Assembly: GCA_016212925.1 (NCBI GenBank) | Contig: JACRDF010000043.1 | Coordinates: forward strand, 13,726 to 77,725 | Origin: Desulfomonile tiedjei | GTDB lineage: Bacteria; Desulfobacterota; Desulfomonilia; Desulfomonilales; Desulfomonilaceae | Direction of reading: 5' to 3' | Length of the DNA: 64,000 nucleotides | Shown here: positions 1 through 64,000 of the stretch, piece by piece | How the letters are laid out: the number at the start of each line of letters is the position of its first letter | How positions within the stretch are numbered: the first letter of the stretch is position 1 | The notes under the pieces: model-generated | What the model saw: the letters and a program-made list of their open reading frames with translations, nothing else | The model's database searches: none | Told to the model about the DNA's origin: nothing | Translations under genes and position numbers: made by a program

Positions 1-740
1 ATCGGTAAAGGCACATCCCAGTACGAGGATGCCCCGAACTGACACAGCCGTTGAACGACTCTGGAAGGCCCCGCGTTGTACGCCGCGGCTGTGAGAAGCC
101 AATCCTTGAAGCCCTCCCGTTCGACCTTGTCGCTGAGGCTGACCTTCTTGACTCCGTTCATCCAGGCCAGATACTTGGCTGCCGAATGAGTGGAGTTCAC
201 CAAATCGGCCCGCTCATCCTTCCAATGGTTAATATTCATTTTCCAGTTGTACTGCTCGCAGCCGTGTGGGCCACACTGCGCGGTGGCCTTGATGAATTGC
301 CAGTAGCCGTACGCGCCCGCTGAAGATAAAGCCCTGCTGTCATAGCTGGATTCAATTGCCGCGAGGTATAGGAACTCCGGCGGCACATCGTATTTTTTTA
401 GAATCGGCAAGATTACAGGTCTCAAGGTGTCCGCCCGAGCCAGCCACAACAACACTCTCGAACGCCGATCCAGAAGCAGGTAGTTAATTTCCTTGACTAT
501 TCTCTCTTGAACGTCCCGGCGAGAGATAGGAACCGTCGTCCCGGTAAACACCAGTCCTGACTTTTCGACATGTGGAGGTAGTCCAAACCGAGACGAGTCA
601 GGCGTGGCTTCCAGGTGCGGAGCGGAACAGATCTCCGCACTTACGCTGTTTGGGGCGTCAAGCCCTCCTATAGCCAGGATGACAAGTGCGGTTATTATAG
701 TTGCGGATTTCAAACGCTTCTTCCTGAAGAGGGTTGTCAA
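1..740 (-). CDS. Lytic transglycosylase (SLT-domain) protein, partial; its C-terminus lies beyond the window start
   Basis: Manual minus-strand translation from a TTG at 740 is open to position 1. It gives an N-terminal signal-like segment (LKSATIITALVILAIGG), an SLT catalytic ES motif (AAIESSYDSRALSSAGAYGYWQF) and AAAYNAGPSRV. The ORF track misses it because the reading frame has no stop inside the window (it runs off the window edge) and no ATG start. Confidence 0.55.
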   Translation of the reverse strand, partial: MTTLFRKKRLKSATIITALVILAIGGLDAPNSVSAEICSAPHLEATPDSSRFGLPPHVEKSGLVFTGTTVPISRRDVQERIVKEINYLLLDRRSRVLLWLARADTLRPVILPILKKYDVPPEFLYLAAIESSYDSRALSSAGAYGYWQFIKATAQCGPHGCEQYNWKMNINHWKDERADLVNSTHSAAKYLAWMNGVKKVSLSDKVEREGFKDWLLTAAAYNAGPSRVVQRLCQFGASSYWDVPLP

Positions 741-846
741 TGCAGGTGAAAGCTCCTATGCCCGCTCAAGGCCAAGCATTGCTCTAATGGTGAAGCCAAC
801 TCGGGAGTCCGCCACATGGCGGTCCCTGTGGCTCACCTCCAAGCCC

Positions 847-1893
847 CTATAACACGATGGCCATGACTCTCTCAAGCAGCATCAATTCCCGCTTGGCCAG
901 GACGATGTTTTTGTACATAGGGTTCATGGATTTGAGAAGTAGGCTTTCGCCCACAAATTCCACTTTCTTCACGAAAGCTCGACCGTCGGAGCGATTCTTG
1001 AAAATTACCAGGTCCCCGTCTTTAACTTCTTCCCAGGATTCGGGCTTGATGAACAGAAGTGTCCCGTCACCGAAGAATTCCTGCAAGGAATCACCTCTGA
1101 CTCTTACACAATAGAGTCGTTGAGCAAAGGACGGGTCCACTCCAGGAGGTATTTCGACCTGCTCGAAGCCCTCGCCTGCTGCGAACCCTCCGTCGGTAAA
1201 CTCAAATCCCATTCCTGCGCTGACATGGCCTACCATTGGGATTGTTCGAGCATATGTGAATCCCGGCGTGTCAGACAGGATTTTGGCCAACGTCTCCATT
1301 GCTTCACGAATTGTGCTCGCTTCGGCAAAGACCCGGACATCGTCGACCTCCGAGTCCCAAGCCCATGAGAAAGGTTTGTCCTGAAGGAATCGGACCAGTT
1401 CTTCATCGATGAACTCTCGATTGGACCTCGCGCGGTTACAGAATTCTTTGAACCTCGTCGGAGAGTACGCACGTCCTTCGTCCGGCTCTTCTTGCAGGAT
1501 CATGTAGATCTGCACCATGGCTTGTATGACTCGGTTTTCCGCAGGGTGCAGCTCCATGGAGCGCACTTCGTCCATGAGGCCTTTATCGCGAGCATTCAGG
1601 CGCTTCAGGAGCAACTCCCGTATCTTCGGGAATTTTGCGCTGGGACGAGGCGGAACTCTGTGGAGTTCGAAGCGCACAAGATCCAGGATTTCATCCTCCG
1701 AGGCTGCCAGGAACTCGGCCCAGGTTCTCAACTGCGCCCGATTTCGCGGCCTTCCCAGGTCAGGAGGGTTCTTTTTTCCCGTAAATATCTGAGAAACGTA
1801 GGCAGGAGAAACCCCAAGCTGTTCAGCCAGGGTTTTCTGGTTTCTTCCCAGCCGCCTGCTTCTCTCTTTGGCGAAAGATCCGAATGTTTTCAT
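847..1893 (-). CDS. XRE-family HTH transcriptional regulator fused to an S24 LexA/CI-like self-cleaving peptidase domain
   Basis: N-terminal HTH (LAEQLGVSPAYVSQIFTGKKNP). The C-terminus is S24-like (VRVRGDSLQEFFGDGTLLFIKP...GDLVIFKNRSDGRAFVKKV). At 348 aa it carries a roughly 150 aa insert between the two domains. Confidence 0.7.
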   Translation of the reverse strand: MKTFGSFAKERSRRLGRNQKTLAEQLGVSPAYVSQIFTGKKNPPDLGRPRNRAQLRTWAEFLAASEDEILDLVRFELHRVPPRPSAKFPKIRELLLKRLNARDKGLMDEVRSMELHPAENRVIQAMVQIYMILQEEPDEGRAYSPTRFKEFCNRARSNREFIDEELVRFLQDKPFSWAWDSEVDDVRVFAEASTIREAMETLAKILSDTPGFTYARTIPMVGHVSAGMGFEFTDGGFAAGEGFEQVEIPPGVDPSFAQRLYCVRVRGDSLQEFFGDGTLLFIKPESWEEVKDGDLVIFKNRSDGRAFVKKVEFVGESLLLKSMNPMYKNIVLAKRELMLLERVMAIVL

Positions 1894-2130
1894 ATCTCGT
1901 GGACACCAGGTATTATCGCTTTTGTTGGATGCGCGGCGAATCAGTGGATAAGTTTACCATAATATTTAACAAAAATTCTAGACTATTGAAATTAACTGTC
2001 AAGGGAAATTTTCCAGCCGCAGCTTGCCTCGAATGCCCCGGCGCTGGCTGGCTAGGTCTGGTTCTCAGGCTCTGCCCGGAAACACATGTCATTTCAACCA
2101 AGCCAGGGAGGCGGAGCCTTGGAGCCGGGA

Positions 2131-2215
2131 AAAAATGTGCCGGCACGGAGGCGGCACCTACCAATTTCTAAGAGGCGCTCTCCGTAATCGGACACTGTTT
2201 TTGACACCTGCTATA
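2131..2215. repeat. ~85 nt dispersed intergenic repeat (family C), copy 1; copy 2 is at 31067-31138
   Basis: The core aaaatgtgccggcacggaggcggcacctaccaatttc...tcggacactgtttttgacacctgctat matches 31067-31138 with a few substitutions. Confidence 0.5.
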
Positions 2216-2291
2216 ACGTAACAATCGGTTCAAAAAAAACACCCGCGGGGACGAACCCCACGGGCGTCTGTGTGAAAGAGATGAGGGAGAC

Positions 2292-3257
2292 CTAAAACTG
2301 AAGAGCGAAATCGAGATAAGGGCCCTCAACTCCTACGTCTGCAAAGAGCCGCCCCCTATTTCCGTCGATTTTCCACTGTTTGTAGCCGATCTTGAATCCC
2401 GCGTCGACGTTCCTGCTCACGGGTGGGGCTACACCTGCTGCCAAGTCCCACGTGGATAGCCCGAGACCGCCAAAATTCATCCAGCTGAAGCGTCCCTCGA
2501 GGTACGGCTTGAACCATGAGAAATAGCCCGTGTTCTGTGGGTCGTACCTCAAATGGGCCCCTATTGCCGGCTGTAGAATGGTTTGAGAGAAATCAGCCGA
2601 CTCTCCGCTGCCTTTAACCACTCGCTGGGTCCATCTTATGATGTGAAGGTCTGCATTCGGTCCGAAGGTAAGTTCCCTGCCGAAGGAGACATCATAGTCC
2701 CCTCCGATCAACAAAGTCGTGATGTTCAGGTCCGACTGAATCGCATCATCCCTTTTCAAGAGCAGGCCGGCGAAATTACCGTCCCCGGGCACGTGGCCAG
2801 GCCCGTCCCAGATCCAGGGCGCATACTCCAACCTGAGCCCGATCCGGTCCCACACCCGCAAATACGAGTAGAACTCCCACAACGTCCTTTCGGGTGGGAG
2901 TCGCAAGTGTCCGACAAGGTTCAGGTAAGTTCCCTCACCTCCCCTGCTGACAACCTTGCTCGACCCGGCTATCGTGCTGAAGAAGGGACGCATCCCAAGG
3001 GCAAAGGCGTATCCTCTCTTGGGACAAAGGACTTCGCGCCGTGCCTGCCCCGCCGCCACTTCCCAATCGGAGGGACCGAAACGTGACGCTCTGCCAACAC
3101 CGCCTGAGGTCACATCGGGTTGATCGGTCCCTGAAACTCTGATCTTAACCGGATACCGGTATTGCTGCTCCCACGCATCCGCCACGCTCGTTGCCATCAA
3201 CATGACGGCGAGGACGAGAAGAGCACAGGGAATTCTGGTCAGGCCCCTTGCCTGCAT
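2292..3257 (-). CDS. Outer-membrane beta-barrel protein (signal peptide, C-terminal aromatic residue)
   Basis: Signal peptide MQARGLTRIPCALLVLAVMLMATSVADA. The sequence ends ...YLDFALQF with a terminal Phe, as expected for an OMP beta-signal. Alternating amphipathic strands. Confidence 0.5.
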   Translation of the reverse strand: MQARGLTRIPCALLVLAVMLMATSVADAWEQQYRYPVKIRVSGTDQPDVTSGGVGRASRFGPSDWEVAAGQARREVLCPKRGYAFALGMRPFFSTIAGSSKVVSRGGEGTYLNLVGHLRLPPERTLWEFYSYLRVWDRIGLRLEYAPWIWDGPGHVPGDGNFAGLLLKRDDAIQSDLNITTLLIGGDYDVSFGRELTFGPNADLHIIRWTQRVVKGSGESADFSQTILQPAIGAHLRYDPQNTGYFSWFKPYLEGRFSWMNFGGLGLSTWDLAAGVAPPVSRNVDAGFKIGYKQWKIDGNRGRLFADVGVEGPYLDFALQF

Positions 3258-3567
3258 TAGCGTACCTCCAAACGGTGTTGAACCGGAGTGTCGAAGATCT
3301 CATTGGAACTGGTTACGGAAATTTCTAGCAATGGATTTGACCTTCCCCGGAGTGTCACCGGATTTTCCCCGCTGGGTAGAGGACCCGCGAGAGCGGGCCT
3401 TCGCATGATGTTTCTGATGCCTATCCCAAACGTGGAAGAATGTCAAGATTTTTCTGATTATTATATGATTTTATTCTAAGGTGTTATGAGCTAATATTAA
3501 AGTAAATCTTTATCTATGGCAATGAATCGGTGCCGGCTCAAAAAAATTATCGAACACTAAAAGCCGG

Positions 3568-4962
3568 CTACTTCCCTACGCAAAAACGTTCGAAGATCCG
3601 GTCGAGGATCCCTTCGTCCACACGCTCACCAGTGATCTCTTCCAGAAAATCGAGCGCTTTTCTGATTTCCAGCGACACGATTTCCGGCTTAACTGTTCCC
3701 GCTCTGTCAAACGCTTCGATCAAATCTTTCATTGGCATCAGGGCCGCGTGCACCAGCAGCAAACCTCGGTCGGTCAAGGACCCGGAAAGGCCTGCCGTGG
3801 CCCGAGAAGTCAGTCTGTGGCCCTGGTCCGCGATGGCCTTTTCAAGAGTGCTGAGGTTTTGTCCCGTCCTTGCACTGATCGCCACCCTGGGCCAGTGGTC
3901 GGGACCGGGGATCTTGTTCTCATCCAGCGCAAGCCCGAGGTCCTGCTTGTTCAGAATTAGGATGGTATTCTTTTCTCGGCAGGCATCGAGGACCATAGCA
4001 TCGGCGTCATCCATCGGCTGGGCCCCATCGAGGACAGCCAGTACAAGGTCCGCGGTCTTGATCCTCTCGTGGGTGCGCCGAATCCCCTCTTCTTCTACCG
4101 GCTCGGGATCATGTCGAATCCCTGCGGTATCGCACAGTAGATAAGCCGTTTCATCCAGGAGGAGGAAGTCGTCCACCAGATCACGGGTAGTGCCCGGATA
4201 GGGCGTCACAATAACGCGGTCACTGCGCAAGAGCGCATTAAACAGAGTGGACTTGCCCACATTCGGCTTGCCCACGATTACCGTGTTTATCCCCTGCCTC
4301 CGAATTTTTCCCGCCTCCGAATTCTCCAGCAGACCCTGCATCTGATCTGCTACACCTCTGATTATCCCCTCCAGGTCCGGCGCAGGTTCTTGATCGTCGT
4401 CATCAAAGTCAATGTGCGCTTCCAGGGTGGCGAGGCCGTCTTTCAGCGCGTCGGAAATCTGGGCCATCTCTTTGGAGACCGAGCTTTCCAGCGTTGCACG
4501 GGCTTCTTCCGCGGCAGCCATACTGCGGGCCTCAATTAGGTCGATAACCGCTTCCGCTTGAATCAGATCGAGCCTGCCGGACAGGAACGCTCGCCGGGTG
4601 AATTCCCCGCGCGTAGCAGGACGAGCGCCCAGATTCGTTATCAGACGCTCCACGGCATCCAGAACAACAGGACTGCCGTGCAAGCTCAACTCCACCATAT
4701 CCTCCCCGGTATAAGAGGCCGGACTGCGCATTACTAGAGCGATCCCGTCATCAAGGGTCCTCCCGTCATGAGGATGAACGACCCTTCCGTAAACCGCGGC
4801 CCGATCCGAGAACTCTCCGCTTTTTCCCCGGGGATGGAAGATTTTCCGCAGTATGCCCAGCGCGTCGGGACCACTGATGCGAATGACTCCGATGCCCGAA
4901 TAGCCGCGGGGTGTGGAAAGAGCTACGATAGTGTCACTGGATATGCTCGGTCTCGTGGTCAT
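3568..4962 (-). CDS. mnmE: tRNA modification GTPase MnmE (TrmE)
   Basis: N-terminal DTIVALSTPRG motif, G-domain GKPNVGKSTLFNAL and C-terminal CVGK. The gene ends the rpmH-rnpA-yidD-yidC-jag-mnmE operon. Confidence 0.9.
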   Translation of the reverse strand: MTTRPSISSDTIVALSTPRGYSGIGVIRISGPDALGILRKIFHPRGKSGEFSDRAAVYGRVVHPHDGRTLDDGIALVMRSPASYTGEDMVELSLHGSPVVLDAVERLITNLGARPATRGEFTRRAFLSGRLDLIQAEAVIDLIEARSMAAAEEARATLESSVSKEMAQISDALKDGLATLEAHIDFDDDDQEPAPDLEGIIRGVADQMQGLLENSEAGKIRRQGINTVIVGKPNVGKSTLFNALLRSDRVIVTPYPGTTRDLVDDFLLLDETAYLLCDTAGIRHDPEPVEEEGIRRTHERIKTADLVLAVLDGAQPMDDADAMVLDACREKNTILILNKQDLGLALDENKIPGPDHWPRVAISARTGQNLSTLEKAIADQGHRLTSRATAGLSGSLTDRGLLLVHAALMPMKDLIEAFDRAGTVKPEIVSLEIRKALDFLEEITGERVDEGILDRIFERFCVGK

Positions 4963-5139
4963 GGCAGGACAATTCTTGCAGGTGCATGCGAAAATAAAAC
5001 TGTGGGGAAGCTCTTTTTTGTTAACACTGGTGAGCGCGGCGCGACGATTAGTCTTCGGGCTCGCCTCGCCTCAGCCCAAACCCGGCTGACTAAAAGGAAG
5101 ACGTAGCCGCCTGCTTTTGCCTCCGGATGCCGCTTGGAA

Positions 5140-5275
5140 CTGTCATTGCGAGGAGTGGAACGAGGAAGCAGTCTCATCTTCGGTGGGACGGGCATCTTGC
5201 CCGTCATTCCAATGGACAGGCGGGACGCCTGTCCCACCATTGGAGATTGCTTCGGGCTGCGCCCTCGAAATGACA
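5140..5275. repeat. Dispersed repeat family E, copy 1: a small MITE-like element with terminal inverted repeats (ctgtcattgcgaggagtg ... ccctcgaaatgacag)
   Basis: The motifs attgcgaggagtg(g/a)aacga(g/c)gaagca(g/a)tctc and gggacgcctgtcccacca are shared with 47610-47690 and 55622-55760. Confidence 0.45.
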
Positions 5276-5364
5276 GGTTCATGGAATCCCGTCACCTCAA
5301 GCGGATCTAAGGTCATAGTCCATTTACAAAAAGTTGCTTCCCGCAATTTCCTGGTTTCAATTTC

Positions 5365-6213
5365 TTATCGTCTTCGGCGTTTGCTCACCGGCCCTCGCCG
5401 GGGGTATACGACGATCCTTCGGAGGGCCCCCTCACCGTAACTCTTTGTATACACCTCGCGATCTTCGGCCAGGAAGAGGTGAATTAAACGTCTTTCGTAC
5501 GGCGGCATCGGGTTTAAGGCAACCGGTTTCAAGGTTTTCTTGGCCTTCTGGCTGGATTTCAAGGCCGTCTCACGAAGACTTTCCCTTTTTCGGAGTCTGT
5601 AGCTCTCGGTGTCCACAACTATTTCGATCTTTTCACCCGGCGCGTTTTCCTTGTTGACGATTTTGTTCACCAAAAACTGGAGCGCGTCCAGGGTCTGACC
5701 CTTTTTCCCGATCAGCAAGCCCGATCCGTCCCCTTTGATATCAAGGTACACGGCTCCTTCCACTATGGAGGCATCGACTTGAGCATCCACAGGGATCCGT
5801 TTGAGGATCTCCTGCAGGACTGTCGAAGCTTCCTGCATGTACGACGACTGTTCGGGGGTAGGCTCGGTAGGTTCGGGCCGTGTGAGCACAGGCACAAAGT
5901 CAGGAGTCGCCTGCAAGTCTTCGGTTGCCGATTCGAAGTACTCCTCCTCGGCTACCTCGCGGGCGGGAGGTGGTTCTATTTCCATGGCGTCTTCTTCCGC
6001 GGCCGCGGCAGGTTCAGCTTGCATCACTTCCTGAAATATGTTGCGTTTGCGAACCCTTATGCGGGCGTCTCTTTGGCCCACGATTCCCAGGAATCCCCGT
6101 GTACTCTCTTCCAACACGTCGATTTCCAGAAGGGCTTCGTCCACATCAAGCTCTTCGCACGCTTTAGCAACGGCCTCTTTGACGGACTTTCCGGTAAATT
6201 CGTAAAACGACAT
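5365..6213 (-). CDS. Jag/KhpB RNA-binding protein (Jag_N, KH and R3H domains)
   Basis: N-terminus MSFYEFTGKSVKEAVAKACEELDVDEALLEIDVLEE (Jag_N). C-terminal KH/R3H region (IGKKGQTLDALQFL...RRLIHL). It sits immediately downstream of yidC. Confidence 0.75.
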   Translation of the reverse strand: MSFYEFTGKSVKEAVAKACEELDVDEALLEIDVLEESTRGFLGIVGQRDARIRVRKRNIFQEVMQAEPAAAAEEDAMEIEPPPAREVAEEEYFESATEDLQATPDFVPVLTRPEPTEPTPEQSSYMQEASTVLQEILKRIPVDAQVDASIVEGAVYLDIKGDGSGLLIGKKGQTLDALQFLVNKIVNKENAPGEKIEIVVDTESYRLRKRESLRETALKSSQKAKKTLKPVALNPMPPYERRLIHLFLAEDREVYTKSYGEGALRRIVVYPRRGPVSKRRRR

Positions 6214-6226
6214 GACTCTATTCCTC

Positions 6227-7945
6227 TTACTTGGCCATTTTGTTGGTGATAACCTGCTGACCTATCGAAAGCACGTTACTTATCAACCAATAAAGAACCA
6301 GGCCCGAAGGAAAACTCAGAAACAGGTAAGTGAAAACCACCGGCATTATCAGCATCATCTTTTTCTGAGTGGGGTCTCCTCCGGAGGGAGTCATCCACTG
6401 TTGCAGCACCATGGTCCCACCCATGAGAACAGGTGTCACGTAATAGGGATCCGGCGCAGAAAGATCGTTGATGCACAGATAGATTGAGGGAAGGCATACA
6501 AACGGCGCATTCCTCAGCTCGATGGCATAGGACAAGGCCTGGTACAGCGCGATGAAAACCGGCATTTGTAGAAACATGGGCCAACATCCGCCGAGAGGGT
6601 TGACCTTTTGCTCTCGAAACAGGTCCATGGTTGCCTTATTAAGGCCGGCCTTGTCGTCCTTGTATTTCTCCTTCAGTTTCGCTAACTGAGGCTGTAGGTC
6701 CTGCATCCGTTTCATGGATTTCATGCTCTTGTGAGTTAGAGGGATGAACAGGATTTTTATCAGTATGGTCAACAGGATGATATCTATCCCGTAGTTATGG
6801 GTCCCTGGAATCCTGATCCCCGCGATCTCGAAACCGGAATTGCAGAACCTCAGAAATTTCATCAAGTATTCGGACGTGATGTCCAATATTTTATAATTGC
6901 TATAGAAAAGGGCCCTGGAAAGATCGTAGCCCGCGGCGGTCAGGGCTTCCCTCTCCTTGGGTCCCAGGTACAGAGACAGATCCGTTGTCACTGCCTGACC
7001 CTGCGGTATGTCTACCCCTCCGTACCTTACCTCGATCTCGGCCACATTTTCTTTGGTGGGTTTGTAAAGCGTGACCTTTCCTGCAGGGTTTTTGCCGAAT
7101 ATCAGCGCCTTGAAAAAGTAGACGTCCCCCAGCCCGGCCCATTCAATCTTACCCGAGGGTTCTTCATTGCCTTTGATATCTTTGAAGTAGTAGTCCTTGA
7201 GTTCACCGTTTAACAGTATCTCCACGCTGTTCCAACTGAACCTATTCGACGACTCATCCTCGAAAGCTTTGCGCCAAGGAAGGGTGATCAAGTAGTTGCG
7301 GTTCTCATTGGAATTGTTGGTAAGAGTAAACGAGAAGCCGACATCGTAATTGTCCGAATTAAAAACGAACGTCTTGGCTATCCCTATTCCGGCCGCGGTG
7401 GCGGCTTTGAAGGTGATCGATTTTTTCGCACCTTTTTCGGTGAGAGAAACCGCCGTCTCCGGGGAATCGTAGTTATACGACAAGGACGCGTCGTTGAAGG
7501 TCTCGTCCCGTCCGGTAAACATGATGGACGGCCCGGAAGAATCCAACTCTTCGGGAGCAAAGAGATTGACAAGCTCTTTACCGGTCAAAGATGTGGCGTA
7601 ATCCTTGAGCTTGAAGGAAATGATACGCGCGCCTTTGGATGAGATTACTGCTTCGTATTTGGGCGTGTCGACCTTAACCAGCATGTCTTTGGCTGCGGGA
7701 GGAGCTGTTCCCTCGGGAGCCGGCCTAACCACTGACGGTGCCGGTTTGGTTTCGGACGGGGCCGCAGGAGTAGACAGAGGAGATGGAGCGGTAGGAGCAG
7801 TCGTCTCGGTAACCGGCGGCACTTTCTTGGCAGGAGGCGGTGGAGGGGAAAAGGCCTGAAAGAAGTATTGGAATACTACGATTATTACAACTGATAAGAC
7901 TATTGCCAGAATAAGGTTGCGGTCCATGCTTTTCTCCCCCAGCAA
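6227..7945 (-). CDS. yidC: Membrane protein insertase YidC
   Basis: N-terminal TM helix, a Pro/Ala/Thr-rich periplasmic linker and the conserved C-terminal 5-TM core (WGIAIILLTILIKILFIPLT..., ...PSGLVLYW). Its position after rnpA-yidD supports the call. Confidence 0.9.
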   Translation of the reverse strand: MLGEKSMDRNLILAIVLSVVIIVVFQYFFQAFSPPPPPAKKVPPVTETTAPTAPSPLSTPAAPSETKPAPSVVRPAPEGTAPPAAKDMLVKVDTPKYEAVISSKGARIISFKLKDYATSLTGKELVNLFAPEELDSSGPSIMFTGRDETFNDASLSYNYDSPETAVSLTEKGAKKSITFKAATAAGIGIAKTFVFNSDNYDVGFSFTLTNNSNENRNYLITLPWRKAFEDESSNRFSWNSVEILLNGELKDYYFKDIKGNEEPSGKIEWAGLGDVYFFKALIFGKNPAGKVTLYKPTKENVAEIEVRYGGVDIPQGQAVTTDLSLYLGPKEREALTAAGYDLSRALFYSNYKILDITSEYLMKFLRFCNSGFEIAGIRIPGTHNYGIDIILLTILIKILFIPLTHKSMKSMKRMQDLQPQLAKLKEKYKDDKAGLNKATMDLFREQKVNPLGGCWPMFLQMPVFIALYQALSYAIELRNAPFVCLPSIYLCINDLSAPDPYYVTPVLMGGTMVLQQWMTPSGGDPTQKKMMLIMPVVFTYLFLSFPSGLVLYWLISNVLSIGQQVITNKMAK

Positions 7946-8013
7946 GGGGTCTCTGTCTTAGGAGATCTAAAAGATCCCTTGAGCGTATTCATCCCCCTGG
8001 CGTGCGCCGTTGT

Positions 8014-8262
8014 TTACGGAACAGGGTCGAACCCTCCCGGTCCAAAGGGCCGGCACTTGATCAAGCGCCTCAGCGCCAACCAGAGGCCTTTGAAGACACC
8101 GTGGGTCAGCACGGCTTCACGGGCATATTCGGAACAGGTGGGATGAAAGCGGCATGCGGAAGGAAAGAGTGGTGAAAGGAAAACCTGGTACAGCCGTATC
8201 ACCGCTCCGAAGACGTATCTGCTCGCGTACAGAATCTCTTTTCGAAAAATCGGTCCAACTCG
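8014..8262 (-). CDS. yidD: Membrane protein insertion efficiency factor YidD; start uncertain (probably non-ATG), the ORF-track version is over-extended into rnpA
   Basis: Contains the [34 protein letters not shown]...GFDPVP motif. The only in-frame ATG at 8397 would overlap rnpA by about 200 nt. Confidence 0.65.
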
Positions 8263-8558
8263 TCCTGGAGTTGATGCATGCTCAAAGTAGCAGCTCCGTC
8301 CTGAGCGACAAATACTATATCCGTCTCGGGTGGCATTTTTTCCCGATTCAGCCTGAAGTATTCTCGGAGCCTCCTCTTGACCCGATTTCGAGCGCAAGCG
8401 TTCCCAGCTTTCCTGCCGACCGCTATTCCCAGCCGAGTTATGCCCACCGGGTTCTTGAGCATTCGGATATGAAAATGGGGCGTGTTAGAGCGGACACCTC
8501 TTCGCATGATTCTCCGATAGTCGGAGGAGTTGCGAATTCTAGCTTCTTTGTCAAGCTT
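8199..8558 (-). CDS. rnpA: RNase P protein component RnpA; start approximate, no canonical start codon directly after the rpmH stop
   Basis: [15 protein letters not shown]...[24 protein letters not shown] matches the RnpA consensus (RLKK..F..V...GxxVxxKxGxAVxRNRxKR). It lies directly downstream of rpmH. Confidence 0.75.
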
Positions 8559-8571
8559 AAAACGCCTCGGT

Positions 8572-8706
8572 TTAGACCGACAGGCGTTTGCGTCCTTTTG
8601 CCCTTCTCCGCTTGAGGACAATTCTTCCACTTTGAGTCCTCATCCGAATGCGGAAACCGTGAGTCCTCTTACGTGAGGTATTGCTCGGTTGAAACGTTCT
8701 TTTCAC
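8572..8706 (-). CDS. rpmH: 50S ribosomal protein L34, 44 aa with GTG start; missing from the ORF track because it is under 60 aa
   Basis: Manual minus-strand translation gives [44 protein letters not shown] followed by a stop. This is a near-canonical L34 sequence. Confidence 0.85.
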
Positions 8707-9157
8707 TTGGCTTCCCTAACCTTCTAGTCGAACCTCTAAACTGTTCATGTAACCAAATACCGCTGAGGAAGTCAAGAGTCTTTTGACAATGTGCGCGTGC
8801 ATTCACTGACGCGGGGATGCCTCAGCCGCCACAGAAGAATTTATTCACCGCCGAGATCGCTGAGCGCACGGCCGTGCGCCCATGCGTCTTCTCTGCGCCC
8901 TCCGCGGTAAAACGATATTGTTCCACTTCCGCGCTTAACTGAATGATTGCCAATCGGCGCAATCATCGAGTTGTGTGAGAAAAATGTCGCTTCTCGGTCA
9001 TTGCAAGGAGTGACATCCCCACGAAAAATAGCTTGAAGGTGCGAAAGAAATAGCCGCCTGGCAACCATTCGGTCAATTATTTCGCAGGCTCGCTCTTTCA
9101 TACCACCGGCCGCGCGGCTCGGTCCATTTCACCGCCCGACCATAAGATCTTGAAAAC

Positions 9158-9200
9158 CGGGGATAAATGCCGGGCAAAAAAAAAGCCCTTGGTTCAGGGC
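9158..9200 (-). terminator. Two consecutive hairpins, each followed by a T-run on the minus strand (agccctgaaccaagggcttttttttt; gcccggcatttatccccggtttt): candidate rho-independent terminator pair
   Basis: The stem-loops and U-tracts are read directly from the sequence. They lie about 270 nt downstream of the PhnD-like gene stop. Confidence 0.4.
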
Positions 9201-9466
9201 TAAAGGGTAATGGCTTTATTTCTTCTTGAGTTACCAGATAAAGGAGCAACTTACGTGCCAAATTATCAACATTTTGGACCGCGGAGGACCTTTTATTTTT
9301 CATGCCGATTCTCAAAAGTAATTTCCGATTGCCCGGAGTGGCCGATGGCCTGCTCAATGCGCCAAAATTAAGCGGTTTCCTCGGACGGGTGCCACTGCCG
9401 GCTTGTCCGGGGCGGATCGCTTCACCTGCTCTGCCACCGAGACGCCAAGCCGCAAGCCTCCGGGCC

Positions 9467-10399
9467 CTATTTCTTGAACGGAGGCACTTTCAAGAACCTG
9501 CACAACTCCTCAATAGGCCCGTAGTCGAGCGCATCCACGAATTTCTCCAGCTTGCGAGCCTGTTCCAGCGCGGGGTGACCCGGTGGAATGTTTAGCAGAG
9601 CTTGCTGCAACTTTCTCGAGGTGTCCTCCGGAGTGTCTTTCAAAGTCGCTACGGGCCAGTCGGGATACAATGGAGTGCTGCAGAGTTCCGGGAAGCCGGG
9701 GTGATTCATCCTATTGATGATAATAAAATCGCCGATGCTTATCTTGCCTTCTCGTTGCATAGTCTCAAGGATATTGTTTCTTACAGTGCCCACATCGGCT
9801 TTTCCGTCTTTCACTGCATAGACGACCTGGTCATGAGATTCTTTCTCTGTTTCCAAGAGGAGTTTGAAATCCCGTTCCGGAGATATCCCATTCCGTACAA
9901 TCTCACCTTTTTGAAAGAGCCATCCCCCTGGTGAGGAGAGTTTCGGAACCATCACCGTTTTGCCCCGCATGTCTTCAATTTTCGCGATTCCGCTGTCCTT
10001 ACGAGCAAATATCACGCCGCCCATAGTCTCACCGGAGCCTTTGTACTTAACGGTAACAAGAGCTTTGGCGCCCTTGAGAACTTTCGCTCTCACATAGAAC
10101 CACGGATTCGTGAAAATAAACCCGGAGCGCTCCACATCGCAGAAGTCCATGAACTCGCTGAACTTGAGAGGCACTATGGTCACTTTGTCGTCGAGCTTTT
10201 CGCTCAAGTAGGCGGCGATGCCCCCCCATTCTTCCAAGGCCTTTTCAGGTCCACGTTGAGCGAGCATGCCGATCTTGATCTCGCTGACCGCTATAGATGG
10301 GCACACAGCCAGCGTAATGAACGCCAAAACTGCAATGAAGCGTGTTTTCATCTTGAAGTTCCTCCCCACAGTTCTCAGGGCTTTAATATTGGATTTCAA
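9467..10399 (-). CDS. PhnD/SsuA-like periplasmic solute-binding protein (phosphonate-ABC-type SBP fold), standalone
   Basis: Signal peptide (MKTRFIAVLAFITLAVCPSIAVS). It has PhnD-like features: IKIGMLAQRGPEKALEEWGGIAAYLSEKL, GETMGGVIFARKDSGI, SSPGGW. No ABC permease or ATPase gene is adjacent. Confidence 0.6.
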   Translation of the reverse strand: MKSNIKALRTVGRNFKMKTRFIAVLAFITLAVCPSIAVSEIKIGMLAQRGPEKALEEWGGIAAYLSEKLDDKVTIVPLKFSEFMDFCDVERSGFIFTNPWFYVRAKVLKGAKALVTVKYKGSGETMGGVIFARKDSGIAKIEDMRGKTVMVPKLSSPGGWLFQKGEIVRNGISPERDFKLLLETEKESHDQVVYAVKDGKADVGTVRNNILETMQREGKISIGDFIIINRMNHPGFPELCSTPLYPDWPVATLKDTPEDTSRKLQQALLNIPPGHPALEQARKLEKFVDALDYGPIEELCRFLKVPPFKK

Positions 10400-10624
10400 A
10401 TCGTTGGATTTGAGCGCAGCAGAAATCCGAAGCCACCGGATTGCGTGCTAAAGTTCATTCTAGTGGATTGGCGCTCCTGTGGCAAGCACCACGTTTGTCT
10501 ATAAAAAAATGAGTTATTACAAAGTTGAACATGTTATATATCAAGTATTATATCTTATAATATTGCAATTCTTCGTAATTAATGATAAACTCGACCAGTT
10601 GCATTCAACAGGAGGACCTCCTTC

Positions 10625-11437
10625 ATGATCGTTCACTTCATCGTCATTTCCATTCAATGCGCAGCCCTGGCCGCATTCCTCATAATCTGGTACTCCTGGG
10701 CCAGGAAAAAAATTGAAATCCCCGTGACCGGCGATGACAATGATAAAATCCTTTTCCCTTTCCGCCATTTTTCCTGGATGCTCATGGGCTTGGTCTTCGT
10801 CACTTGTCTGCTGCAAATTCACTTCATACGGGTCTCCGCCAGTGTTCATGAGAAGCTGGCAGCGATGAGCAATTTTTACACGAATCATGAGCAGAGCATT
10901 CGTTCGCTTGACGAACTCAAGGACATGCTCGAAAAACTGCGCAGAGACATCGATGCCAACTCCAGAAGCTTGCGCGCACACGCAATTGCCAGGGACTCGA
11001 ATTCCAAGCTTTCCGAAAAGGTTGCCGACCTTGCCGTAACGAATGTCGACCAGGTGAAGACCGAGGCCCTGGCCAGTCTCCGGGTATTGCGAGACGTTCA
11101 AACCAACAACGCCTTTGCCAAGGAAGCCAAAGCTTCCTCTCCAACTCCTCAGCCTGTTCATCCCTCTGCGCGTGGGAACGAGACCCCGCGACAAGCGGAT
11201 GCCAAGGCGTACTCGATGCGGCTCAGCCGTCTGGGACGTGTGGCGGAGGACCGTTTGTCCGTCAAGAAGCGGCCGGCAGCGAACTCGCCGGTTGTGGAGC
11301 AGTTGGCCTGGGGGCAAGAGGTGAAGGTAACGGAAAAGCGTCAATCAAATGAAGAGATGTGGTTTAGAATAGTCACCCCTTCAGGTCGCTCCGGGTGGGT
11401 TGATTACCGGCAAGTTAAATTGGACGGGAATTCTTAG
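10625..11437 (+). CDS. Membrane protein with a C-terminal bacterial SH3 domain
   Basis: Two N-terminal TM segments, a coiled-coil middle and a C-terminal SH3b-like region (WFRIVTPSGRSGWVDYRQVKL). A very AT-rich palindromic region lies upstream at 10505-10620. Confidence 0.5.
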   Translation: MIVHFIVISIQCAALAAFLIIWYSWARKKIEIPVTGDDNDKILFPFRHFSWMLMGLVFVTCLLQIHFIRVSASVHEKLAAMSNFYTNHEQSIRSLDELKDMLEKLRRDIDANSRSLRAHAIARDSNSKLSEKVADLAVTNVDQVKTEALASLRVLRDVQTNNAFAKEAKASSPTPQPVHPSARGNETPRQADAKAYSMRLSRLGRVAEDRLSVKKRPAANSPVVEQLAWGQEVKVTEKRQSNEEMWFRIVTPSGRSGWVDYRQVKLDGNS

Positions 11438-11540
11438 ACGGCCGCCATTCGGACCGCTCAGATCATTTTAGCGTCTCGGAAACCCGGCTTGGGTCCTTCC
11501 CGCGCCTTCTTGGGCAGATTCCCCGCTTTCTCGGTATCTG

Positions 11541-11577
11541 TTTTTCATATACTATAACGTTTTCATATATTATAAGT
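11541..11577 (+). promoter_or_regulatory. Tandem direct repeat ttttcatatactataacg / ttttcatatattataag upstream of the response-regulator gene
   Basis: Two adjacent 17-18 bp near-identical units 180 bp upstream of the ATG at 11759, in an AT-rich stretch. Confidence 0.3.
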
Positions 11578-11758
11578 TTCTCCAGACATGCTTAACCTCC
11601 TCATGGCAAGCTGAAGAAGTGGGGGACTCTCAGAGCGTCTTGGCGTGGAGAAGTCGCGTGAGCACGAGAGTTCCAATTTTCCTACGCCGCAAACCCGTGT
11701 CTGAAACCGGAGGCCAATCTCGGGTCAAAGACCACAATGAGGAAGAGGTGCAAAAGCC

Positions 11759-13438
11759 ATGGCCAAAGCACGAATCCTTGTGGTGGAGGATGAAGGCATA
11801 ATCGCCGAAGACCTTCAAATGAGCCTGCGTGACCATGGTTACAACGTTTTCGCTGTGGTCACTACCGGCGAGGAAGCGGTGCGGATCGCTGGGGAGAGCC
11901 GTCCCGATTTGGTGATTATGGATGTGGTGCTACACGGAGAGATGGACGGAATAGAGGCCGCCAACAGGATCCGATCGCGCTTGGGGGTGCCCGTAATATA
12001 TCTGACTGCCTACGCTGACGACAAGATGATTGAACGGGCCAAGATAACGGAACCCTTCGGATATCTTATTAAGCCGTTTCGTGACAGGGAATTGTATTCA
12101 ACCATTGAGTTGGCCCTTTTCAAACACCAACTGGACACAAGGCTAAGAGAGAGCCAGGAGTGGCTTTCGGTGACGCTCAACAGTATCGGTGACGCGTTGA
12201 TAGCGACGGACAGACAGGGCTTAGTCAAATACGCGAACCCTGTGGCGCAAACGCTGACAGGGTGGCGGGAATATGAGGCGAAGGGGCGTCCCCTGAAGGA
12301 GGTCTTTAACAGCACCATCGATCCCGGCCTGCAAGTTCACTGTTCGGCCCGGAATGACGATCCGGCCGTTCAGCCGGAAGACTTCCCTCTGAATAATCAA
12401 ACTGGAATATTGATAAGCAAGGACGGCTCCAAGATGGCCATCGACGCCGGAGCTGCACCCATCTGCGATGCCCGAGGGGCCATCGTGGGTGTCGTCATTG
12501 TTTTCAGGGACATAACAGAGCGCAAACGCGTGGAAGAACGCCTGCGCCTTCTCTCCGAGACCGTGGAGCAAAGTTCCGAAGGCTTGGCCGTCATCTCGCC
12601 CGAGGCGAGAGTAGTGTTTGTCAACAAGGCTTTCGCAGCCATGCATGGTCGAGTTCCGGAGGATTTGATAGGGAAAAACATCTCAGTATTCCACAACCCT
12701 GACCAGATACCGGATGTCCGGGAGGCCAACCGCAAACTGCTTACCGAGGGCTATTTCAGCGGCGAAATGTGGCACGCGCGTGAAGACGGAACAGTGTTCC
12801 CTGGACTGATGCACAACTCTGTTCTGAGAGACAATGGCGGCAAAATGATAGGCCTGATAGCAACGCTGCGGGACATCACGGATCTGAAGGAGACCCAAGA
12901 AGCCCTTCTTAAGAGTCATCAGGAGCTTGAAACCTATTCCTCTTCTTTGGAAGCCAAGGTCGAAGAAAGGACCAAGGACCTTGAGCGCTCACGAATAGAA
13001 CTCAAGAAATACTCCGAAAGTCTGGAGAAAACCAACGAGGCACTTAGAATCATTATTGAAGGGATCGAAGAGCAGAAAAAGGAGGTTGAAAAAAGGATCG
13101 TCCATAATATCAACCTGACCGTCAGACCGATATTGGATCAATTGAAATCGCAGGACATTTCCGAGACGGTGGGATTTCTCCTACAGTCACTGGAATTCAA
13201 CTTGACCAATATCTTCTCGTCTTTCGGGTTCAACATTATGCAGGGGGGGCATTTGTTGACTCCCCGCGAAATCAGGATTTGCGAGATGATCCGTTCCGGG
13301 CTCTCATCGAAACAGATCGCCAAGGTCATGGGCATTTCTCCCCAAACAGTCCTTGTGCATCGCAAGAACGTAAGGAAAAAGCTCGCGTTAGGCAAATCCA
13401 GGCGCAATCTGGCGTCATTCTTGAAAGCGAACCTCTAA
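11759..13438 (+). CDS. Response regulator with CheY-like receiver, two PAS domains, a coiled coil and a C-terminal LuxR-type HTH
   Basis: The receiver domain is ILVVEDEGIIAEDL...DLVIMDVVL...K. PAS signatures (e.g. ATLRDITDLKET) follow. The C-terminal LuxR HTH reads REIRICEMIRSGLSSKQIAKVMGISPQTVLVHRKNVRKKL. Confidence 0.8.
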   Translation: MAKARILVVEDEGIIAEDLQMSLRDHGYNVFAVVTTGEEAVRIAGESRPDLVIMDVVLHGEMDGIEAANRIRSRLGVPVIYLTAYADDKMIERAKITEPFGYLIKPFRDRELYSTIELALFKHQLDTRLRESQEWLSVTLNSIGDALIATDRQGLVKYANPVAQTLTGWREYEAKGRPLKEVFNSTIDPGLQVHCSARNDDPAVQPEDFPLNNQTGILISKDGSKMAIDAGAAPICDARGAIVGVVIVFRDITERKRVEERLRLLSETVEQSSEGLAVISPEARVVFVNKAFAAMHGRVPEDLIGKNISVFHNPDQIPDVREANRKLLTEGYFSGEMWHAREDGTVFPGLMHNSVLRDNGGKMIGLIATLRDITDLKETQEALLKSHQELETYSSSLEAKVEERTKDLERSRIELKKYSESLEKTNEALRIIIEGIEEQKKEVEKRIVHNINLTVRPILDQLKSQDISETVGFLLQSLEFNLTNIFSSFGFNIMQGGHLLTPREIRICEMIRSGLSSKQIAKVMGISPQTVLVHRKNVRKKLALGKSRRNLASFLKANL

Positions 13439-13936
13439 TACCAACTCCCAGTCTGAAAATTGCCACGACGAATAATGAAAATTCTCAACAGATTTGGTGC
13501 CACGGACATGCCTCGCACCCGTGGCCCCATGCAAAAGCCGCCCCTTCTTTTACGGATGGGTTATTCCATAGGAAGCTGTTTCATGCTGAGTCCAAATTAT
13601 TCGTCCGAATGCAATTATTCTGCGTACGGCGCAGGCCCCCGTGCCTGCCCTGGGACCAACGAAACCCTAGGGCAAGGGCGGACGCGGGGGTCCGTGCCGT
13701 ACGAGGCCGAGGCTTCTCTTTGAACCTGAGAAATGTCGTCGCACACGGTTTCGGGAGACAAATCGGACAGTAATTTTGCCAGTTCCTATGAAAACGCCTC
13801 GAAGACAACCGGCAAGATGCCGGCGCCACCGGCGTTTTCATAATTCGTTGTGGCGCTTCCCGCCATGGCAGTTGCTATAGAATTCATTCGGAACTTACCG
13901 GGCCGTGGTTGCCGGCAACCAAAAGATACCCGCGCA

Positions 13937-14314
13937 TCAATATTCGGGATTGTGGGTCCAGTCACAGATGTAGATGTATCCGTTCCAGTCGCACGTTGAA
14001 TTAGAGGTGCCGTAGTATCCCTCGCTATCGTAATAATACGGCAGGAAATCTCTGTGGTAAGGACTCAGCCCGAAGTACCTGCCGTTACCGTTGACGCCAT
14101 CCCGGGAACGACCTACGTATGCGTCCGACCCTCCTCGCCGAACACCGGGGCTGTAACCCTGGGCCGTCAAAAAAACCGCCCGTTCCGCCGTGGCGGACAG
14201 CAGAGTGAACGTGCCGGCGGTAGGTTGCTCCGCATATGCGAGACCGGCCCCCAACAATCCAAGTGCTGCAACGGCAGTTATTGTCAACCCCAACAAAGCT
14301 ATTCCGGCCTTCAT
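13937..14314 (-). CDS. Small secreted hypothetical protein (signal peptide; Gly/Tyr-rich C-terminal half)
   Basis: Signal peptide MKAGIALLGLTITAVAALGLLGAGLAYA with an RBS-like sequence. The mature part is rich in G, Y and R; it has Cys-containing WNGYIYICDW. Confidence 0.4.
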   Translation of the reverse strand: MKAGIALLGLTITAVAALGLLGAGLAYAEQPTAGTFTLLSATAERAVFLTAQGYSPGVRRGGSDAYVGRSRDGVNGNGRYFGLSPYHRDFLPYYYDSEGYYGTSNSTCDWNGYIYICDWTHNPEY

Positions 14315-14539
14315 GTGATTGTCCTCCCTGCTTACTCACCTCGGTGCTATTAATTTGGATGCGCATCGAGATGGTGAAGATTCAGCCGGGGAGGACAATT
14401 TCATGAAGGCGTGAGCCGCCTCATTTCTTTCCTGTTCCGAACAGGTCTTTCAGACGCATAAGGAGCACCTGGTCACCGGAGGTATTGTACTTCCCCTGCA
14501 CGAACGTCCGTTGACCATCATCTTGAACGCAAGCACGCA

Positions 14540-15616
14540 CTAATCCACCACTATTTTTGTTCCTCGGTTTGCTGCCCGCTTAAAATACCAATCCATAAGG
14601 TGATCGGGAGGGGCTTCGTGGGCACTTTCTGGCTTGCGGACCAGGGTTATGGACTCGGTCGCGCACGTGGGGACACATACCCCGCACCCTATGCATCGAT
14701 CCTGCTGGACTTCATATCCCCCGTCTTCTTCGGAAATAGCCTTTACAGGGCACCGTTCATCCGCGCATACGCCGCAGGCCGCGCATGTTTCCTGATTTAT
14801 GGCGGCGTGATAGTTGCTCCTAGCCATAGCATGCGGCGCGTTATAATCCGTCATTGCCTTGATCACTCCACAGCAGCAAGAGCAGCAGTTACAGACAAAC
14901 ATCTGGTCGTTCTGCACATTGTATGTCATATGGACGAGCCCTTCCTGGTCGCACTTCTCCACTACCACCAGGGCTTCCTCTCTAGATATGACCTTTCCCA
15001 GAGGAAACTTGTCGAACGCTCCCTCGTGATTGGAAAATGCCATGCATACCTCCATCGGGTGCTTGCACGGCTCGCCCATCAGTCCCCTCTCCTTCTTGCA
15101 AATACAGTCCATGAGTTGAAACGACTTAGCCTTCTCAAGAGTGCTCCGGAGGTCCTCGTAAGGCCTCACCTGGTGCTGGCCATCGATCTGGATATTAACC
15201 GGGACCACTCTCATTAATGCCGGAGCGTAATGTCCCAAGGTACCCATAAGGGAGGGTTCGTACTCCGCCATCAGCTCGGCTAGTTCCCGGTCCAATCTGG
15301 GTTGCTGAAACTCCCAAATCCCAAATACAAAGGGAAAGAAAAGGTAAAACTGTTGATCATTCACCCTGGCGGACCCGATCTGGCCTTTTTCTACCATGTT
15401 ACGAAGAATGATCTCCATTTCGTCCACGGGTTTTCCCAGGCGCCCACCGATTTGAGTTGCTGTCTCCGGAATGGGCCTTATTTTAAGAGCCAAGTCCGCT
15501 TCTTCCGCGGTGAATATCTTTTGAAGGATTTTGAGTTCCACCCCACTTTCGGTGGAAGGAAAGCCATTCGGCAATTCGTCCAGTTTTTTAGCTAATCTCT
15601 TGTAAACATCCGGCAT
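14540..15616 (-). CDS. Multi-cluster Fe-S protein with two 4Fe-4S ferredoxin motifs plus an extra Cys-rich cluster (CNCCSCCC)
   Basis: CxxCxxCxxxCP motifs are seen twice (CAACGVCADERCP, CIGCGVCVPTCA), plus CNCCSCCCG. The likely start is MPDVYKRL. It is last in the PadR operon. Confidence 0.55.
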   Translation of the reverse strand: MPDVYKRLAKKLDELPNGFPSTESGVELKILQKIFTAEEADLALKIRPIPETATQIGGRLGKPVDEMEIILRNMVEKGQIGSARVNDQQFYLFFPFVFGIWEFQQPRLDRELAELMAEYEPSLMGTLGHYAPALMRVVPVNIQIDGQHQVRPYEDLRSTLEKAKSFQLMDCICKKERGLMGEPCKHPMEVCMAFSNHEGAFDKFPLGKVISREEALVVVEKCDQEGLVHMTYNVQNDQMFVCNCCSCCCGVIKAMTDYNAPHAMARSNYHAAINQETCAACGVCADERCPVKAISEEDGGYEVQQDRCIGCGVCVPTCATESITLVRKPESAHEAPPDHLMDWYFKRAANRGTKIVVD

Positions 15617-15734
15617 GACAGCGCTCCTTTCGCGTAGAAGGCACATGGAAGAGATTTCACAGGATCACCGGGACAGGATCCGTTTCGCATAGGCATTCAG
15701 GCTCGAGTGGGAAACGATTCGTCGGAGCCCCCAC

Positions 15735-17615
15735 TTATTTCTTTGCTTTCCCGAAAAGGTCTTTCAACCGCATAAGGAGCATCAAATCGCCGGAGGTCTT
15801 GTACTTCTGTTGCATGAACATCTGCTGTCCGTCGGCTTTGCCGGTCATGATGTCCATCCAGACATCAAAGGGAGAGTCGATGGTCAAATCCGGTTTCTCT
15901 GCGGGTCCCGCTTTGGCCTCTATCTTCCCGTCCTCGATCTTAAAGTAACAGACCCCGTCAACCGAGCCGGAAAAGTTGAATTGGATGACGGCCCTGGTGT
16001 CGCCCGCGCCTTCAGGATTAAATCCGCTCGGCATAATGACCATGAAGGTCTCTAGAGAATCCGGACGCGGCGTCAAACCTTTCTGATTGAATTCCGCGGG
16101 AGTCAATCCTTCCTGGATACAGGTTTTCCAGAATGCATTCCCCATCTTTGCAAACGAGTCAAAGTCGGTCACGATTGGCTGGGCGATCCGTTCCATTGTC
16201 GCCTGAGAGATCTTCGTGGATGCAACCAGTTCCTTGCCGGCTTGCATCGTAGCTTCGAGGACTTGTCCTGCCGTCTCAGCCACTCCCGGCAAGGTCAGCA
16301 TTTCGGCCGCGGGCCGGTAGATCTCGGCCACGAGCCCTTCACGGAATAGGAAGGTCACGTAAGAAGACAGTTGTGCAAAGACCGACGCTTCCGGAAAACC
16401 AGCCACGGACAGGACGACAGATCGAGGAGGCGTTTGGCGTAGCGGATGGGAGGTCTTGTCGTTGCTTCGCTGAAAAAATGGCTCCACAACGGGCAGGGTT
16501 CGTTCGATGAAAGCCTTCATGGTCGCGTTTACGGTGTAATGATACAAAGGTGTGGCGTAGATGACGAGGTCCGCGGCGAGCCACTTGGGGAACAGCTCAT
16601 TGGCCATATCGTCTTTATGGATGCAAACTCCTGGGGTTTTGGTCCAACACGTGAAGCAACCAATGCAATTTTTGACCTTCTTGTGACGCAGCTGGACGGT
16701 TTCCACCTCCGCGCCCGCGTCGCTCATCCCTTTGACCAGGGCGTCCAGCATAATCCCTGTCTTACTGGTCCCGTCGCCTCTCGGGCTGGAGTTAAGAGCA
16801 ATGACTTTCATAGGAGCCTCCTCTTGACGTTGTGTAAAATTCGACGATTCCTTATCTCTTGATGTGCCGGCAGGCGCTGGTTTAGCCGCGGGGAGTTCAA
16901 CTCCGGCACGTATCGCGTTTGAAACGGCACCTGTGCCCGAAACGATTGCTGCGCCGCCCGAAGAGGACTGGGCAAGTTTTCGCATCCCGGCCAGGCCCGG
17001 CAAACCCATGCGTTTGAGGTAATAGTCCGGGAACCGGATGTTGAACGGCATACCAACGGCGAGAATCACGGTGATGGGAATCAAGGCGCGTGTCACCACG
17101 GACGGATAAAGGCTCAGGACGACGCAAACCGCAAAGATCCCTGCCCAGACAAGGGTCATGATCCGATTAATGTTAGCGAAGATTGGGGTGCCCCAAACCA
17201 TCTGGGGCGCGGTTTTCTTGGCATAATGATATGTGAACGGCTCGAAACCGAGGATGAGAGGGAAGAAAGCCACGGAAAACATGCAGAGGTAGATCCCGGT
17301 TACTGCGTACTCGGTCAGGATAGCTCCGGCTGTTCCGGGCCACAAAGCGAGAGATGCGGTAATCACAAGGAAATACGCGGAAACGGCCCAGTCAAAGTAG
17401 GTCGGCTTGTCCCAGCGACTCGCCAGCACCAAGACGATGACGCAATAGATGAGCATGGCGCCGGCTGCTGCCAATAAGCTGCCCGGATCCCTCCCCACAG
17501 AGGCCCAGATCTTGAAGAACGCCAGAGGCGGAAAAGGGGCGCTGTAAAGAAGGATCTGTTGTGCCTTGGTTGGGTTTGGCAGTGCTCTTTCCTTTGCAAG
17601 AGATTCATTCTTCAT
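15735..17615 (-). CDS. Three-part fusion: N-terminal polytopic membrane domain, iron-sulfur flavoprotein (NADPH-dependent FMN reductase/flavodoxin-like, Isf-type) domain, and a C-terminal SCP2 sterol/lipid-carrier domain
   Basis: About 6 TM helices in the first ~230 aa. The flavoprotein core is MKVIALNSSPRGDGTSKTG...NCIGCFTCWTKTPGVC (the Isf CX2CX2CX7C motif). The C-terminus (GDTRAVIQFNFSGSVDGVCYFKIEDGKI...FMQQKYKTSGDLMLLMRLKDLFG) matches SCP2. Start chosen at MKNESL, which has a GAGGA RBS. Confidence 0.65.
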   Translation of the reverse strand: MKNESLAKERALPNPTKAQQILLYSAPFPPLAFFKIWASVGRDPGSLLAAAGAMLIYCVIVLVLASRWDKPTYFDWAVSAYFLVITASLALWPGTAGAILTEYAVTGIYLCMFSVAFFPLILGFEPFTYHYAKKTAPQMVWGTPIFANINRIMTLVWAGIFAVCVVLSLYPSVVTRALIPITVILAVGMPFNIRFPDYYLKRMGLPGLAGMRKLAQSSSGGAAIVSGTGAVSNAIRAGVELPAAKPAPAGTSRDKESSNFTQRQEEAPMKVIALNSSPRGDGTSKTGIMLDALVKGMSDAGAEVETVQLRHKKVKNCIGCFTCWTKTPGVCIHKDDMANELFPKWLAADLVIYATPLYHYTVNATMKAFIERTLPVVEPFFQRSNDKTSHPLRQTPPRSVVLSVAGFPEASVFAQLSSYVTFLFREGLVAEIYRPAAEMLTLPGVAETAGQVLEATMQAGKELVASTKISQATMERIAQPIVTDFDSFAKMGNAFWKTCIQEGLTPAEFNQKGLTPRPDSLETFMVIMPSGFNPEGAGDTRAVIQFNFSGSVDGVCYFKIEDGKIEAKAGPAEKPDLTIDSPFDVWMDIMTGKADGQQMFMQQKYKTSGDLMLLMRLKDLFGKAKK

Positions 17616-17738
17616 GTTTCCACAATCCTCACACGAGCGCACCGTGGAATCGCACGCCCACAAAAGGGAAGCGATCGTAAGGAGGCCGTCCGCATATTTG
17701 TACGGCGATGACGATCGGCTGCGGGCGGCTCCGTCCCA

Positions 17739-19382
17739 TCACGCCCAGTCCTCCATGAGCATTCCGAAAGCCCTCTTTCCTCCGATAAGCACGCCCGTGT
17801 ACCCTCCTCCGGGATCGCCCCACGCGCTGGAGAGGTAGAGTCCTTTTATGGGCGTTCGATTGAGAATACGCGTCATGAAGGAATTATCCATACTCTGTTC
17901 CAAGCCGTATATCGCGCCGGCCGTGTTCAAGGTGTAACGGACGTTCGTCAGGGGCGTGGCTGATTCCTGCACCGCGATCATGGTTCTAAGGCCGGGAATC
18001 AGTTGCTCTTCAACGCGTCGAATCAGGGTCTCGGTAATTTCCTTCTTTCTCGCGTTGTATTCCGTCTTCTTGCCGGCGAAATAATCCTGCTCGAATCGCT
18101 TCCAGGGCTCGTACCCGGTAATGAAGGTTATGGACAGGGTAGTGGTTCCGGGCGGCGAGAGTTCTTTGGCGATGTTGTTATAAATGCATACCCCGATATT
18201 GCTCTTGTCGGCCCGAGCTTCGAGACAATACTGATGGGCTTTTTCAGGATCTTGTTCGGCCTGCAGGAAGACGTGGGAATCCTTGACCGTGTCGGTAATG
18301 TCTTTATTCAACCCAAGCCACACCTGAAAGGACGAAACGCTTGGTTTGAGCGCACGCAGCCTCTGCAGGTAGTCCGAAGGCACGGGCGCCCCGGGAAGCA
18401 TATCCGAAAAGAGGCTGACGATGCTGCAGTTGGCAGCCACAGCCTTGGCCGTCAGAGACTCGCCTCCGGACGTCTTCACTCCCATTGCCCGGCCGTCCTT
18501 GGTGAGCACCTGCGCGACCCTTGTGCCCAATCGAACCTGGCCGCCCTTGGACTCGATCAGTTCAGTGATCGCGTTGCTGATGGCCTGGGAACCCCCGGCA
18601 GGATAAGAACCGCCGTACCGGAAATAGCCTCCGGTTGCGGTCATGTAAAGGAAGCCTGAAAGTTTGCTCGGAGGAAGGCCGTAGTATCCGCAGAGGACTG
18701 ACATCACGGATTTCAACGACGGGTTGGTTGTATATTCATTCAGGTAATCGGCCAGGGTCTTCTTTCTCGCCGCCCACAATCGCGGGAAGCGTAACGGGAA
18801 CAAGGCCTTCTTGAGCGTGGTCAACTCGCCTTCCTCAAAGAGCTTCTCAGTTTCCTCGCTCACTCCCGTCGCGTCAGCCATGAAACCCTGTATGCCCTTC
18901 TTTTCTTGTGGAAATTTCTCCAAGAGGACCTGCTCAAAAGCCTTCGGATCACCTCCGGGACAGGTGACGTCCACCCCTGTGCCAAGGACCCTAAAAAGTT
19001 CACTCGCTCTGTAGAAGCGAACCTTATCGAGGACCCCCAGGTCGGTCAGGATTGCCTTCCCTGCGCCTCCCAGCGCGGTCTGGTGTAGTGAGACATCGAA
19101 TGTGAAACGGCCCCGATCGCGGGTGAAGGTGGTGGCGTATCCCCCTGGAACGTCATGGTGCTCCAGCACAAGGACCTTGAAACCCTGTTTTGCCATGTAT
19201 CCGGCAAAGGTCAGCCCTCCCAGACCCGCGCCGATGACGATGGCGTCGTATTCGCCTTCCTTGGGACGTTGAGCAGAGGCAGGGGTTACCACAGGCACGT
19301 GAAGCGCCGCAGCGGTGGCCCACAATGCGGAGGCCCGGAGGAAAACCCTCCTGTTGATCATACTGAAGTTAAACAGAGACAT
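17739..19382 (-). CDS. Tat-exported FAD-dependent oxidoreductase of the phytoene desaturase / CrtI-like amine-oxidase superfamily
   Basis: Twin-arginine signal (INRRVFLRASALWATAAALHVPVVTPASA). The dinucleotide-binding motif is DAIVIGAGLGGLTFAGYMAKQGFKVLVLEHHDVPGGYATTF. Length (547 aa) and internal motifs fit the CrtI family. Confidence 0.75.
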   Translation of the reverse strand: MSLFNFSMINRRVFLRASALWATAAALHVPVVTPASAQRPKEGEYDAIVIGAGLGGLTFAGYMAKQGFKVLVLEHHDVPGGYATTFTRDRGRFTFDVSLHQTALGGAGKAILTDLGVLDKVRFYRASELFRVLGTGVDVTCPGGDPKAFEQVLLEKFPQEKKGIQGFMADATGVSEETEKLFEEGELTTLKKALFPLRFPRLWAARKKTLADYLNEYTTNPSLKSVMSVLCGYYGLPPSKLSGFLYMTATGGYFRYGGSYPAGGSQAISNAITELIESKGGQVRLGTRVAQVLTKDGRAMGVKTSGGESLTAKAVAANCSIVSLFSDMLPGAPVPSDYLQRLRALKPSVSSFQVWLGLNKDITDTVKDSHVFLQAEQDPEKAHQYCLEARADKSNIGVCIYNNIAKELSPPGTTTLSITFITGYEPWKRFEQDYFAGKKTEYNARKKEITETLIRRVEEQLIPGLRTMIAVQESATPLTNVRYTLNTAGAIYGLEQSMDNSFMTRILNRTPIKGLYLSSAWGDPGGGYTGVLIGGKRAFGMLMEDWA

Positions 19383-19422
19383 CGCGAACCTCCTTCGTGG
19401 GATTCAGACAATCGTTGTAAAT

Positions 19423-19959
19423 TCATTGCTCATTTTGAGACTCATCGTTCTCCAACGCCTGGACCACCTCGCTTAGGTTGCGGGCCAGGTCCCGGAAAAA
19501 GCGAAGGCCAAACTCAAAGCACAGGTACTGAAAACGGTCGGCTCGCTCTTTGACTTCAGGACCGACCGACTCCAACTGCCGGTGAAATTGTTCGATGGAA
19601 TTCAGGTAGTTACCGGCAATGGTCTTGCGCTCTTCCGGAGAGAGGTGGGCGAAAAAGAACAGCTTCATGAGAAAAATGTTTTTGGGCTGTTCAAAGGCAA
19701 AGGGTGATCGCAAGGATTCCAGTAAGACTTCCTTTCCGTCCTCCGTTATGGAGTAGACCTTGCGGTTTGGCGCGCCGTCCTGGATCTCCATCCGTTTGGA
19801 GATCAACCCGCGGCTTTCCATCTTCTTCAGAGCGGGATAGATGGATCCATAGCTCAGGCCTGAGAAGAACGAGAAGGAGATAGAGAAGGCCTTTTTAAGG
19901 TCATACCCTGTCATGCTTTTTCGCATGAGGAATCCGAGAATTACAGACTGGACATCCAT
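19423..19959 (-). CDS. PadR-family transcriptional regulator
   Basis: Winged HTH ILGFLMRKSMTGYDLKKAF...SYGSIYPALKKMESRGLI is a typical PadR N-terminus. It lies 41 nt upstream of the oxidoreductase gene on the same strand. The ORF-track start at 20025 is probably over-extended. Confidence 0.75.
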   Translation of the reverse strand: MDVQSVILGFLMRKSMTGYDLKKAFSISFSFFSGLSYGSIYPALKKMESRGLISKRMEIQDGAPNRKVYSITEDGKEVLLESLRSPFAFEQPKNIFLMKLFFFAHLSPEERKTIAGNYLNSIEQFHRQLESVGPEVKERADRFQYLCFEFGLRFFRDLARNLSEVVQALENDESQNEQ

Positions 19960-20150
19960 GGCGCCTCCATAGGAGTACATGATATATATCGTGCCGATAT
20001 ATGTCAACAGAATTTTTTGCGGCAATATCCCCTAACGGTAGGTAACAACAAGGGAGTTGATTTATGACCGCCAGACCGGGTAAATTGTGGGTAGATTATC
20101 GGCTTGGCGGACCACCGCGGTATTACCTCTCATCAAGTGAGGAATCTTTT

Positions 20151-21065
20151 ATGAAAATTCCCGAGGAAATCCGGAAATGCGCCGCCTATATTGGTTATTG
20201 GGATGGCCAGAAACATGTGCTTCTTGGTACGTGTTTTTGGGTAGGTGTGCCAGTTTCCGATTTAATGGCACACATCGTTTATGTCGTTACAGCCAAGCAT
20301 CTTATTGAAAAAATTAGGGAGAAAACCGCAGATGATAGTGCGTACTTGCGAGTCAACTTTGTGAAATCGGGAGCGCAGTGGATTAGAAATAATTTACATG
20401 ATTGGCGGTTTCATCCTACAGAAGACAATGTTGATGCTGCTGTTTTATCTATGCAATTAACAAATGAGATGGATCATAGATTTTTTCCGCAAGAGTCTTT
20501 CATTACTGACGAAATTATAGAAACGTACAATGTAGGGATTGGCGATGAAGTTTTTCTTGCGGGTTTATTTGGTAAGCACACTGGAGAAAGCCGCAATATA
20601 CCAATAATACGAGTCGGAAATATTGCAGCAATGCCAGAGGAGCCAGTCAAAACACTAAAGTGGACTTCTGAAATGGAAGCGTATCTAATAGAATCGCGAT
20701 CTCTCGGAGGAATGAGCGGATCTCCGGTTTTTGTCCATTTGGGAATAACCAGGACATTACAAGATAGACCTCATTTTATAAATCAACCCTTCTATCTCTT
20801 GGGTTTGATACATGGACATTGGGATGAAAAAGGTGTCAACGTAGGCATTGCCATCGTTGTGCCGTCAAAAAAAATCCTCGAAGTGATAAACCAACCGGAG
20901 CTCCAGCAAATGCGAGAAGTTACCAAGGCGCTTGCAAGAATTCAGCTCGGCGCTACGCCAGACTCTTCTACAAAAGAGAGCGACGAAAAGCCCTTTACCA
21001 AACAAGATTTCGAGAATGCTCTTCAAAAGGTAAGCCGACCTAAATCTGATGAAGAAACGACTTGA
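20151..21065 (+). CDS. Cytoplasmic trypsin/chymotrypsin-fold serine protease-domain protein (no signal peptide), in a low-GC islet
   Basis: Catalytic-triad-like motifs in order: VVTAKHLI (His), DNVDAAVL (Asp), SLGGMSGSPVFV (Ser; a GDSGGP-like motif). Start at MKIPEE with a GAGGA RBS. The local GC is visibly lower than its surroundings. Confidence 0.55.
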   Translation: MKIPEEIRKCAAYIGYWDGQKHVLLGTCFWVGVPVSDLMAHIVYVVTAKHLIEKIREKTADDSAYLRVNFVKSGAQWIRNNLHDWRFHPTEDNVDAAVLSMQLTNEMDHRFFPQESFITDEIIETYNVGIGDEVFLAGLFGKHTGESRNIPIIRVGNIAAMPEEPVKTLKWTSEMEAYLIESRSLGGMSGSPVFVHLGITRTLQDRPHFINQPFYLLGLIHGHWDEKGVNVGIAIVVPSKKILEVINQPELQQMREVTKALARIQLGATPDSSTKESDEKPFTKQDFENALQKVSRPKSDEETT

Positions 21066-21210
21066 ACCTAGGGGGAGGGGTCACCCTTTGACTCATCTCT
21101 GAGCCACGTTAAATTGGACGAACAGCTCAACACGAGCCAAAGGCAGACCTTGCCCCCACTTTTTTCTCGATGGCATCCTGTATGACATGGCGGCCAAGGG
21201 CCGCCCTACC

Positions 21211-23292
21211 CTACTTTCCCTGGGCTGTGGACCCAATGAACGAGAAGTCTGCAATTTGGGCGAAGAAGTCCGCGATTTGTCGGAGCATTCCCAGTCGATT
21301 GTTGCGCAATTTTTCGTCTTCCACCATTACCATTACTTTGTCGAAGAGGGTGTCGATGGGTGACTTGAGTTCGGCAATTATCTCCAGGGCCTGTGCGTAA
21401 TTACCTTCGAGAATGAGCGGTTCGGACCTTGCGGTTACATCCTGGAATGCCGTGAAAAGCGCTTTCTCTGCTTCTTCTTCGAGCAACTCGGGAGCGAATG
21501 CGGTGGGCTCGGTATCCTTGAGAATGTTCACCACCCGCTTGAATCCGATCATAATCGCGTCGAAGTCCGACCTCTGCTTCCATTCATTGAGCGCGTCCAC
21601 CCTTCGTCGCGCGTCCACGATGTCATCGAACCGGGCCCTCACCGCGGCTTCGACCACATCAAGCGGAAAATCGCGCGAGGTGTGGAAATTGACGAATCGG
21701 GTCCGAATGAACTCGGTCACGTCCGCGACGACCTGGTCTTCGTCGCGGGTCCGCTTCTGGGCGAGCAGCGACACTGCCAATCGTACCAGCCAGCTCAAAT
21801 CAAGCGCCTTATCCAGTTGAATCAGGATCTGGATGACGGCAAGAGCGTGGCGGCGCAGGGCATAGGGGTCCGCGGCGCCCGTTGGTATCAGTCCGACGCT
21901 GAAGCACCCTGCGATGGTGTCCATGCGATCGGCAACAGAAACCAGGGAGCCTAGAATTCCCTGGGGAAGATTGTCCCCTGCGTATGCCGGGAGATAGTGC
22001 TCTCTGATGGCGGTCGAGACTTCCTCCGTTTCACCATCCATCTTGGCGTAATAACTGCCGATTATGCCTTGCAGTTCGGGGAATTCATAGACGATACCGG
22101 TCTCGAGGTCGCATTTGCACAATAGCGCGGCCCTCTCGACATCGGCTGTTTTTTCAGGAGCGAGGCGCTCAGCCAGTTTTTTGGCCAGGTAGGTGAAGCG
22201 TTCCACTTTCTCGTGAGCTGTGCCCAATTTGGAATGAAAAACCACCCCCTCCAGGGCCTGAAGACGATCCATCAACGGGATCTTCCGGTCTTCCCGGAAA
22301 TAAAAGCGGGCATCTTCCAAACGGGCCTTCAGGACCCTTTGATGCCCCTTCACGGACACAGCCGGGTCCTTCACGGGAGTGTTGTTTACCGCGATGAAAC
22401 GGTTGGTAATTCTCCCTGCATCGTCTTGGACGGAGAAATACCGCTGGTGCTTTTTCATGCAAGTTATCAGGATGGACGCGGGGAGTTCGAGAAAGTCCGA
22501 TGAGAATCGGCCCATTATAGGATGAGGGCTCTCAACAATGTGTGTCACTTCATCGAGCAGTTCCGTGTCTTCAAAGACCTGGAGTTTCTCGCCCGCGGCA
22601 AGTTCCTTTGTACGCCGCTCAATTAGCTCGCGACGCTGAACCGGATCGATGGTGACATCACGGGCCTGCAAGGACTCCTGTAGGTCTTTCAGCGATTTAA
22701 CGGGAAACGGCTCTGCATGGGTAAACCGATGACCGCGGCTCCGATCTCCGCTGGCCACACTGCCGAACGTGAAAGGGATCACTTTGCCGTCGAAGAGGGC
22801 CACAATCCAATGAACCGGCCTGGCGAATCTGGCGTCCAGGTCCATCCAGCGCATGGTCTTCGGAAACGGAATCTTTTCCAGCAGTCCGGGAATGATGGCT
22901 GCCAGCGCCTCTCCCGTGGGCTGTCCGGTTTCGGTCTTACGAACCGCGACCTGATCTCCTTTGGCACCCGAAACAACGACCAATTCCGAAACATCAACCC
23001 CTTGGCTGCGAGCAAACCCGATCGCGGCTTTGGTGGGATTACCCTGAGCGTCATAAGCCGCGGTGACAGCAGGACCCGTCTTTTCAATTTCTCTCGTGGC
23101 CTGAACCGAATCAACATCAATGGCGTGCAATATCATTCGCCTGGGTGTGGCGTAAGTTCTTACCTGGCCGTGGCCTACGCGTGCATTTTCCAGCACCGCG
23201 GTGAAAAGATCTGAAAATGCTTGGAGCGCGGGAGGTATAAAGCCTGCCGGGATCTCTTCAGTCCCTATTTCGAGAAGAAACTCGCCTTTCAT
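21211..23292 (-). CDS. glyS: Glycine--tRNA ligase beta subunit
   Basis: N-terminus [20 protein letters not shown]. At 693 aa it is the right length. It overlaps glyQ by 4 nt, the classic glyQS arrangement. Confidence 0.9.
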
Positions 23293-24221
23293 CGCTCGGA
23301 CCTGCTTTCGGAGAATTTATTGAGGAGCGGAAATCCCATAGCTTCGCGCTGGGCCAGGTAAGCGGCAGCCGCTTTCCTCGCCAGATTACGCACTCTGTGT
23401 ATGTATGCGGTCCGTTCCGCGACACTGATGGCCCCGCGAGCGTCCAACATATTGAAAATGTGGGAACATTTCAGGCAATAATCGTATCCCGGAAGGACGA
23501 GGGGTTCATCCGAATCCAGCAGAGCGTCACCTTCAGCCTCGTACATGTCAAAAAGTTTGAACATCATTGCTGCGTCGGACCTGTTGAAATTGTAGATAGA
23601 GCCTTCAACTTCCGAACGATGATGAATGTCTCCGTAGGTGATATCCCCGGTCCACTTCAGATCGTAAACACTCTCCACACCCTGCAAATACATGCAGATT
23701 CTTTCGATGCCGTATGTGAGTTCAACTGAAACCGGCTTCAGATCTATTCCACCGGCCTGCTGGAAGTAGGTGAACTGCGTGATCTCCATGCCGTCGAGCC
23801 AGACTTCCCAACCGACTCCCCAAGCGCCCAGAGTGGGCGATTCCCAGTCGTCCTCGACAAACCGTATGTCATGGGCCAGAGGGTCAATCCCGAATGCAGC
23901 CAGCGATTCGATGTAAATGTCCTGCACTTCCAGAGGAGAAGGCTTGAGAATGACCTGATACTGATAGTAATGCTGAAGCCTGTTGGGATTCTCGCCGTAG
24001 CGCCCGTCCGTGGGCCTTCTGGACGGCTCGACGTAAGCGACGTTCCACGGCTCCGGCCCCAGCACCCTCAAGAACGTAGCAGGGTTCATTGTCCCGGCGC
24101 CTTTTTCCATGTCATAGGGCTGCTGAATCACGCAACCTCTGTCGGCCCAGAATTTCTCAAGAGCGAGTATCAATCCTTGAAAGGTAAGCATGGCAGGCCT
24201 CTTTGCGGTATTCTCCATCAT
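23289..24221 (-). CDS. glyQ: Glycine--tRNA ligase alpha subunit
   Basis: [35 protein letters not shown]...[19 protein letters not shown] is near-identical to the E. coli GlyQ core. Confidence 0.9.
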
Positions 24222-24322
24222 GAGTCGATGGAAACAGATATATAATCGGACTTTTGTAACACCGGGCGAGGCCCGGAGTCAAGGTTAAGCGCTGGAATAA
24301 GGAAAAGCCATGTTCCGGAGTC

Positions 24323-24407
24323 GTGGGGCAGGCCCGCGAGCCGCGGGATTCCAGCCTGCCTACTCCAAAATGGCCATCATGACAGGCTGGAAAGCCTGTC
24401 CCACAAA
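24323..24407. repeat. Dispersed palindromic repeat family D (ggcaggc...cagcctgcc...caggctggaaagcctgtcccacaa), copy 1; copy 2 is at 42199-42290
   Basis: Shared stem-loop-forming sequence in two intergenic regions. Confidence 0.45.
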
Positions 24408-24469
24408 ACTTCCCCCGGCCATTTGTGTTCGCGTTTGATTTTTCCGATCTCCACGACCTATAATGGGGT

Positions 24470-25249
24470 TTGTTTTTTTCGGAGATCGGTCAGGAGGGAG
24501 ATTGGTTGATGTTCCAGTACGCGGCTATAGTCCTATTTTGTTTAAGCTTGATTATGGGGCAGGGAGCCGCGGCTGCCCTCGCCCAAGGGGACGACATACA
24601 GTCGCAGACCGATAGAGCAAAGGCAGCTCTGCAAGGCGGCCGGCTCGACGAAGCCATAGAAATATTTTCAAACCTCATCCGAAAAGAATCTCAAGCCGAT
24701 TGCTATTTTCAAAGGGCCCTCGCATATGACAGGGCACACAAATATGGACCGGCGATCCAAGATCTTGATACAGCCGTCTCTATGGAGCCGAACCAAGCAA
24801 ATTACTATCTGAAAAGAGGAATTCTTCTGCGTCGAACCGGAGAGCATGAGGCAGCTCTCACGGATTTCACGAAGGTCCTGGAGCTTGATCCGACCAATGT
24901 GAGTGCTTTGGGGAATAGGGGCAGGGTTTTGTTCGCCATCGGCGACACGGCCAAAGCCCTCGAAGACGTTCAGCGGGCCATCGGGTACAACTCTGAATCA
25001 GCTGCCTTGTACCTCCTGAGAGGAGACATTTACACTGCCGCGGGGAATTACCAGAATGCGGTGAGGGACTACGATAGAGCGATCCAGCTGAAAGCCGACG
25101 CTTTTGCGGCCTACAACAACCGAGGTATTGCCCTGGCCAATTTGGGAAAGACCAGGGAGGCAGTCGAGGATCTCAACAGAGCCATGGAAATTGCCTCTTC
25201 GTTCTCGTCAATGGGACAGGTACCGGGCATGTCCGGCAACTCCTGGTAA
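24470..25249 (+). CDS. Secreted tetratricopeptide-repeat protein
   Basis: Signal peptide (AAIVLFCLSLIMGQGAAAALAQG). At least 6 TPR units follow (AxxYxxRGxxxxxxGxxxxAxxDxxxAxxL periodicity). Confidence 0.65.
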   Translation: MFFSEIGQEGDWLMFQYAAIVLFCLSLIMGQGAAAALAQGDDIQSQTDRAKAALQGGRLDEAIEIFSNLIRKESQADCYFQRALAYDRAHKYGPAIQDLDTAVSMEPNQANYYLKRGILLRRTGEHEAALTDFTKVLELDPTNVSALGNRGRVLFAIGDTAKALEDVQRAIGYNSESAALYLLRGDIYTAAGNYQNAVRDYDRAIQLKADAFAAYNNRGIALANLGKTREAVEDLNRAMEIASSFSSMGQVPGMSGNSW

Positions 25250-25465
25250 AATAGCCGAAGGTTGCCCAAAATCTTTGATTGATGACGACTTCTAAAGCGG
25301 CCCCGTTAACGCCTGCCAAGTTGTTCTCTCCCGTCATCCGTTTGGAACAAAAAGGTTGATTGCTCTTCGGACGAGGGTTCCGGACCCCAATGAGTGCGAG
25401 GAAAGAACGGGGATTTCATTGGTCCTCGCATAGCACCAATTTTCACATCAAGGATAACTAGAAAT

Positions 25466-25951
25466 ATGACCCCACGCGACTTAAAAACCAAAGAAGAATG
25501 GCAAGAAATCTTGAACCGATTCGCTACAGAAACCAAGATGACGGCCACCCTGACCGACAGTACGGGCAAGCAATTGATTGGCACGAACAGCAGGGGCCCT
25601 TTGTGCGCAGCCGTCAGAGAAAACGAGAAAGCGCTAACATTCATCTGCAGCCAGACCAACACGGCGATGCTGGCTGTCATAAGGAAGATCCTTCGGCCGG
25701 AGTTAGATCTCTGTGAAGCAGGTCTGATCCGTGTCGTTGTCCCCATTGTCAAGGATGGCTCATTGATAGGCCAAGTGACGGCGTGCGGACTGGCTTCCGA
25801 TGAGGAGGAACCTAACTCTTTTCTCGTGAGTAAGGAGCTTGGTATTTCGGAGGAGAAGGCAATTGAACTTTCGCAATCGATCCCGTTAGGTTCTGAGGAG
25901 GAACTCCGGGAAATATGCTCACGTCTATTCAATGAACTAAATACCAAATGA
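25466..25951 (+). CDS. Standalone PocR-type sensory (ligand-binding) domain protein
   Basis: TPRDLKTKEEWQEILNRFATETKMTATLTDSTGKQLIGTNSRGPLCAAVRENEKALTFICSQTNTAML...LCEAGLIRVVVPIVKDGSLIGQVTACG matches the PocR domain. No histidine-kinase or AraC output is fused to it. Confidence 0.55.
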   Translation: MTPRDLKTKEEWQEILNRFATETKMTATLTDSTGKQLIGTNSRGPLCAAVRENEKALTFICSQTNTAMLAVIRKILRPELDLCEAGLIRVVVPIVKDGSLIGQVTACGLASDEEEPNSFLVSKELGISEEKAIELSQSIPLGSEEELREICSRLFNELNTK

Positions 25952-26137
25952 ATTTCTTCGAAGACCGGCAGCCCTAAATAAGGAATGACCATCGGACGAT
26001 GCCGCTGTCATTCCGCTCGCGCCCGCAACTACTTGCGGAATCGATGGAAGGTCAGTAATGATAGGGGCGTCGCTCGCGTCCGCAAGCCGTCGGTCGCACC
26101 TCTCTCCTGAGACGAACACACTTTCGGAGCTTCGACC

Positions 26138-26872
26138 ATGACAGATAAGATCTGGTACGTCGTGATGGTTCCCATGGTGTACCTGGCCTTTGCCTGGTCC
26201 ATCATATGGATTGCGATCAAAATAGTCGGCATTCTGAGAGCCCCCAAACTGCCGGCCACTCTGAGGATTTTCCCCGAAGGCCTAGATTGCGAGGACACTT
26301 CGACCACCGGTTTGTCGGGCGCGATATGGGACGCGTTCACCATGCCTTCAGTCCGCAAGTACAAGCCTCTGTTGTGGGCTTTTCTCGTGATATTTCATGT
26401 AGCTGTCGTTGCCCTCATTCTGGCGCACCTCGATCTCCTCCCGCAGATCAACATTATGCCCGCGCAATCGGAGCACATGCTGGGAAACGGAGCGGTGGGC
26501 GTCATTATCACCGTATCGCTTCTATACCTGCTCTTCCGGAGGTTCCGCAGTCCTGTCCGGGAGGTATCCATCCCCGCGGACTACCTGCTGTTGGTCCTTC
26601 TCTTGGCCATCGCCGTAAGTGGTGACATCATCAGTTGGGGCAACTCGTGGACCGACAGCGGATTCGTGATGACCAAGAAAGACTTCGGCCTGTATTTGGA
26701 AAGCTTGTTCAAATTCGACTTTGCCGATCCGCGTCAATTCCTGAGCGGATCTCACTATTCGGTCATAGGTGCTCACGTGCTGCTGGTGAATCTTCTTCTG
26801 ATTTATCTTCCCTTCAGCAAGATCATGCACGTCTTCTTTGCCGTGCCGCTCAACAAACTGAGGAGAGGATGA
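26138..26872 (+). CDS. NarI-type membrane b-cytochrome subunit (HdrE/DsrM-like)
   Basis: Five predicted TM helices with conserved His residues in helices (HVAVVALILAHLD, HYSVIGAHVLLV). It overlaps the HdrD-like gene by 4 nt (ATGA). Confidence 0.55.
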   Translation: MTDKIWYVVMVPMVYLAFAWSIIWIAIKIVGILRAPKLPATLRIFPEGLDCEDTSTTGLSGAIWDAFTMPSVRKYKPLLWAFLVIFHVAVVALILAHLDLLPQINIMPAQSEHMLGNGAVGVIITVSLLYLLFRRFRSPVREVSIPADYLLLVLLLAIAVSGDIISWGNSWTDSGFVMTKKDFGLYLESLFKFDFADPRQFLSGSHYSVIGAHVLLVNLLLIYLPFSKIMHVFFAVPLNKLRRG

Positions 26873-28125
26873 CCATGGAAGACGCCCAGAAACAAAGCTT
26901 GCTGGCACTCATGGCAGAGAAACTCAATCAATCCGTACAGATGTACCTGGACAACTGCACTCGTTGCGGCACTTGCATTGACGCGTGCCACGCGTACGCG
27001 TCCACGGGTGATATCCGTTATTCAGCAGTGGGCAGGGCCCAGAATATCCGTAGGCTGTTTGAGAATTACCACAAAATTACGGGCAAGATCGCTCCGTGGC
27101 TCAATGAGGCTGTTGAACTTGACGAAAGATGGATGGACAGGGTCTACGAGACTGCGTTCACCTGTACCGGCTGCCGCCGGTGCATGACGTACTGCCCCTT
27201 CGGGATAGATACACAGCAGATCCAGTCCATTGCCAAGGCCCTGCTCATCGGCGCGGACATGGACCCCAAGCCGCTGACCATGAAGGCCAAAGCCGAAATC
27301 GCCAAGGGCGAGAACTTCGAGGCCACCAAGCAGAAATTTCAGAAAGAACTGGACAAAATACGCGGAGAGGTCTCCCAAAGATGGCCGGGTTCAGCCAAAG
27401 GCGACGTCGTTCCCATAGACGTTAAGGGAGCAAATGTGCTCTTCGTATCAATGGCCGAGAAGCCCTCCATAGTCCCTGCTGCGGGAATAATGAACGCGGC
27501 CGGCGAAAAATGGTCGTTGAGCTATTACGAGGCGGTGAACTTCGGCGCGTTTCTCGGAAGCCCCACCATGACCCAGCAGATTTACCAGCGGATAGTTTCC
27601 GAAGCAGAGGAGCTTGGCGTCAAGGAAATGGTCATCTGCGAGTGCGGGACAGCCTATCGCATCATGAAGCACGTGATCGGCAAACGAGACTTCAAGGTCA
27701 TCACCATCCTACAGCTCATAGATCGGTACCTCAAAGAAGGAAGGATAAAGCTGGACAAGTCGGTGATAGAGGGGCGAATAACCTACCATGATCCATGTCA
27801 AATCGCCCGCAACGGCGGGATCTACGAGGAGCCCCGCAATTGTCTGAAGGCCCTCACTGACGACTTTGTTGATATGAGCCCGAACCGACAGGCCAACTGG
27901 TGTTGCGGCGGCGGAGGCGGACTTGTGATAGCGCAGGAGCCGGAATTCCGCATGATGACCTCCAGGGTCAAAGTGGATCAGATAAAGGCCACTGGAGCTG
28001 ATATCGTGACGACCGCATGTGAGATGTGCTTCGCTCAGCTCAAAGATCTCAATGATGACTTCGAATTGGATTTGGAGGTAAAACTGGTTTCCGACCTGGT
28101 AGCAGACGCGCTTGTGGTAGACTAA
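26869..28125 (+). CDS. HdrD/DsrK-like Fe-S oxidoreductase (two 4Fe-4S motifs and two CCG Cys-rich domains)
   Basis: CTRCGTCIDACHAY and CTGCRRCMTYCP form the ferredoxin-like part. C-terminal CCG domains (HDPCQIARNGG..., NWCCGGGGG, TACEMCFAQ) are typical of HdrD/GlpC/DsrK. Start MTMEDAQ is at 26869. Confidence 0.75.
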   Translation: MTMEDAQKQSLLALMAEKLNQSVQMYLDNCTRCGTCIDACHAYASTGDIRYSAVGRAQNIRRLFENYHKITGKIAPWLNEAVELDERWMDRVYETAFTCTGCRRCMTYCPFGIDTQQIQSIAKALLIGADMDPKPLTMKAKAEIAKGENFEATKQKFQKELDKIRGEVSQRWPGSAKGDVVPIDVKGANVLFVSMAEKPSIVPAAGIMNAAGEKWSLSYYEAVNFGAFLGSPTMTQQIYQRIVSEAEELGVKEMVICECGTAYRIMKHVIGKRDFKVITILQLIDRYLKEGRIKLDKSVIEGRITYHDPCQIARNGGIYEEPRNCLKALTDDFVDMSPNRQANWCCGGGGGLVIAQEPEFRMMTSRVKVDQIKATGADIVTTACEMCFAQLKDLNDDFELDLEVKLVSDLVADALVVD

Positions 28126-28168
28126 TATGATGTGACTAATCACTTGCCATAATCACAAAATGAAACAC

Positions 28169-28197
28169 TTGACCTGGGGCCAGTGTCTCAGTATAAA
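28169..28197 (+). promoter_or_regulatory. Sigma70-like promoter TTGACC-N17-TATAAA ahead of the RelE-like module
   Basis: ttgacc at 28169-28174, a 17 nt spacer, tataaa at 28192-28197. The first ORF starts at 28232. Confidence 0.4.
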
Positions 28198-28231
28198 TGA
28201 CTAAGAATGCTCTGACGGAGGAGCAACAGCC

Positions 28232-28423
28232 ATGCCACAAATGAAGCGGATTGATGACGGCACATGGCCGGTCGAGCCAAAACCGACAGAAGAAAAGAAG
28301 ATGCCGGAAGAGGAATCAGAAGACTATCTCGACTACTGTGCTGCGGCTGAAGCAATAGACGAGGCACTGGAAACAGGCGAAATTCGATCGTTCGAGGATT
28401 TCGCCAAAGAAGTCGGCATTTAA
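28232..28423 (+). CDS. Small acidic protein, candidate antitoxin of the downstream RelE/ParE-like toxin
   Basis: 63 aa and highly acidic (EEESEDYLDYCAAAEAIDEALETGEIRSFEDFAKEVGI). It has a GGAG RBS and sits 8 nt upstream of the toxin gene. Confidence 0.4.
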   Translation: MPQMKRIDDGTWPVEPKPTEEKKMPEEESEDYLDYCAAAEAIDEALETGEIRSFEDFAKEVGI

Positions 28424-28431
28424 GTACCTCC

Positions 28432-28986
28432 GTGGATTATTCTCTCTACATCTTAGGCCATGCCGAGCGGGACATTAAGAAACTCAAAAAACAGCATCCA
28501 CAACTGGCCTCCAATCTAGCCGATAGAATTAGAAAATTATCTCAAAATCCTCGGCCTGAGCGCTGCCAGGCGCTGGAGGGCCAGGCAGATCTTTACCGAA
28601 TCCATTTTGGTGATGGTAAGTTTCGAATAATATACAGCATTCTAGATGACCCCCAGGCTATAATAATAGTCGCGATCAGACGGAGAAACGAGAGCACTTA
28701 CAAGAAGATTGACAGAAAAAACCTTTCGGAAAAGATCAAATCCCTTAACCTCGAATTGAAAGAAACGATAAGTATCGTTGCCGATCTGGCACGCAAGATT
28801 GGCATCGAGTGGATAGCCAATCTGGATGATGACCAAGTGAGAATTCTCGCTGGGGGCATCCAAGCGATTACGGGCGGTCGCAGTTCTCTTCCAACAATCG
28901 CAGTGCAGATTCAGGAAGCGGTCAAGGTCAAAGAAGACATCAAAACCATTACAAGGGACATGAAGCGCCTTCTACAAGAAATGTAA
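28432..28986 (+). CDS. RelE/ParE-family toxin domain (~90 aa) fused to an uncharacterised ~95 aa C-terminal extension
   Basis: The N-terminus MDYSLYILGHAERDIKKLKK...ALEGQADLYRIHFGDGKFRIIYSILDDPQAIIIVAIRRRNESTY is a RelE/ParE fold signature. Residues 95-184 are predicted helical, with no homology I recognise. Confidence 0.65.
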   Translation: MDYSLYILGHAERDIKKLKKQHPQLASNLADRIRKLSQNPRPERCQALEGQADLYRIHFGDGKFRIIYSILDDPQAIIIVAIRRRNESTYKKIDRKNLSEKIKSLNLELKETISIVADLARKIGIEWIANLDDDQVRILAGGIQAITGGRSSLPTIAVQIQEAVKVKEDIKTITRDMKRLLQEM

Positions 28987-29189
28987 GCTTTGTCAGATGA
29001 GCAATTCAGGAACCCTTCCGGACGCGGACATTTTCCGCGAAAATTTCATGCTTGAAAACGCATTCGGCGTATACATAGTGTGGCCCTTGATGCCATCCTT
29101 TTCCATTCAACCGACGGGTACCGCCCGCGCATCCTATCCCGGATGGGGACCGCAAGAATTCTCGTCCTATCCATTCCCCTAACAGAATC

Positions 29190-30053
29190 ATGCATACTTC
29201 CGGTGAAATAAGAAAGCTGTTCAAAAAGCACGGTCTTGCGCCGAAAAAATGGATGGGCCAGAACCTTCTGGTCGATGACGGTTTTCTGAAGAAGATCGTG
29301 CAGGCCGCAAGGATTGACCCCGGAGAGACAATTGTCGAGGTCGGCGCGGGTCTGGGAGTCCTCACCGAGGAACTGGCGCGACGAGGTGCGAACGTCGTAG
29401 CGCTGGAACTCGACTCAGGGTTTTTCAGTGTCCTGCAAGAAAGATTCGCGGCCTCGCATCAGGTTGAACTCATCCACGCAGATGCGATGACATTCGATTT
29501 CCAGGCCCTTGCGTCCAGGGTCGGAAAACTTCGGGTGGTAGCTAACCTGCCTTACAATATTTCCAGCCGATTGATCTTCACCTTCCTTGAACATCGAGAC
29601 CTGTTCCGGTCTTTGCACATCCTTCTTCAAAGAGAAGTCGCGGAGCGCTTTATCGCCCCACCCGGGACAAAAGACTATGGAGTTCTAACCGTGCTCTTGG
29701 GAGTAAGCTCGGCTGTGGATCTATTGTTCGACATCCCGGCTAAGGCCTTTTATCCTGTTCCTGAGGTAGTCTCCACCCTCGTCCGGGTTACCTTCCCTGA
29801 CGAGCCGCCGGTGCTGGTCGCGGACGCGCGGTTGCTCGTCGGGCTGGTGAAAGCTTCTTTCGCGGGACGCCGCAAGACCTTGAGGAACACCCTGCGTAAT
29901 TTTGCTTTGCCTGGGCTGACACCGGAATTGCTAAATGAGGCGGCAGAGGATGCGGGGATAGACCTCGGCAGGCGCGGGGAAACGCTCTCCCCGATTGAGT
30001 TTGCACGGTTTGCGGATGCCATTCACGCGAGGGTTCAAGAGCAGTTGCCCTGA
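29190..30053 (+). CDS. rsmA: 16S rRNA (adenine1518/1519-N6)-dimethyltransferase RsmA/KsgA
   Basis: WMGQNLLVDDGFLKKIV...VEVGAGLGVLTEEL...VALELD...ANLPYNISS are KsgA motifs. Confidence 0.85.
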   Translation: MHTSGEIRKLFKKHGLAPKKWMGQNLLVDDGFLKKIVQAARIDPGETIVEVGAGLGVLTEELARRGANVVALELDSGFFSVLQERFAASHQVELIHADAMTFDFQALASRVGKLRVVANLPYNISSRLIFTFLEHRDLFRSLHILLQREVAERFIAPPGTKDYGVLTVLLGVSSAVDLLFDIPAKAFYPVPEVVSTLVRVTFPDEPPVLVADARLLVGLVKASFAGRRKTLRNTLRNFALPGLTPELLNEAAEDAGIDLGRRGETLSPIEFARFADAIHARVQEQLP

Positions 30054-30087
30054 GCTACAGTTCGGGCTGGGAAACACTCCGGGCAGT

Positions 30088-30190
30088 AGGATGTGGTGAC
30101 CGAAGGGAACCGTCCCGCGAGACGGGGGATTCGCTGTGATGTGTCTCGATTGATGCGGTTCGCTGCACTCACCGCATCCTACAGCCCTAA
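30088..30190. repeat. ~95 nt structured repeat family B, copy 1; a direct repeat of 30952-31044. Together they bracket the DUF433/DUF5615 gene pair
   Basis: aggatgtggtgaccgaagggaaccgtcccgcgagacgggggattcgc...ctcgattgatgcggttcgctgcactcaccgcatcct. The ends are complementary (aggatgYggtga / tcaccgcatcct) and there is an internal cccgcgagacgcggg hairpin. Confidence 0.5.
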
Positions 30191-30320
30191 GTTACGGCCC
30201 GTTCTTGGAAGTGCAGAGGATAATAGAGAATCCCCTCGGATTTCGGCTTGACAGGTCGCGGCAGTATCCGTCAGTATGGGGGCCGAATAAGCCTCAAAGG
30301 CTTTAGAAGTGAGGTTGTAA

Positions 30321-30545
30321 ATGCATATAGCGTGGCAGGATTACATAGAAAGCACGCCGGATGTACTACATGGCAAACCGCGAATCAAGAGTACAAGAAT
30401 TCCTGTAAGCCTTTTGCTCGGCTATCTTGCTGAAGGATACAGTCCCGAGCAGATTATCGGCGAGTTTCCGGATCTCAACAAAGAGCAGATTGCCGCCTGC
30501 CTGGACTATGCTCGTGATTTAGCGGAATTTGAAGTGGCAGTCTGA
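30321..30545 (+). CDS. DUF433-family small protein (putative antitoxin-like partner)
   Basis: HGKPRIKSTRIPVSLLLGYLAEGYSPEQIIGEFPDLNKEQIAACLDYA is the DUF433 signature. Its stop overlaps the start of the next gene (TGATG). Confidence 0.7.
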   Translation: MHIAWQDYIESTPDVLHGKPRIKSTRIPVSLLLGYLAEGYSPEQIIGEFPDLNKEQIAACLDYARDLAEFEVAV

Positions 30546-30913
30546 TGGGTCTAAGATTCTTTGCCGACCATTGTGTGCCCAATTCCGTCTTAAGGGCATT
30601 ACGCGATGGAGGCCATGAGGTTTTCATTCTGAAGGAGCATCTTCCACAAGATGCATCAGACTCGACCGTCATTGCCAGAGTTCAGGAATTGAATGCCATC
30701 TTGGTCTCGTTGAATGGGGACTTCGCGGATATAGTAACCTACCCGCCGTCCAATTATAAAGGTATCATTGCGATGCAAGTTAAGAATCATCCGGAGACCA
30801 TTCCGGCATTAATGCAAAGACTTATGAATTACTTCTCCGACCATCCGGAAATGACCCATTACCAGGGCAGACTCTTGGTTGTGGAACCTCATAAGATCAG
30901 GATTCGGAAATGA
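30545..30913 (+). CDS. DUF5615-family (PIN-like / Mut7-C-like nuclease fold) protein, putative toxin partner of DUF433
   Basis: MGLRFFADHCVPNSVLRALRDGGHEVFILKEHL..DASDSTVIARVQELNAILVSLNGDFAD matches DUF5615. It is translationally coupled to the DUF433 gene. Confidence 0.7.
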   Translation: MGLRFFADHCVPNSVLRALRDGGHEVFILKEHLPQDASDSTVIARVQELNAILVSLNGDFADIVTYPPSNYKGIIAMQVKNHPETIPALMQRLMNYFSDHPEMTHYQGRLLVVEPHKIRIRK

Positions 30914-30951
30914 AAAATTGGGCTGTGCCCGGCGGCGCGCCACAGGGCCGC

Positions 30952-31044
30952 AGGATCCGGTGACCGAAGGGAACCTTCCCGCGAGACGCGGGATTCGCGT
31001 TCATGTGGCTCGATTGATGCGGTTCGCTGGGCTCACCGCATCCT
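30952..31044. repeat. Repeat family B, copy 2
   Basis: See 30088-30190. About 85% identity over roughly 93 nt, same orientation. Confidence 0.5.
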
Positions 31045-31066
31045 GCTCCCGAGAGAAAATATGCCG

Positions 31067-31138
31067 GCACGGAGGCCGGCACTACCGATTTCCAGGAGGC
31101 GCTTTTCGCAGTCGGACATTATTTTGACACTTGCTATG
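31067..31138. repeat. Repeat family C, copy 2
   Basis: aaaatatgccggcacggaggccggcactaccgatttccaggaggcgct...tcggacattattttgacacttgctat versus 2131-2215. Confidence 0.5.
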
Positions 31139-31244
31139 GCAGTTCTCGAAAGTAATGACGGATTGACCTATGGGTGCCACTGCTGGCTTGTCCAGCAGTG
31201 CGGTTCCATTCAGAAAGAACTTTCGAGAATCACTATATAAGAGA

Positions 31245-32756
31245 TCATTTCTTATCCACCGGTGTCTGAGGCGGTGCAGTCACGGATGGTGCTTTGCCGT
31301 GAACTCGGCCGAGAAACTCCGGCAATTCCAATCCAACCATTTTAGCAAGTTCGTGCATCGGTGGAATCACCCCCATGAAACGACGCCCAAGGTCGGAAAG
31401 GCCTCCGTCACCACCGCCGCTGTCCCAGACTACGATCTTGTCAATCGGCAGGTTCTTGACCGCTTCGACCTGAAGGCCGGTGAGTTCGGTCAGCTTTTCG
31501 ATCAACAGCAGCACCGCAGTCGCGGAAGGATCTGAAGCGCAGGATTCCACCAGGGCCTTGTAACCCGCGGCCTTGGCGTCCAACTGGGCCTGAGCGCCCT
31601 GGGCCTCGGCTTGCATCTTAACGAGGACCGATTCCGCGTCCCCTTTGGCCACGAGCACCCTCTTCTGGCGCTCGGCCTCAGCGGCCACAATCGCCCTCTC
31701 GCGGTCAGCTTGGGCAGGCACCACTACTTCGGCCTTTAGCCTGGCTTCTTCACGGCGAGCGCGAGCCTCCTCGGCAAGCCGCTGTGCGTCCTCCTGTGCG
31801 ACGCGAATCGTGGCGTCAGCCTGCACCGCGGCTGTCTGGCCCTTGCCCCTGGCTTCTTCTTCCGCTACCTTCTGGCCGGCCTGGAACCCTGCCTTCTTGG
31901 CATTGGCCATAGTTTCGGTCTCTACAGCGTCCGCATCAAGCAATGACACCTTTTGGCGCCTGTCGCGACCGGCTTCGGCCTCGCCGACGGCACCGCCGGC
32001 TTCGGCTGCTGCCACAGCCTTTCTTCTATCGCGGTCGGCTTCGGCCTCGCCGACAGTAGCCAGAGCATTAGCTGCGGCCACCGCTTTACGCTGATCGCGC
32101 TCTCGCTCCGCGACACCTATCTTCCCCAGCTTCTCCTGTTCAGCCACGTCGATCAGGGCCTGGTTGACCGCTTCCGCGGCAGCCTTACGGCCAAGGGCCC
32201 TGATGTACCCGCTGTCATCCTCGATATCTTTGATATTTACATTGATTACCGTAAGGCCTATCTTTTCAAGTTCAACAGAAACCGCGTCGTTCACTTTGGC
32301 CATGAACGCCTGCCGATCGCGATTGATTTCTTCTATCCTCATTGTTGCAATTACGGCTCGCATTTGGCCGAGTATGATGTCCTGCGCCTGTTTTCGGACA
32401 TCTTCGATACCTTGCCCCAGCAACCGCACCGCTGCATTCTGCATGATGCCTTCCTCAGTGCTGATGGCTGCGGTGACCGTGGTGGGAACGGAGACGCGGA
32501 TGTTCTCCTGAGAAAGGGCGTTTGCCAGTTCGATGGGAACGACGAAAGGCTCCAGGTCCAGCCACTCGTACGACTGGAGCACCGGCCACACGAAGGCTGC
32601 GCCGCCATGGACGCACTTGGCCGCCCCTTGGCCGGTCTTCCCGTAAACGACGAGAATTTGGTTGGACGGGCATCTCTTATAACGGCCGATAAATACCCAC
32701 AAAAGCGCACAAATGACCACCGCCAGGATGACCGTCAGACTCAACGCTGTCACCAT
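31245..32756 (-). CDS. Flotillin-like SPFH/band-7 protein (YqiK/FloA type) with a long Ala/Glu-rich coiled coil containing a tandem internal repeat
   Basis: N-terminal TM then an SPFH core (ILVVYGKTGQGAAKCVHGGAAFVWPVLQSYEWLDLEPFVVPIEL...). A tandem ~22 aa repeat is RKAVAAANALATVGEAEADRDR / RKAVAAAEAGGAVGEAEAGRDR. The start is taken at MVTALSL so that it abuts the NfeD stop. Confidence 0.8.
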   Translation of the reverse strand: MVTALSLTVILAVVICALLWVFIGRYKRCPSNQILVVYGKTGQGAAKCVHGGAAFVWPVLQSYEWLDLEPFVVPIELANALSQENIRVSVPTTVTAAISTEEGIMQNAAVRLLGQGIEDVRKQAQDIILGQMRAVIATMRIEEINRDRQAFMAKVNDAVSVELEKIGLTVINVNIKDIEDDSGYIRALGRKAAAEAVNQALIDVAEQEKLGKIGVAERERDQRKAVAAANALATVGEAEADRDRRKAVAAAEAGGAVGEAEAGRDRRQKVSLLDADAVETETMANAKKAGFQAGQKVAEEEARGKGQTAAVQADATIRVAQEDAQRLAEEARARREEARLKAEVVVPAQADRERAIVAAEAERQKRVLVAKGDAESVLVKMQAEAQGAQAQLDAKAAGYKALVESCASDPSATAVLLLIEKLTELTGLQVEAVKNLPIDKIVVWDSGGGDGGLSDLGRRFMGVIPPMHELAKMVGLELPEFLGRVHGKAPSVTAPPQTPVDKK

Positions 32757-32757
32757 C

Positions 32758-33396
32758 TCATCCCTCCTCCGGGTTCCGAATTCCCTCAACTTCTACCGTG
32801 TTGTCGTTCACAACACCGACCACTCTCACTTCGGCGCCGGATGTCAATGGGCCGCCGTCGCGGGAGCGAGCGTTCACAAAACTGATTGCGCCGCTAACCA
32901 TAACTCGTATTTTGCCTGTTCCGCCCTCGGGAATGTCCATGTAAACCGTGCCTTCTTCTCCAATCGCGGTCCACACGGAGGCGTTGCCGCGTTCCTGTTG
33001 GCTCAGCAGCCAATAGAGCACGTAGGACACCGCAAACATGGCAACCAATCCCCAGGCAGCACTGTACAAGATGGCGAGGATTGCCGAGACCCCGGTGGCT
33101 AGATAGAGCGCACCGGCCCAACTGAACAGCGTCCCGAAAGCTATGATTGAGCGAATTGATACAAAGGTGAAAGTGGCTGCCTCACCGCCGTATTCGTGCC
33201 CGCTCTCGCCCCCGGAGTCACCGGCGTGGCCGAAGTCGCCGTGATCGACGCCTTCAGCGCCGATGTGAGCGTGGGCGTCGGTGTCCATGCCCATGATCAT
33301 GATCACAATCTGCCAGAGGAAGAGCACGGTGAAGGCCAGGGCTGATATCACAAAGGCCTTGTTGAGTAAACTCAAACCCAGCCACCAGGATTCCAT
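32758..33396 (-). CDS. NfeD/YqiJ-family membrane protein (C-terminal OB-fold), partner of the flotillin
   Basis: N-terminal TM helices, a His/Gly/Asp-rich loop, further TM helices, then an OB-fold-like tail (GTVYMDIPEGGTGKIRVMVSG...VRVVGVVNDNTVEVE). Classic yqiJ-yqiK order. Confidence 0.7.
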   Translation of the reverse strand: MESWWLGLSLLNKAFVISALAFTVLFLWQIVIMIMGMDTDAHAHIGAEGVDHGDFGHAGDSGGESGHEYGGEAATFTFVSIRSIIAFGTLFSWAGALYLATGVSAILAILYSAAWGLVAMFAVSYVLYWLLSQQERGNASVWTAIGEEGTVYMDIPEGGTGKIRVMVSGAISFVNARSRDGGPLTSGAEVRVVGVVNDNTVEVEGIRNPEEG

Positions 33397-33674
33397 GGGC
33401 CTGCCCCTCTCCTATTTAGTCAAAACCAGAGTCAATGAACGTAAAAGGTAATTGCAGGAGCAGCAGTCACGCTGCGTTTCCTTCATCTCAGGGGCTTTGC
33501 ACCCACTTCGGAGATTAGCTGTTGGCGGTCTGGTGCACCCGGCCTTAGACCATGATCCGTCGCGGTAAACGGCTTTCAAAGGTTTTTCGAGGGTAACTCC
33601 CCATCGTTGCTTCCGTCAAGCACAATCTTGGTGGAGTGATGGTGAGCATTCCGGCTTTCGCAGGGTGGTATTTT

Positions 33675-33694
33675 TTGTGGGGCACCCATTAAAA
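33675..33694. repeat. Exact 20-mer ttgtggggcacccattaaaa, also present at 60367-60386
   Basis: An identical 20 nt string in two unrelated intergenic regions; the flanks diverge immediately. Confidence 0.4.
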
Positions 33695-33703
33695 GGCCCT
33701 CTG

Positions 33704-34489
33704 TCAATATCGCTCGGAAGCCTGTGGTCCCAAGAAAGGCTTATCTTTCCGATATGTCCTGACCAGTCCGACCAAGACCGGATGCAGCAAATGCACTGCC
33801 TTCCCGAAATTCACGAGGAACCTCTTCCATTGAACGAATCGCTTCAGTTCAGCCGGGGCACTTAGCGGGTGTCGGAATATGTTCTTTAGATCGCGGTGAG
33901 TCGGAAGCGGGGGGGAATCCAAATCGTCGGAAATTACCCTAACAGATACAAAAGGAACGCCGAGTTCCTTAGCCTCCTCGCCGATCGCGTGGCTTTCCAT
34001 GTCTACTGCTTGGGCCCCTGTGAAGCAGTGAAGCCTCTCTCTGTCTTCTCGGGCAAAGACCGGGGCATTGACCGTGGCGATACGCCCGATCCTGTGGCTT
34101 ACACCGGCTGAAAGACAGGCCGCGGCAACTGTTTGAACCAGCGGACCGGAAGATGTCAGCAAGTTGCCCGGTTCGTGTCCGAAAAGTGTTTCGCGAGAAA
34201 TGACCAGTTCGCTGAAGTTCACGTCTTTCACGAGACTTCCTGCGGTGCCTGCATTGATGATGACTGAGGGTTTCCTGTCCAGGTTCTTCACAGCCGCAGC
34301 AGCCTTTACCGGCCCGATCCCGCAGCGGACTGTCACGAAAACGTTCCCTTCGAAGAACACCTCCCTGTAAATAGCACCGCCGCTTTTCCACCTGCGAAGC
34401 ACTTCCACACGGCGGAGAAAAGGATAGGCCTCCATGCCCATGGGGAACACAATGCAAAGGTCCGCATTTTCTCTGTTCACAGCCTTCAT
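33704..34489 (-). CDS. PNP/UDP/MTAN-family nucleosidase (MTA/SAH nucleosidase or futalosine hydrolase-like)
   Basis: CIVFPMGMEAYPF...VTVRCGIGPVKAAAAV...IINAGTAGSL...DMESHAI is the nucleoside phosphorylase-I family layout. Confidence 0.55.
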   Translation of the reverse strand: MKAVNRENADLCIVFPMGMEAYPFLRRVEVLRRWKSGGAIYREVFFEGNVFVTVRCGIGPVKAAAAVKNLDRKPSVIINAGTAGSLVKDVNFSELVISRETLFGHEPGNLLTSSGPLVQTVAAACLSAGVSHRIGRIATVNAPVFAREDRERLHCFTGAQAVDMESHAIGEEAKELGVPFVSVRVISDDLDSPPLPTHRDLKNIFRHPLSAPAELKRFVQWKRFLVNFGKAVHLLHPVLVGLVRTYRKDKPFLGPQASERY

Positions 34490-34665
34490 TTGATGTATAT
34501 AGTAAAGGAATTATACGTAGGAAGCCATAGCAATGTGTCTAAGGGTTCACCGGGCTTGAGGCGGCTCTGCGCCCGGTGACCATGGAGGTGGAGACGCATC
34601 TCCCCCTGCATGCCTCCCCCATCGTAACACAAAGGTGTTACCATCCTTCCGGTGGACGGTTGCAA

Positions 34666-35169
34666 ATGTCTCACGTTGAACTGGACCCGTTGGACAAGAA
34701 GATCCTGGTAGCCCTCCAGGGAGATCTTGATGATTCGCCCGAGCCATACGACCAATTGGCAAAAGACCTGAAGGTATCCGAGGATGAGGTGATCCGGCGC
34801 ACAAAGAGCATGCTGGAACAGGGGATCATCCGCCGGATCGGAGCCATGATAAGGCATATTGAAGCCGGCATAGGGTTTAACGGCATGATAGTGTGGAAAG
34901 TTCAACCGGAGAGGATAGAACAGGTCGGAGAGCGTCTCGCATCCTTTGCCGAGGTTACCCACTGCTATGAGAGGCCCCCTTTCGGCAAAAACGGGGGGAC
35001 GCTTTTCACAATGGTTCACGCAGCCTCACAAGAAGAGTGCCTGGACATTGTCCGCCGAATGTCCGAAACAACGGGCCTGGGGGACTACGAAATCCTGTTC
35101 AGCGAGCGCGAGCTAAAAAAGGTGAGTATGACCTATTTTGATGAAGGGGATCTGGAAGGTGGCGATTGA
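34666..35169 (+). CDS. Lrp/AsnC-like siroheme decarboxylase subunit (AhbA/AhbB, NirDL-like) of the alternative heme pathway
   Basis: MSHVELDPLDKKILVALQGDLDDSPEPYDQLAKDLKVSEDEVIRRTKSMLEQGIIRRIGAMI is the AsnC-type HTH typical of AhbA/B. It lies directly upstream of, and overlaps, hemL. Confidence 0.5.
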   Translation: MSHVELDPLDKKILVALQGDLDDSPEPYDQLAKDLKVSEDEVIRRTKSMLEQGIIRRIGAMIRHIEAGIGFNGMIVWKVQPERIEQVGERLASFAEVTHCYERPPFGKNGGTLFTMVHAASQEECLDIVRRMSETTGLGDYEILFSERELKKVSMTYFDEGDLEGGD

Positions 35170-36446
35170 TGAGTGTCAGCAAAGTGTCTGAAGAGCTGTT
35201 TAAGGACGCGGTTCAAGTCATTCCCGGAGGTGTGAACTCTCCTGTGCGGGCCTTCAAATCAGTCGGGTTACTTCCGCGTTTCATACGGTCCGGTAAGGGA
35301 TGCCGGATTATGGACGAGGACGGGAACGAGTACATTGACTACGTCGGATCATGGGGTCCGCTGATTCTTGGCCATGCGCACCCGGAGGTCTTACAGGCGT
35401 TGGAAAGGACAATGAAGGACGGAACGTCTTTCGGCGCCCCTACCAGACGTGAGGTGGAGATGGCGCAAACCATCACCGAAATGGTGCCGTCAATTGACAT
35501 GGTCCGGCTTGTCAGTTCCGGAACTGAGGCGGCCATGAGCGCAATTCGACTGGCGCGAGGGTTCGCGAAAAGAGACACGATAATCAAGTTCTCCGGGTGT
35601 TATCATGGCCACAGCGACGCCCTGCTCGCCCGCGCCGGCTCCGGCGCGGCAACGTTCGCCATTCCCGATTCGATGGGTGTGCCGTCGGGAGTGGTTGAAC
35701 ACACTGTCGTCCTCCCGTTTAACGATCTGGATGCGGTCAAGAACTGGATAGAGCAAAATCCGGGCACACTGGCGGCTGTGGTGGTGGAACCCGTGGCCGG
35801 GAATATGGGGGTTGTCCCTCCCAAACCGGGATTCCTAGCCGGCCTCAGGGCCGTTTGCAGCAGGGAAGGCGCCTTGTTGATCTTCGATGAAGTCATAACC
35901 GGGTTTCGTCTGTCAGCAGGCGGTGCGCAGCAACTTTACGAAGTATTGCCCGATTTGACCTGCCTGGGCAAAATCATCGGTGGCGGATTGCCCGTAGGCG
36001 CGTTCGGGGGCCCAAGGCACATCATGGAACATCTGGCCCCTGTCGGAGGGGTCTATCAAGCCGGCACGCTTTCAGGGAATCCCTTGGCGGTTGCAGCAGG
36101 CCTGACCACCCTCAAGATTCTTCTGAGAGACAACCCCTACGCTGACCTTGAAAGAAAAGCCGCGATACTGGAAAAAGGGATGGCGGAGATTCTCCGCGAG
36201 AAAGGCGTCCCCCACACTATCAACAGAGTCGGATCCATGCTGTCCGTGTTTTTCCATCCCGGCCCGGTGACTTCATACGAAGAGGCCCTGCAGGCAGACA
36301 GAGGGGCATTTGTCCAATTCTTCGGCGGAATGCTCGACAGAGGCATCTATCTGGCACCGTCTCCTTTCGAAGCCTGGTTTGTCAGCGCGGCCCACAGCGA
36401 TGAGGACATTGAAAGGACTCTCACCGCCGCGCGAGAAAGCCTGTGA
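35166..36446 (+). CDS. hemL: Glutamate-1-semialdehyde 2,1-aminomutase
   Basis: SEELFKDAVQVIPGGVNSPVRAFKSVG...YIDYVGSWGPLILGHAHP...FDEVITGFR are HemL motifs, including the PLP lysine region (LGKIIGGGLPVGAFGG). Confidence 0.9.
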   Translation: MMSVSKVSEELFKDAVQVIPGGVNSPVRAFKSVGLLPRFIRSGKGCRIMDEDGNEYIDYVGSWGPLILGHAHPEVLQALERTMKDGTSFGAPTRREVEMAQTITEMVPSIDMVRLVSSGTEAAMSAIRLARGFAKRDTIIKFSGCYHGHSDALLARAGSGAATFAIPDSMGVPSGVVEHTVVLPFNDLDAVKNWIEQNPGTLAAVVVEPVAGNMGVVPPKPGFLAGLRAVCSREGALLIFDEVITGFRLSAGGAQQLYEVLPDLTCLGKIIGGGLPVGAFGGPRHIMEHLAPVGGVYQAGTLSGNPLAVAAGLTTLKILLRDNPYADLERKAAILEKGMAEILREKGVPHTINRVGSMLSVFFHPGPVTSYEEALQADRGAFVQFFGGMLDRGIYLAPSPFEAWFVSAAHSDEDIERTLTAARESL

Positions 36447-36945
36447 GCCTTCCTCGATCGAACAGGATATGCCGCGACAACTTGGCCGGATGCAGATTAA
36501 GGAAATTCTCGAGTCGGTCACCGGTAAAGGTGTTCCGAGGAGTGAAATTTGGGACGGAATGCCTGACTTATGGCTTCCGAGGATAGTGAAGTAGGAACGG
36601 GCGGTTAGCTGACAAAGGTTCCTTGATAATTGCAGCGTTGCGGCATCAGAGGTTCAGTAAAGCGTATAGACCCTCGTGTTACGCTGAAATAAAATGTAGC
36701 ACTGCGGAATCGCTGTATATTCGGCTTGATTTTCACGCTTATGTAAAGTAGTGTAGCGGTCGCTCTACAAGGAATGTTTTTATTGCGTTTCGCTTTTAAA
36801 CGATTTCCAACAGATCAAAATAATACAAACTGTCGTGTTCCCACAGGGAGCCGAAATGCTGTGAGGGGGGTCGGCATTTCGAAGCTTGCTTCCGTGTGAT
36901 ACTGAGTAGAAGGTAGATCCGAGAGTCTATGCAAGGAGGTTAATA

Positions 36946-37884
36946 ATGGACAAGTCTTTTGATGTTCCCGAAAGGTTGGCAGTTAAAGGCGTTACCCGGC
37001 GGGACTTCATGAAGTTCTGCGGGTTCATGGCCACCGTTTTGGGGCTTCCTCTGTCCTTTGCTCCGAGGATAGCAGAAGCCGTGGCCGCCAAACGCCCCAC
37101 CGTGGTGTGGTTGCAGTTTGCCGAGTGCACCGGGTGCGCGGAGTCTTTCATTCGCACCACATATCCGTGGGCGGCAGACATCGTTCTGGACGTTCTCAAC
37201 GTGGCCTATTTCGAGACCATTATGGCCGCGGCCGGCGATCAGGCGGAGCAGGTTCTGGATGACGTGGTGAACAAGGAAAAGGGCAAGTACATAGCGATCA
37301 TGGAAGGAGCGATTCCGACCAAGGACAACGGCGTGTACGGCCAAATCCATGGCAAAACGTTTCTGGAAATAGCTAAGAAAGTCGGCCAAAACGCCGCGGC
37401 GGTGATTTGCGTAGGCAATTGCGCATGTTCCGGAGGCGTACAGGCTGCCGCTCCTAATCCCACCGGCGCCAAGAGCATTGCGGAAGCCACCGGGTTGAAG
37501 ACGGTCAACCTCAATGGATGTCCGCCCAATGCCGACAACATGGTTGCCACAGTTGTGCATTTCCTCTTGCTTGGCAAGCTCCCTGCGCTTGACGACAAAG
37601 GCAGGCCGTTGTTCGCTTACCAGTACCTCATTCACGACAATTGTGAGAGAAGAGGACACTTTGAGAACGAAGAGTTCGTCAAGGAGTTCGGTGACGAAGG
37701 CGCTGCCAAGGGCTGGTGCCTGTACAAGGTGGGTTGCAAGGGTCCCGAGACTCACAACAATTGCCCGATCATCAAGTGGAACCAGGGAACCAACTGGCCC
37801 ATCGGCGCGGGTCACCCCTGCATAGGGTGCAGCGAACCGGGATTCTGGGACAACATGAGCCCCTTCTACGTTCAGAAAAGCTAG
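36946..37884 (+). CDS. Periplasmic [NiFe] hydrogenase small subunit (Tat signal, Fe-S cluster cysteines)
   Basis: The Tat motif is RRDFMKFCGFMATVLGLPLSFAPRIAEAVA. The conserved core is PTVVWLQFAECTGCAESFIRT with the proximal, medial and distal cluster cysteines (CVGNCACSGG, CPPN..., HDNCERRGHF, CLYKVGCKGPETHNNCP, CIGCSEPGFWD). Confidence 0.9.
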   Translation: MDKSFDVPERLAVKGVTRRDFMKFCGFMATVLGLPLSFAPRIAEAVAAKRPTVVWLQFAECTGCAESFIRTTYPWAADIVLDVLNVAYFETIMAAAGDQAEQVLDDVVNKEKGKYIAIMEGAIPTKDNGVYGQIHGKTFLEIAKKVGQNAAAVICVGNCACSGGVQAAAPNPTGAKSIAEATGLKTVNLNGCPPNADNMVATVVHFLLLGKLPALDDKGRPLFAYQYLIHDNCERRGHFENEEFVKEFGDEGAAKGWCLYKVGCKGPETHNNCPIIKWNQGTNWPIGAGHPCIGCSEPGFWDNMSPFYVQKS

Positions 37885-37947
37885 ATCCGGGTTGTCACCA
37901 GTAACTCAACCTACGATTTAAGATGAACATCGAAAAGGAGCGATACT

Positions 37948-39603
37948 ATGGCAAGAGTCGTCGTTGACCCCATCCCGAGAATCGAGGGTCACCTGCGCAT
38001 AGAGGTAGAAATTCAGAATGGCAAGGTGAAAGACGCCTGGAGTAGCGGGACTCTCTTCAGGGGCCTTGAGATCATCCTCCAGGGCAGAGACCCGAGAGAT
38101 GCTCACCTGCTTACGCAGCGTTCATGCGGCGTTTGCACCTTGGTTCACTCACTGGCCGGCGTCAGGGCTGTTGAAGACGCGCTTAAGATTCAAATCCCGC
38201 CCAACGCCAGAATAGTCCGTAACCTCACCCATGCGGCGCAGAACATGCACGACCATCCGGTGCATTTCTATCAGTTGTGTGCGCTTGACTGGGTCGACGT
38301 GGTGTCCGCTCTGAAGGCGGAACCCGGTAAGACCGCGGACCTGTCCAACGCGGTCAGTGGCCGCCCGCAGAGCAAGAAGTATTACGAGGGGCTTAAGGGC
38401 AAACTCAAGGCCTTTGTGGACTCCGGCCAACTGGGTCCCTTTGCCAACGCCTATTGGGGCCACCCGGATTACAAGCTCCCGCCTGAAGCCAACCTCATGG
38501 CGGTGGGACATTATCTGGACAACCTTCGCCAACAGGTCCATGCCGCGCAGATGACTGCCATCTGGGGAGCGAAGAACCCCCACCTCCAGGGCCACCTCCC
38601 GGGCGGCGTCACAGTCATCCAACAGCTCGATGCGGACCGCATCGCGCACTATCTGTACATGCTCAAAGAGCAGATAGCTTTCATCGAGGAAGTCTACATC
38701 CCCGACCTGCTTGCAGTGGCCGGCTTCTACAAGCACTGGGCGAAAATCGGTGGAAACAAGAACTTCCTCGCGTTCGGCGACTTCGCTGAAGGCGACAAAG
38801 AACCCGAGACCTTCTACTTCCCGAGAGGGGCCATCCTCAACGGCGAACTGAAGCTGGCGCCTGTGGATGTGTCGAAGATCACCGAAGACGTGTCACACGC
38901 ATGGTATGAGGGTGACAAGCCTCTGCATCCTTCCGTAGGCGAAACCAAGCCGCTGATGGGTGACGCGCTCAAGGGCGCCAAGCCTGACACAAATGGCAAG
39001 TACACCTGGCTCAAGGCCCCCAGGTACGAGGACAAGGTCATGGAAGTCGGTCCTCTGGCTCAGTGCCTGGTTTCCTATGTCGGTGGAAACAAGGAAATCA
39101 AAGAAAACGTGGACGGGGCCCTCAAGAAGCTGCAAGTCGGTCCCGACGCGCTGTTCTCCACCCTCGGCCGGTTGGCGGCCCGCGGCATTAAGTGCCTGGT
39201 CAATGCCAAGAGAGCCGAAAAGTGGACCATGGATCTAATCGAGAACATCAAGAAGGGTGACACCAAGACCTTTACCTCGTACAAGCTTGACGAGAGCACA
39301 AGCGGTATGGGAGCCGGTCTGGCCGACGTGGCTCGTGGCAGCCTCGGGCATTGGATCAATATCGAGAAGGGCAAAATCAAGAACTACCAGCAAGTTGTTC
39401 CTTCCACCTGGAACCTTGGACCGGCTGATGCCAAAGGCCAGAAAGGTCCTGTGGAAAACGCCCTGATCGGTACGCCTGTGGCAGATCCCAAGAAACCGCT
39501 TGAGATTCTCCGCACGGTCCATTCGTTCGACCCGTGCATCGCGTGCGCGGTCCACGTGATTGATCCGCACACCAACGAAGTTTACAAGTTCCGCGTTTCC
39601 TGA
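37948..39603 (+). CDS. Periplasmic [NiFe] hydrogenase large subunit
   Basis: N-terminal RIEGHLRIEVE...RSCGVCTLVHSLAGVRAVE (the L1 RxCGxC motif). C-terminal DPCIACAVHVIDPHTNEVYKFRVS (the DPCxxC L2 motif, with a cleavable C-terminal extension). Confidence 0.9.
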   Translation: MARVVVDPIPRIEGHLRIEVEIQNGKVKDAWSSGTLFRGLEIILQGRDPRDAHLLTQRSCGVCTLVHSLAGVRAVEDALKIQIPPNARIVRNLTHAAQNMHDHPVHFYQLCALDWVDVVSALKAEPGKTADLSNAVSGRPQSKKYYEGLKGKLKAFVDSGQLGPFANAYWGHPDYKLPPEANLMAVGHYLDNLRQQVHAAQMTAIWGAKNPHLQGHLPGGVTVIQQLDADRIAHYLYMLKEQIAFIEEVYIPDLLAVAGFYKHWAKIGGNKNFLAFGDFAEGDKEPETFYFPRGAILNGELKLAPVDVSKITEDVSHAWYEGDKPLHPSVGETKPLMGDALKGAKPDTNGKYTWLKAPRYEDKVMEVGPLAQCLVSYVGGNKEIKENVDGALKKLQVGPDALFSTLGRLAARGIKCLVNAKRAEKWTMDLIENIKKGDTKTFTSYKLDESTSGMGAGLADVARGSLGHWINIEKGKIKNYQQVVPSTWNLGPADAKGQKGPVENALIGTPVADPKKPLEILRTVHSFDPCIACAVHVIDPHTNEVYKFRVS

Positions 39604-39620
39604 TTTTAGGGGAGTTGTGA

Positions 39621-39652
39621 AGCCCGCGGGCGGCCAAATGGCCGCCCGTTTT
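39621..39652 (+). terminator. Rho-independent terminator after the hydrogenase operon
   Basis: cccgcgggcggccaaatggccgcccg forms a GC-rich stem-loop and is followed by tttttttt. Confidence 0.6.
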
Positions 39653-39774
39653 TTTTGGACCGTCTGGATACTCGCGCGGTTTCGAGTTGCAGCAAATGTC
39701 AAAGACAGTGTTTGATTACGAAAAGCGCCTCTTATACGGGTTCGCTTTCAAACGGTGAGGATGACTTATGGTAG

Positions 39775-39950
39775 TTGTCAAATTTTTGTCCGTTTCGGGG
39801 GAACTCCATTCCGTCATTCCTGCGGAGGCAGGAATCCAGTCCCGCGTCTCGCTGGATTCCCTGGGTTCCCGCCTTCGCGGGAACGACGGGGTGTGCAAAG
39901 CAGAAATGGCAGGAGGGCCGTCGGGGGCCAACGGACATCAATTTTGGCAA
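39775..39950. mobile_element. MITE-like non-autonomous element, copy 1 (short variant), with ~25 bp imperfect terminal inverted repeats (ttgtcaaatttttgtccgtttcgg ... ccaacggacatcaattttggcaa)
   Basis: It shares the TIRs, the actccattccgtcattcctgcggaggcaggaatcc module and the ttcccgccttcgcgggaacgacgg module with 45493-45700 and 61923-62160. No ORF lies inside. Confidence 0.55.
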
Positions 39951-39957
39951 TTACCAT

Positions 39958-39989
39958 GGGTCCAAATCACCACTGACCTGGTGCCCAGG
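39958..39989. repeat. Palindromic hairpin repeat caccactgacctgg(n3)ccaggtcagtggcac, also at 55508-55544
   Basis: A perfect ~14 bp inverted repeat, seen twice in the window in intergenic DNA. Confidence 0.4.
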
Positions 39990-40296
39990 TCAGTGGCACC
40001 CAACAGCCAATCAGGTGCCGGCCCTCGTGCCGGCACCTTTTTAGGATACCAATCAATCACGCCTAGGGCGTGACCTGGCAGGGACCCCGGATCGCGGTCC
40101 GGGGCAGGCTCTGGGCCCTACCGAGTTCTCTGAGCGCCGGCAGTTCCAAAGGTCAGAATTTGTGCCAACTGGCATGATTTAGTTAATAAGTTTTGTAATA
40201 ACAGATAATAATCAATGGAACATAAATTTTGTATGATGGTCTAACTTTAATGACGGATGATTATGATGGTTATTATTTAAGGATCTGGAGACTACC

Positions 40297-40491
40297 ATGC
40301 CATCGGCCTTTCGTGAATTTTGCCATACCTACGAGGAATTCAAGGAAAAATTTCCCCGCCATCCACTCGTGGAAGAACTGCGCGGCCGTATTTGTTGCGG
40401 GAAATACCCCAGTAAAGAATGGCTGAAAGCCAACACAAAGAAAATGAGGGACTTGATGGCGCCCCTCTGGCTAAGAGCCGATCAAGGCTGA
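40297..40491 (+). CDS. Small hypothetical protein (64 aa) behind a strongly AT-rich promoter-like region
   Basis: A GGAG RBS lies 6 nt before the ATG. The sequence is MPSAFREFCHTYEEFKEKFPRHPLVEELRGRICCGKYPSKEW.... It is preceded by ~120 nt of roughly 75% AT. I see no homology, so confidence is low. Confidence 0.3.
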   Translation: MPSAFREFCHTYEEFKEKFPRHPLVEELRGRICCGKYPSKEWLKANTKKMRDLMAPLWLRADQG

Positions 40492-40713
40492 AGAGCTTTC
40501 ACCGCAGAGGCCGCGGAGATCGCGGAATAGGGCCACGGCATGCGGCGCCCCTACATCTGCGTGCCTACTGCGGTGAAACACCATTCCGGAACTTCCCCGT
40601 TTACATGAAGAGCGGCCGGTCATAAGAGGATTTGCTGGACAGGACGCCCGTGCGGGCTATATGGTCTTATCCCACGGCGCGGCACGGAAGCGAGAATGGC
40701 TCGGGTATGATCT

Positions 40714-41700
40714 ATGTCCGGAATTCTTAACAAAGGAGAAACGCAAAACGGGAAGGCTGTCCCAGCCGACCGCGGGGGAAGGGTTGCACGCGCGGTCCTG
40801 GGATATGGGATTGTGGTAGCGTTCATCGGCTTGAGCGCGTACTACGTGTACGCCAACCGCCAGGATTTTGCTTTCGTGGCTTCGATTTCCTTGCCGGAGG
40901 CAGTCGCCGCGGGATTCTTGATTCTGGCATGCTACGTGATAAACGCGTACCAAATGAACGCGTTCTTAAATCATTTTGGGCTTTCGCTGCACTATTTGGA
41001 GTTGATGGCGCTCACCGCGGGGATGCTTCTCGGGAACCTCATAATGCCGATGCGAGGGGGTTCCGGCGGACTCGCTTTGTATCTGAAGAAGGTCCACGGG
41101 TTGGATTTCCAGGCGTTTGCGGCAATCTACGCCGGCACCGCTGTGCTGGTGGCTCTAATAAACAGCGCCCTGGCCATTGTCGCGCTCATAGCCCTGGGTT
41201 GGATTCATGGATTTATTCATCCGGCCCTGACCGTCATTGTGGTGGCGCTTTTCGTTTTTTGCCTGTACCTGAGCTTGTTTCCTCCTCCTGTAAAGCGTGA
41301 GATGACCGGCCTGTTGGGACTGGTCCTCCAAGCGGCGCATTCTTGGCACCTCCTGACAAGAGATCGCCGGCTGCTTTTTTCGCTGGCTTGCTCTTTGCTT
41401 GTCATTGCCTTTGCTCTGGCGGCCGCTTTTTATCTTATCTATAGGGCTCTGGGGATGCCGTTGTCGGCCTCCGCTGTGCTTGTAACGTCGAGCCTCGGCA
41501 ACGTGGCCAATCTGATACCAATTACCCCGGGGTCTTTAGGTATTTTCGACGCGGTGGTCATCCAGGTGCCTCAAATGTTCGGATTGGACCCCGCGCGATC
41601 TTTGGCCGCCACATTGGTGTTTCGCGTTCTATCTTTTTTCTGGGCGTTTGCTTTGGGAATACCGGGCCTGGCATACATCGTGAGACTTGGCCGCAGATGA
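40714..41700 (+). CDS. Polytopic membrane protein of the UPF0104 / lysylphosphatidylglycerol-synthase-TM-like (flippase-like) family
   Basis: Eight or so TM helices, a Gly-rich loop (PMRGGSGGLALYL) and the NVANLIPITPGSLGIFDAVV motif characteristic of this family. Confidence 0.6.
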   Translation: MSGILNKGETQNGKAVPADRGGRVARAVLGYGIVVAFIGLSAYYVYANRQDFAFVASISLPEAVAAGFLILACYVINAYQMNAFLNHFGLSLHYLELMALTAGMLLGNLIMPMRGGSGGLALYLKKVHGLDFQAFAAIYAGTAVLVALINSALAIVALIALGWIHGFIHPALTVIVVALFVFCLYLSLFPPPVKREMTGLLGLVLQAAHSWHLLTRDRRLLFSLACSLLVIAFALAAAFYLIYRALGMPLSASAVLVTSSLGNVANLIPITPGSLGIFDAVVIQVPQMFGLDPARSLAATLVFRVLSFFWAFALGIPGLAYIVRLGRR

Positions 41701-41773
41701 AAGGCAAGGGGCTTCGGATTGTTGGCGGCTGGCGTGGCCAATGACAAGTGTATTGGCCTGGATAGCATCGGTT

Positions 41774-42052
41774 CTAGATAATCAGGATAGGCTTTGGTTC
41801 TTCCTTCACGATTTTGTCGCCCACCGACGTGCCGCAGCGGGCGCACAGATATTCGTACTTTTCGCCTTCGGGAAGTATTAGCAGCAACCGCTCTCTAACA
41901 GGCATGGACCTTTGGCACTTCGGGCAATACAATTCGGTGGCGCGGAAGTTCTCAAATTCTCGTTTCTTTGGTTTACCGGCTCCTCGAGGAATCCCCAATT
42001 GCTGCTTCCGGTAATTTGGCATGGCCCCTCCTCGGGTATCTGGTTCTGGCAA
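41774..42052 (-). CDS. Small zinc-ribbon protein (CPKC...CARC), hypothetical
   Basis: Two CxxC pairs (YCPKCQRS, LCARCGTS) and a basic N-terminus. Confidence 0.35.
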   Translation of the reverse strand: MPEPDTRGGAMPNYRKQQLGIPRGAGKPKKREFENFRATELYCPKCQRSMPVRERLLLILPEGEKYEYLCARCGTSVGDKIVKEEPKPILII

Positions 42053-42198
42053 CTTCCTGTTGTAGGCAGCCTTGATAATACTTTATCTAAGATGCCAACG
42101 ACCAGCCAAAAGGTCAAACTATCATGACGACCAATGCTGACTGCGCCTTGTGATGATTGATTGAGAACATTGGGTCATGTAATGAGTGGACTGTTTTT

Positions 42199-42290
42199 GT
42201 TGGGCAGGCCTTCCAGCCTGCCGTCGGTGAGACTCTAGTTTAGGCAGGCTGGAAAGCCTGCCCCACAACTGCCTGCCATCACGACAATGA
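42199..42290. repeat. Repeat family D, copy 2
   Basis: ttgggcaggccttccagcctgcc...taggcaggctggaaagcctgccccacaa versus 24323-24407. Confidence 0.45.
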
Positions 42291-42349
42291 CGCTCACTTC
42301 CTCCATAACTCGATGGGTAATGAATAATTAATGTTATTCTTGACATTAT

Positions 42350-42379
42350 GCTTACTTTAGTGCTATTATTGTATTAAAT
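42350..42379 (+). promoter_or_regulatory. Sigma70-like promoter TTGACA-N18-TGcTATTAT (extended -10) for the Cys-rich small-protein gene
   Basis: ttgaca at 42350-42355 and tattat at 42374-42379, with TG two nt upstream. It sits in a roughly 100 nt stretch of ~75% AT. Confidence 0.4.
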
Positions 42380-42437
42380 TTATTGAGTTTATCTTACGGA
42401 TGAAACAGGCTGCCGGGTTTCATCCCTGGAGATTGCA

Positions 42438-42743
42438 ATGAAACGATTGATCTGTATCCTGCTCTTTTCAAGTATGGTTGCGCTGGTATGGGCCCCGTTG
42501 GGAAACTGTTTCGCTGTGTTCACCTTCGGATGTCAGCGCGATGCCGAATGCTTTAATCAATTTTATTCAGCGCCTTGCCTTTTTCCGCCAGTGCTCAATC
42601 CATGTGCCGTTCCATGCCGGCCTCCCGCGTTTCAGCCCCAGGCGGTGACTTGCGCCTTTGACACGGCATGCCCGTCGGTGAAGTTGCCTTGCCACGGAGT
42701 CGCATACGGCCGTAACCCATATCCGATTTTCAGGGTTCGCTGA
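42438..42743 (+). CDS. Small secreted cysteine-rich protein (101 aa; signal peptide plus 10 Cys in the mature part)
   Basis: Signal peptide MKRLICILLFSSMVALVWAPLGNCFA. The mature region is CQRDAECFNQFYSAPCLFPPVLNPCAVPCRPPAFQPQAVTCAFDTACPSVKLPCHG. Confidence 0.45.
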   Translation: MKRLICILLFSSMVALVWAPLGNCFAVFTFGCQRDAECFNQFYSAPCLFPPVLNPCAVPCRPPAFQPQAVTCAFDTACPSVKLPCHGVAYGRNPYPIFRVR

Positions 42744-42939
42744 CAGGCCCTTGGCATGATAAAACGGCCTCCACAGGGGGCCGAAAACTACGGGGAGAAC
42801 CTTTGCTGCAAAAAGGTTCTCCCCGTAATTTATTGGTTGCATGTTTTCGGTGCTTGCACGACAGTACGCTTCATGCCGATCCGCAATCTAACGAAAAACC
42901 TAGCGGTAATACCGATGCGCTATCAAAGAGGTGATATCC

Positions 42940-43025
42940 GGATCTGGTCCGTATCAATAAATCCCCCCACCCCCCCTTTCGGAAAGGGGGGTAATGCCCT
43001 GACTTCCCCCCTTTTTTAAAGGGGG
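42940..43025. other. Pair of homopolymer C6-7/G6-7 hairpins (cccccctttcggaaagggggg; cctgacttccccccttttttaaaggggggtcagg); candidate bidirectional terminator / structural element
   Basis: The perfect C-run/G-run stems are read directly from the sequence. They lie between convergent or unrelated genes. Confidence 0.3.
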
Positions 43026-43162
43026 GTCAGGAGGGATTTTGACGGTCGACCATAAATCTACTCCCACCTAGATCACTTCTTTGACCTCGAACTGGTATAG
43101 GGTAGCGCCAAACCGCTTGCGCAGATCAGTGCCGGACAAAATGGGCACCCAAATCCCTTTCT

Positions 43163-44497
43163 TTGAGCGCGAGTCGGTATTGGATGAGGAGACTGGTATT
43201 GAAACGCAAAACCGGGCGGCTCGAAAGCAGGCGCGACTTTCTCAAGAAAGTCGGGCTCGCGGGAACAGCTTTCGCAATGACATCTGCGTTGTCGCCTGGC
43301 CCTGTCGCCAGGGCTTCCAAGAGACGAGACCACATCCTGGTCGGCCTGCCCAACCCATCCACAGGACCTCTCGCTGACTTCGGAGAAGCCTCCCCTTGGG
43401 CCAATGAACGGGCCCTGGCAGCAATCAATGGCCGAGGCGGAATTTATGTCGAAGAGCATGGCAAGAAATTGCCCGTCCGAATGAAGATGGTCGACACCGA
43501 GAGTGATCCGACCAGAGCGGGTGAAGTCGCGGTGAAGCTGATCCTCCAGGATCAAATAGACCTCATGGTTGTCCTGCACACGCCGGATACGGTCAATCCG
43601 GTGGCCGCGATTTGCGAGCGTTATGGGATGCCGTGCATCTCGCTGGACGCACCGGTGGAGGCGTGGATGACAGGAGGTCCTTACAAGTGGTGTTACCATG
43701 CGTTCTGGACAGTTGATGCCCTGACGGACCTCTACATCGGCATGTGGGATTTGTGTGCAGATCGGACCAACAAAGTTGTGGGCGGCTTCTGGCCGAATGA
43801 TGCGGATGGCAAGGAATGGTCGGACCTGTTCAAGAAAAAGCTTCCCCCACGCGGATACAGAGTGATCGATCCGGGGAGATTTCCTCATTTCACGAGAGAT
43901 TACACCGGATTTGTCAACCTGTTCAAAAAGGAAAACGTAGAAATAGTCACGGGAGTCGTCATTCCCCCTGACTGGGCCGCGGCCTGGCGCCAGTGCAGGC
44001 AGTTGGGGTTCGTACCCAAGGTCGCTAGCATCGGCAAAGCAATTCTGTTTCCATCCGCGGTTCAGGCGATAGGCAGCGATCTAGCCGCGGGATTGACGTC
44101 GGAAGTCTGGTGGAGTCCTCATCATCCCTTCAAGTCGTCGCTGACCGGTGAGACTGCTGAGACACTCTGCGAAGCCTGGAGCAAAGAAACCGGCAAGCCC
44201 TGGACCCAGCCTATCGGTTTCAAATACGCGGCCCTTGAAATTGCTTTCGACGCTCTTTCACGCGCCGGCAGCCTGGACCGGGAAAAGATTCGGCAGGCTG
44301 TGGCCGCGACGGATATGGATACAATCGTGGGACACATCAAGTATAATGACAAACATTATGCCGAAACCCCGCTGGTGGGCGGCCAGTGGGTAAAAGGAAA
44401 AAGATGGCCGTGGGAGTTGGAAATTATCTACAATAAGGGACATCGAGAGATCCCGAAGACAGCCGAACTCATGTTCCCAATTCCTGTTAACCCCTGA
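43163..44497 (+). CDS. ABC transporter periplasmic substrate-binding protein (Leu/Ile/Val-binding, type-1 PBP family), Tat-type signal
   Basis: Signal SRRDFLKKVGLAGTAFAMTSALSPGPVARA. A type-1 PBP fold region is followed by matching ATPase and permease genes. Confidence 0.75.
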   Translation: MSASRYWMRRLVLKRKTGRLESRRDFLKKVGLAGTAFAMTSALSPGPVARASKRRDHILVGLPNPSTGPLADFGEASPWANERALAAINGRGGIYVEEHGKKLPVRMKMVDTESDPTRAGEVAVKLILQDQIDLMVVLHTPDTVNPVAAICERYGMPCISLDAPVEAWMTGGPYKWCYHAFWTVDALTDLYIGMWDLCADRTNKVVGGFWPNDADGKEWSDLFKKKLPPRGYRVIDPGRFPHFTRDYTGFVNLFKKENVEIVTGVVIPPDWAAAWRQCRQLGFVPKVASIGKAILFPSAVQAIGSDLAAGLTSEVWWSPHHPFKSSLTGETAETLCEAWSKETGKPWTQPIGFKYAALEIAFDALSRAGSLDREKIRQAVAATDMDTIVGHIKYNDKHYAETPLVGGQWVKGKRWPWELEIIYNKGHREIPKTAELMFPIPVNP

Positions 44498-44570
44498 CAA
44501 ACTGAAGGTAATCAGACCGCGGGCCGTGGCGGTTCCGGCCCGGCGTCCTTCACAATCCCGCCGTGTAAGC

Positions 44571-45293
44571 ATGACGGACATTTTAACGGTAAGCCATCTC
44601 ACCAAGGAATTCGGCCGCGTCAAAGCGGTGAACGACCTCTCTTTCCAGGTGGGGCGAGGGGCCCTGCTGGGCCTGGTCGGACCAAACGGAGCGGGTAAGA
44701 CCACTCTGTTCGACCTTTTGGCAGGGTGCTCGAAACCGGACCGGGGTTCCATTGCGCTGGACCGCGAGGATATTTCCGGCCAATCGCCTTCCGCCAGATC
44801 CAGGCTGGGGATTGGAAGGACATATCAGGTACCACGGCCTTTCCCCCGATTAACAGTGTACGAAAATGTCCTTGTACCCGTTACTCACGGCGGAGGTCTG
44901 AGTCAGCGAGAAGGCCGGTCCAAAGCCGAGGGTCTCCTGGAGCAGACCGGATTGTCCGGCAGAAAAAACGATTTCCCATCAGCCTTGAACTCGCTTGAAC
45001 GGAAGATGCTCGAACTGGCCCGAGCCCTTGGAGCGAGCCCGAGGCTGCTCTTACTGGACGAAATCGCCGGCGGAGTGACGGATGCCGAGTTGCAGCAGGT
45101 CCTGCGAATAGTCCGCCAATTGCATGAAACGGGCATAACGATCATCTGGGTGGAACATATACCGCGAATGATGGTGCACGGCGTGGAACGGCTGCTGGTG
45201 CTGTCAAACGGCAGAATGTTAGCTTCCGGCAACCCTCGTGATGTCATGGCTGCGCGAGAGGTGGTCGACGTGTATTTAGGCCTGGTGCCATAG
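44571..45293 (+). CDS. ABC transporter ATP-binding protein (LivG/LivF-like)
   Basis: Walker A GLVGPNGAGKTTLFDLLAG, signature LS...ERKMLELARAL, Walker B LLLLDE. The start is taken at MTDILTV. Confidence 0.85.
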   Translation: MTDILTVSHLTKEFGRVKAVNDLSFQVGRGALLGLVGPNGAGKTTLFDLLAGCSKPDRGSIALDREDISGQSPSARSRLGIGRTYQVPRPFPRLTVYENVLVPVTHGGGLSQREGRSKAEGLLEQTGLSGRKNDFPSALNSLERKMLELARALGASPRLLLLDEIAGGVTDAELQQVLRIVRQLHETGITIIWVEHIPRMMVHGVERLLVLSNGRMLASGNPRDVMAAREVVDVYLGLVP

Positions 45294-45492
45294 TAGCGGC
45301 TCCAGACGGCTCGATCTCCCTTTGGGAGAGGGCCGGGGTGAGGGCGACAAGAGCCAAACCATTGCTGGTCGTGCCACGAATTGGACTTCCTTCCGAGTCT
45401 TGAGACAGTTTCCATGGCTCATCCCTCCATGGAGCGCTGATCCGGCCCCGGGGAAACGTTACCCATGTCCGATTGTTGGGTCTTTATAGCGG

Positions 45493-45700
45493 TTGCCATA
45501 ATTTTTGTCCGATTGGCAAGCACTCCATTCCGTCATTCCTGCGGAGGCAGGAATCCAGGACCGCGTCTCGCGGGATTTCCTGGGTTCCCCCCTTCGCGGG
45601 AACGACGGGCGATATAACGCTCTTGAAAAGTAGGCTCCGCAGATACGATCTGAAGACCAGATTGATTATCTTCTGGCCAAACGGACATTACTTTTGGCAA
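45493..45700. mobile_element. MITE-like element, copy 2 (208 bp), inserted between the ABC ATPase gene and the permease genes
   Basis: TIRs ttgccataatttttgtccgattggcaa / ttggccaaacggacattacttttggcaa. Its internal modules are shared with copies 1 and 3. Confidence 0.55.
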
Positions 45701-45727
45701 CCGGTATAACTGACTTATCTTCAAGGA

Positions 45728-46606
45728 TTGCCCATGCAAGACCTTTTACAACCAATTTTGAACGGCATTCTGCTCGGCGGGCTATACGCGGCAGTGGCGG
45801 TCGGGTTGTCCATGATCTTCGGGGTTGTAAAGATGGTCAACCTGGCACACGGCGACCTGATGATCGTGGGAAGCTATCTGTGCCTGGTGTGTACGGGGAT
45901 GGCCGGAGTAAACCCACTACTTTCTATTGTCATTGTCGGCCCGGCCATGTTTGTTGTCGGCTTCCTTATGCAAAGATACCTGTTCAATCGAGTGCTGCAT
46001 CAAGGAATGGAGCCGCCTTTGATCGTGACTCTCGGGGTCTCGGTCATTTTACAGAATGCACTCTTGCTGGTCTTTTCCCCGGATGCCCGATCCCTGGCGA
46101 CTGACCTGTCAGTGCGCACAATCCGCGTTTCTGACACTCTGAGAGTGCCGGTTCCGTACCTCATAGGGTTTCTTGTGGGCATCATCACGATCGCTGCGCT
46201 GCACCGGTTTCTCAAGGGCACTAATCTGGGGAGAGCTATTCGGGCCGCTTCGGACGACGAGGGCGCCGCGCAGTTGATGGGTGTCGACACGGGCATCACT
46301 TACGCCTATGCGATGGGCATCGCTGCAATGACCGCGGCAATAGCTGGGATCCTGGTTGGCATGACATTCACTTTCTATCCTCATACCGGCCCGCAGTATC
46401 TCATCATAGCGTTTGGCGTTGTCATCATCGGTGGTGTGGGGAGTATGATTGGAACGCTCTTGGGAGGAATGATCCTGGGGCTGGCCCAGCTCCTCGGCGC
46501 GCATTTTTTAGGGCCGGGGTTTCAACTTTTGTCGGGCTACCTGGTCCTTCTTGTCGTATTGGCCTTGCGACCGCAGGGTATCTTCGGGAAAAGGGCCCAT
46601 AGGTAG
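45728..46606 (+). CDS. Branched-chain amino acid ABC transporter permease (LivH-like)
   Basis: 8-10 TM helices with LivH-like motifs (VVKMVNLAHGDLMIVGSY, IIGGVGSMIGTLLGG). Confidence 0.8.
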   Translation: MPMQDLLQPILNGILLGGLYAAVAVGLSMIFGVVKMVNLAHGDLMIVGSYLCLVCTGMAGVNPLLSIVIVGPAMFVVGFLMQRYLFNRVLHQGMEPPLIVTLGVSVILQNALLLVFSPDARSLATDLSVRTIRVSDTLRVPVPYLIGFLVGIITIAALHRFLKGTNLGRAIRAASDDEGAAQLMGVDTGITYAYAMGIAAMTAAIAGILVGMTFTFYPHTGPQYLIIAFGVVIIGGVGSMIGTLLGGMILGLAQLLGAHFLGPGFQLLSGYLVLLVVLALRPQGIFGKRAHR

Positions 46607-46610
46607 CGTC

Positions 46611-47543
46611 ATGCGTGTGATTCGGTTGTGCATCATCGCACTGTTTGTAGCGGGACTGGCTTCGGTCCCGTTCTGGGGGTCGGAATATATGATGGCCCTT
46701 GCGATGATGTTTCTCATATACGTCGCTTTCAGCCAGATGTGGAACCTTCTCGCGGGTTATTCCGGGTTGATGTCCCTGGGCCAGCAGAGCTTCATCGGCC
46801 TGGGAGGATACACGCTTGCCGCGTTGTCGGTCAATCATGATGCGCCACTCTGGGCAGGCGTCCTTATGGGTGGCGCGGCTTCGTTGCTGTTCGCTCTGGT
46901 CATATCTGTTCCATTGTTTCGGACAAGAGGCGTTTATTTCGCGGTGGGCACCTGGATAGTCGCGGAAGCGCTCGGAATCTGTTTCAGCAACTGGTCGTAC
47001 GTGCGCTACGGGATGGGGCTGTTTGTACAGCCGGCTTACAAGGTACCGCTCTATCAGATCTATTATGCTGCTCTGTTGGTAGGCCTGGGATCGGTCCTTC
47101 TCGTTTATTCTATCCTGAGATCGAAGCTGGGGCTGGGCTTGATGGCAATGCGTGATGACGAGGAGGCCGCCCAAACCGCTGGCGTAGAAGTGTTCCGATG
47201 CAAGCTGTACTGCTTTTTGATCGCCGCGCTTGTTACGGGTCTTGCTGCCGGGGTGTTGTATGTGCACCAGATATTCATCCAGCCGTACAAGGCTTTCAGC
47301 ATTGATTGGACTGTCAGGCTGTTGATAATAGTCATAATCGGAGGAATCGGCACCATTGAGGGGCCAATTATCGGCGCGCTGATCTTTGTGATTCTACAGC
47401 AGCTATTCTCGGAATGGTTCAACGTGGGAATGCTCCTTTTGGGTGTAGTGTGTGTGGCTGTTATGCTCGTTGCCCCGCGAGGCATAGCAGGGGCCATGAT
47501 CGACCGGTTCCGATTTGAGATTTTTCCGCTCCGGAGAGAGTAG
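46611..47543 (+). CDS. Branched-chain amino acid ABC transporter permease (LivM-like)
   Basis: LMSLGQQSFIGLGGYTLA...GVYFAVGTW...IIGGIGTIEGPIIGALIF are LivM-type motifs. Start at MRVIRL, 5 nt after the upstream stop. Confidence 0.8.
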   Translation: MRVIRLCIIALFVAGLASVPFWGSEYMMALAMMFLIYVAFSQMWNLLAGYSGLMSLGQQSFIGLGGYTLAALSVNHDAPLWAGVLMGGAASLLFALVISVPLFRTRGVYFAVGTWIVAEALGICFSNWSYVRYGMGLFVQPAYKVPLYQIYYAALLVGLGSVLLVYSILRSKLGLGLMAMRDDEEAAQTAGVEVFRCKLYCFLIAALVTGLAAGVLYVHQIFIQPYKAFSIDWTVRLLIIVIIGGIGTIEGPIIGALIFVILQQLFSEWFNVGMLLLGVVCVAVMLVAPRGIAGAMIDRFRFEIFPLRRE

Positions 47544-47609
47544 CCGAAGACGAGCGCAGGTAGGGCCGGCGTCTCGCCGGCCGCCGAGGGACCGGCGGAC
47601 TGCCGGTCC

Positions 47610-47690
47610 TACAATTGCGAGGAGTGAAACGACGAAGCAATCTCTGCCTTCAACCGCTGAGATTGCTTCGCTACGCTCGCAATGACAATC
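47610..47690. repeat. Repeat family E, copy 2 (caattgcgaggagtgaaacgacgaagcaatctc ... gagattgcttcgctacgctcgcaatgac)
   Basis: An ~80 bp hairpin-forming element with inverted termini, related to 5140-5275 and 55622-55760. Confidence 0.45.
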
Positions 47691-47828
47691 TTTCCGACCC
47701 GTGAGTGAATGGATACCCTCGCGCCAAAAGATGGCTGGACATGAGGCGCTTCTCTTGCTATGAGATAGGCCTCAAAATAGGGGCCGCAGATTGTTTTAGC
47801 GCTCCCGATCTCGCAGCGAGGCTGCATC

Positions 47829-48350
47829 ATGACTCAAATGCCTTTCATTAAAGGTATAAAGCATGCCTTTATTCGAGGCCTCCCGCTTCTGTTAATGCTG
47901 TCGCTCTTGTCATCAGCCGGTCCGGTGTTCGCTTTATGGCTTCCCTGGGCCACTGAGGAATCCAAAGTGGCGAAGGTTGTCGCGGATGTCTGTCAAGCTA
48001 CGGTTAACAACGATCAGCGATTCCTGGCGGAAAACGTTGTGGGCAATGGGGCGAAGGCATTCATAGACCAAGAAATCGCGGCCGTCCAAAGCCTCGGGGT
48101 GAAGAAGTACCACTGCCGAATCCAGCGGGTGACGATCCTGCCGCCGGACAATAACTGGGCAATTGTTGAATTCGACAAGGTGGCTACTCTTGGCAGCGGA
48201 GAAGAATTCGCCAATAAGGCGTTCTCCATCCTGGGGAAAGCCGACGGCGCATGGAAGATCACGATAGGTGTGGGAGACAAAATGAAGGCGGGGCAGGACA
48301 TGCTCAACCTTATCCGGCAAGGGGCAGGAGTTCCCGGCCAGCGTAAATAG
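47829..48350 (+). CDS. Secreted hypothetical protein
   Basis: Signal peptide (LPLLLMLSLLSSAGPVFALWLPWA). I recognise no motif. Confidence 0.4.
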   Translation: MTQMPFIKGIKHAFIRGLPLLLMLSLLSSAGPVFALWLPWATEESKVAKVVADVCQATVNNDQRFLAENVVGNGAKAFIDQEIAAVQSLGVKKYHCRIQRVTILPPDNNWAIVEFDKVATLGSGEEFANKAFSILGKADGAWKITIGVGDKMKAGQDMLNLIRQGAGVPGQRK

Positions 48351-48466
48351 TGGGCGGTTTCCCCGTGCAGGTTATGCGGATTCGCAGTCAGGCGCGGTCG
48401 GTTTAATTTTTTGAAAGTCCATCAGTATTGCCAATCTGAAATCACCTTTGTATCAGGACGGCACAC

Positions 48467-48814
48467 ATGAGCGATTCTTATTCGGAGTGCATTTTTTGCG
48501 ACATAATTCAGGGCAAGAAGCCCTCGAAGCAAGTTTACGAGGACGAACTGGTTGTAGCATTCTGGGATGCAAATCCTGCCGCGGCGCTGCACATTCTCAT
48601 TGTGCCCCGCGAGCACATACCTACGTTGAACGACATACCGCCGGACAATAAAATCCTTGCGCATTTGGGGCAGGTGGCAAGCCGCATCGCGGCAGATTTC
48701 GGGGTGGCTGAACCGGGCTACAGATTTGTCATTAATGTCAACCCGGGAGGCGGCCAGATGGTCTTTCACCTGCACGCGCATTTAGTGTCGAGGACTTGGC
48801 GGGAGCCGGGTTGA
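48467..48814 (+). CDS. HIT-family (histidine triad) nucleotide hydrolase, paralog 1
   Basis: CIFCDII...VVAFWDANPAAALHILIVPREHIPTLNDI...GYRFVINVNPGGGQMVFHLHAHLV (the HxHxHxx motif). Confidence 0.8.
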   Translation: MSDSYSECIFCDIIQGKKPSKQVYEDELVVAFWDANPAAALHILIVPREHIPTLNDIPPDNKILAHLGQVASRIAADFGVAEPGYRFVINVNPGGGQMVFHLHAHLVSRTWREPG

Positions 48815-48817
48815 TCC

Positions 48818-49246
48818 ATGCAAGATTGCATTTTCTGTAAGATAATTAACGGAGAGCTTCCTGCTCGGAAGATCTACGAGGATGACACAACGGTGGCTTT
48901 TTGGGATGCGCGTCCAGCGTCCCCGATTCACGTGTTGATCGTTCCTCGCAAGCATGTCCCCACGCTGAACGATATCCCCCGCGGGGACCCCCTTGTGGCC
49001 CACATGAGCGATGTGGCGAAGAAGCTTGCCGTGGACCTGGGTGTCGCACAATCAGGGTACCGTTTCTTCATCAATGTAAATCGTGGCGGCGGTCAGGTGA
49101 TATTTCATTTGCACGCGCACCTTGTTGCGGGCAACGATTTCGGTACGCTATTCATTAAGATGGGCATAGCAATCGCAATGTTGTGGCGCAAAATCGTCGG
49201 GCTTGTTCGCCGCGATCACAACCGCTATAACTCCCTTGAGGCATGA
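48818..49246 (+). CDS. HIT-family protein, paralog 2, with a hydrophobic C-terminal tail
   Basis: CIFCKIINGELPARKIYEDDTTVAFWDARPASPIHVLIVPRKHVPTLNDI...HLHAHLVAGN. About 55% identity to the upstream paralog, with about 30 extra C-terminal residues. Confidence 0.8.
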   Translation: MQDCIFCKIINGELPARKIYEDDTTVAFWDARPASPIHVLIVPRKHVPTLNDIPRGDPLVAHMSDVAKKLAVDLGVAQSGYRFFINVNRGGGQVIFHLHAHLVAGNDFGTLFIKMGIAIAMLWRKIVGLVRRDHNRYNSLEA

Positions 49247-49354
49247 TCCCTTGAGGGGTGCACGAGAACCCAAGCTAGAATGTCACGCGGCTGGGGAATG
49301 TCCCGTGTTTGGTTGTGGAACCCGCCCCCGAAGAACAATGTGAGGGCTAGGCGA

Positions 49355-49693
49355 ATGGACACCGCAGATCACGAAGAGATCACTGCAAATATGGTGCGGG
49401 AGATCGTCAAGGCGGTAAATCCCGAGAAGATAGTACTCTTCGGGTCCCGGGCCAGGGGGGATTTTCACGAAGGGTCGGACATTGACCTTCTAATAGTTGA
49501 ATCAGAGCCCTTTGGAGAGAAGCGAAGCCGGCGGAAAGAAATGGCCCGACTCTGGAAAATCCTGGCCGGGTTTCCAATATCCAAAGATCTCCTGGTCTAT
49601 AGCCGAGATGAAGTGGAGTACTGGCGCGATTCCTTGAATAACGTTGTGGCCAAGGCGTTGAGAGAGGGCAAGGTCCTCTATGAGCGACCCTAA
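49355..49693 (+). CDS. Minimal nucleotidyltransferase (MNT, MntA-like antitoxin) of a HEPN/MNT module
   Basis: IVLFGSRARGDFHEGSDIDLLIV is the GSx9-13DxD pol-beta NTase motif. It overlaps the HEPN gene by 14 nt. Confidence 0.75.
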   Translation: MDTADHEEITANMVREIVKAVNPEKIVLFGSRARGDFHEGSDIDLLIVESEPFGEKRSRRKEMARLWKILAGFPISKDLLVYSRDEVEYWRDSLNNVVAKALREGKVLYERP

Positions 49694-50081
49694 GCAAGCA
49701 AGCCTGATGCTCAGTATGGCACAAAAGGATCTCAAGGCCTTAAAGGGGATGATGGACCCAAACGTTTTCGAGGAGGAGATCTTCGGGTTCCATATTCAGC
49801 AGGCAATTGAGAAGGCGTTGAAAGCCTGGCTTGCACTCCTCGGTGTAGAGTACCCATTAACCCATGACTTGAGCGTCCTGCTGAACGCTCTGCAGGATCT
49901 TGGAGCCGATGTGTCGGGTCTGTGGGACCTGGTCGAGTACAACACTTTTGCCGTACGGTTCCGTTATGAATTTGTGGGAGACTGGGATCAGCCTCTGGAC
50001 AGAGACTCCACGGTTCTGAGAGTGGAAGCCCTTGTGAACCAGGTGGAAGGCCACCTCCAGAGCCTACAAATTACCGGTTAG
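49680..50081 (+). CDS. HEPN-domain protein (HepT-like toxin partner)
   Basis: All-alpha HEPN fold. AIEKALKAWLALLGVEYPLTHDLSVLLNAL matches the HEPN Rx4-6H-like region. Paired with the MNT gene. Confidence 0.7.
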   Translation: MSDPKQASLMLSMAQKDLKALKGMMDPNVFEEEIFGFHIQQAIEKALKAWLALLGVEYPLTHDLSVLLNALQDLGADVSGLWDLVEYNTFAVRFRYEFVGDWDQPLDRDSTVLRVEALVNQVEGHLQSLQITG

Positions 50082-50122
50082 TGCCTGCTCGGTCACCGGT
50101 TGTCCAACTCCATCAAACTAAA

Positions 50123-51574
50123 TCAGCCATCGCCCCCCGTAGGAAGTTTCCGTCCCTCCTTAACCGGGTCTCGGCCAAGGCATGCTTCCCAGAGCATGGT
50201 CTTGTTCTTCTCGTCTATGGAGGCCTTTGTCCAGGCCTCCCCGCGAAACCTTTGAATAAGCATGCCGCACATTAGAATGATGGAGATGGTCATGGCCCAC
50301 CACACGCCTACGGCATCCGTTCGCAAAACGTGAATCACAGCCAATATGAATGGTATTCGAAGAAGCCACATCCCTATGAAAATGATCCTCATGGTGGCGT
50401 ATGTGTCCCCTGCGCCCTGCAATGCTCCTGAGAGCGTGACCCCGATGGCCATGAAAGGCATACCGATCATGTTTATTCTGAGATAGCGTGTCATTTCTTC
50501 GAGCACTGCCGGATCGCCGGTCAACAGAGTGGATAGCCACGGAGCAAATATGAAGATCGCCAGGGTAGGTATGAATATGATGGCGAAGCACAATGCTGCG
50601 GTGGCTTTGGCTCCGGATCGGGCCCCTGCGACGTCCCCCGCGCCAATCCGATTGCCGGTCAAGACCGCGGCTGCCATGTTCAGCGCGAATATGGGCAGAA
50701 AGATTATCGCTTCTATCCTGACCCCCGCTGTCATCGCGGCCAGCGCGATGATCTGTCCACCCTCCATCCGGCCCACCAGAAAGTAGATAACGAGGGTCCC
50801 CGCGTTCCACGCGGTTTGCTGAAGCGCGGGTGGAACGCCGAGTTTGGCGAGATTCCTCAAGCAGGGGAACCGCGGACTCATCAGGGCCCTCAAGGTTACA
50901 TGGCCCGGCCCCCAGAAAATGTGGATCAGGTTAAGGGCCATGCCGAGGGTCGTAGCGATAGCAGTGGCCCATGCAATGCCCAAGTAACCCAGGGAAGGAA
51001 AAGGTCCCAAACCCAGCCCGAGACCCAAGGATGCAATGACGTTGACCGCGGATGCGATAAAATTGTTGATCAAGGTGATACGGATGCGGCCTGATGCTCG
51101 CAGGACTCCGCCGGTTATGATCATCATGTAAGTCGGGATAAGAACCAGGGCAAAAATCCTGACAAAAGCCTCTCCGATGGCCTGAATGCCTTCCGGCATT
51201 CCTGCGAGCCGCACCAGTTGGGACGGCCACATCAAAGCAATAAACGTCATCCCCCCTGAGATCGCCAGTCCCATGACCACCGCGTTGGCAGTGATGTTCC
51301 TGACCCCACGGTTCGATTTTGCACCGTAGGCCTGGGAGACCATAGATACTGTTCCGACGGTGATAGCGTTGGCCAGAATCACTAGGGTCCAGTAGAGCTG
51401 CGCCACGTACCCGACCGCGGCCAGAACGTCGGTCCCCAGCTTACCCGCTACATAGACATCGGTAAGGCCAATGGAGAACTGAAAGAACATTATCAGGATC
51501 ATGGGCCAGCCAAGTGCCCACGAATCTTTGAGGAAGGCTCTGATTTCAGTCACTCTGGATTGAAAAGGCATCAT
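50123..51574 (-). CDS. MATE-family multidrug/oligosaccharide efflux transporter
   Basis: Twelve TM helices. MATE signatures: GLTDVYVAGKLGTDVLAAVG, internal duplication, ALQGAGDT. Confidence 0.8.
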   Translation of the reverse strand: MMPFQSRVTEIRAFLKDSWALGWPMILIMFFQFSIGLTDVYVAGKLGTDVLAAVGYVAQLYWTLVILANAITVGTVSMVSQAYGAKSNRGVRNITANAVVMGLAISGGMTFIALMWPSQLVRLAGMPEGIQAIGEAFVRIFALVLIPTYMMIITGGVLRASGRIRITLINNFIASAVNVIASLGLGLGLGPFPSLGYLGIAWATAIATTLGMALNLIHIFWGPGHVTLRALMSPRFPCLRNLAKLGVPPALQQTAWNAGTLVIYFLVGRMEGGQIIALAAMTAGVRIEAIIFLPIFALNMAAAVLTGNRIGAGDVAGARSGAKATAALCFAIIFIPTLAIFIFAPWLSTLLTGDPAVLEEMTRYLRINMIGMPFMAIGVTLSGALQGAGDTYATMRIIFIGMWLLRIPFILAVIHVLRTDAVGVWWAMTISIILMCGMLIQRFRGEAWTKASIDEKNKTMLWEACLGRDPVKEGRKLPTGGDG

Positions 51575-51783
51575 GTCTTTCTATCAAGCCGCGACTCCAG
51601 GGTCAATTGCATGCTCGAATTTTGGTTCTGACTCGAGCTTCGGGGAAAAATGGTGTTCCCCTTGAAATTTTCACACGGCGACCCTATAGTCTCGGGTGAC
51701 TTGGATCTTCGGGATTGCTTGAAGCCAAGGGTCTTCTTGCCGGAATCCCTGAGCCACAAATTATTCTCAGAAAAGCCATAAAA

Positions 51784-54700
51784 ATGCCGAAACGAACAGA
51801 CATCAAGTCCATTCTCCTCATAGGGTCAGGGCCTATTATTATCGGCCAGGCCTGTGAATTCGACTATTCCGGAACTCAGGCTATCAAGGCTCTGAAAGAG
51901 GAAGGTTACCGGGTGATACTGGTCAACTCCAATCCGGCTACCATCATGACAGATCCGGAGTTTGCCGACGCAACATATATTGAGCCTCTAAAACTGGACT
52001 TTCTTAGCACCATCATCGAGAAGGAACGACCGGACGCGCTGCTTCCCACTTTGGGTGGTCAGACGGCCTTGAATAGGGCTGTGGAACTGCACGAAGCAGG
52101 CGTGCTGAAGCAATTCGGCGTCGAACTCATCGGAGCCGGCATAGATGCAATCAACAAGGCAGAAGACAGGGACCTGTTCAAGAAGGCCATGAGCAACATC
52201 GGCCTGGATCTGCCTCGCAGTGGACAAGCCGAATCGTTGGAGCAGGCATGGGCCATTGCTGAAGAAGTAGGTTTTCCTAACGTTATCAGACCTTCCTTTA
52301 CCCTCGGCGGAACCGGTGGGAATATTGCATTTTCACGGGACAAATTCGAGGAGCTGGCAAGGTGGGGCCTGGAGATCTCGCCGGTGGGGCGTATTCTGGT
52401 GGAAGAATCTGTCCTGGGATGGAAGGAATTCGAACTGGAAGTTATGCGCGACGGCGCGGACAACGTAGTTATCATATGCTCCATAGAGAATTTCGATCCC
52501 ATGGGGATCCACACCGGCGATTCCATTACCATAGCTCCGGCCCAGACGCTCACTGACAAGGAATACCAGATTCTGCGCGATCAGGCTGTTGCGATCATAA
52601 GAGAAATCGGCGTGGACACCGGCGGGTCCAACATCCAGTTCGCTGTGCATCCGGAAACCGGCCGCGTTGTGGTCATCGAAATGAACCCCCGGGTCAGCCG
52701 ATCCAGCGCGCTGGCCTCCAAGGCCACAGGCTTTCCCATAGCAAAGATCGCGGCCAAGCTAGCTGTTGGATATACCCTCGACGAGATCGCCAACGACATC
52801 ACACTAAAGACCCCGGCCTCATTTGAGCCCACAATCGACTATGTGGTAACCAAGATCCCGCGCTTCACATTCGAGAAGTTCCCCGGCGCGGACAATACTT
52901 TGACCACGCAGATGAAATCCGTCGGCGAGGCAATGGCCATCGGCCGCACGTTCAAAGAGTCGCTTCAGAAGGCTCTCAGGTCTCTCGAAATAGACGTTTA
53001 CGGGCTGGAGGAGCGTCTGGGAGCAGGACTCGCGCGCGATCAGGTCCTCGCACATGTTGCCAGGCCCACCCCCGACCGCCTTTTGCACATAGCCGACGCG
53101 ATCAGGGCCGGCATAAGCATTGATGAGATCTACGAAGCCAGTAAGGTGGACCAGTGGTTCCTCGGGCAGATTCAGCAGATCGTTGAATTGGAGAATGAAA
53201 TCTCGAATCCCGGATTTTTGCAAGGCGAGGACGCGAAAGACAATCTGAAGCGTGCAAAGTCCTACGGTTTTTCGGATATTCGTCTGGGCCGCTTGACAGG
53301 TAAATCTGAAGACGAAATCCGTGAAACAAGAAAACGCCTCGGCATAAACGCCGTGTTCAAGAGAGTTGATACCTGCGCCGCGGAATTCGAGGCCCACACG
53401 CCGTACCTCTATTCTTCGTACGAGGATGAAGACGAATCGGGAGTAACCGATAAGAAAAAAATAATCATACTCGGTGGCGGTCCCAACCGGATCGGCCAAG
53501 GGATTGAGTTCGACTACTGTTGCGTGCACGGCGCGTTCGCTCTCAAGGAAGACGGATACGAAACCATCATGGTCAACTGCAACCCGGAAACGGTCAGTAC
53601 GGACTATGACACATCGGACAGACTTTATTTTGAGCCCCTCACCCAGGAAGATGTCCTCGCAATAGTCGAGCGCGAAAGGCCGGATGGAGTGATCGTGCAA
53701 TTCGGCGGACAAACCCCGCTGAAATTGGCGGTTCCACTCTGGAATGCCGGCGTTCCCATAATCGGGACGTCGCCGGACGCTATCGATCGCGCGGAGGATC
53801 GGAAGCGATTCAAGGAGATGTTGATCGCTCTGGGCTTGAATCAGCCTCCCAATGACATAGCCCATTCGTACAGTGAAGTTATGGATGTGGCTCGCCGCAT
53901 CGGCTATCCGGTCGTGGTCCGGCCCTCTTACGTCCTCGGAGGCCGGGCGATGGAAATCGTCCACAACGAGGACGACCTGAAGCAATACCTCACAGTCGTG
54001 GTGCAGGCCTCTCCGGAGCATCCTATTCTTGTGGACGGCTATCTCACCGGTGCGGTGGAAATTGATGTGGACGCGATTGCTGACGGCGAAGACGTGGTGA
54101 TTGGCGGGATTATGGAACACATAGAAGAAGCGGGAATACATTCCGGCGACTCTTCATGCTCCTTGCCGCCGTACAGCCTCGGCCGATACCATCTGGACGA
54201 AATCCGCAGAATAACCAGACTGCTTGCAGTCGAGCTGAAGGTCAAAGGCCTGATGAACCTGCAGCTTGCCCTGAAGGATGGCGAAATCTACGTCCTTGAA
54301 GTCAACCCCAGGGCTTCCAGGACCATTCCGTTCGTGTCAAAGGCCATTGGAGTTCCTCTGGCGAAGTTGGGGGCCCGCGTCATGGCAGGGAGAAAACTCC
54401 GTGAACTCGGCTTCACTAAGGAAATTATCCCGAATCACGTGAGCGTCAAGGAGGCGGTCTTCCCGTTTATCAAGTTTCCGGGAGTGGACGTGCTGCTCGG
54501 ACCGGAAATGAAGTCCACCGGTGAGGTGATGGGAATCGACGAGGAATTCGGCCCTGCGTTCCTGAAAGCCCAGTACAGTACCGAGTTCCCCATTCCTAAG
54601 AACGGAAAAGTGTTCCTGAGCGTTGCGGGCCGCGATAAAGGCATGGCGCTTATTGTAGCGCGCAGGCTTCAGGAATGCGGTTTTTCGTTCGTGTGCACGG

Positions 54701-55008
54701 AAGGAACCGCTGCGTCTCTCCGTACCGGCGGCGTTCCATGCGCCCTGATCGGAAAGGTTCACGAGGACAGCGAAGTCGACGTTACTGATCTCATCCGTCA
54801 AAACGAAATCATGCTCGTTATTAATACGGCCGCGGACAAGAAGTCCTTCCATGACTCGTACCACATACGCTTAGCGGCTCTGCACCATAACGTCCCGTAC
54901 TTTACCACTGTTGCAGGCGCTAATGCCCTTTCCTTGGGTCTCCGGGCCATTGCCCGCGGAGGCGGCTTCAGGGTGATGTCCCTCCAGGAATACCACGGAA
55001 TGAAATAG
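51784..55008 (+). CDS. carB: Carbamoyl-phosphate synthase large subunit
   Basis: [33 protein letters not shown]. There is a duplicated ATP-grasp half ([26 protein letters not shown]) and a C-terminal MGS-like domain. The encoded protein is 1075 aa; the ORF-track start at 51715 is over-extended. Confidence 0.95.
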
Positions 55009-55020
55009 GGCAGGGTTGCC

Positions 55021-55371
55021 ATGACCGCAAAAGTAGTCTTTCACATAGACTGGGATCAGGAAGACGGGTTGCTGATGGCGCTAAACAACATCAGAAATCT
55101 GCTCAAGGAAGTTCCCGAAGAGGACGCCTCGATATTCATCGTAGCAAACGGCAGTGCGGTGAACCTGTTCCTGAAAGACAGAGCCGTTCATTACGTCTCC
55201 ACCATAGAAGAATTGCACAAGGCCGGCGCCCGCTTTCTCATGTGCCGAAACTCAATTACCAACCTGGGCCTGACCATGGAAGACCTGATCAAACCCTGCG
55301 AGCGCGTCCCCGCAGGGATCGTGGAACTTATCAGACTCCAACAAGATGGTTATGCCTACGTGAAGCCTTGA
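55021..55371 (+). CDS. DsrE/DsrF/YchN-like family small protein
   Basis: 116 aa. KVVFHIDWDQEDGLLMALNNIRNLL...FIVANGSAVNLF...FLMCRNS has the DsrE-like fold pattern with a conserved Cys. Confidence 0.5.
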   Translation: MTAKVVFHIDWDQEDGLLMALNNIRNLLKEVPEEDASIFIVANGSAVNLFLKDRAVHYVSTIEELHKAGARFLMCRNSITNLGLTMEDLIKPCERVPAGIVELIRLQQDGYAYVKP

Positions 55372-55507
55372 TCCGACGTATAGTAGTTCTCGAAAGTTAA
55401 CTCGGATTAATTTAGGATGTCCCCCCACGCGGGACGGTCTCATTCGGGAAGAGCTTTTGGGAACAACTATAGTAGCCCCTTCTATCAAGCGATGCTTTTT
55501 GTATTGG

Positions 55508-55544
55508 GTGCCACTGACCTGGGAACCAGGTCAGTGCTGGGCAC
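55508..55544. repeat. Palindromic hairpin repeat gtgccactgacctgg-gaa-ccaggtcagtgctgggcac; relative of 39958-39989
   Basis: Read directly from the sequence. Confidence 0.4.
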
Positions 55545-55621
55545 GATGGAGATCCGAGTCACATTTTTAATGGCCAATCGGTATAATTTACGGTGGGGAC
55601 ACAATTTTGTCCTTGCGAGGA

Positions 55622-55760
55622 GTGAAATCCCGCGGAACGCGGGAAAGCAGTCCCCTGCTCGGTGGGACCGGCATCTAGCCGGTCATTCTAATAGACAGGC
55701 GAGACGCCTGTCCCACCATGGGGATTGCCTCGGCGATGTGCCCCGGCAATCACAATAGAT
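55622..55760. repeat. Repeat family E, copy 3 (cttgcgaggagtgaaatcc...gggaccggcatctagccggtcattctaatagacaggcgagacgcctgtcccacca...)
   Basis: It shares the gcgaggagtgaaa and acaggcgRgacgcctgtcccacca modules with 5140-5275. Confidence 0.4.
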
Positions 55761-55772
55761 CCCTCCCGTAGT

Positions 55773-56993
55773 CTACTTCTTTGATGGCGAACCGGTTTGT
55801 ATACACTCGACGGTCTGGATCGCGATCTCCAGCTCTTCGTTTGTCGGGACTACAAGCACTTTTACCCGGGACTCGTCTGACTGGATCTCCGATGCTTGCT
55901 TGTTTCCGGCCTGGTTGCGATGTTCATCCAGCGCGATTCCCAGCGAAGCCAGGCCTTCGCAGCAGCGCCTGCGGACTTCCGGAGAATTCTCTCCTATGCC
56001 GCCCGTGAACACCAGGGCGTCGAGGCGTCCCAGCGCAGCGAAATATGCTCCGATATATTTCCTGATTCGGTAGCAAAACATATCCAGCGCGAGCGATGCG
56101 CGCGGATCGCCCGATTCAGCCGCGCGAAGCACCTCGCGCATGTCGCTGATACCGCAAACCCCTCGCAACCCGCTCTGATTTTCAAATATCGAGCCGATCT
56201 CTTCACAAGTCTTTTCCGTTACCCGAGCAAGATAGCCCTGGATTGCCGGGTCCAGGTCCCCGCACCGGGTACCCATGACAAGACCCTCCAGAGGAGTCAT
56301 TCCCATGGAATGATCTATGCTTTTGCCCCCCCGGATCGCGGTGGCGCTGCTGCCGTTCCCCAGGTGCAAAGTAATCATGTTCAGCGTTTCCAACGGCTTG
56401 CCAAGGATCACTGCCGCCTGTTTGGCAACGTATCGGTGCGAAGTCCCGTGGAATCCGTACCTTCGCACATGGTGATCCGTATAGAAGGTGTAGGGCACAG
56501 CATAGTGATATGCGTGGGGTGGCATGGTCTGGTGATACGCGGTGTCAAACACCGCGACCTGAGCTACCTCGGGAAAATGGTCTCGAGCCCATTCCACGCC
56601 TGTCAAATTGGCCGGGTTGTGAAGCGGCGCAAGCGGAATCATGGATCTGATGGTGGCAATCACCGAATCGTCGATCAGAGTTGGCTCTCGGAAGGCTTCT
56701 CCGCCATGCACGACTCTGTGCCCGATTCCGGACAGATCTCCAAGATTCCATCCCTTGTTCGGATCGGAGAAGACCTCCATAATCACGCGAAAGCCCTCAT
56801 GATGATTGGCTGTTGGCTCGGTATGAATGTGTTCCGTGAAGCCCCCTCTGTTGTTCTTCTTGCGGTGCTTCAGGCGGCTTCCCGTCCCGCCGATTTCTTC
56901 CAGAATGCCTACAACGAGCGCTGACTGGTCATCCATATCGAAAAGCTGATACTTGATCGAAGAACTGCCCGAATTAATGACAAGTACTTTCAT
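55773..56993 (-). CDS. ackA: Acetate kinase
   Basis: MKVLVINSGSSSIKYQLFDM..., HRVVHGGE, LGNGSSA, VFTGGIGENS. Confidence 0.9.
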   Translation of the reverse strand: MKVLVINSGSSSIKYQLFDMDDQSALVVGILEEIGGTGSRLKHRKKNNRGGFTEHIHTEPTANHHEGFRVIMEVFSDPNKGWNLGDLSGIGHRVVHGGEAFREPTLIDDSVIATIRSMIPLAPLHNPANLTGVEWARDHFPEVAQVAVFDTAYHQTMPPHAYHYAVPYTFYTDHHVRRYGFHGTSHRYVAKQAAVILGKPLETLNMITLHLGNGSSATAIRGGKSIDHSMGMTPLEGLVMGTRCGDLDPAIQGYLARVTEKTCEEIGSIFENQSGLRGVCGISDMREVLRAAESGDPRASLALDMFCYRIRKYIGAYFAALGRLDALVFTGGIGENSPEVRRRCCEGLASLGIALDEHRNQAGNKQASEIQSDESRVKVLVVPTNEELEIAIQTVECIQTGSPSKK

Positions 56994-59089
56994 GCCGACT
57001 CCCGGATTGCCTGGGCCTGAATGGCAGTAATTGCGACGGTGTTGACAATGTCCGTCACGGTGCAGCCGCGACTCAGGTCGTTCACCGGCTTATTAAGTCC
57101 CTGTAGCACAGGTCCTACTGCAACCGCGTTGGCCGAGCGCTGGACCGCCTTGTACGTCGTGTTGCCAGTATTCAGGTCCGGAAAAATGAACACGGTCGCG
57201 TGGCCGGCCACTTCGCTTCCCGGCATCTTGGTCCGGGCCACCCCGATGTCGACGGCCGCGTCGTACTGGATCGGCCCTTCGATTTTGATGTCCGGGCGGA
57301 GCCTCGTCGCAAGCATAGTGGCCTTTCTCACCTTGTCTACCTCTTCACCTTTTCCGGATTCTCCAGTGGAATAGGAGAGCATCGCCACATACGGTTCGAT
57401 CCCGAACGTTTTAGCTGTCTCCGCGGAACTCACCGCAATGTCTGCCAGTTGCTCCGCGCTCGGATCGGGATTGACAGCACAATCGCCGAAGACGAGTACC
57501 CGATCCGCGAGGCACATGAAGAAGACACTTGAAACGATGGAGAAATCCGGTTTGGTCCGAATGATCTCGAAAGCCGGCCGAAGCGTTTGGGAGGTTGTGT
57601 GAGTGGCGCCGGAGACCATTCCGGCCGCATGCCCGTGATACACCATCAGCGTTCCGAAATAGCTGCTGTCCGCCACTGTGTCGAATGCCATTTCCCGCGA
57701 CACGCCTTTGTGCTTTCGCAGTTCGTAATAAGTGCGCGCGTAGAGTCCGCGCAACCGAGATTCCAGCGGATCGATGATATTGATGCCTTCCACTTCCATT
57801 CCGAGCGAACTGGCTTTCTTTCTGATTTTTTCCGGATTTCCCAGCAGAGTAATGTGGACCACATCGCGCAGGAGCAGGATTTCAGCGGCCCGCAGAATGC
57901 GCTCGTCGGTTCCTTCCGCCAACACAATGTGCTGGCGTTGCGCCCTGGCACGTTGAATGAGTTCGTATTCAAACATCAGCGGAGTGACGCGTCGGGAACG
58001 CGTTACAGCAAGGCGTCGTTGAAGTTCATCGAATTGCACGCTCGCCTCCACAGCTCCAAGAGCGGCTGCGATCTTTCGACTGTCTTCCGGCACCAGACTG
58101 CCTTTCACTGCACTTACGTTGGTCGCTGTCGTGTAAGTGTCGGTTTCTACCGATAATATGGGAACAGAGGACCCAGCCAGTCCCTGGATCAGGCGCTGGA
58201 CCTGCGGCGCGGGCTTGAAACCGCCAGTCAGGAGCAGCCCGGCAATATGGGGGTACGAGGCGGAGGCGTCCGCGGCCAGACTCCCCAGAATAATGTCCGA
58301 TCGGTCTCCCGGCGTGATGATAAGGTTCCCTTCTTCAATACGCTCCAGGAAATGAGGAAGTTCCATGGCCGCAACCTTGGACTGGGTGACCATGCGATTC
58401 AGGCTTTCAGGCTCGCCCAGAAGGCGCTCGGCCTGTAAGGCTTGAGCGATCTCGGCGACCGTGGGCTTCGCCAGTATTCCATGTTCGGGAATCGCATAGA
58501 ACAGGATGTCTTTGGGAATCGCACGTCGGACTTCCGAAACAATCTCCGTTGCCTGTGCAGGCTGTACGCGGTTGGCAACGATAGCCAAGGCATCGCATCG
58601 CCCGTGTTCAAGCGATTCGAGCACAATCCTCACTGCATCGATGATCTGCCGGGTGGTCTTGTCTCGCCCGCTCACAATGGGGATCATGGGACAACCAAGG
58701 TTGTAAGCCATCTCCACATTGAAACCGAAATCGAACGGTGGGGCCACGCCCGTGAAGTCCGTTCCCAAACTTACGACCACGTCGCAGTGTTGTTCCAGGG
58801 CCTTGTACTTGTCCAGGATCAACGTGAAGACCGTATCGTGACGGTCGCTGCCGCCCAATTCCAAGGCTTCGGCGTACGTGCAACCGTACATCGCGATATA
58901 AGGAAACCTGGAACCGTAACGAGTCACAATCATGTGAATAAACCGGTCCGGTTGTTCATCGGGCCAGATTACGGGCCTGAAAAACCCCACAATGCGCCCT
59001 TGGCTCCAGAGCCATTCCATGAGGCCGAGCAAAAGGACCGATTTGCCGCTCAGCGCTTCTGCACCTGTTATGTAAATGCATTGTGCCAT
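56990..59089 (-). CDS. pta: Phosphate acetyltransferase (long form with N-terminal DRTGG/P-loop domain)
   Basis: 699 aa. N-terminus MAQCIYITGAEALSGKS. The C-terminal Pta core reads VLAEGTDERILRAAEIL...GNTTYKAVQ. A 4 nt overlap with ackA gives the pta-ackA operon. Confidence 0.9.
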   Translation of the reverse strand: MAQCIYITGAEALSGKSVLLLGLMEWLWSQGRIVGFFRPVIWPDEQPDRFIHMIVTRYGSRFPYIAMYGCTYAEALELGGSDRHDTVFTLILDKYKALEQHCDVVVSLGTDFTGVAPPFDFGFNVEMAYNLGCPMIPIVSGRDKTTRQIIDAVRIVLESLEHGRCDALAIVANRVQPAQATEIVSEVRRAIPKDILFYAIPEHGILAKPTVAEIAQALQAERLLGEPESLNRMVTQSKVAAMELPHFLERIEEGNLIITPGDRSDIILGSLAADASASYPHIAGLLLTGGFKPAPQVQRLIQGLAGSSVPILSVETDTYTTATNVSAVKGSLVPEDSRKIAAALGAVEASVQFDELQRRLAVTRSRRVTPLMFEYELIQRARAQRQHIVLAEGTDERILRAAEILLLRDVVHITLLGNPEKIRKKASSLGMEVEGINIIDPLESRLRGLYARTYYELRKHKGVSREMAFDTVADSSYFGTLMVYHGHAAGMVSGATHTTSQTLRPAFEIIRTKPDFSIVSSVFFMCLADRVLVFGDCAVNPDPSAEQLADIAVSSAETAKTFGIEPYVAMLSYSTGESGKGEEVDKVRKATMLATRLRPDIKIEGPIQYDAAVDIGVARTKMPGSEVAGHATVFIFPDLNTGNTTYKAVQRSANAVAVGPVLQGLNKPVNDLSRGCTVTDIVNTVAITAIQAQAIRESA

Positions 59090-59242
59090 TTGTAACCCTC
59101 ACGCCCAGCTTTTTGAGACATGTCTTTCGCAAGTTGATATGCGATATTGGCAAGTTGCAAAGTTCTATGATATAATGAATTAGATTTTACTCATTGTGAT
59201 GCAAAGTTACAAGTTAAAATCATATTAGTTCACTCCGGAACC

Positions 59243-60295
59243 ATGCCTTTGACCATGAATTCCAAAAAGCCTCGGCAGAGTTTACATCATTCTGAATGTA
59301 ATCATCTCTCCCGCCGCGACTTCTTGTCCATGAGCGCGGGGTTGATTGCAAGCCTCCCTTCCATGACCGACGAATTGACCTCGCTGTTGGAGAATTCCGC
59401 GGACCACGTCGCGCCGACCAGGGGTGAAACTCGCGGGCCTGCACGTTCCTTCCGTTTAAAAAGTAAGAGGCCTTCTCAAACCCAGCAGGAAGGAGGGCGT
59501 CTGTTCCTGACTTTTGACGACGGCCCTTTGCCCTGCACCGGCCGCATACTCGACCAGTTGGCGGCAAGTGGACAGACGGCCACATTTTTTGTCCTGGGAA
59601 GGAACCTGTCAAATCCGTCGCTACGCCAATTCGCTGTGAGGGCACTGAAAGAAGGCCACGACATAGGCAATCATTCGTTCAGTCATCCCTATTTTTCCGC
59701 GATCTCAATGAATCGGGCCAAGCAGGAAATTGTTTCGACCTACAGGCTTATTGATGAATTGGTCCTGGAGGCGGAGGTAGATCCGAATCGGCAGAACCGG
59801 TTTTTCCGCTTTCCGTACGGGGTGGCCGGATCGCGGTCCAATTACCTCGCATCTCAAGATGTCCTTGGCGAACTGAACTACAAGATAGCCTGGTGGGACC
59901 TGGACACCAATGATTGGCGCATGGAGTTGCCGTGGTTTCCGACGCGGCCCTCTTCCGTGGTAGCAAGTCTCAATAGGGCCAGGCCCGGAGATGTGGTATT
60001 GCTGCACGACCGGGTGAAGACTTCAGAATGCCTGCCTGCCATCCTGAAGTCCCTTGAATGGTGTAAGCTGGCTTCACTTCCCCTCTCCAGTTATGATTCC
60101 GGCACTGTAGCACCGTCTGAAAAGGCTGTGCCGGACGAGAATATCCTTTCATCGAAATCCACGAACAATCTCGACGCTGACGCCCTGGCCGAAGAGCTTT
60201 CCCAGGCCCTTTTCCCTCAAGGTCACCCTGCCGATATAGTGGTGGATTCCGCTGTCGTGGCCCCACGTGTTTCCCGCGGGTCGAACCTCTGGTAA
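59243..60295 (+). CDS. Tat-exported polysaccharide deacetylase (NodB-homology) family protein
   Basis: Tat motif SRRDFLSMSAGLIASLP. The NodB domain has LTFDDGP...GHDIGNHSFSHP...LLHD. Confidence 0.7.
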   Translation: MPLTMNSKKPRQSLHHSECNHLSRRDFLSMSAGLIASLPSMTDELTSLLENSADHVAPTRGETRGPARSFRLKSKRPSQTQQEGGRLFLTFDDGPLPCTGRILDQLAASGQTATFFVLGRNLSNPSLRQFAVRALKEGHDIGNHSFSHPYFSAISMNRAKQEIVSTYRLIDELVLEAEVDPNRQNRFFRFPYGVAGSRSNYLASQDVLGELNYKIAWWDLDTNDWRMELPWFPTRPSSVVASLNRARPGDVVLLHDRVKTSECLPAILKSLEWCKLASLPLSSYDSGTVAPSEKAVPDENILSSKSTNNLDADALAEELSQALFPQGHPADIVVDSAVVAPRVSRGSNLW

Positions 60296-60366
60296 ATCAA
60301 ACGTAAAACAACAAAGAGATCTTCACACAAATGTCGTTGACTTGAAAGATTGGCCCTAAGCTGCTG

Positions 60367-60386
60367 TTGTGGGGCACCCATTAAAA
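60367..60386. repeat. Second copy of the exact 20-mer ttgtggggcacccattaaaa
   Basis: Identical to 33675-33694. Confidence 0.4.
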
Positions 60387-60479
60387 CATTCTTCCCAGCC
60401 GAAGGCCGGAATGATTACGATTGGCCCATTTTCTTTCTTGACTTAATTTTAGGGGGCGTTTATCATAGCGACGCTAGCC

Positions 60480-61130
60480 TTGCAATCGCCCGGCGGAACG
60501 ACCGTATCCTCCTTGGTTGGAGCCATACCCTTTGTCACATCCGTCGGGCTTCTTTTTTTGGGGAATGCCCTTTCGGAGAAACGGGCAACTCCAAAGGTCC
60601 TCGCGTGGGGCATGTCCATTCTGAACCACATCCAAGCTATTGTTCTCCTACCAATGCTGGCGATCGTGGTTGTCCCGGGGATCATTCTTTTCAGGACACG
60701 GGCGTGGACAAGCGCCTGGCAATCTTCTTTCACATTGAGCTTCATATTGCCTTTCATTGGGCTTGTTTTGATCGGGTTGGGCCTGATCCTTATGGTCAAG
60801 ACTATTACCCTGTTTGCCCAGGTCGGCAAGGGCACACTTGCGCCATGGGCCCCGCCTGACAAACTTGTTGTGCGAGGAATCTATCGGCACGTGCGCAATC
60901 CGATGATAACCGGTGTTTTCTCCGTTCTTATCGGCGAGGCCTTGACAGTCGGTTCAATACCGCTTTTCGGCTGGTTCCTTGTTTTCGTGTTGATCAACGT
61001 GGTTTACATTCCCGTTTTTGAGGAGCCCGGTCTGGAGAGCCGTTTCGGCCGGGACTATGCTCGCTACAAAGAAAACGTCCGTCGTTGGATCCCAAGGCTT
61101 GAGCCGTGGCAAGAGCAAAACGACCGGTAG
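60480..61130 (+). CDS. Membrane methyltransferase of the isoprenylcysteine carboxyl methyltransferase (ICMT)/PEMT-like family
   Basis: Four to five TM helices and the C-terminal motif VVRGIYRHVRNPMITGVF...EEPGLESRFGRDYARY, typical of ICMT/PEMT. Confidence 0.65.
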   Translation: MQSPGGTTVSSLVGAIPFVTSVGLLFLGNALSEKRATPKVLAWGMSILNHIQAIVLLPMLAIVVVPGIILFRTRAWTSAWQSSFTLSFILPFIGLVLIGLGLILMVKTITLFAQVGKGTLAPWAPPDKLVVRGIYRHVRNPMITGVFSVLIGEALTVGSIPLFGWFLVFVLINVVYIPVFEEPGLESRFGRDYARYKENVRRWIPRLEPWQEQNDR

Positions 61131-61237
61131 ATATTCCTTTAGACGGGTGATATGTGGCGGACGCCTGTATCCCGTTGATTCCTGCATCCTTATCTGGTCT
61201 AATGCGTGATCGCACAATGAATTTCATGGAAACGTAA

Positions 61238-61906
61238 ATGAACGACGAGAAAAGCGCCTTTTCCGGCCCGGGAGCAGGCGGCGCGACCGGCTTCCCTCCG
61301 GTGGAACCCGGGAGTGACTTAAGCAGGAAGCTCGTGACCGGTGGCCCCACTCCTCCGGAAGATGGTGGTCGGGCGAGTCTGGTGCTGTTTCTCGGCCTGC
61401 TCTCTCTTTTTATGTGCGGGCCACTCGGGATCATTGCCTGGATCATGGCCAATGCTGATCTCAAGAAGATTAGAGCGGGAGCGCTGTCTCCGCGTCAAGC
61501 GGGGACACTGAAGATCGGACGCGCCCTGGGTATCATAGGGACCATAGTGTTCGTCATCTCCATCTTCGTTTTTGCGCACCTTCTCCAGCGGGGAATAACG
61601 GGCCTTGGGGGCTGGACCGAGACCTCTCCTCTCCTGCCCAACCAGATCGTCTTTGTGGGAGAATGGGTAGGTAAAAAAGGCACCGTTATCAGGATTCGAC
61701 CGGACGGCAAAGGTGATTTCCGATCCAGCCACTCCTCCATGACAGGCGGCCAAGTTCGCATTGATAAGGACGATCTTTCCATAGGGTTAATGGGAATCTC
61801 GAAGAGTTGGCATATAGACGCGCCGCCTCATCTCACAAACGGAAGCTGGGAGATGAGTCTGGATGGGGAAATCTTCATTCGGAAGGGCGAGGACCTGACG
61901 GTGTGA
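61238..61906 (+). CDS. DUF4190-like membrane protein with a C-terminal soluble domain
   Basis: A Pro/Gly-rich N-terminus, then two TM helices (SLVLFLGLLSLFMCGPLGIIAWIMANADL...IIGTIVFVISIFVFA) typical of DUF4190. Confidence 0.5.
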   Translation: MNDEKSAFSGPGAGGATGFPPVEPGSDLSRKLVTGGPTPPEDGGRASLVLFLGLLSLFMCGPLGIIAWIMANADLKKIRAGALSPRQAGTLKIGRALGIIGTIVFVISIFVFAHLLQRGITGLGGWTETSPLLPNQIVFVGEWVGKKGTVIRIRPDGKGDFRSSHSSMTGGQVRIDKDDLSIGLMGISKSWHIDAPPHLTNGSWEMSLDGEIFIRKGEDLTV

Positions 61907-61922
61907 TAAGGCTTATATCGAG

Positions 61923-62160
61923 TGGCAAATTTTTTTCCGATTGGCAACCACTCCATTCCGTCATTCCTGCGGAGGTAGGGATCGTAGGGCCGGCGTCCCT
62001 GCCGGCCAAAATGGGCACCGGCACGGAGGCCGGCCCCTACAAGGTTCCCGCCTTCGCGGGAACGACGGGCGTTATAACGCTCTTGAAAAGTAGGCCCTGT
62101 AGATACGATCTGAAGACCAGATTGATTATCTTCCGGCCAAATGGACATTACTTTTGGCAA
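61923..62160. mobile_element. MITE-like element, copy 3 (238 bp)
   Basis: TIRs tggcaaatttttttccgattggcaa / ccggccaaatggacattacttttggcaa. The ~100 nt 3' module is about 93% identical to copy 2. Confidence 0.55.
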
Positions 62161-62233
62161 CCGCTATAGACTGTGAAGATTGAAATTGTCGAGGGAGACT
62201 TCTTTGAATTGAGAAGCTTCCCCCGCAACTTTG

Positions 62234-63706
62234 CTATTTTTCTATCAACCTCCGGAAATGGTACCCGAAGATCGCGCTGGAGACCGCCTCCCCGAAGGAA
62301 TTGCGATGGAAGAGGAAAGCTTTAATTAGGAGTTTCCAGTAGTAGAACTTGCTCTTACCCTTGTCAAGGATCCCCAAGTACAGAATGGAAGTAACAAAGG
62401 CTCTAAGGTCCATCATTCGTACGCGTCTTCGGCGGGTCGGTTTGTAATCCTTCAGAAATTCCAGTACGCGATCGCAGTATTCTTTCGGCGAATAGATATA
62501 ATTTAGAACTGCGGTATAGCCGTCTTTGAGCTTCTGAGCGTCCATCTTAGGCACAAAGTTGAGCGATCCATCACAGTTATCACCGGTGCAATTGTCCAGC
62601 AGGCGTCCTTCGTCTTTAAGTCTCTGGTACAAGCGCGTCCCGGGGATGGCGTTCAGCAGCCCTATCATAGCCTTCACCACGCCGCTGTTTTGAATAAAAT
62701 TTGCCTGGCGCTCGAAGATGTTCGGCGGGTCATTGTCAAAGCCGATGATAAAGCCGCCCATGACCTCCATGCCGTTTCTCTGTATCGTCTTCACAGCTTC
62801 AACAAGGTCCATGGAGCGGTTCTGGTGTTTCCCGCACTCCACGAGGCATTCCTCTGCCGGGGTTTCCAGCCCCAGAAAGACCGAGTCGAACCCTGCCGAG
62901 GTCATCAAGGTCATCAACTCCTGGTCCTGTGCAAGGTTGACGGAGGCCTCCGTATAAAGGCTGAAAGGAAAACGCTTAGCCTCTTGCCATGGAAGCAGGT
63001 CCCTGAGAAAGGACTTAACCTTTACTCGATTCCCTATAAAGTTGTCGTCAACGATGAAACATCGTCCACGCCACCCTAAGTCGTACAAAAGCTCCAATTC
63101 TTGGAGCATCTGATCGTTGGATTTAACCCGCGGCCGGCGCCCGTTCAGGTTGACGATGTCGCAAAACTCACAGTCATAGGGACATCCTCTCGAATACTGA
63201 ACTGACATGGACGCATAATACTTCATCTTGATCAGGTCCCATCTCGGGAGGGGAGTTTGCGTGATGTCGGGCTTTTCCTCGGTGTTGTACACCCGTTGAG
63301 GATTTCCCGCTGCCAGGTCTTTCAAAAAGGGCTTAAGGGTGATTTCAGCCTCGTTCAGGACAAAATGATCAATCTCTGGAAATGCCTCCCAGGAGCTGGT
63401 GAAGAGGGGGCCGCCGGCAACAATTTTTTTGCCGAGCCCGTGAACTCGCTCCACAACTTCCTGTACCGACTCTTTCTGAACTACCATAGCCCCCATAAAG
63501 ACCATGTCGGCCCATCGGATAGCATCATCGGTGAGAGTTTCGACGTTCATGTCCACGAGTTGCAGGTCCCAGTCTTTCGGCATCATGGCACCGACGGTAA
63601 TCAGCCCGAGCGGAACATGCGCTGCCCGTTTACGGATGAACTTCATTATGTGCTTGAAGCTCCAGAAAGTATCGGGTATCGACGGGTAGACCAGCAGTGC
63701 CTTCAA
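62234..63706 (-). CDS. B12-binding-domain radical SAM protein (class B, DUF4070-type C-terminus)
   Basis: An N-terminal cobalamin-binding Rossmann-like region is followed by the radical SAM CxxxCxxC motif (YSRGCPYDCEFCDI). At 490 aa the length fits. Confidence 0.8.
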   Translation of the reverse strand: MKALLVYPSIPDTFWSFKHIMKFIRKRAAHVPLGLITVGAMMPKDWDLQLVDMNVETLTDDAIRWADMVFMGAMVVQKESVQEVVERVHGLGKKIVAGGPLFTSSWEAFPEIDHFVLNEAEITLKPFLKDLAAGNPQRVYNTEEKPDITQTPLPRWDLIKMKYYASMSVQYSRGCPYDCEFCDIVNLNGRRPRVKSNDQMLQELELLYDLGWRGRCFIVDDNFIGNRVKVKSFLRDLLPWQEAKRFPFSLYTEASVNLAQDQELMTLMTSAGFDSVFLGLETPAEECLVECGKHQNRSMDLVEAVKTIQRNGMEVMGGFIIGFDNDPPNIFERQANFIQNSGVVKAMIGLLNAIPGTRLYQRLKDEGRLLDNCTGDNCDGSLNFVPKMDAQKLKDGYTAVLNYIYSPKEYCDRVLEFLKDYKPTRRRRVRMMDLRAFVTSILYLGILDKGKSKFYYWKLLIKAFLFHRNSFGEAVSSAIFGYHFRRLIEK

Positions 63707-63846
63707 GATGTAACTCCTTATTTTCGTCTCAAGCTCTTTGCATAACTATTCATGGTAGTCAATCCCCGAGTTCCGGTCAAGGGGTTCCGAATTCGCTTGG
63801 TTGTTATTGGGCTCTCAATCCGGCTTTGGTTCCCTTCCGAGGAGAC

Positions 63847-64000
63847 CTATCTTACGGCCGGGCCTGTCGCCGGACCCGACGCCGGCTTGGAACGAGGGTT
63901 CGGCGAATCAAGGTACTTCAACAAATCGGAATCAGGACGCAGCAAGATAGTTGTTTCCGTTCCGAACACCTTCTGATAGATCTCCAGATGGCGTGTGAAA
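63847..64000 (-). CDS. 3' end of a minus-strand gene extending beyond the window end (hypothetical)
   Basis: Manual translation of the minus strand gives ...FTRHLEIYQKVFGTETTILLRPDSDLLKYLDSPNPRSKPASGPATGPAVR followed by a stop (the complement of cta at 63847-63849). It is open to the window edge. Confidence 0.3.
   Translation of the reverse strand, partial: FTRHLEIYQKVFGTETTILLRPDSDLLKYLDSPNPRSKPASGPATGPAVR

Follow-up and report, generated by a model that had tools for sequence, protein, structure and literature searches.

The four genes at positions 14540-20025 of the window (the whole stretch of DNA analysed, 64,000 nucleotides) contain a conserved system that, by sequence comparison, consists of a PadR regulator and a TM-[4Fe-4S/FMN reductase]-SCP2 fusion protein. 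The whole is best explained as a PadR-autoregulated operon for a membrane-anchored reductase of hydrophobic acceptors, a reading that has about an even chance of being correct. An earlier note on this DNA had treated all four genes, which include a CrtI-like FAD oxidoreductase and a multi-cluster Fe-S protein, as one dedicated system. From that interpretation the fusion, its control by PadR and an optional Fe-S partner were retained, whereas the dedicated four-gene system was not: the comparison of gene neighbourhoods showed PadR and the fusion to be conserved together but not the set of four, the CrtI-like gene being present in only two of 80 genome loci.

The open reading frame list and the Pfam/NCBIfam profile search recovered the four minus-strand genes in the order and at the coordinates given in the earlier note, and the domain assignments hold, with PadR, Amino_oxidase, FMN_red, SCP2 and Fer4 all matched. 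The promoter and genes are as follows.

19979 to 20007, minus strand: sigma-70-like operon promoter, with -35 TTGACA at 20007-20002 and -10 TATCAT at 19984-19979
19984 to 20002, no strand assigned: putative PadR operator, a perfect palindrome ATATATCG-GCA-CGATATAT that occupies the promoter spacer
19423 to 19959, minus strand: PadR gene, 178 aa, likeliest start ATG 19959, RBS GGAGG
17739 to 19382, minus strand: CrtI-like FAD oxidoreductase gene, 547 aa, with Tat signal
From ATG 17615 (likeliest start), minus strand: fusion gene, 626 aa, 100% identity to database protein P0001
14540 to 15616, minus strand: Fe-S protein gene, 358 aa (a family-typical length), likeliest start ATG 15616, RBS AAAGGAG

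With the likeliest starts applied, the intergenic gaps are 40, 123 and 118 nt; the gaps of 41-89 nt given earlier had come from longest-ORF starts. The fusion, previously described as a 627-aa protein, is indeed a single ORF, but its length is 626 aa. Neither a terminator-like site nor an unusually stable RNA structure was found in the gaps, and co-transcription of the four genes is therefore plausible.

The fusion protein is identical to a protein of a Desulfomonile tiedjei MAG in the database protein comparison. More than 100 database proteins match it over the full length at 55-70% identity with the same architecture, and relatives are encoded in 209 of the 185,579 species genomes scanned, from species of the sulfate-reducer type. 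It is therefore one intact gene and not an artefact of frameshift or sequencing error, and its domains do co-occur elsewhere; both doubts had been raised in the earlier note, whose three-domain fusion is thus genuine and conserved. It is also uncharacterised, since no characterised member of the family was found. Among ten proteins checked, the TM domain occurred only alone or as TM-SCP2, TM-FMN_red, TM-FMN_red-SCP2 and TM-SCP2-FMN_red-SCP2; a soluble Isf-SCP2 form lacking the TM domain also occurs, and such TM-less forms are common. From this limited set of combinations, the three modules appear to behave as one functional set. At least one genome carries fusion-family paralogs (L046 and L059). 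The following parts were delimited in the fusion.

16956 to 17615, minus strand: N-terminal membrane domain, residues 1 to ~220, ~6 TM helices
16071 to 16811, minus strand: Isf-like / NQO-AzoR-like FMN reductase domain, a flavodoxin fold with a C-terminal helical extension
16623 to 16667, minus strand: putative [4Fe-4S] site, motif CIGCFTCWTKTPGVC, C-x2-C-x2-C-x7-C
15735 to 16070, minus strand: C-terminal SCP2 domain, including the stop codon

The hydrophobic N-terminal region, of about 215-220 aa, contains the conserved loops RWDKPxYFDW and DPFTYHYAKK. It has no Pfam family and no solved structural relative, and conserved His pairs for haem were absent from this domain in the fusion homologs. 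The Isf-SCP2 part is predicted from the positive-inside rule and the lack of a signal peptide to be cytoplasmic; in the structure model of the fusion (pTM 0.58) the inter-domain geometry is uncertain.

The middle domain scored above the Pfam gathering score for FMN_red (57.7 bits, cutoff 24) and has a flavodoxin-like fold, as in flavodoxin-fold quinone and azo reductases, which reduce planar hydrophobic acceptors, as do flavone reductases of this fold (PMC7862272). Its fold and its FMN_red/Flavodoxin_2 families are common to NQO1/NQO2, MdaB, AzoR, the NQO of M. marburgensis (4r81) and the flavone reductase FLR (7d38). The last of these is its best solved sequence relative (profile E 9e-17); FLR likewise continues past the flavodoxin core with a C-terminal extension and carries, at the corresponding position, a C-x2-C-x2-C-xn-C stretch. 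However, identity to these enzymes is only 13-20%, and as described they are soluble, stand-alone, driven by NAD(P)H or FMNH2, and free of an Fe-S cluster, a membrane domain or SCP2, unlike the fusion. The motif CIGCFTCWTKTPGVC begins about 49-50 residues into the domain, and none of its four Cys residues varies among 63 sequences, which reach down to 30% identity. It has the compact Isf arrangement (C-x2-C-x2-C-x4-7-C near the domain N-terminus), and its spacing fits the Isf cysteine motif reportedly set out by Zhao et al. in 2001. Isf from Methanosarcina thermophila similarly joins a flavodoxin-like FMN domain to a compact Cys4 motif ~50 residues in; no solved Isf protein was found among the sequence or fold matches of the middle domain. 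The four cysteines of the fusion may bind a [4Fe-4S] cluster, and they suggest a donor other than NAD(P)H. In Isf, electrons pass from ferredoxin via [4Fe-4S] and FMN to the acceptor, and the same path is proposed by analogy for the fusion.

The C-terminal domain matched SCP2 (PF02036) above the gathering score (56.5 bits, cutoff 21.3), and the SCP2 alpha/beta fold was confirmed; the domain could instead serve in dimerisation or as a lid rather than in lipid binding. An assignment as UbiT was rejected (NCBIfam NF047962, 18.3 bits, cutoff 46.9), and UbiU/UbiV-like genes do not recur in the fusion-locus neighbourhoods. Among SCP2-appended enzymes (alkylsulfatases SdsA1/YjcS, peroxisomal MFE-2/SCPx) and quinone-pathway SCP2 proteins (UbiJ/UbiT), the catalytic partner differs from that of the fusion, being a sulfatase, hydratase, thiolase or hydroxylase complex, and none has its TM domain. 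We know of no SCP2 system of these types under PadR control.

In 50 of the 80 genome loci the gene immediately upstream of Isf-SCP2 encodes a PadR homolog (53-75% identity); an adjacent PadR is absent in the other 30, five of which end at a contig edge. The two genes often overlap by 11 nt in related loci, and their adjacency, together with the operator, is conserved across several families of Thermodesulfobacteriota. The regulator matched Pfam PadR with 61.6 bits (cutoff 27) and Vir_act_alpha_C with 22.5 bits (cutoff 22.4), and thus has the N-terminal PadR wHTH and C-terminal dimerisation domain of the two-domain subfamily; its PDB relatives are SMU.1604c, PadR (6jyi and 5x11) and AphA (1yg2). 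The operon promoter matches the consensus at 11 of 12 positions with a 17-nt spacer, and the same layout of TTGACA, palindrome and A/T-rich -10 also precedes PadR in about 50 related loci. The putative operator, newly noticed here, has the general form ATATATCG-N3-7-CGATATAT between -35 and -10. Allowing at most one mismatch and a distance of at most 120 nt upstream of PadR, it was found in 48 of the 50 PadR loci. The 64-kb window holds one perfect copy, and beyond the PadR loci the single extra match in the scanned locus DNA lies upstream of the PadR-less paralog L059, which shares a contig with L046. On these counts it is very likely that PadR controls the fusion gene, in line with the control suggested by the earlier note, and the conserved palindrome over the promoter is strong indirect evidence for its putative role as the PadR operator.

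Phenolic acids are signals for two-domain PadR proteins, which then leave a palindromic operator (PMC5728393). As in the present locus, the two-domain PadR repressor adjoins its target gene in the PadR-PadC phenolic-acid stress operon of B. subtilis and with the PadR-type drug-efflux regulators LmrR and LadR, which have palindromic promoter operators and hydrophobic or phenolic effectors (PMC5728393). However, the target here, a reductase, is neither a decarboxylase nor a pump, and the hosts are Thermodesulfobacteriota, unlike those of the known systems. The known PadR operator is of the ATGT-N8-ACAT type and differs from the one described here.

The Fe-S protein has the ferredoxin motifs and the CNCCSCCC run ascribed to it in the earlier note. 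Its Fer4 families span only residues 281-334 of the 368-aa ORF, within a C-terminal 2x[4Fe-4S] ferredoxin domain to which the PDB matches are limited; a non-Fer4 region of ~100 aa lies at the N-terminus. Of the 18 Cys residues invariant in the family alignment, 10 are additional to the ferredoxin motifs and fall in C-x-C-x10-C-x6-C and C-x-CC-x-CCC. The name RnfB, used in some sources, was rejected (TIGR01944, 34 bits against 68.7, with the ferredoxin domain alone matching), and no rnf genes were found near this gene or the homologs examined. A homolog adjoins PadR or the fusion in 14 of the 80 loci, at either of two positions and alongside each of the three fusion architectures; the family is mostly located elsewhere, on its own. 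By this distribution the Fe-S protein recurs as a partner of the fusion but is optional.

The CrtI-like protein matched Amino_oxidase (68.5 bits, cutoff 19.8) and NAD_binding_8. It scored 148.8 bits, below the cutoff of 238.1, against the CrtI/phytoene desaturase family (TIGR02734, crtI_fam) and far below all cutoffs of the CrtISO, CrtD and CrtO equivalog models; by profile scores it belongs solely to the broad Amino_oxidase/FAD superfamily. Among PDB structures it is closest to CrtI (4dgk) and the CrtD-like 4rep. Its N-terminus, MSLFNFSMINRRVFLRASALWATAAALHVPVVTPASA-Q, is a twin-arginine signal (INRRVFL...ASA-Q) with an RR motif, a hydrophobic stretch and an AxA cleavage site, from which export is predicted; the RR motif is kept in 107 of 120 homologs. 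The two loci that contain the gene, L008 and L030, belong to close Desulfomonilaceae relatives (86-89% identity) and repeat the order PadR-CrtI-fusion. In another Desulfomonilaceae MAG, the 87% ortholog and PadR-fusion are on separate contigs, and more distant relatives stand alone in unrelated contexts. The pattern marks the gene as specific to one clade, in which it was inserted between PadR and the fusion gene. Direct electron transfer between the CrtI-like protein and the fusion is unlikely, as the former would be exported, a cytoplasmic location is predicted for Isf-SCP2, and haem-type His pairs are lacking in the TM domain.

In the preferred explanation, a PadR dimer on ATATATCG-N3-CGATATAT between -35 and -10 would block the promoter until a lipophilic or phenolic effector freed it from the palindrome. 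The fusion enzyme, at the cytoplasmic side of the membrane surface, would carry electrons of low potential to FMN by way of its [4Fe-4S] cluster and then reduce a hydrophobic, membrane-partitioning acceptor bound or presented by the SCP2 and TM domains. Quinones, polyphenols or ene-type compounds are candidate acceptors, a class guessed by analogy from the fold relatives and the regulator type. The 358-aa Fe-S protein may act as an optional electron donor. The CrtI-like enzyme would be a recent clade-specific passenger and no electron-transfer partner, with a related compound as its probable periplasmic substrate.

Four other explanations were weighed. Membrane-level oxidative-stress defence, in which O2, H2O2 or lipid hydroperoxides are reduced in strict anaerobes and SCP2 binds oxidised lipid, is improbable. 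In its favour are the presence of both an Isf-type Cys motif and FMN_red in the protein and the origin of the hosts, strict anaerobes whose record titles point to soils, peat and groundwater where O2 fluctuates, and Methanosarcina Isf is said to reduce O2 and H2O2 (Cruz and Ferry, 2006). However, neither SCP2 nor a membrane anchor is needed for such reduction, solved Isf proteins are absent among the matches, and the signals known for PadR regulators are phenolic (PMC5728393). A housekeeping, non-pumping ferredoxin (or Fe-S protein):menaquinone oxidoreductase feeding the quinone pool is slightly less credible still. It would suit the quinone-reductase fold, a plausible low-potential Fe-S input, the membrane anchor with a lipid-binding domain, and the position of the module near dsr genes in Syntrophobacteraceae. 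Such a role is at odds with tight coupling to a ligand-type repressor whose operator would occlude the promoter, with the common soluble forms, with the restriction to so few of the scanned genomes, and with the paralogs. Lipophilic-drug and envelope signals are also known for PadR regulators, which are not known to sense peroxide, a further point against oxidative-stress defence.

The pathway implied by the earlier note is unlikely: all four genes would desaturate, oxidise or reduce an isoprenoid-type lipid (carotenoid, hopanoid, quinone tail or hydrocarbon), with the CrtI-like protein as catalyst, the fusion as SCP2-guided electron relay and the Fe-S protein as redox partner. The common strand, the single promoter/operator and the gaps free of terminator-like sites and unusually stable structure agree with it, as do the recurrent PadR-CrtI-fusion order, the nearest PDB structures of the FAD enzyme, and a weak similarity of SCP2 to UbiT and UbiJ; UbiT, itself an SCP2 protein, belongs to the O2-independent route to ubiquinone (PMC6747719). 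Against these stand the rarity of the CrtI-like gene at fusion loci and its location elsewhere in the other MAG, the sub-cutoff crtI_fam and UbiT scores, and the predicted separation of the two proteins by the membrane with no haem-type His pairs to bridge it; furthermore, genes for making isoprenoids, quinones or hopanoids do not recur near the fusion loci. Chance neighbourhood, with nothing beyond ordinary gene packing, is very improbable overall and is disfavoured for the PadR-fusion core by the linkage and operator counts, which extend across several families, and by the recurrence of the Fe-S protein in two positions. It would fit the mostly solitary occurrence of the Fe-S and CrtI-like families elsewhere, and a relic just downstream of the Fe-S gene that marks a past rearrangement of the locus.

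14420 to 14524, minus strand: SCP2 relic, the last 32 codons and stop

This relic is a direct repeat of 15734-15838 with 77% nucleotide identity, and tblastn matched it at 72% over 32 aa (E 1e-8).

Four minus-strand ORFs are present at window positions 14540–20025, and every domain that the earlier note had ascribed to them was confirmed by Pfam. They encode a PadR regulator (PadR, 61.6 bits, and also Vir_act_alpha_C), a CrtI-like FAD enzyme of 547 residues (Amino_oxidase/NAD_binding_8) with the twin-arginine leader INRRVFL...ASA-Q, a fusion protein with FMN_red (57.7 bits), Flavodoxin_2 and C-terminal SCP2 (56.5 bits) domains behind about 215 hydrophobic N-terminal residues that have no Pfam match, and an Fe–S protein with Fer4-type matches only, all within its last 80 residues. 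The fusion protein and the FAD enzyme are each 100% identical to NCBI Desulfomonile tiedjei MAG proteins. Three likely starts were assigned from ribosome-binding sites and homolog lengths, giving intergenic gaps of 40, 123 and 118 nt.

19959, minus strand: likely start of PadR (178 aa)
17615, minus strand: likely start of the fusion protein (626 aa)
15616, minus strand: likely start of the Fe–S protein (358 aa)

The three-domain fusion described in the earlier note holds as a single gene: full-length homologs are plentiful, which rules out a split of the 626-residue ORF by frameshift, sequencing error or mis-assembly. It matches more than 1800 database proteins, the best 120 of which carry FMN_red plus SCP2 and, once the 100% self-match is set aside, are 56–70% identical, and the TM region, reductase domain and SCP2 domain all align end to end in a 15-sequence alignment. 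The four cysteines of CIGCFTCWTKTPGVC are invariant in 63 sequences, down to 30% identity. When each GTDB species was represented by a single genome, relatives of the fusion proved to be encoded in 209 species genomes. Nearly all of these are MAGs labelled Thermodesulfobacteriota or 'delta proteobacteria' (Desulfomonilaceae, Syntrophobacteraceae, Syntrophales, Syntrophorhabdaceae, Desulfobacterales and Desulfatiglandales), and their record titles give soil, peat, groundwater and sediment as sources. The relatives have three architectures.

About 600–645 aa: TM–Isf–SCP2, to which the window protein belongs
About 720 aa: TM–SCP2–Isf–SCP2
About 360 aa: Isf–SCP2, soluble

The second SCP2 domain, between the TM and reductase domains, marks a subfamily of proteins of about 720 residues (among the database proteins P0040–P0096), encoded at loci L041, L043, L046, L049, L050, L052, L055, L058, L060, L061, L067, L072, L081 and L083. 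At locus L030 (8001–9876) the fusion gene is broken over two reading frames, representing either a pseudogene or an assembly indel error.

The TM domain (residues 1–215) has no solved relative, and an exhaustive HMMER search recovered only 372 cluster representatives. Ten of these were checked and comprised TM alone, TM–SCP2, TM–FMN_red, TM–FMN_red–SCP2 and TM–SCP2–FMN_red–SCP2 proteins, together with one 410-residue protein in which a second domain could not be firmly assigned; among the ten, the TM domain was joined to no further class of domain. The TM, FMN_red and SCP2 modules thus recombine only with one another, which argues for a joint function. Hydropathy and the positive-inside rule (four Lys/Arg residues at the N-terminus and five in the post-TM segment) suggest six TM helices with both termini in the cytoplasm, a topology that would place the conserved loops RWDKPxYFDW and DPFTYHYAKK and the Isf–SCP2 domains on the cytoplasmic face. 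Close homologs share just one invariant His in the TM domain and the wider family has none, which makes a transmembrane relay via haem unlikely. When the reductase family profile was compared with the PDB, the flavone reductase FLR (7d38) ranked first (E = 9e-17), with azoreductases and NQO2 next, and Foldseek agreed. No solved Isf was retrieved, and the name 'Isf-like' therefore reflects the Cys motif and where it lies rather than demonstrated homology. FLR is an FMN ene-reductase that acts on planar plant flavones, and its C-terminal extension is required for substrate binding (PMC7862272).

Neighbourhoods were counted in 80 genome loci. In 50 of them the gene immediately upstream of the fusion or Isf–SCP2 gene encodes a PadR homolog (53–75% identity), and its ORF often overlaps the enzyme gene by 11 nt. 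An Fe–S protein homolog adjoins in 14 and lies within 5 kb in two more, either between PadR and the enzyme gene (32–41% identity) or downstream of the latter, which is the arrangement in the window (61–62% at L007, L010 and L037; 44% at L072). The CrtI-like gene is present at only two loci, L008 (89%) and L030 (86%), where, as in the window, it lies between PadR and the fusion; two extra ORFs (4246–4929 and 4980–5564) separate it from PadR at L030. The four genes, which the earlier note had treated as one unit, are therefore not a conserved operon. Beyond family-specific synteny, no further recurrent neighbours were found in the 80 loci. ABC ATPases occur near the fusion at varying positions, and the remaining neighbour clusters reflect synteny specific to Syntrophobacteraceae. 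In that family only, including Syntrophobacter sp. SbD1 (L004/L016), a PadR–FeS–fusion module lies beside a dsr-type cluster, with a gene for NirD/L-like HTH and AsnC-type domains on one flank and dsrD, NIR_SIR (dsrAB-like), cobyrinic-acid-amide-synthase-like and dsrC genes on the other.

The regulator is accompanied by a sharply defined operator. A promoter-like site, TTGACA-17-TATCAT (11/12 match), precedes the PadR start by 20 nt, and its spacer is a palindrome.

19984–20002: putative PadR operator, perfect palindrome ATATATCG-GCA-CGATATAT forming the promoter spacer

The predicted PadR target in the window reads ATATATCGGCACGATATAT, and the palindrome has a single perfect copy in the 64 kb. 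The same layout, consisting of a T-run, TTGACA, ATATATC(G)-N3-7-(C)GATATAT and an A/T-rich −10 element, precedes PadR in essentially all related loci, with the general form TTGACA-ATATATCG-N3-7-CGATATAT. When at most one mismatch is allowed, 48 of the 50 loci have the motif in the 120 nt ahead of PadR, and the rest of the locus DNA scanned contains a single further copy. This copy (7869–7887) precedes L059, a soluble Isf–SCP2 paralog without PadR, on the same contig (CAVYEB010000002.1) as L046, a PadR–FeS–(TM–SCP2–Isf–SCP2) locus, which suggests PadR control in trans of a small regulon in this genome. The window PadR belongs to the two-domain class, of which the B. subtilis member leaves its palindromic operator when a phenolic acid occupies the inter-domain pocket (PMC5728393). 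Terminator-like sites are absent from all intergenic gaps of the locus, the two longer gaps are no more stably folded than shuffled sequence (z of 0.2 and 0.84), and no Rfam family matches positions 13800–20200; transcription of the four genes together from the PadR promoter is plausible.

The FAD enzyme belongs to the Amino_oxidase/FAD superfamily but scores under the crtI_fam cutoff and far under every equivalog model. Its Tat motif is a family trait, kept in 107 of 120 homologs, and an 87% ortholog lies on a separate contig from the PadR–fusion pair in another Desulfomonilaceae MAG. We read the gene as a recent passenger under the shared PadR promoter, since it is linked to the fusion in three closely related genomes only and its product is predicted to be periplasmic, whereas the Isf–SCP2 part is predicted to be cytoplasmic; the enzyme may act outside the membrane on the same class of compound.

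In thirteen Fe–S protein homologs (38–84% identity), 18 Cys residues are invariant, forming two ferredoxin motifs and, with ten further Cys, C-x-C-x10-C-x6-C and C-x-CC-x-CCC. PDB sequence and profile searches matched the C-terminal ferredoxin domain and nothing else. The label 'RnfB' used by some sources is not supported, as TIGR01944 reaches 34 bits where its cutoff is 68.7. Recurrent but optional adjacency to all three enzyme architectures fits this protein as a putative electron-donor partner of the fusion. The family extends to Hydrogenedentota, Abyssubacteria and Poribacteria; its N-terminal ∼100 residues are conserved and look winged-helix-like by eye. In other places the gene is often solitary, and in two cases a TetR gene is beside it (L086 and L089).

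The kinds of system behind this module are known, namely flavodoxin-fold reductases, enzymes with an appended SCP2 domain and PadR stress operons, to which it adds the membrane domain and the well-defined operator. No characterised member of the regulator–enzyme family was found, and searches of PMC open-access papers and bioRxiv gave no description in which SCP2 is combined with an Isf, an FMN reductase or PadR, and only unrelated papers on Desulfomonile and PadR. On the best-supported reading, the module may well be an effector-inducible, membrane-associated Fe–S/FMN reductase for a hydrophobic acceptor, in which the SCP2 and TM domains handle the substrate. From the fold relatives and regulator type only, we infer a quinone, polyphenol or other lipophilic electrophile as the substrate class. 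A more far-reaching proposal, possible but doubtful, is that TM–Isf–SCP2 proteins are an unrecognised class of ferredoxin- or Fe–S-protein-driven membrane reductases. The membrane domain, as a new fold, would with SCP2 pull a lipid-soluble acceptor (menaquinone, humic-type quinones, plant polyphenols or membrane lipid) from the bilayer and hand it to the [4Fe–4S]–FMN site, and the dedicated PadR sensor would turn on the whole system through the lineage-wide operator. If true, anaerobic Thermodesulfobacteriota would have a novel way of handling or respiring hydrophobic redox-active compounds.

An Isf-type defence against O2, peroxide or lipid peroxide is unlikely, and a housekeeping ferredoxin:menaquinone oxidoreductase slightly more so. 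The four-gene isoprenoid pathway of the earlier note is improbable: in the 80 loci the CrtI-like gene accompanies the fusion only twice, and isoprenoid genes are not among the recurrent neighbours; nor are efflux-pump genes. The CrtI-like and Fe–S families (more than 2200 and 4000 matches, respectively) are mostly single genes in unrelated contexts, and neither had a conserved partner in seven neighbourhoods examined. That the genes have no functional linkage at all is most improbable. In the regulator–enzyme family as a whole, the combination of a compact Fe–S/FMN reductase, a lipid-carrier domain and such a TM domain has not been described before, and the sharp operator means that the regulon is easily mapped and the inducer easily screened. 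The identity of the substrate would reveal by what means these strict anaerobes reduce hydrophobic redox-active compounds, or render them harmless, among them quinones, humics, plant phenolics and possibly xenobiotics, and might also provide anaerobic biocatalysis with a new sensor/reductase pair.

The flanks of the locus hold further elements. On the PadR side, a divergent 333-residue ORF (20064–21065, plus strand) begins about 57 nt away from the PadR promoter's −35 box; it has only a weak Trypsin_2 match (E = 0.0018, under the cutoff), and no homolog was found in related loci. Two elements lie beyond the Fe–S gene.

14420–14524, minus strand: SCP2 relic, a 3' end of 105 nt encoding ...DGQRTFVQGKYNTSGDQVLLMRLKDLFGTGKK*
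14300–14430, minus strand: long hairpin (arms 14307–14328 and 14389–14410; −54.9 kcal/mol, z −6.5)

The relic, which is absent from related loci, lies 15 nt past the Fe–S gene stop and matches the fusion gene's end (15734–15838) at 77% DNA identity, so that a direct repeat brackets the Fe–S gene; this points to an earlier recombination or deletion event in which a second fusion paralog took part. None of 200 shuffles was as stable as the hairpin, which has no Rfam match and pairs the ribosome-binding site (GGGAGGA) and ATG of ORF 13937–14314 (125 aa, apparently secreted, no Pfam match) with an upstream complementary arm, and which might serve to control translation or mark where the operon transcript ends.

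What the first reader, a model, noticed from the sequence alone, without database searches (positions are those of the whole stretch)
28130..28990. RelE/ParE toxin fused to an unknown ~95 aa C-terminal domain, with an upstream acidic mini-protein and a consensus promoter
A near-consensus sigma70 promoter (TTGACC-N17-TATAAA) precedes a 63 aa highly acidic ORF, and 8 nt after its stop comes a 184 aa protein. Its first ~90 residues are an unmistakable RelE/ParE mRNA-interferase fold (...YRIHFGDGKFRIIYSILDDPQAIIIVAIRRRNESTY). Canonical RelE/ParE toxins are ~85-100 aa with no extension. Here about 95 extra helical residues follow (KKIDRKNLSEKIKSLNLELKETISIVADLARKIGIEW...ITRDMKRLLQEM). The upstream acidic protein does not resemble standard RelB/ParD/Phd antitoxins. 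This could be a new toxin-antitoxin architecture: a toxin with a fused regulatory or targeting domain, or a three-part system.
Basis: partly seen in the sequence, partly recalled or inferred. Interest (0 to 1): 0.6.

Follow-up and report, generated by a model that had tools for sequence, protein, structure and literature searches.

The report
RelE toxin with conserved extra domain
This is a real two-gene toxin-antitoxin cassette, found so far only in Desulfomonile-like bacteria, in which an otherwise ordinary RelE-type toxin always carries an extra ~90-residue helical domain of unknown kind and is paired with an unusually small acidic antitoxin.

Summary

The C-terminal ~95 residues are not a frameshift artefact. 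An exhaustive search of 1.84 billion proteins found six true homologs of the extension, each directly behind RelE sequence. A profile search raised this to 14 clusters. Genome hits carrying the extension come only from Desulfomonilales MAGs.

The extension is under purifying selection (dN/dS 0.17-0.46). With an alignment it models confidently (pLDDT 91) as a five-helix domain. It has no significant match in Pfam, NCBIfam, PHROGs, PADLOC, PDB or BFVD.

Every locus examined (9 of 9) has the conserved MPQMKRI... mini-protein immediately upstream, and the flanking genes differ between loci. The promoter is conserved across loci. No third gene is conserved.

The mini-antitoxin has a weak RelB C-terminal resemblance and no DNA-binding domain. 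I therefore infer, without a test, that the toxin's extra domain supplies the assembly or operator-binding role. This is a new variant of a known kind, of moderate interest.

The parts
28162..28197 (+). Promoter region. It contains the conserved block GAAACACTTGAC, the -35 hexamer TTGACC (28169-28174), a 17 nt spacer and the -10 hexamer TATAAA (28192-28197).
   Evidence: Read directly from the sequence. The match is unique in the window, with 0.05 expected by chance. The -35 and -10 blocks and their flanks are conserved upstream of homologous cassettes in L009, L010, L003 and L007. No clean inverted repeat was found.
28217..28223 (+). Shine-Dalgarno GGAGGAG for the small ORF.
   Evidence: Read from the sequence. 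AGGAG is invariant in the alignment of seven loci.
28232..28423 (+). Putative antitoxin of 63 aa, acidic (net charge -12, pI 4.1). It has a conserved N-terminal MPQMKRI motif, a variable proline-rich linker, and a conserved acidic C-terminal half with a weak RelB-like match.
   Evidence: ORF. NCBIfam RelB_antitoxin E 0.0027, below threshold. Orthologs of 63-65 aa lie immediately upstream of every homologous toxin, with 56-68% identity and 21 invariant positions. dN/dS 0.07-0.18. No Pfam, PDB, PHROGs or PADLOC hit.
28432..28701 (+). Toxin residues 1-90: the RelE/ParE (BECR) fold domain.
28702..28986 (+). Toxin residues 91-184 plus the stop codon: a conserved C-terminal extension. After a short linker come five helices (95-123, 126-129, 133-147, 153-164, 170-183).
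   Evidence: Homologs occur only behind RelE sequence. AlphaFold2 pLDDT 83-97. dN/dS 0.17-0.46. Mean pairwise identity is 48%, against 56% for the RelE domain. No significant match in Pfam, NCBIfam, PADLOC, PHROGs, PDB sequence, PDB fold, BFVD, plasmids or phages.

Best explanation
This is a mobile two-gene type II toxin-antitoxin cassette of the RelBE kind, transcribed from its own sigma70-type promoter.

Toxin domain. The N-terminal 90 residues of the 184 aa protein are a RelE-type domain. By homology they would cut mRNA in the ribosomal A site. This is inferred from family membership and retained catalytic positions and was not shown here.

Antitoxin. The 63 aa acidic protein is the antitoxin. 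It is reduced to a RelB-like toxin-binding segment plus a short conserved N-terminal motif, and it has no DNA-binding or dimerisation domain.

Extension. The toxin's conserved five-helix C-terminal domain is a previously undescribed domain that occurs only fused to this RelE lineage. My preferred mechanism is that it takes over the job normally done by the antitoxin's N-terminal domain. That job would be to hold the complex together as a dimer or higher oligomer, probably docking the antitoxin's MPQMKRI motif, and to bind the conserved promoter region so that the operon is autoregulated.

Confidence by step. Real conserved fusion: about 0.95. Type II RelBE-like TA pair: about 0.85. Extension as assembly or operator-binding module: about 0.35.
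For: Fusion real and selected. An exhaustive phmmer search with residues 90-184 against 1.84 billion representatives gave six true homologs, each preceded by RelE sequence (...RRRNEGTYK...). A profile search gave 14 extension-bearing clusters. The reading frame is continuous in window, L009, L010, L003, L002 and L033. dN/dS of the extension is 0.17-0.46. An independent Logan assembly carries the identical gene.

RelE identity. Catalytic-position equivalents.

Antitoxin. A 63-68 aa ORF beginning MPQMK lies immediately upstream, with a 2-8 nt gap or an overlap, in 9 of 9 loci. Flanking genes differ in every locus. It is acidic, pI 4.1-4.8, and has a weak RelB C-terminal match.

Missing DNA-binding domain. 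No RHH, HTH, AbrB or Phd hit was found. By contrast, a canonical-length relative (P0024, 89 aa) is paired with a 96 aa antitoxin. That antitoxin has an N-terminal segment with weak RHH-type hits (RH3_dom E 0.007, ParG E 0.09) and an acidic tail.

Promoter. It is conserved between loci beyond the two hexamers.

Precedents. The 15 aa C-terminal helix of PfiT governs TA complex stoichiometry and repression (PMC13048266). Ternary ParE systems use antitoxins without a DNA-binding domain plus a separate regulator (same paper).
Against: Nothing tested here shows DNA binding or oligomerisation.

Three members (P0016, P0006, and P0017, whose C-terminal end is itself divergent) have zero net charge in the extension.

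No clean palindromic operator was found in the promoter regions.

The RelB-like match of the antitoxin is below the family threshold, and a profile of seven antitoxins finds nothing in the PDB.

The RelE K52 equivalent (R56) is proline in two members, and TIGR02385 RelE_StbE scores 23.4 bits against a cut-off of 27.9.

I could not inspect inter-domain contacts of the model, so I cannot exclude that the extension covers the active site.
Confidence: 0.4

Rival explanations
1. The extension is purely a protein-protein module. It docks the antitoxin's conserved N-terminal motif or builds higher-order toxin-antitoxin assemblies, like a much enlarged version of the PfiT C-terminal helix. It does not bind DNA, and the operon is either not autoregulated or is regulated in trans.
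For: PfiT is a precedent. The antitoxin has a second conserved segment (MPQMKRI) that was absent from the two canonical relatives' antitoxins read. Helix 95-123 is long enough to be a possible coiled-coil or dimer interface. There is no HTH signal and no palindrome. Net charge is near zero in some members.
Against: This does not explain the conservation of sequence around the promoter hexamers. It also leaves open how a DBD-less antitoxin operon is controlled. No oligomer prediction could be run.
Confidence: 0.3
2. The extension is a targeting or sensing domain. It would direct the RelE nuclease to a particular RNA, ribosome state or cellular partner. Alternatively it would sense a trigger such as a phage protein that releases the toxin, as in defence-type TA systems.
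For: Multidomain RelE/ParE-fold toxins with defence-like contexts are known (Gerdes 2025, PMC11980606). Cami1, a CARF-RelE fusion, appears among the fold hits. The cassette sits next to other TA pairs in window and in L002.
Against: PADLOC and PHROGs give no hit. No defence genes are conserved nearby. The marginal RNA-binding lead, Snu13/L7Ae at E 1.2, vanished when a 13-sequence profile was used.
Confidence: 0.17
3. The extension is a cis-acting antitoxin or autoinhibitory domain, making this a toxin-antitoxin fusion like RelE-YiaG, HigB-HigA or gp49-HTH. The upstream small protein would then be an accessory factor.
For: C-terminal antitoxin fusions are the commonest multidomain RelE/ParE architecture, with 195 genes listed. 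pTM 0.79 suggests the two domains pack in a fixed arrangement.
Against: No XRE/HTH, ParD, Phd or other antitoxin family hit was found in any of 13 members. A separate, strongly conserved, acidic protein with a weak RelB-like match is always present upstream. The described fusions are single-gene modules.
Confidence: 0.08
4. The long ORF is an artefact: a frameshift, an assembly error, or a recent accidental merger of a RelE gene with a downstream gene.
For: Some family members are clearly damaged: L005 and L007 have frameshifts, L006 carries a VapC-RelE chimera, and the C-terminal end of P0017 diverges.
Against: The same architecture is intact in at least six independent loci at 44-57% identity to this one. 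The extension is never found alone. It is under purifying selection. The identical sequence occurs in a second assembly.
Confidence: 0.02

Closest known systems
RelBE type II toxin-antitoxin systems (E. coli RelBE, M. tuberculosis RelBE1/2, archaeal aRelBE of Pyrococcus horikoshii)
   Different: The toxin is twice the usual length because of a conserved 90-residue helical domain. The antitoxin has no recognisable DNA-binding or dimerisation domain. The K52 and K54 equivalents are R and H, or P and Y in some members.
PfiT/PfiA of Pseudomonas Pf4 prophage (ParE/RelE superfamily toxin with a C-terminal extension; PMC13048266)
   Same: This is a RelE/ParE-fold toxin whose extra C-terminal helix is needed for the stoichiometry of the TA complex and so for repression. 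PfiT is also among the fold hits.
   Different: The PfiT extension is one helix of about 15 residues, whereas here it is a five-helix domain of about 90 residues. PfiA has its own DNA-binding domain and the mini-antitoxin here does not. Short-extension relatives do exist (P0019 at 109 aa, P0020) and may be intermediates.
Toxin-antitoxin gene fusions of the RelE/ParE superfamily (RelE-YiaG, HigB-HigA, gp49-HTH; Gerdes 2025, PMC11980606)
   Same: An N-terminal BECR-fold toxin domain is followed by a helical C-terminal domain in one polypeptide.
   Different: In those fusions the C-terminal part is a recognisable XRE-type HTH antitoxin and the module is a single gene. Here the C-terminal domain matches no antitoxin or HTH family, and a separate conserved antitoxin-like gene is always present.
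Three-component ParE systems (PaaR2-PaaA2-ParE2)
   Same: The antitoxin lacks a DNA-binding domain, so regulation must come from another polypeptide or domain (as summarised in PMC13048266).
   Different: That system uses a separate regulator gene. No third gene is conserved here, and the extra function, if there is one, would be fused to the toxin.

Membership tests
RelE/ParE superfamily toxin (Pfam PF05016; BECR fold) | Sequence match above the curated family threshold | tested here: met
   PF05016 scores 40.3 bits against a cut-off of 23, E 4.7e-10, residues 11-87. PHROG 1213 'RelE-like toxin' E 6.4e-14.
RelE/ParE superfamily toxin (Pfam PF05016; BECR fold) | RelE-type alpha/beta fold | tested here: met
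RelE subfamily (ribosome-dependent mRNA endonuclease) as opposed to ParE (gyrase inhibitor) | Basic and aromatic catalytic residues equivalent to E. coli RelE K52, K54, R61, R81 and Y87 (residue roles taken from established RelE literature, from my own knowledge) | tested here: inconclusive
   In the HMMER alignment to E. coli RelE, R65 aligns with R61 and R85 with R81. Y90 lies one position from Y87. R56 aligns with K52 and H58 with K54. R83 and Y90 are invariant in 25 sequences, but position 56 is P in two members. NCBIfam RelE_StbE TIGR02385 scores 23.4 bits, below its cut-off of 27.9. PF05016 itself does not separate RelE from ParE (PMC11980606).
RelE subfamily (ribosome-dependent mRNA endonuclease) as opposed to ParE (gyrase inhibitor) | Toxicity and ribosome-dependent mRNA cleavage | not testable with these tools
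   Needs expression and cleavage assays.
Type II toxin-antitoxin module | Adjacent co-oriented small gene that is co-conserved with the toxin | tested here: met
   A 63-68 aa MPQMK... ORF lies immediately upstream in 9 of 9 loci, with unrelated flanking genes.
Type II toxin-antitoxin module | Antitoxin belongs to a recognised antitoxin family | tested here: inconclusive
   The only hit is a sub-threshold one to NCBIfam RelB_antitoxin: 18 bits against a cut-off of 50, E 0.0027, found in 2 of 4 members scanned. Pfam, PDB, PHROGs and PADLOC give nothing.
Type II toxin-antitoxin module | Antitoxin carries a DNA-binding domain that autoregulates the operon | tested here: not met
   No RHH, HTH, AbrB or Phd domain was detectable. 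The protein is 63 aa with pI 4.1 and has a variable proline-rich segment between its two conserved parts.
Toxin-antitoxin single-gene fusions (RelE-YiaG / HigB-HigA / gp49-HTH) | C-terminal domain is a recognisable antitoxin or XRE-HTH domain | tested here: not met
   All 13 extensions were scanned against Pfam at E up to 10. Only scattered, inconsistent hits with E of 0.009 or higher appeared, and no HTH_3/XRE. The profile against PDB sequences gave nothing below E 1.4.
Toxin-antitoxin single-gene fusions (RelE-YiaG / HigB-HigA / gp49-HTH) | No separate antitoxin gene (monocistronic module) | tested here: not met
   A conserved upstream gene is always present (calls as above).
Three-component TA systems (e.g. 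PaaR2-PaaA2-ParE2) | A conserved third gene encoding a regulator or chaperone | tested here: not met
   The neighbours differ in every locus. Here they are a CCG/Fe-S oxidoreductase and rsmA. Elsewhere they include MerR and Phd genes, ribosomal protein genes, ABC transporter genes and others.

The most novel reading that the evidence does not exclude
This would be a type II toxin-antitoxin system in which the division of labour is inverted. The antitoxin is reduced to a bare neutralising peptide. The toxin polypeptide carries a new, lineage-specific helical domain that dimerises the complex and binds the operator. Autoregulation, and perhaps conditional cooperativity, would then be wired through the toxin rather than the antitoxin. 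The extension would also define a new protein domain family with no detectable relative in current sequence or structure libraries.
Probability: 0.25. Interest if true: 0.6.

Novelty: new variant of a known kind. Interest (0 to 1): 0.4.

Why it matters
RelE/ParE toxins are the textbook single-domain toxins. Recent surveys of multidomain members found mainly toxin-antitoxin fusions and set aside small families (PMC11980606).

Here a small family (14 clusters among 5.8 billion) shows a stable, selected fusion of RelE to an unknown domain. It is coupled to loss of every recognisable regulatory domain from the antitoxin.

If the extension proves to be the assembly or operator-binding module, it would show that the regulatory half of a type II system can migrate from antitoxin to toxin. 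It would also add a new domain family.

If it is only a scaffold, this is a modest elaboration of what PfiT already shows. Either way the biology is confined, so far, to uncultured Desulfomonilales, so the impact is limited.

Tried and rejected
1. Frameshift or gene-merger artefact. Rejected on the conserved continuous ORF in at least six loci, purifying selection, and a second assembly with the identical gene.

3. DUF4226 (PF10774, E 0.068-0.077). Seen in one member only, so rejected.

4. Single-sequence AlphaFold2 gave a useless model with pLDDT 40. The run with an alignment succeeded.

6. Word-indexed protein searches found only the protein itself or nothing. The exhaustive search was needed to find homologs.

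7. The metagenome contig scan returned only canonical-length relatives. Plasmid and phage collections gave nothing for the extension.

8. An inverted-repeat search in seven promoter regions found no shared palindrome.

9. A profile comparison of the mini-antitoxin with the longer antitoxin of a canonical relative was not significant.

10. The supplements of Gerdes 2025 contain no Desulfomonile entries.

Full report
**What is in the sequence.**

Between a CCG-domain Fe-S oxidoreductase gene (26635-28125) and rsmA (29190-30053) lie two co-oriented ORFs.

- The first is a 63 aa ORF at 28232-28423. It has an ATG start preceded by GGAGGAG, a net charge of -12 and a pI of 4.1.
- The second starts 8 nt after the first's stop codon. 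It is a 184 aa ORF at 28432-28986 with a GTG start. Homologs begin at the same aligned position, which supports that start.
- Upstream is TTGACC (28169-28174), a 17 nt spacer, then TATAAA (28192-28197). The core pattern occurs once in the 64 kb window against 0.05 expected. The generic scanner missed it only because the -10 hexamer ends in A.
- GC content falls to 0.40-0.49 across the cassette, against about 0.51-0.59 in the flanking genes. This fits horizontal acquisition.
- One source names the protein a RelE/ParE family toxin of a Desulfomonile tiedjei MAG. The identical gene and neighbours occur in an independent Logan assembly.

**The N-terminal half is a RelE-type toxin.**

- Pfam ParE_toxin PF05016 matches residues 11-87 at E 4.7e-10, above threshold.
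- The best solved-structure sequence match is E. coli RelE, E 2e-6.
- PF05016 does not distinguish RelE from ParE, and E. coli RelE itself sits in that family (PMC11980606).
- In the alignment to E. coli RelE, R65 matches R61 and R85 matches R81, and Y90 lies one position from Y87. R83 and Y90 are invariant across the family.
- I therefore assign an mRNA-interferase activity by homology. TIGR02385 is just below its cut-off, and the K52 equivalent is not strictly conserved.

**The extension is real, conserved and only ever fused.**

- The word-indexed searches found nothing beyond the protein itself.
- An exhaustive phmmer search with residues 90-184 against 1.84 billion representatives found six genuine homologs, E 5e-19 to 5e-10. 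The three further hits were repeat-rich proteins, with the match confined to short or repeated segments.
- In every genuine homolog the extension follows RelE sequence through the junction ...RRRNEGTYK....
- A profile search raised the family to 14 extension-bearing clusters among 5.77 billion.
- Canonical relatives of 89-97 aa end right at ...RRRNEGTYRDVERLF.
- Two relatives, P0019 (109 aa) and P0020, carry only the first conserved stretch of the extension (IPxxxLSDKI...). They look like intermediates.
- A scan of one genome per species found extension-bearing copies only in Desulfomonilales/Desulfomonilaceae MAGs and in one 'uncultured delta proteobacterium' MAG that carries two copies.
- Across full-length members the extension is 48% identical on average, against 56% for the RelE domain.
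- Nei-Gojobori dN/dS for the extension is 0.17-0.46 in unsaturated pairs. The RelE domain gives 0.08-0.36 and the small ORF 0.07-0.18.

**What the extension looks like.**

- The model has a short linker (residues 85-94, pLDDT about 80) and then helices 95-123, 126-129, 133-147, 153-164 and 170-183, with pLDDT 87-97.
- No family matches it. This holds for Pfam, NCBIfam, PADLOC and PHROGs, and for PDB sequences searched with one sequence or a 13-sequence profile. It also holds for plasmids and phages and for BFVD.
- An intriguing colinear hit to Snu13/L7Ae at E 1.2 was not reproduced by the profile, so I drop it.
- The domain is mildly basic, with net charge 0 to +7.
- Its invariant or near-invariant polar residues include R137, R150, S152, D176 and R179.

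**The small upstream protein.**

- In all nine loci where neighbours could be read, a 63-68 aa ORF beginning MPQMK (MTQMK in one locus) sits immediately upstream. The gap is 2-8 nt, or the ORFs overlap. The surrounding genes are unrelated from locus to locus, so this is a mobile two-gene unit with no conserved third gene.
- Seven orthologs share 21 invariant positions in two blocks, residues 1-9 and 24-62. A variable proline-rich linker separates the blocks.
- The C-terminal block has a sub-threshold match to the toxin-binding end of NCBIfam RelB_antitoxin, E 0.0027. Nothing else matches.
- There is no room for, and no sign of, an RHH, HTH, AbrB or Phd DNA-binding domain.
- By contrast, the canonical-length relative P0024 is preceded by a 96 aa protein. 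Its N-terminus looks ribbon-helix-helix-like (weak RH3_dom and ParG hits), and an acidic tail follows.

**Promoter conservation.**

An alignment of the seven upstream regions shows conservation of GAAACACTTGAC (the -35 hexamer and its flank) and of TGTCnCAGTATAAG (the -10 hexamer and its flank) in five loci, plus the AGGAG Shine-Dalgarno in all seven. No clean inverted repeat was detected. A protein-binding operator is therefore plausible but not demonstrated.

**Mechanism.**

- Shown here: the architecture, its conservation, selection on all three parts, the RelE fold, and the absence of known domains in the extension and in the antitoxin's N-terminal part.
- Inferred from family knowledge: the RelE domain cleaves ribosome-bound mRNA, and the acidic protein neutralises it by binding.
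- Inferred with lower confidence, about 0.35: the extension replaces the missing antitoxin N-terminal domain. It would dimerise or oligomerise the complex, possibly dock the MPQMKRI motif, and bind the conserved promoter.
- Precedents for parts of this idea: the 15 aa C-terminal helix of PfiT sets complex stoichiometry and repression, and ternary ParE systems have DBD-less antitoxins with a separate regulator (PMC13048266).
- Rivals: a pure protein-protein scaffold (0.3), a targeting or sensing domain (0.17), a cis-antitoxin fusion of the kind catalogued by Gerdes 2025 (0.08), and an artefact (0.02).

**Comparison and novelty.**

The module works like RelBE and passes the fold, sequence and gene-organisation tests for the RelE/ParE superfamily and for a type II pair. 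It fails the 'antitoxin with DNA-binding domain' feature. It fails both defining features of the known toxin-antitoxin fusions and the third-gene feature of tripartite systems.

The 2025 survey of multidomain RelE/ParE toxins explicitly left out small families, and its supplements contain no Desulfomonile entries. I therefore rate this a new variant of a known kind. The extension is an apparently undescribed domain, but the system's logic is familiar and its distribution is narrow. Interest is 0.4.

**Limits.**

- AFDB fold libraries were unavailable.
- Inter-domain contacts of the model could not be inspected.
- All functional statements about activity, neutralisation and regulation are untested.

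Noticed in passing
window 30321-30913 (+); L002 4587-5194: A second toxin-antitoxin-like pair lies 1.3 kb downstream, just after rsmA. It consists of a DUF433 protein (74 aa) and a PIN_10/DUF5615 protein (122 aa). The same kind of pair, plus a Phd/YefM gene, also follows the homologous cassette in L002. This suggests that these cassettes gather in small TA islands.
   Followed up: partly
L005 3985-4170; L007 3755-4030 (same place as L012); L006 3770-4483 (same place as L013); P0017 C-terminal end: Several family members are damaged in the RelE part while the extension remains an open frame. L005 has a 1-nt frameshift at about codon 33 (P0011, seen on 4 contigs). L007 has a frameshift in mid-RelE. 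In L006 a VapC (PIN) gene fragment is fused in frame to the last RelE strand plus the extension. P0017 diverges in the last 40 residues. These could be real decay or long-read indel errors.
   Followed up: partly
P0019 (109 aa) and P0020 (67 aa fragment), JGI and NCBI metagenome proteins: These relatives carry only the first conserved stretch of the extension (IPxxxLSDKIxELE) after the RelE core. They may be evolutionary intermediates between 97 aa canonical toxins and the 184 aa form, comparable in size to the PfiT extra helix.
   Followed up: no
L021 1454-2294: A canonical 97 aa relative (P0021) is preceded by, and overlaps, a 191 aa ORF. That ORF has a very weak PD-(D/E)XK endonuclease-like N-terminal part (PDDEXK_5, E 0.15) and an acidic C-terminal tail that looks like an antitoxin toxin-binding segment. 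If real, this is an unusual antitoxin architecture.
   Followed up: no
window 28000-29000: GC content drops to 0.40-0.49 across the cassette, against about 0.51-0.59 in the neighbouring oxidoreductase and rsmA genes. This is consistent with insertion of foreign DNA between two housekeeping genes.
   Followed up: no
window 29024-29038 (+): A short hairpin, GCGGA-CATTT-TCCGC, lies 38 nt after the toxin stop codon and is followed by GAAAATTTC. It might be a weak terminator. The terminator scan did not call it, and I did not fold it.
   Followed up: no
window 26138-28125 (+); L001 1087-3746: The genes upstream are a PocR-domain protein, a Nitrate_red_gam (DsrM/NarI-like) membrane protein and a CCG/4Fe-4S protein (DsrK/HdrD-like). 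This is typical Desulfobacterota energy metabolism and appears unrelated to the cassette.
   Followed up: no

Follow-up and report, generated by a model that had tools for sequence, protein, structure and literature searches.

Downstream of the housekeeping gene rsmA, a predicted toxin-antitoxin (TA) gene pair of the DUF433/DUF5615 type is bracketed by two long and closely similar repeats in direct orientation, raising the question of whether these repeats are the ends or footprints of a mobile cassette, regulatory or terminator structures of the gene pair, or members of a small structured RNA family, as an earlier note on this DNA had variously suggested. We consider it probable, at roughly 85%, that they are sister REPINs, later colonists of the two spacers that are neither boundaries of the TA cassette nor dedicated regulatory RNA. 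The term REPIN denotes selfish, non-autonomous DNA composed of two inverted REP (repetitive extragenic palindromic) units. On this reading the repeat finding is real but ordinary, because the copies represent a known kind of selfish repeat and not cassette ends. The definitions of the REPIN/RAYT system and of head-to-head dimers, together with the dependence of TnpA_REP on GTAG and single-stranded DNA, are taken from the accounts given in PMC3337134, PMC3733652 and PMC3333891. Throughout, ‘the window’ denotes the whole 64-kb stretch of DNA that was analysed, and all positions (Table 1) are numbered along it.

Table 1. Features of the rsmA region of the window, with the evidence for each
Feature	Position	Strand	Evidence
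Second TA pair: 63-aa RelB-like antitoxin (28232-28423), ParE/RelE-fold toxin (28432-28986)	28232..28986	+	Domain searches, relatives
rsmA (16S rRNA dimethyltransferase), housekeeping anchor	29190..30053	+	Pfam RrnaAD, E 7e-54; homologues
REPIN copy 1	30081..30187	+	Direct repeat; long hairpin; 77.9-bit covariance-model match at 30086-30182
Copy 1, degenerate left arm and spacer: GTAGGATGTGGTGACCGAAGGGAACCG then TCCCGCGAGACGGGGGA insert	30086..30144	+	nhmmer E 0.9 only; alignment to canonical REPINs
Copy 1, right arm, intact REP unit CGATTGATGCGGTTCGCTGCACTCACCGCATCCTAC	30145..30183	+	nhmmer profile of 139 units, E 1.3e-13
Conserved block ATTTCGGCTTGACA, promoter-like, with TTGACA at 30248-30253	30240..30253	+	Alignment with L217
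DUF433 (COG2442) predicted antitoxin, 74 aa	30321..30545	+	Pfam PF04255, E 3.5e-23
DUF5615/PIN_10 predicted toxin, 122 aa	30545..30913	+	Pfam PF18480, E 3.6e-14; PF18478
REPIN copy 2	30945..31051	+	Direct repeat; hairpin; covariance-model match, 65.7 bits
Second repeat family, copy	31049..31137	-	Pairs with 2125-2214, 82% over 91 nt

The gene pair and its surroundings

The identity and translational coupling of the two genes, as originally read from the open reading frames, are borne out by the Pfam matches and by a one-base overlap of the DUF433 stop and DUF5615 start codons (TGATG), with the antitoxin gene first and both genes co-directional. This layout fits that of a type II TA system, in which toxicity and its neutralisation are here predicted from sequence. 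Pairing of a PIN-domain protein with COG2442 has been described as a predicted TA system (Makarova et al. 2009, PMC2701414), and the window pair resembles it both in the position of the gene for a small DNA-binding DUF433 protein, which immediately precedes a PIN-like nuclease gene and overlaps it, and in a widespread but patchy distribution, as expected for mobile TA modules; it differs in that the predicted toxin is of the DUF5615/PIN_10 (Mut7-C-like) type. Homologues of the DUF5615 protein number 1233, many of them of 122 aa and 65-80% identical, from several phyla, and the combination of a 74-aa with a 122-aa protein was also identified in L217, L218, L221 and L222, the last of which shows the same bracketing pattern as the window with a different repeat. 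Exact-protein matches to the toxin and to RsmA were confined to one 6.8-kb Logan contig carrying the same locus. The promoter-like ATTTCGGCTTGACA block upstream of DUF433, outside the bounds of REPIN copy 1, also accompanies the cassette of L217, which has no REP. Upstream of rsmA, the RelB/ParE-like pair is absent from all relatives examined and has no flanking repeats.

Structure of the two repeats

The direct repeats of ~95 nt seen initially are confirmed as a pair of 100-nt sequences, 88% identical (30081-30180 and 30945-31044; blastn E = 2e-32), forming the sole direct-repeat family reported by the repeat search, with a start-to-start distance of 864 nt. No third copy was found in the 64-kb window by blastn, and neither an nhmmer profile of the REP unit nor a covariance model run with filters off detected REPINs in the window besides these two, the next-best covariance-model match having an E-value of 0.19; only two copies, 864 nt apart, are thus visible in 64 kb. 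Both share the orientation of the gene upstream of each, copy 1 lying 28-33 nt past the rsmA stop codon and copy 2 ~32 nt past that of the toxin gene. Measured from GTAG to CTAC or their equivalents, the elements extend over 30086-30182 and 30950-31046, so that the end first given for copy 1 (30190) was slightly long.

The complementary termini noted at the outset are real, and each copy folds as a whole into one long hairpin, with arms that are inverted and complementary over ~37 nt (copy 1, -58.6 kcal/mol, z -5.8 against shuffled sequences; copy 2, -55.7 kcal/mol, z -3.4); the minus strand of both copies folds equally well. An inner CCCGCGAGACGCGGG hairpin, also part of the first description, is clear in copy 2 but weaker in copy 1. 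Copy 1 is a head-to-head doublet of GTAG-type REPs, with GTAG at 30086-30089 and CTAC at 30179-30182, and its palindrome continues outward as GGGC...GCCC. Copy 2 has GCAG where copy 1 has GTAG, in both arms alike, a compensatory substitution that places GCAG at 30950-30953 and CTGC at 31043-31046. The GTAG ends of each element face outward, the arrangement that defines a head-to-head dimer.

The two arms are unequally preserved. The right arms of both copies form an 8-bp stem of GATGCGGT and ACCGCATC around a loop of 11-12 nt, with the GTAG of copy 1 on the minus strand, and that of copy 2 (31009-31046) is recognised by the REP-unit profile at an E-value of 1.7e-12. The left arm of copy 1 cannot fold alone because its 3' half-stem ACCGCATC has been lost, and the same loss in the left arm of copy 2 leaves one intact REP per element. 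The window copies accordingly represent a derived 97-nt form, in which a 17-nt hairpin insert disrupts the left REP, and they are sister copies carrying the same derived left arm and insert.

A REP family flanking transposase genes

The unit recognised in the right arms, GTAG followed by GATGCGGT, an 11-12 nt loop and ACCGCATC, was retrieved at over 200 loci, belonging to Gammaproteobacteria, Betaproteobacteria and Desulfomonile-like MAGs (Thermodesulfobacteriota), and its core of 28-36 nt is almost invariant from Gammaproteobacteria to the Desulfomonile-like Thermodesulfobacteriota. An 18-mer of the right arm matched 89 metagenome loci and a 28-nt REP pattern matched at least 120 genome loci, with Lysobacter, Pseudoxanthomonas, Thiodiazotropha, Metapseudomonas, Sulfuricella, ‘delta proteobacterium’ MAGs and a Desulfomonile tiedjei MAG among the genome matches listed. 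The CTAC end is kept in the family consensus (T in 130, A in 125 and C in 132 of 139 units). Head-to-head arrangement accounts for 107 of 159 neighbouring pairs of REP units, the remainder being tail-to-tail (27) or head-to-tail (25), and 100 distinct head-to-head dimers of 69-135 nt were collected; both window copies can be aligned over their full length with REPINs of a Desulfomonile MAG (L106) and of L098, L157 and L168. The degenerate left-arm pattern GACCGAAGGGAACCNTCCCGCGAG had 0 matches in a representative genome collection of which the source MAG is not a member, and copy 2, translated as a peptide, gave one weak match only among 1.84 billion protein representatives, with no open reading frame from a sister copy. 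A search of the searchable literature for the sequence GATGCGGT-loop-ACCGCATC did not find it, returning one unrelated match only.

In other genomes the family is multi-copy, ~30 loci coming from one Thiodiazotropha MAG, and individual loci may hold 5-10 REP units (L055, L174, L191). In metagenome contigs the units adjoin transposase genes. An open reading frame of L055 flanked by these REPs scores 212 bits on NF047646, the REP-associated tyrosine transposase (RAYT) family, for which the cut-off is 80 bits; the same locus has a tandem array of five REPINs, such arrays being devoid of open reading frames. RAYT homologues adjoin REPs in seven further loci (L067, L022, L045, L015, L058, L072 and L026), and REP clusters elsewhere bracket RAYT genes and also various small genes such as Peptidase_M78, DUF5619 and Rep3. 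The 64-kb window itself has no RAYT gene, and no entry from Desulfomonile is visible in the best 120 of more than 7800 RAYT homologues, these 120 being mostly unnamed and, where named, mainly from Gammaproteobacteria. As a member of a REP family that is widespread and does not depend on TA genes for its existence, the repeat is hard to interpret as a footprint of the TA cassette.

The rsmA locus in relatives

In the closest relatives (L211-L216, RsmA 82-85% identical), a DsrK-like gene, rsmA and a flotillin gene follow one another, and both the ParE pair and the DUF433/DUF5615 pair are absent at the rsmA locus, supporting the proposal that an accessory TA hotspot surrounds rsmA in the window. 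Three of these relatives (L211, L214 and L215) carry a REP relic, GTAGGATGCGGCG, 10 nt past the rsmA stop codon, with no TA genes. The opposite state is found in L217 and L218, where rsmA is followed by DUF433-DUF5615, 82% identical at the nucleotide level over 30298-30916 and accompanied by the upstream ATTTCGGCTTGACA block, with no REP on either side of the cassette. A dN/dS comparison of the window with L217, addressing the age of the TA genes relative to rsmA, gave dS values of 0.84-1.13 and 1.40, respectively, all of them near saturation.

Since L217 and L218 possess the TA genes without REPs and closer relatives possess the relic without TA genes, the REPINs are best seen as having colonised both spacers and not as the ends of a cassette; that the same cassette stands after rsmA without any REP tells against the notion of footprints or termini of a mobile TA unit. 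In essence, the repeat proved to be one of a REP-like family scattered elsewhere, without covariation in its stems, an outcome that the earlier note had itself set against a special role, with the reservation that two DUF433/DUF5615 pairs outside the window adjoin REPs of this family.

A possible composite REPIN-TA-REPIN unit

Among the alternatives, the one that survives best, although we regard it as unlikely, holds that the two REPINs and the TA cassette are functionally linked and that a REPIN-TA-REPIN unit is gained or lost through the repeats. Two routes are conceivable: homologous recombination between the direct copies would release a circle with the TA genes and one REPIN, or a RAYT would cut at two REPs on the same strand, in the manner of IS200/IS605 ends excising a single-stranded circle. 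The direct orientation of sister copies sharing the same derived insert agrees with such a unit, as does the lone REP relic that TA-less relatives retain at the corresponding site behind rsmA, an outcome expected of deletion between repeats; in L211, however, the sequence beyond the relic lacks homology to that beyond copy 2, and neither a circular nor an empty-site junction has been observed. TnpA_REP in vitro cuts CT sites several hundred nucleotides from the REP and catalyses strand exchange (PMC3333891), and in E. coli the ccdO157 TA system occupies a variable spacer in which TA-less strains carry a REP, as reported in PMC3184786. L217 and L218 nevertheless hold the same cassette after rsmA with a REP on neither side.

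Associations in other genomes are similarly divided. In 1.36 Mb of REP-selected loci just two DUF433/DUF5615 pairs were present, in the unrelated genomes L168 and L124, and both lie 60-250 nt from REPs of this family. A composite unit would explain why, counting the window with L168 and L124, at least three unrelated genomes place these genes beside REP-type repeats; L222 has a homologous TA pair between copies of a different, 86-nt direct repeat, next to a weak RAYT-like gene. Both L168 and L124, however, have a REP on one side only, two adjacent pairs among 209 loci correspond to p of roughly 0.04-0.07 on crude assumptions, and REP clusters of the same family bracket many unrelated small genes. 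The adjacency in L168 and L124 is suggestive but not significant, two cases being too few for a link. Somewhat less credible again is the wider proposition that direct REPINs may serve as transferable sites of recombination or excision, by which small accessory operons would be captured or lost at housekeeping spacers through RecA-dependent exchange or RAYT cutting; were REP-mediated capture and loss of TA cassettes true, RAYT/REPIN systems would gain a role in gene flow.

Cis-acting RNA and other interpretations

A selected function as cis-acting RNA, with one element serving as terminator or insulator after rsmA and the other terminating the TA mRNA or stabilising its 3' end, is very improbable. 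The placement of both copies ~30 nt past a stop codon in the orientation of the upstream gene, their very stable folding as RNA, and the mRNA 3'-end stabilisation and transcription attenuation reported for REPs (summarised in PMC3733652) would all suit such a function, but a T-run follows neither copy, a terminator scan reported nothing at the two REPINs, the elements show neither covariation nor an Rfam match, the opposite strand is just as stable when folded, and the homologous TA cassette of L217 does without the elements. A cis-regulatory or terminator role, as once suggested, would be a side effect at most.

Membership of a structured RNA family, the other RNA interpretation raised at the start, fares no better, as the stems are conserved in sequence without covariation: the 8-bp REP stem had 0 double changes among 64 independent units, the sole common change producing a T.G wobble on the GTAG strand, and RNAalifold gave a covariation term of +0.84, one pair in 20 having a double change. 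No Rfam family matched at gathering score in the whole window; at an E-value threshold, the best match within 29900-31400 reached 15 bits, where the gathering score is 50, and ARAGORN predicted no tRNA or tmRNA.

Chromosomal integrons typically hold TA cassettes between imperfect palindromes of ~100 nt in direct orientation, and the window has this appearance, yet a degenerate array of attC-like sites (an attC cluster without integrase) with the TA pair as its cassette can be practically dismissed, given element ends of GTAGGATG...CATCCTAC in place of the attC motifs RYYYAAC (R'')...GTTRRRY (R'), a mere two copies in the window, and a REP unit that flanks RAYT genes, not integrases, and forms tandem arrays without open reading frames. 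A classical MITE was likewise rejected, there being no target-site duplication: the flanks (GGGCA/AGCCC for copy 1, GGGCC/TCCCG for copy 2) extend the palindrome and are not direct repeats. CRISPR, considered for the regularly spaced 36-nt units, was set aside on account of their alternating orientation and the RAYT gene that they flank.

Proposed origin of the copies

For the two copies as sister REPINs, an origin can be outlined by analogy with E. coli and Pseudomonas, in which a RAYT acting in trans would recognise the GTAG and hairpin in single-stranded DNA, cut at CT dinucleotides and copy or move the doublet as one unit. One REPIN would have settled ~30 nt past the rsmA stop codon and its sister ~30 nt past that of the toxin gene, the second spacer probably being filled through a local copy event. 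With their left hairpins lost and GCAG in copy 2, the window copies may no longer be good RAYT substrates by the rules established in E. coli (PMC3333891), in which case copy 2 could stem from another route, for example recombination. Effects on the neighbouring genes would be by-products at most, the 3'-end hairpins perhaps stabilising or insulating the rsmA and TA transcripts, and the direct REPIN repeats possibly permitting recombinational loss of the TA pair.

Relation to known systems

The GI-GIII REPINs of P. fluorescens SBW25 and the BIMEs of E. coli with TnpA_REP provide the closest structural counterparts, sharing two inverted REPs with a short spacer that form one long hairpin, GTAG at the outer end of each REP, an extragenic position just past stop codons, a multi-copy family with tandem arrays, a single RAYT (NF047646) flanked by REPs in related contigs, and no target-site duplication. 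The window elements depart from these in their host, a Desulfomonile-like Thermodesulfobacteriota MAG, and in the REP sequence GATGCGGT-loop-ACCGCATC, as well as in the 97-nt form with its left REP disrupted by the 17-nt hairpin insert, the GCAG of copy 2 and the lack of a RAYT gene in the window. Properties described for GTAG-tagged REP families (Di Nocera et al. 2013, PMC3733652) also apply, including the GTAG tail, a stem of 5-13 bp and loop of 2-20 nt, predominance of head-to-head dimers with spacers of 20-100 bp, heterodimers with differing arm loops, and association with transposase genes. The delta-proteobacterial family listed there, GTAG-14 of D. alkenivorans, consists mostly of single units, whereas dimers dominate in the present family.

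A parallel for the locus is found in ccdO157 of E. coli, in the folA-apaH spacer (Mine et al. 2009, reviewed in PMC3184786), where a type II TA system also lies between housekeeping genes in a spacer that varies among close relatives, with a REP in relatives lacking the TA genes. There, the system is CcdAB in place of DUF433/DUF5615, and according to the review the REP belongs to the TA-less state, whereas in the window two REPINs flank the TA genes.

Implications

Explaining a conspicuous repeat as ordinary selfish DNA changes little, while removing two false leads, a mobile TA cassette with footprints and a new RNA family. The comparison puts on record a REP/REPIN family of the GTAG type that ranges from Gammaproteobacteria to Desulfomonile-like Thermodesulfobacteriota, and at one locus it provides a comparative series (TA genes without REP, TA genes flanked by a REPIN on each side, and a REP relic alone) that could be used for the study of REP and TA turnover in housekeeping spacers. 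As a rule for annotation, comparison with REP families should come first whenever a TA pair lies between GTAG...CTAC palindromes.

The second repeat family

A further repeat adjoining copy 2, reported in the earlier note, is also real, the element at 31049-31137 pairing with 2125-2214. This element does not belong to the REPIN and is located downstream of flotillin, a gene of the minus strand; in that reading direction it resembles a 3'-UTR, ending in a terminator-like hairpin at 31082-31061 (GTGCCGGCCTCCGTGCCGGCAT then ATTTTCTC), which is the terminator site nearest the REPINs. The element is absent from L217, and the copies of this second family sit, in direct orientation, at both breakpoints of an inversion relative to L217.

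Two REP doublets flank the toxin–antitoxin pair

A direct repeat of 100 nt (30081-30180 and 30945-31044; repeat search with 29900-31300 read) was found on either side of the DUF433/DUF5615 toxin–antitoxin (TA) pair, with 88% identity, a start-to-start distance of 864 nt and a blastn E of 2e-32 between the copies; no third copy was detected by blastn in the 64-kb window. The earlier note had described both this flanking repeat, with a hairpin in each copy, and the coupling of the two TA genes, and both descriptions held, the genes overlapping by 1 base and being recognised by Pfam (Table). Each copy forms one long hairpin (−58.6 kcal/mol for copy 1 and −55.7 kcal/mol for copy 2; z-scores −5.8 and −3.4 against dinucleotide shuffles), and the opposite strand folds nearly equally in both.

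Table. Genes and repeat elements around rsmA and the TA pair
Feature	Coordinates	Strand	Basis
ParE-fold toxin with small partner upstream	28432-28986	+	Pfam
RsmA	29190-30053	+	Pfam
Copy 1	GTAG 30086 to CTAC 30182	+	REPIN limits
DUF433	30321-30545	+	Pfam E 3.5e-23
DUF5615/PIN_10	30545-30913	+	Pfam E 3.6e-14
Copy 2	GCAG 30950 to CTGC 31046	+	REPIN limits
Band_7/flotillin gene	31245-32789	−	Pfam

The 18-mer TCGATTGATGCGGTTCGC, from the conserved right part of the element, matched 89 metagenome contigs, which by blastn have only the last ~36 nt of the whole element in common, frequently as inverted pairs and tandem arrays. The 28-nt pattern GATGCGGTTCGC-N4-CTCACCGCATCC occurred at at least 120 loci of a genome collection, its hosts among the matches listed being Lysobacter, Pseudoxanthomonas, Thiodiazotropha, Metapseudomonas otitidis, Sulfuricella, Thiobacillus, Thiosymbion, ‘delta proteobacterium’ MAGs and one Desulfomonile tiedjei MAG. 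The consensus of 139 distinct units, (C)GAT(Y)-GATGCGGT-TCGCNNNGCTC-ACCGCATC-CTAC(G), comprises an 8-bp stem, a loop of 11-12 nt and the complement of GTAG (CTAC conservation: T 130/139, A 125/139, C 132/139), and the units thus bear the signature of GTAG-type REPs (PMC3733652). Neighbouring units are arranged head-to-head, with GTAG ends outward, in 107 instances, versus 27 tail-to-tail and 25 head-to-tail; the 100 distinct head-to-head dimers, 69-135 nt long, correspond to the REPINs of Bertels and Rainey (PMC3337134). The window elements are such REP doublets, aligning end to end with dimers of a Desulfomonile MAG (L106), delta MAGs (L098, L157 and L130) and several gammaproteobacterial MAGs, and represent a further example of a kind of element already known. 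Across the REP-bearing loci (L002-L210) the 28-36 nt REP core is nearly invariant between Gamma- and Betaproteobacteria and Thermodesulfobacteriota. In one metagenome contig (Ga0265331_10016328; L030 861-2350) the gene for a Rep3-type plasmid replication initiator (PF01051, E 6.6e-42) lies between two REPs of the family, so plasmid-like DNA, too, carries or adjoins its members.

The REP family is associated with REP-associated tyrosine transposases (RAYTs): REP arrays in L055 enclose an ORF scoring 212 bits on NCBIfam NF047646 (cut-off 80 bits), and RAYT homologues adjoin REP units of the same family in L067, L022, L045, L015, L058 and L072. A divergent RAYT-like protein with no Pfam match, encoded ~0.8 kb from a REP of the window family (L018 5493-6119 and L063 3384-4010, both minus strand), reaches 74.7 bits against the same cut-off of 80; its contigs (Ga0172367 and Ga0172372) belong to a sample series shared with the window's closest relatives, and it is a candidate RAYT subtype of the Desulfomonile-like lineage.

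Derivation of the window copies

The right arms of both elements are canonical REPs (nhmmer E 1.3e-13 for copy 1 and 1.7e-12 for copy 2), and the left arms are scarcely recognised (E 0.9 and 3.9). In the alignment of the window REPINs with those of other genomes (A5), the left arms carry GTAGGATGYGGTGACCGAAGGGAACCG followed by TCCCGCGAGACGSGGGA, the inner hairpin remarked upon in the earlier note, in place of the canonical CATCG, leaving the left REP without its own 3′ half-stem. This derived arm, common to both elements, identifies them as sister copies; its exact variant was absent from all other genomes of the representative collection, and a covariance model derived from A5, with filters off, recovered these two and no other element in the window (next best E 0.19). 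Copy 2 has GCAG/CTGC where copy 1 has GTAG/CTAC, a compensatory change within the long hairpin that alters the tetranucleotide corresponding to the GTAG needed by E. coli TnpA_REP for binding and cleavage (PMC3333891).

Extrapolating from PMC3333891 and PMC3337134, a RAYT acting in trans would bind the GTAG-plus-hairpin in single-stranded DNA and cut at CT, the doublet being copied as one unit; the second copy would stem from a local copy event later than left-arm degeneration. As by-products, the elements may provide the transcripts of rsmA and of the TA pair with 3′-end hairpins, and may offer recombination a substrate for deleting the TA pair; the T-run of an intrinsic terminator is absent at both copies.

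Relation of the REPINs to the TA cassette

A minority reading holds that TA cassettes are gained and lost via REPs. When every six-frame ORF of 209 REP-selected loci (1.36 Mb) was searched with profiles of both TA proteins, two pairs (L168 and L124, toxins confirmed by Pfam) and a lone DUF433 (L205) were found. A 72-nt REPIN lies 57 nt past the toxin stop codon in L168, and a single REP 240 nt upstream of DUF433 in L124; this adjacency of both pairs gives p ~ 0.04-0.07 with n = 2 and crude assumptions. REP clusters of the family bracket RAYT genes in six cases, and also Peptidase_M78, DUF5619, a methionine-synthase fragment, the Rep3 initiator and several unknown small genes, indicating that the family generally tends to enclose small accessory genes. 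A parallel is offered by E. coli ccdO157, a TA system in the variable folA-apaH spacer, which can hold a REP and does so in about half of the isolates surveyed (PMC3184786). A homologous TA pair in L222 is bracketed by another direct repeat, of 86 nt, and this repeat is found upstream of a weak RAYT-like gene and of a VapBC pair as well.

The genomic relatives separate cassette from repeat. L211-L214 (RsmA 85%) and L215/L216 (82%) have the order DsrK-like - rsmA - flotillin, and both the ParE pair and the DUF433/DUF5615 pair are absent at their rsmA locus, supporting the TA hotspot envisaged there by the earlier note. Ten nucleotides past the rsmA stop codon these six carry GTAGGATGCGGCG, which matches the REP 5′ end exactly over 11 nt and is a relic of a REP in the place taken by copy 1. 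L217/L218 (RsmA 79%) have rsmA-DUF433-DUF5615 with gene lengths equal to those of the window, 82% nucleotide identity to 30298-30916 and, upstream, a conserved block, ATTTCGGCTTGACA; this cassette locus shows no detectable REP, and homology to L217 begins past copy 1 and, ahead of copy 2, stops 3 nt past the stop codon of the toxin gene. Since the cassette occurs without REPINs in L217/L218 and a REP without the cassette in L211-L216, the REPINs are not cassette ends, and the proposal that they are footprints of a mobile TA cassette finds no support; cassette and REPINs are independent of each other. Divergence from L217 (dS 1.40 for rsmA, 0.84 for DUF433, 1.13 for DUF5615) is saturated and uninformative on the age of the TA pair relative to the split.

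The suggestion of a structured RNA family finds no support in the pattern of conservation, and neither Rfam nor ARAGORN gave a match for the repeat region or window. No double-sided stem-pair change was seen among 64 distinct full-length units chosen independently of the exact search pattern; the sole frequent stem change (27/64), C to T, makes a C-G pair a T.G wobble on the strand that bears GTAG and a C.A mismatch on the other. A stem mismatch is required by E. coli TnpA_REP for binding (PMC3333891). RNAalifold predicted 20 pairs in the REPIN alignment, one with a double change (covariation term +0.84). The REP family shows no covariation; the near-absence of double changes means that it is held by sequence conservation with strand-specific tolerance, a pattern that fits a protein-read single-stranded DNA hairpin rather than RNA under structural constraint.

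Other features of the locus and its relatives

L222 2060-4017 (Pseudomonadota MAG GCA_043798555.1, JAZDOO010000036.1) has a 47-86 nt repeat (core GTCTGATGGCAATTTCCCAGAAATCATTGCAGT then ATAAAATATAA) in four direct copies, each upstream of a small gene: RAYT-like (NF047646, 37 bits, weak), DUF433/DUF5615, a 69-aa ORF and VapBC. The whole forms a cassette-like TA gene array with a common upstream repeat. The DUF5615 toxin varies unusually little: among the matches listed (P0001-P0120), almost every homologue has a length of exactly 122 aa and an identity of 65-80%. Their MAGs of origin carry the labels Methylomirabilota, Sumerlaeota, Deltaproteobacteria and Pseudomonadota, and such uniformity points to strong constraint, to frequent horizontal transfer of the TA subfamily, or to both.

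Gene order in L217 1-9117 is glyS-glyQ-246aa-rsmA-DUF433-DUF5615-HTH/Peptidase_S24-SLT; in the window (10-2009, minus strand, and 21479-30916, plus strand) S24 and SLT are encoded 28 kb off, on the opposite strand, implying an inversion of about 2010-30916 with one breakpoint directly 3′ of the TA pair. The block at 25249-29172 (PocR - DsrM-like (Nitrate_red_gam) - DsrK-like (CCG/Fer4) - ParE pair) has no counterpart in L217 between the 246-aa gene and rsmA, and the ParE pair (28232-28986), absent from L211-L216, has no repeats at its flanks.

The second repeat family of the earlier note is real (31049-31137 versus 2125-2214, 82%). Its copies sit at both inversion breakpoints, but in direct orientation, and 80-110 nt downstream of minus-strand genes, for flotillin and for a 321-aa protein without Pfam match. 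Read on the minus strand, it is a ~90-nt element ending in a terminator-like hairpin, GTGCCGGCCTCCGTGCCGGCAT, then a T-run, with partial hairpin copies at 40016-40035 and 62016-62035; it may be a repeated 3′-UTR/terminator module or an sRNA. Just downstream of the flotillin gene, at 31178-31200, lies a perfect hairpin with a 9-bp stem, CACTGCTGG-CTTGT-CCAGCAGTG, kept at 97-100% in L211 (3217-3246 and 3259-3288) and L215 (2727-2755 and 1343-1373), where the rest of the spacer is unalignable and the hairpin stands as an inverted doublet and in another spacer; it appears to represent a second REP-like family, specific to the lineage.
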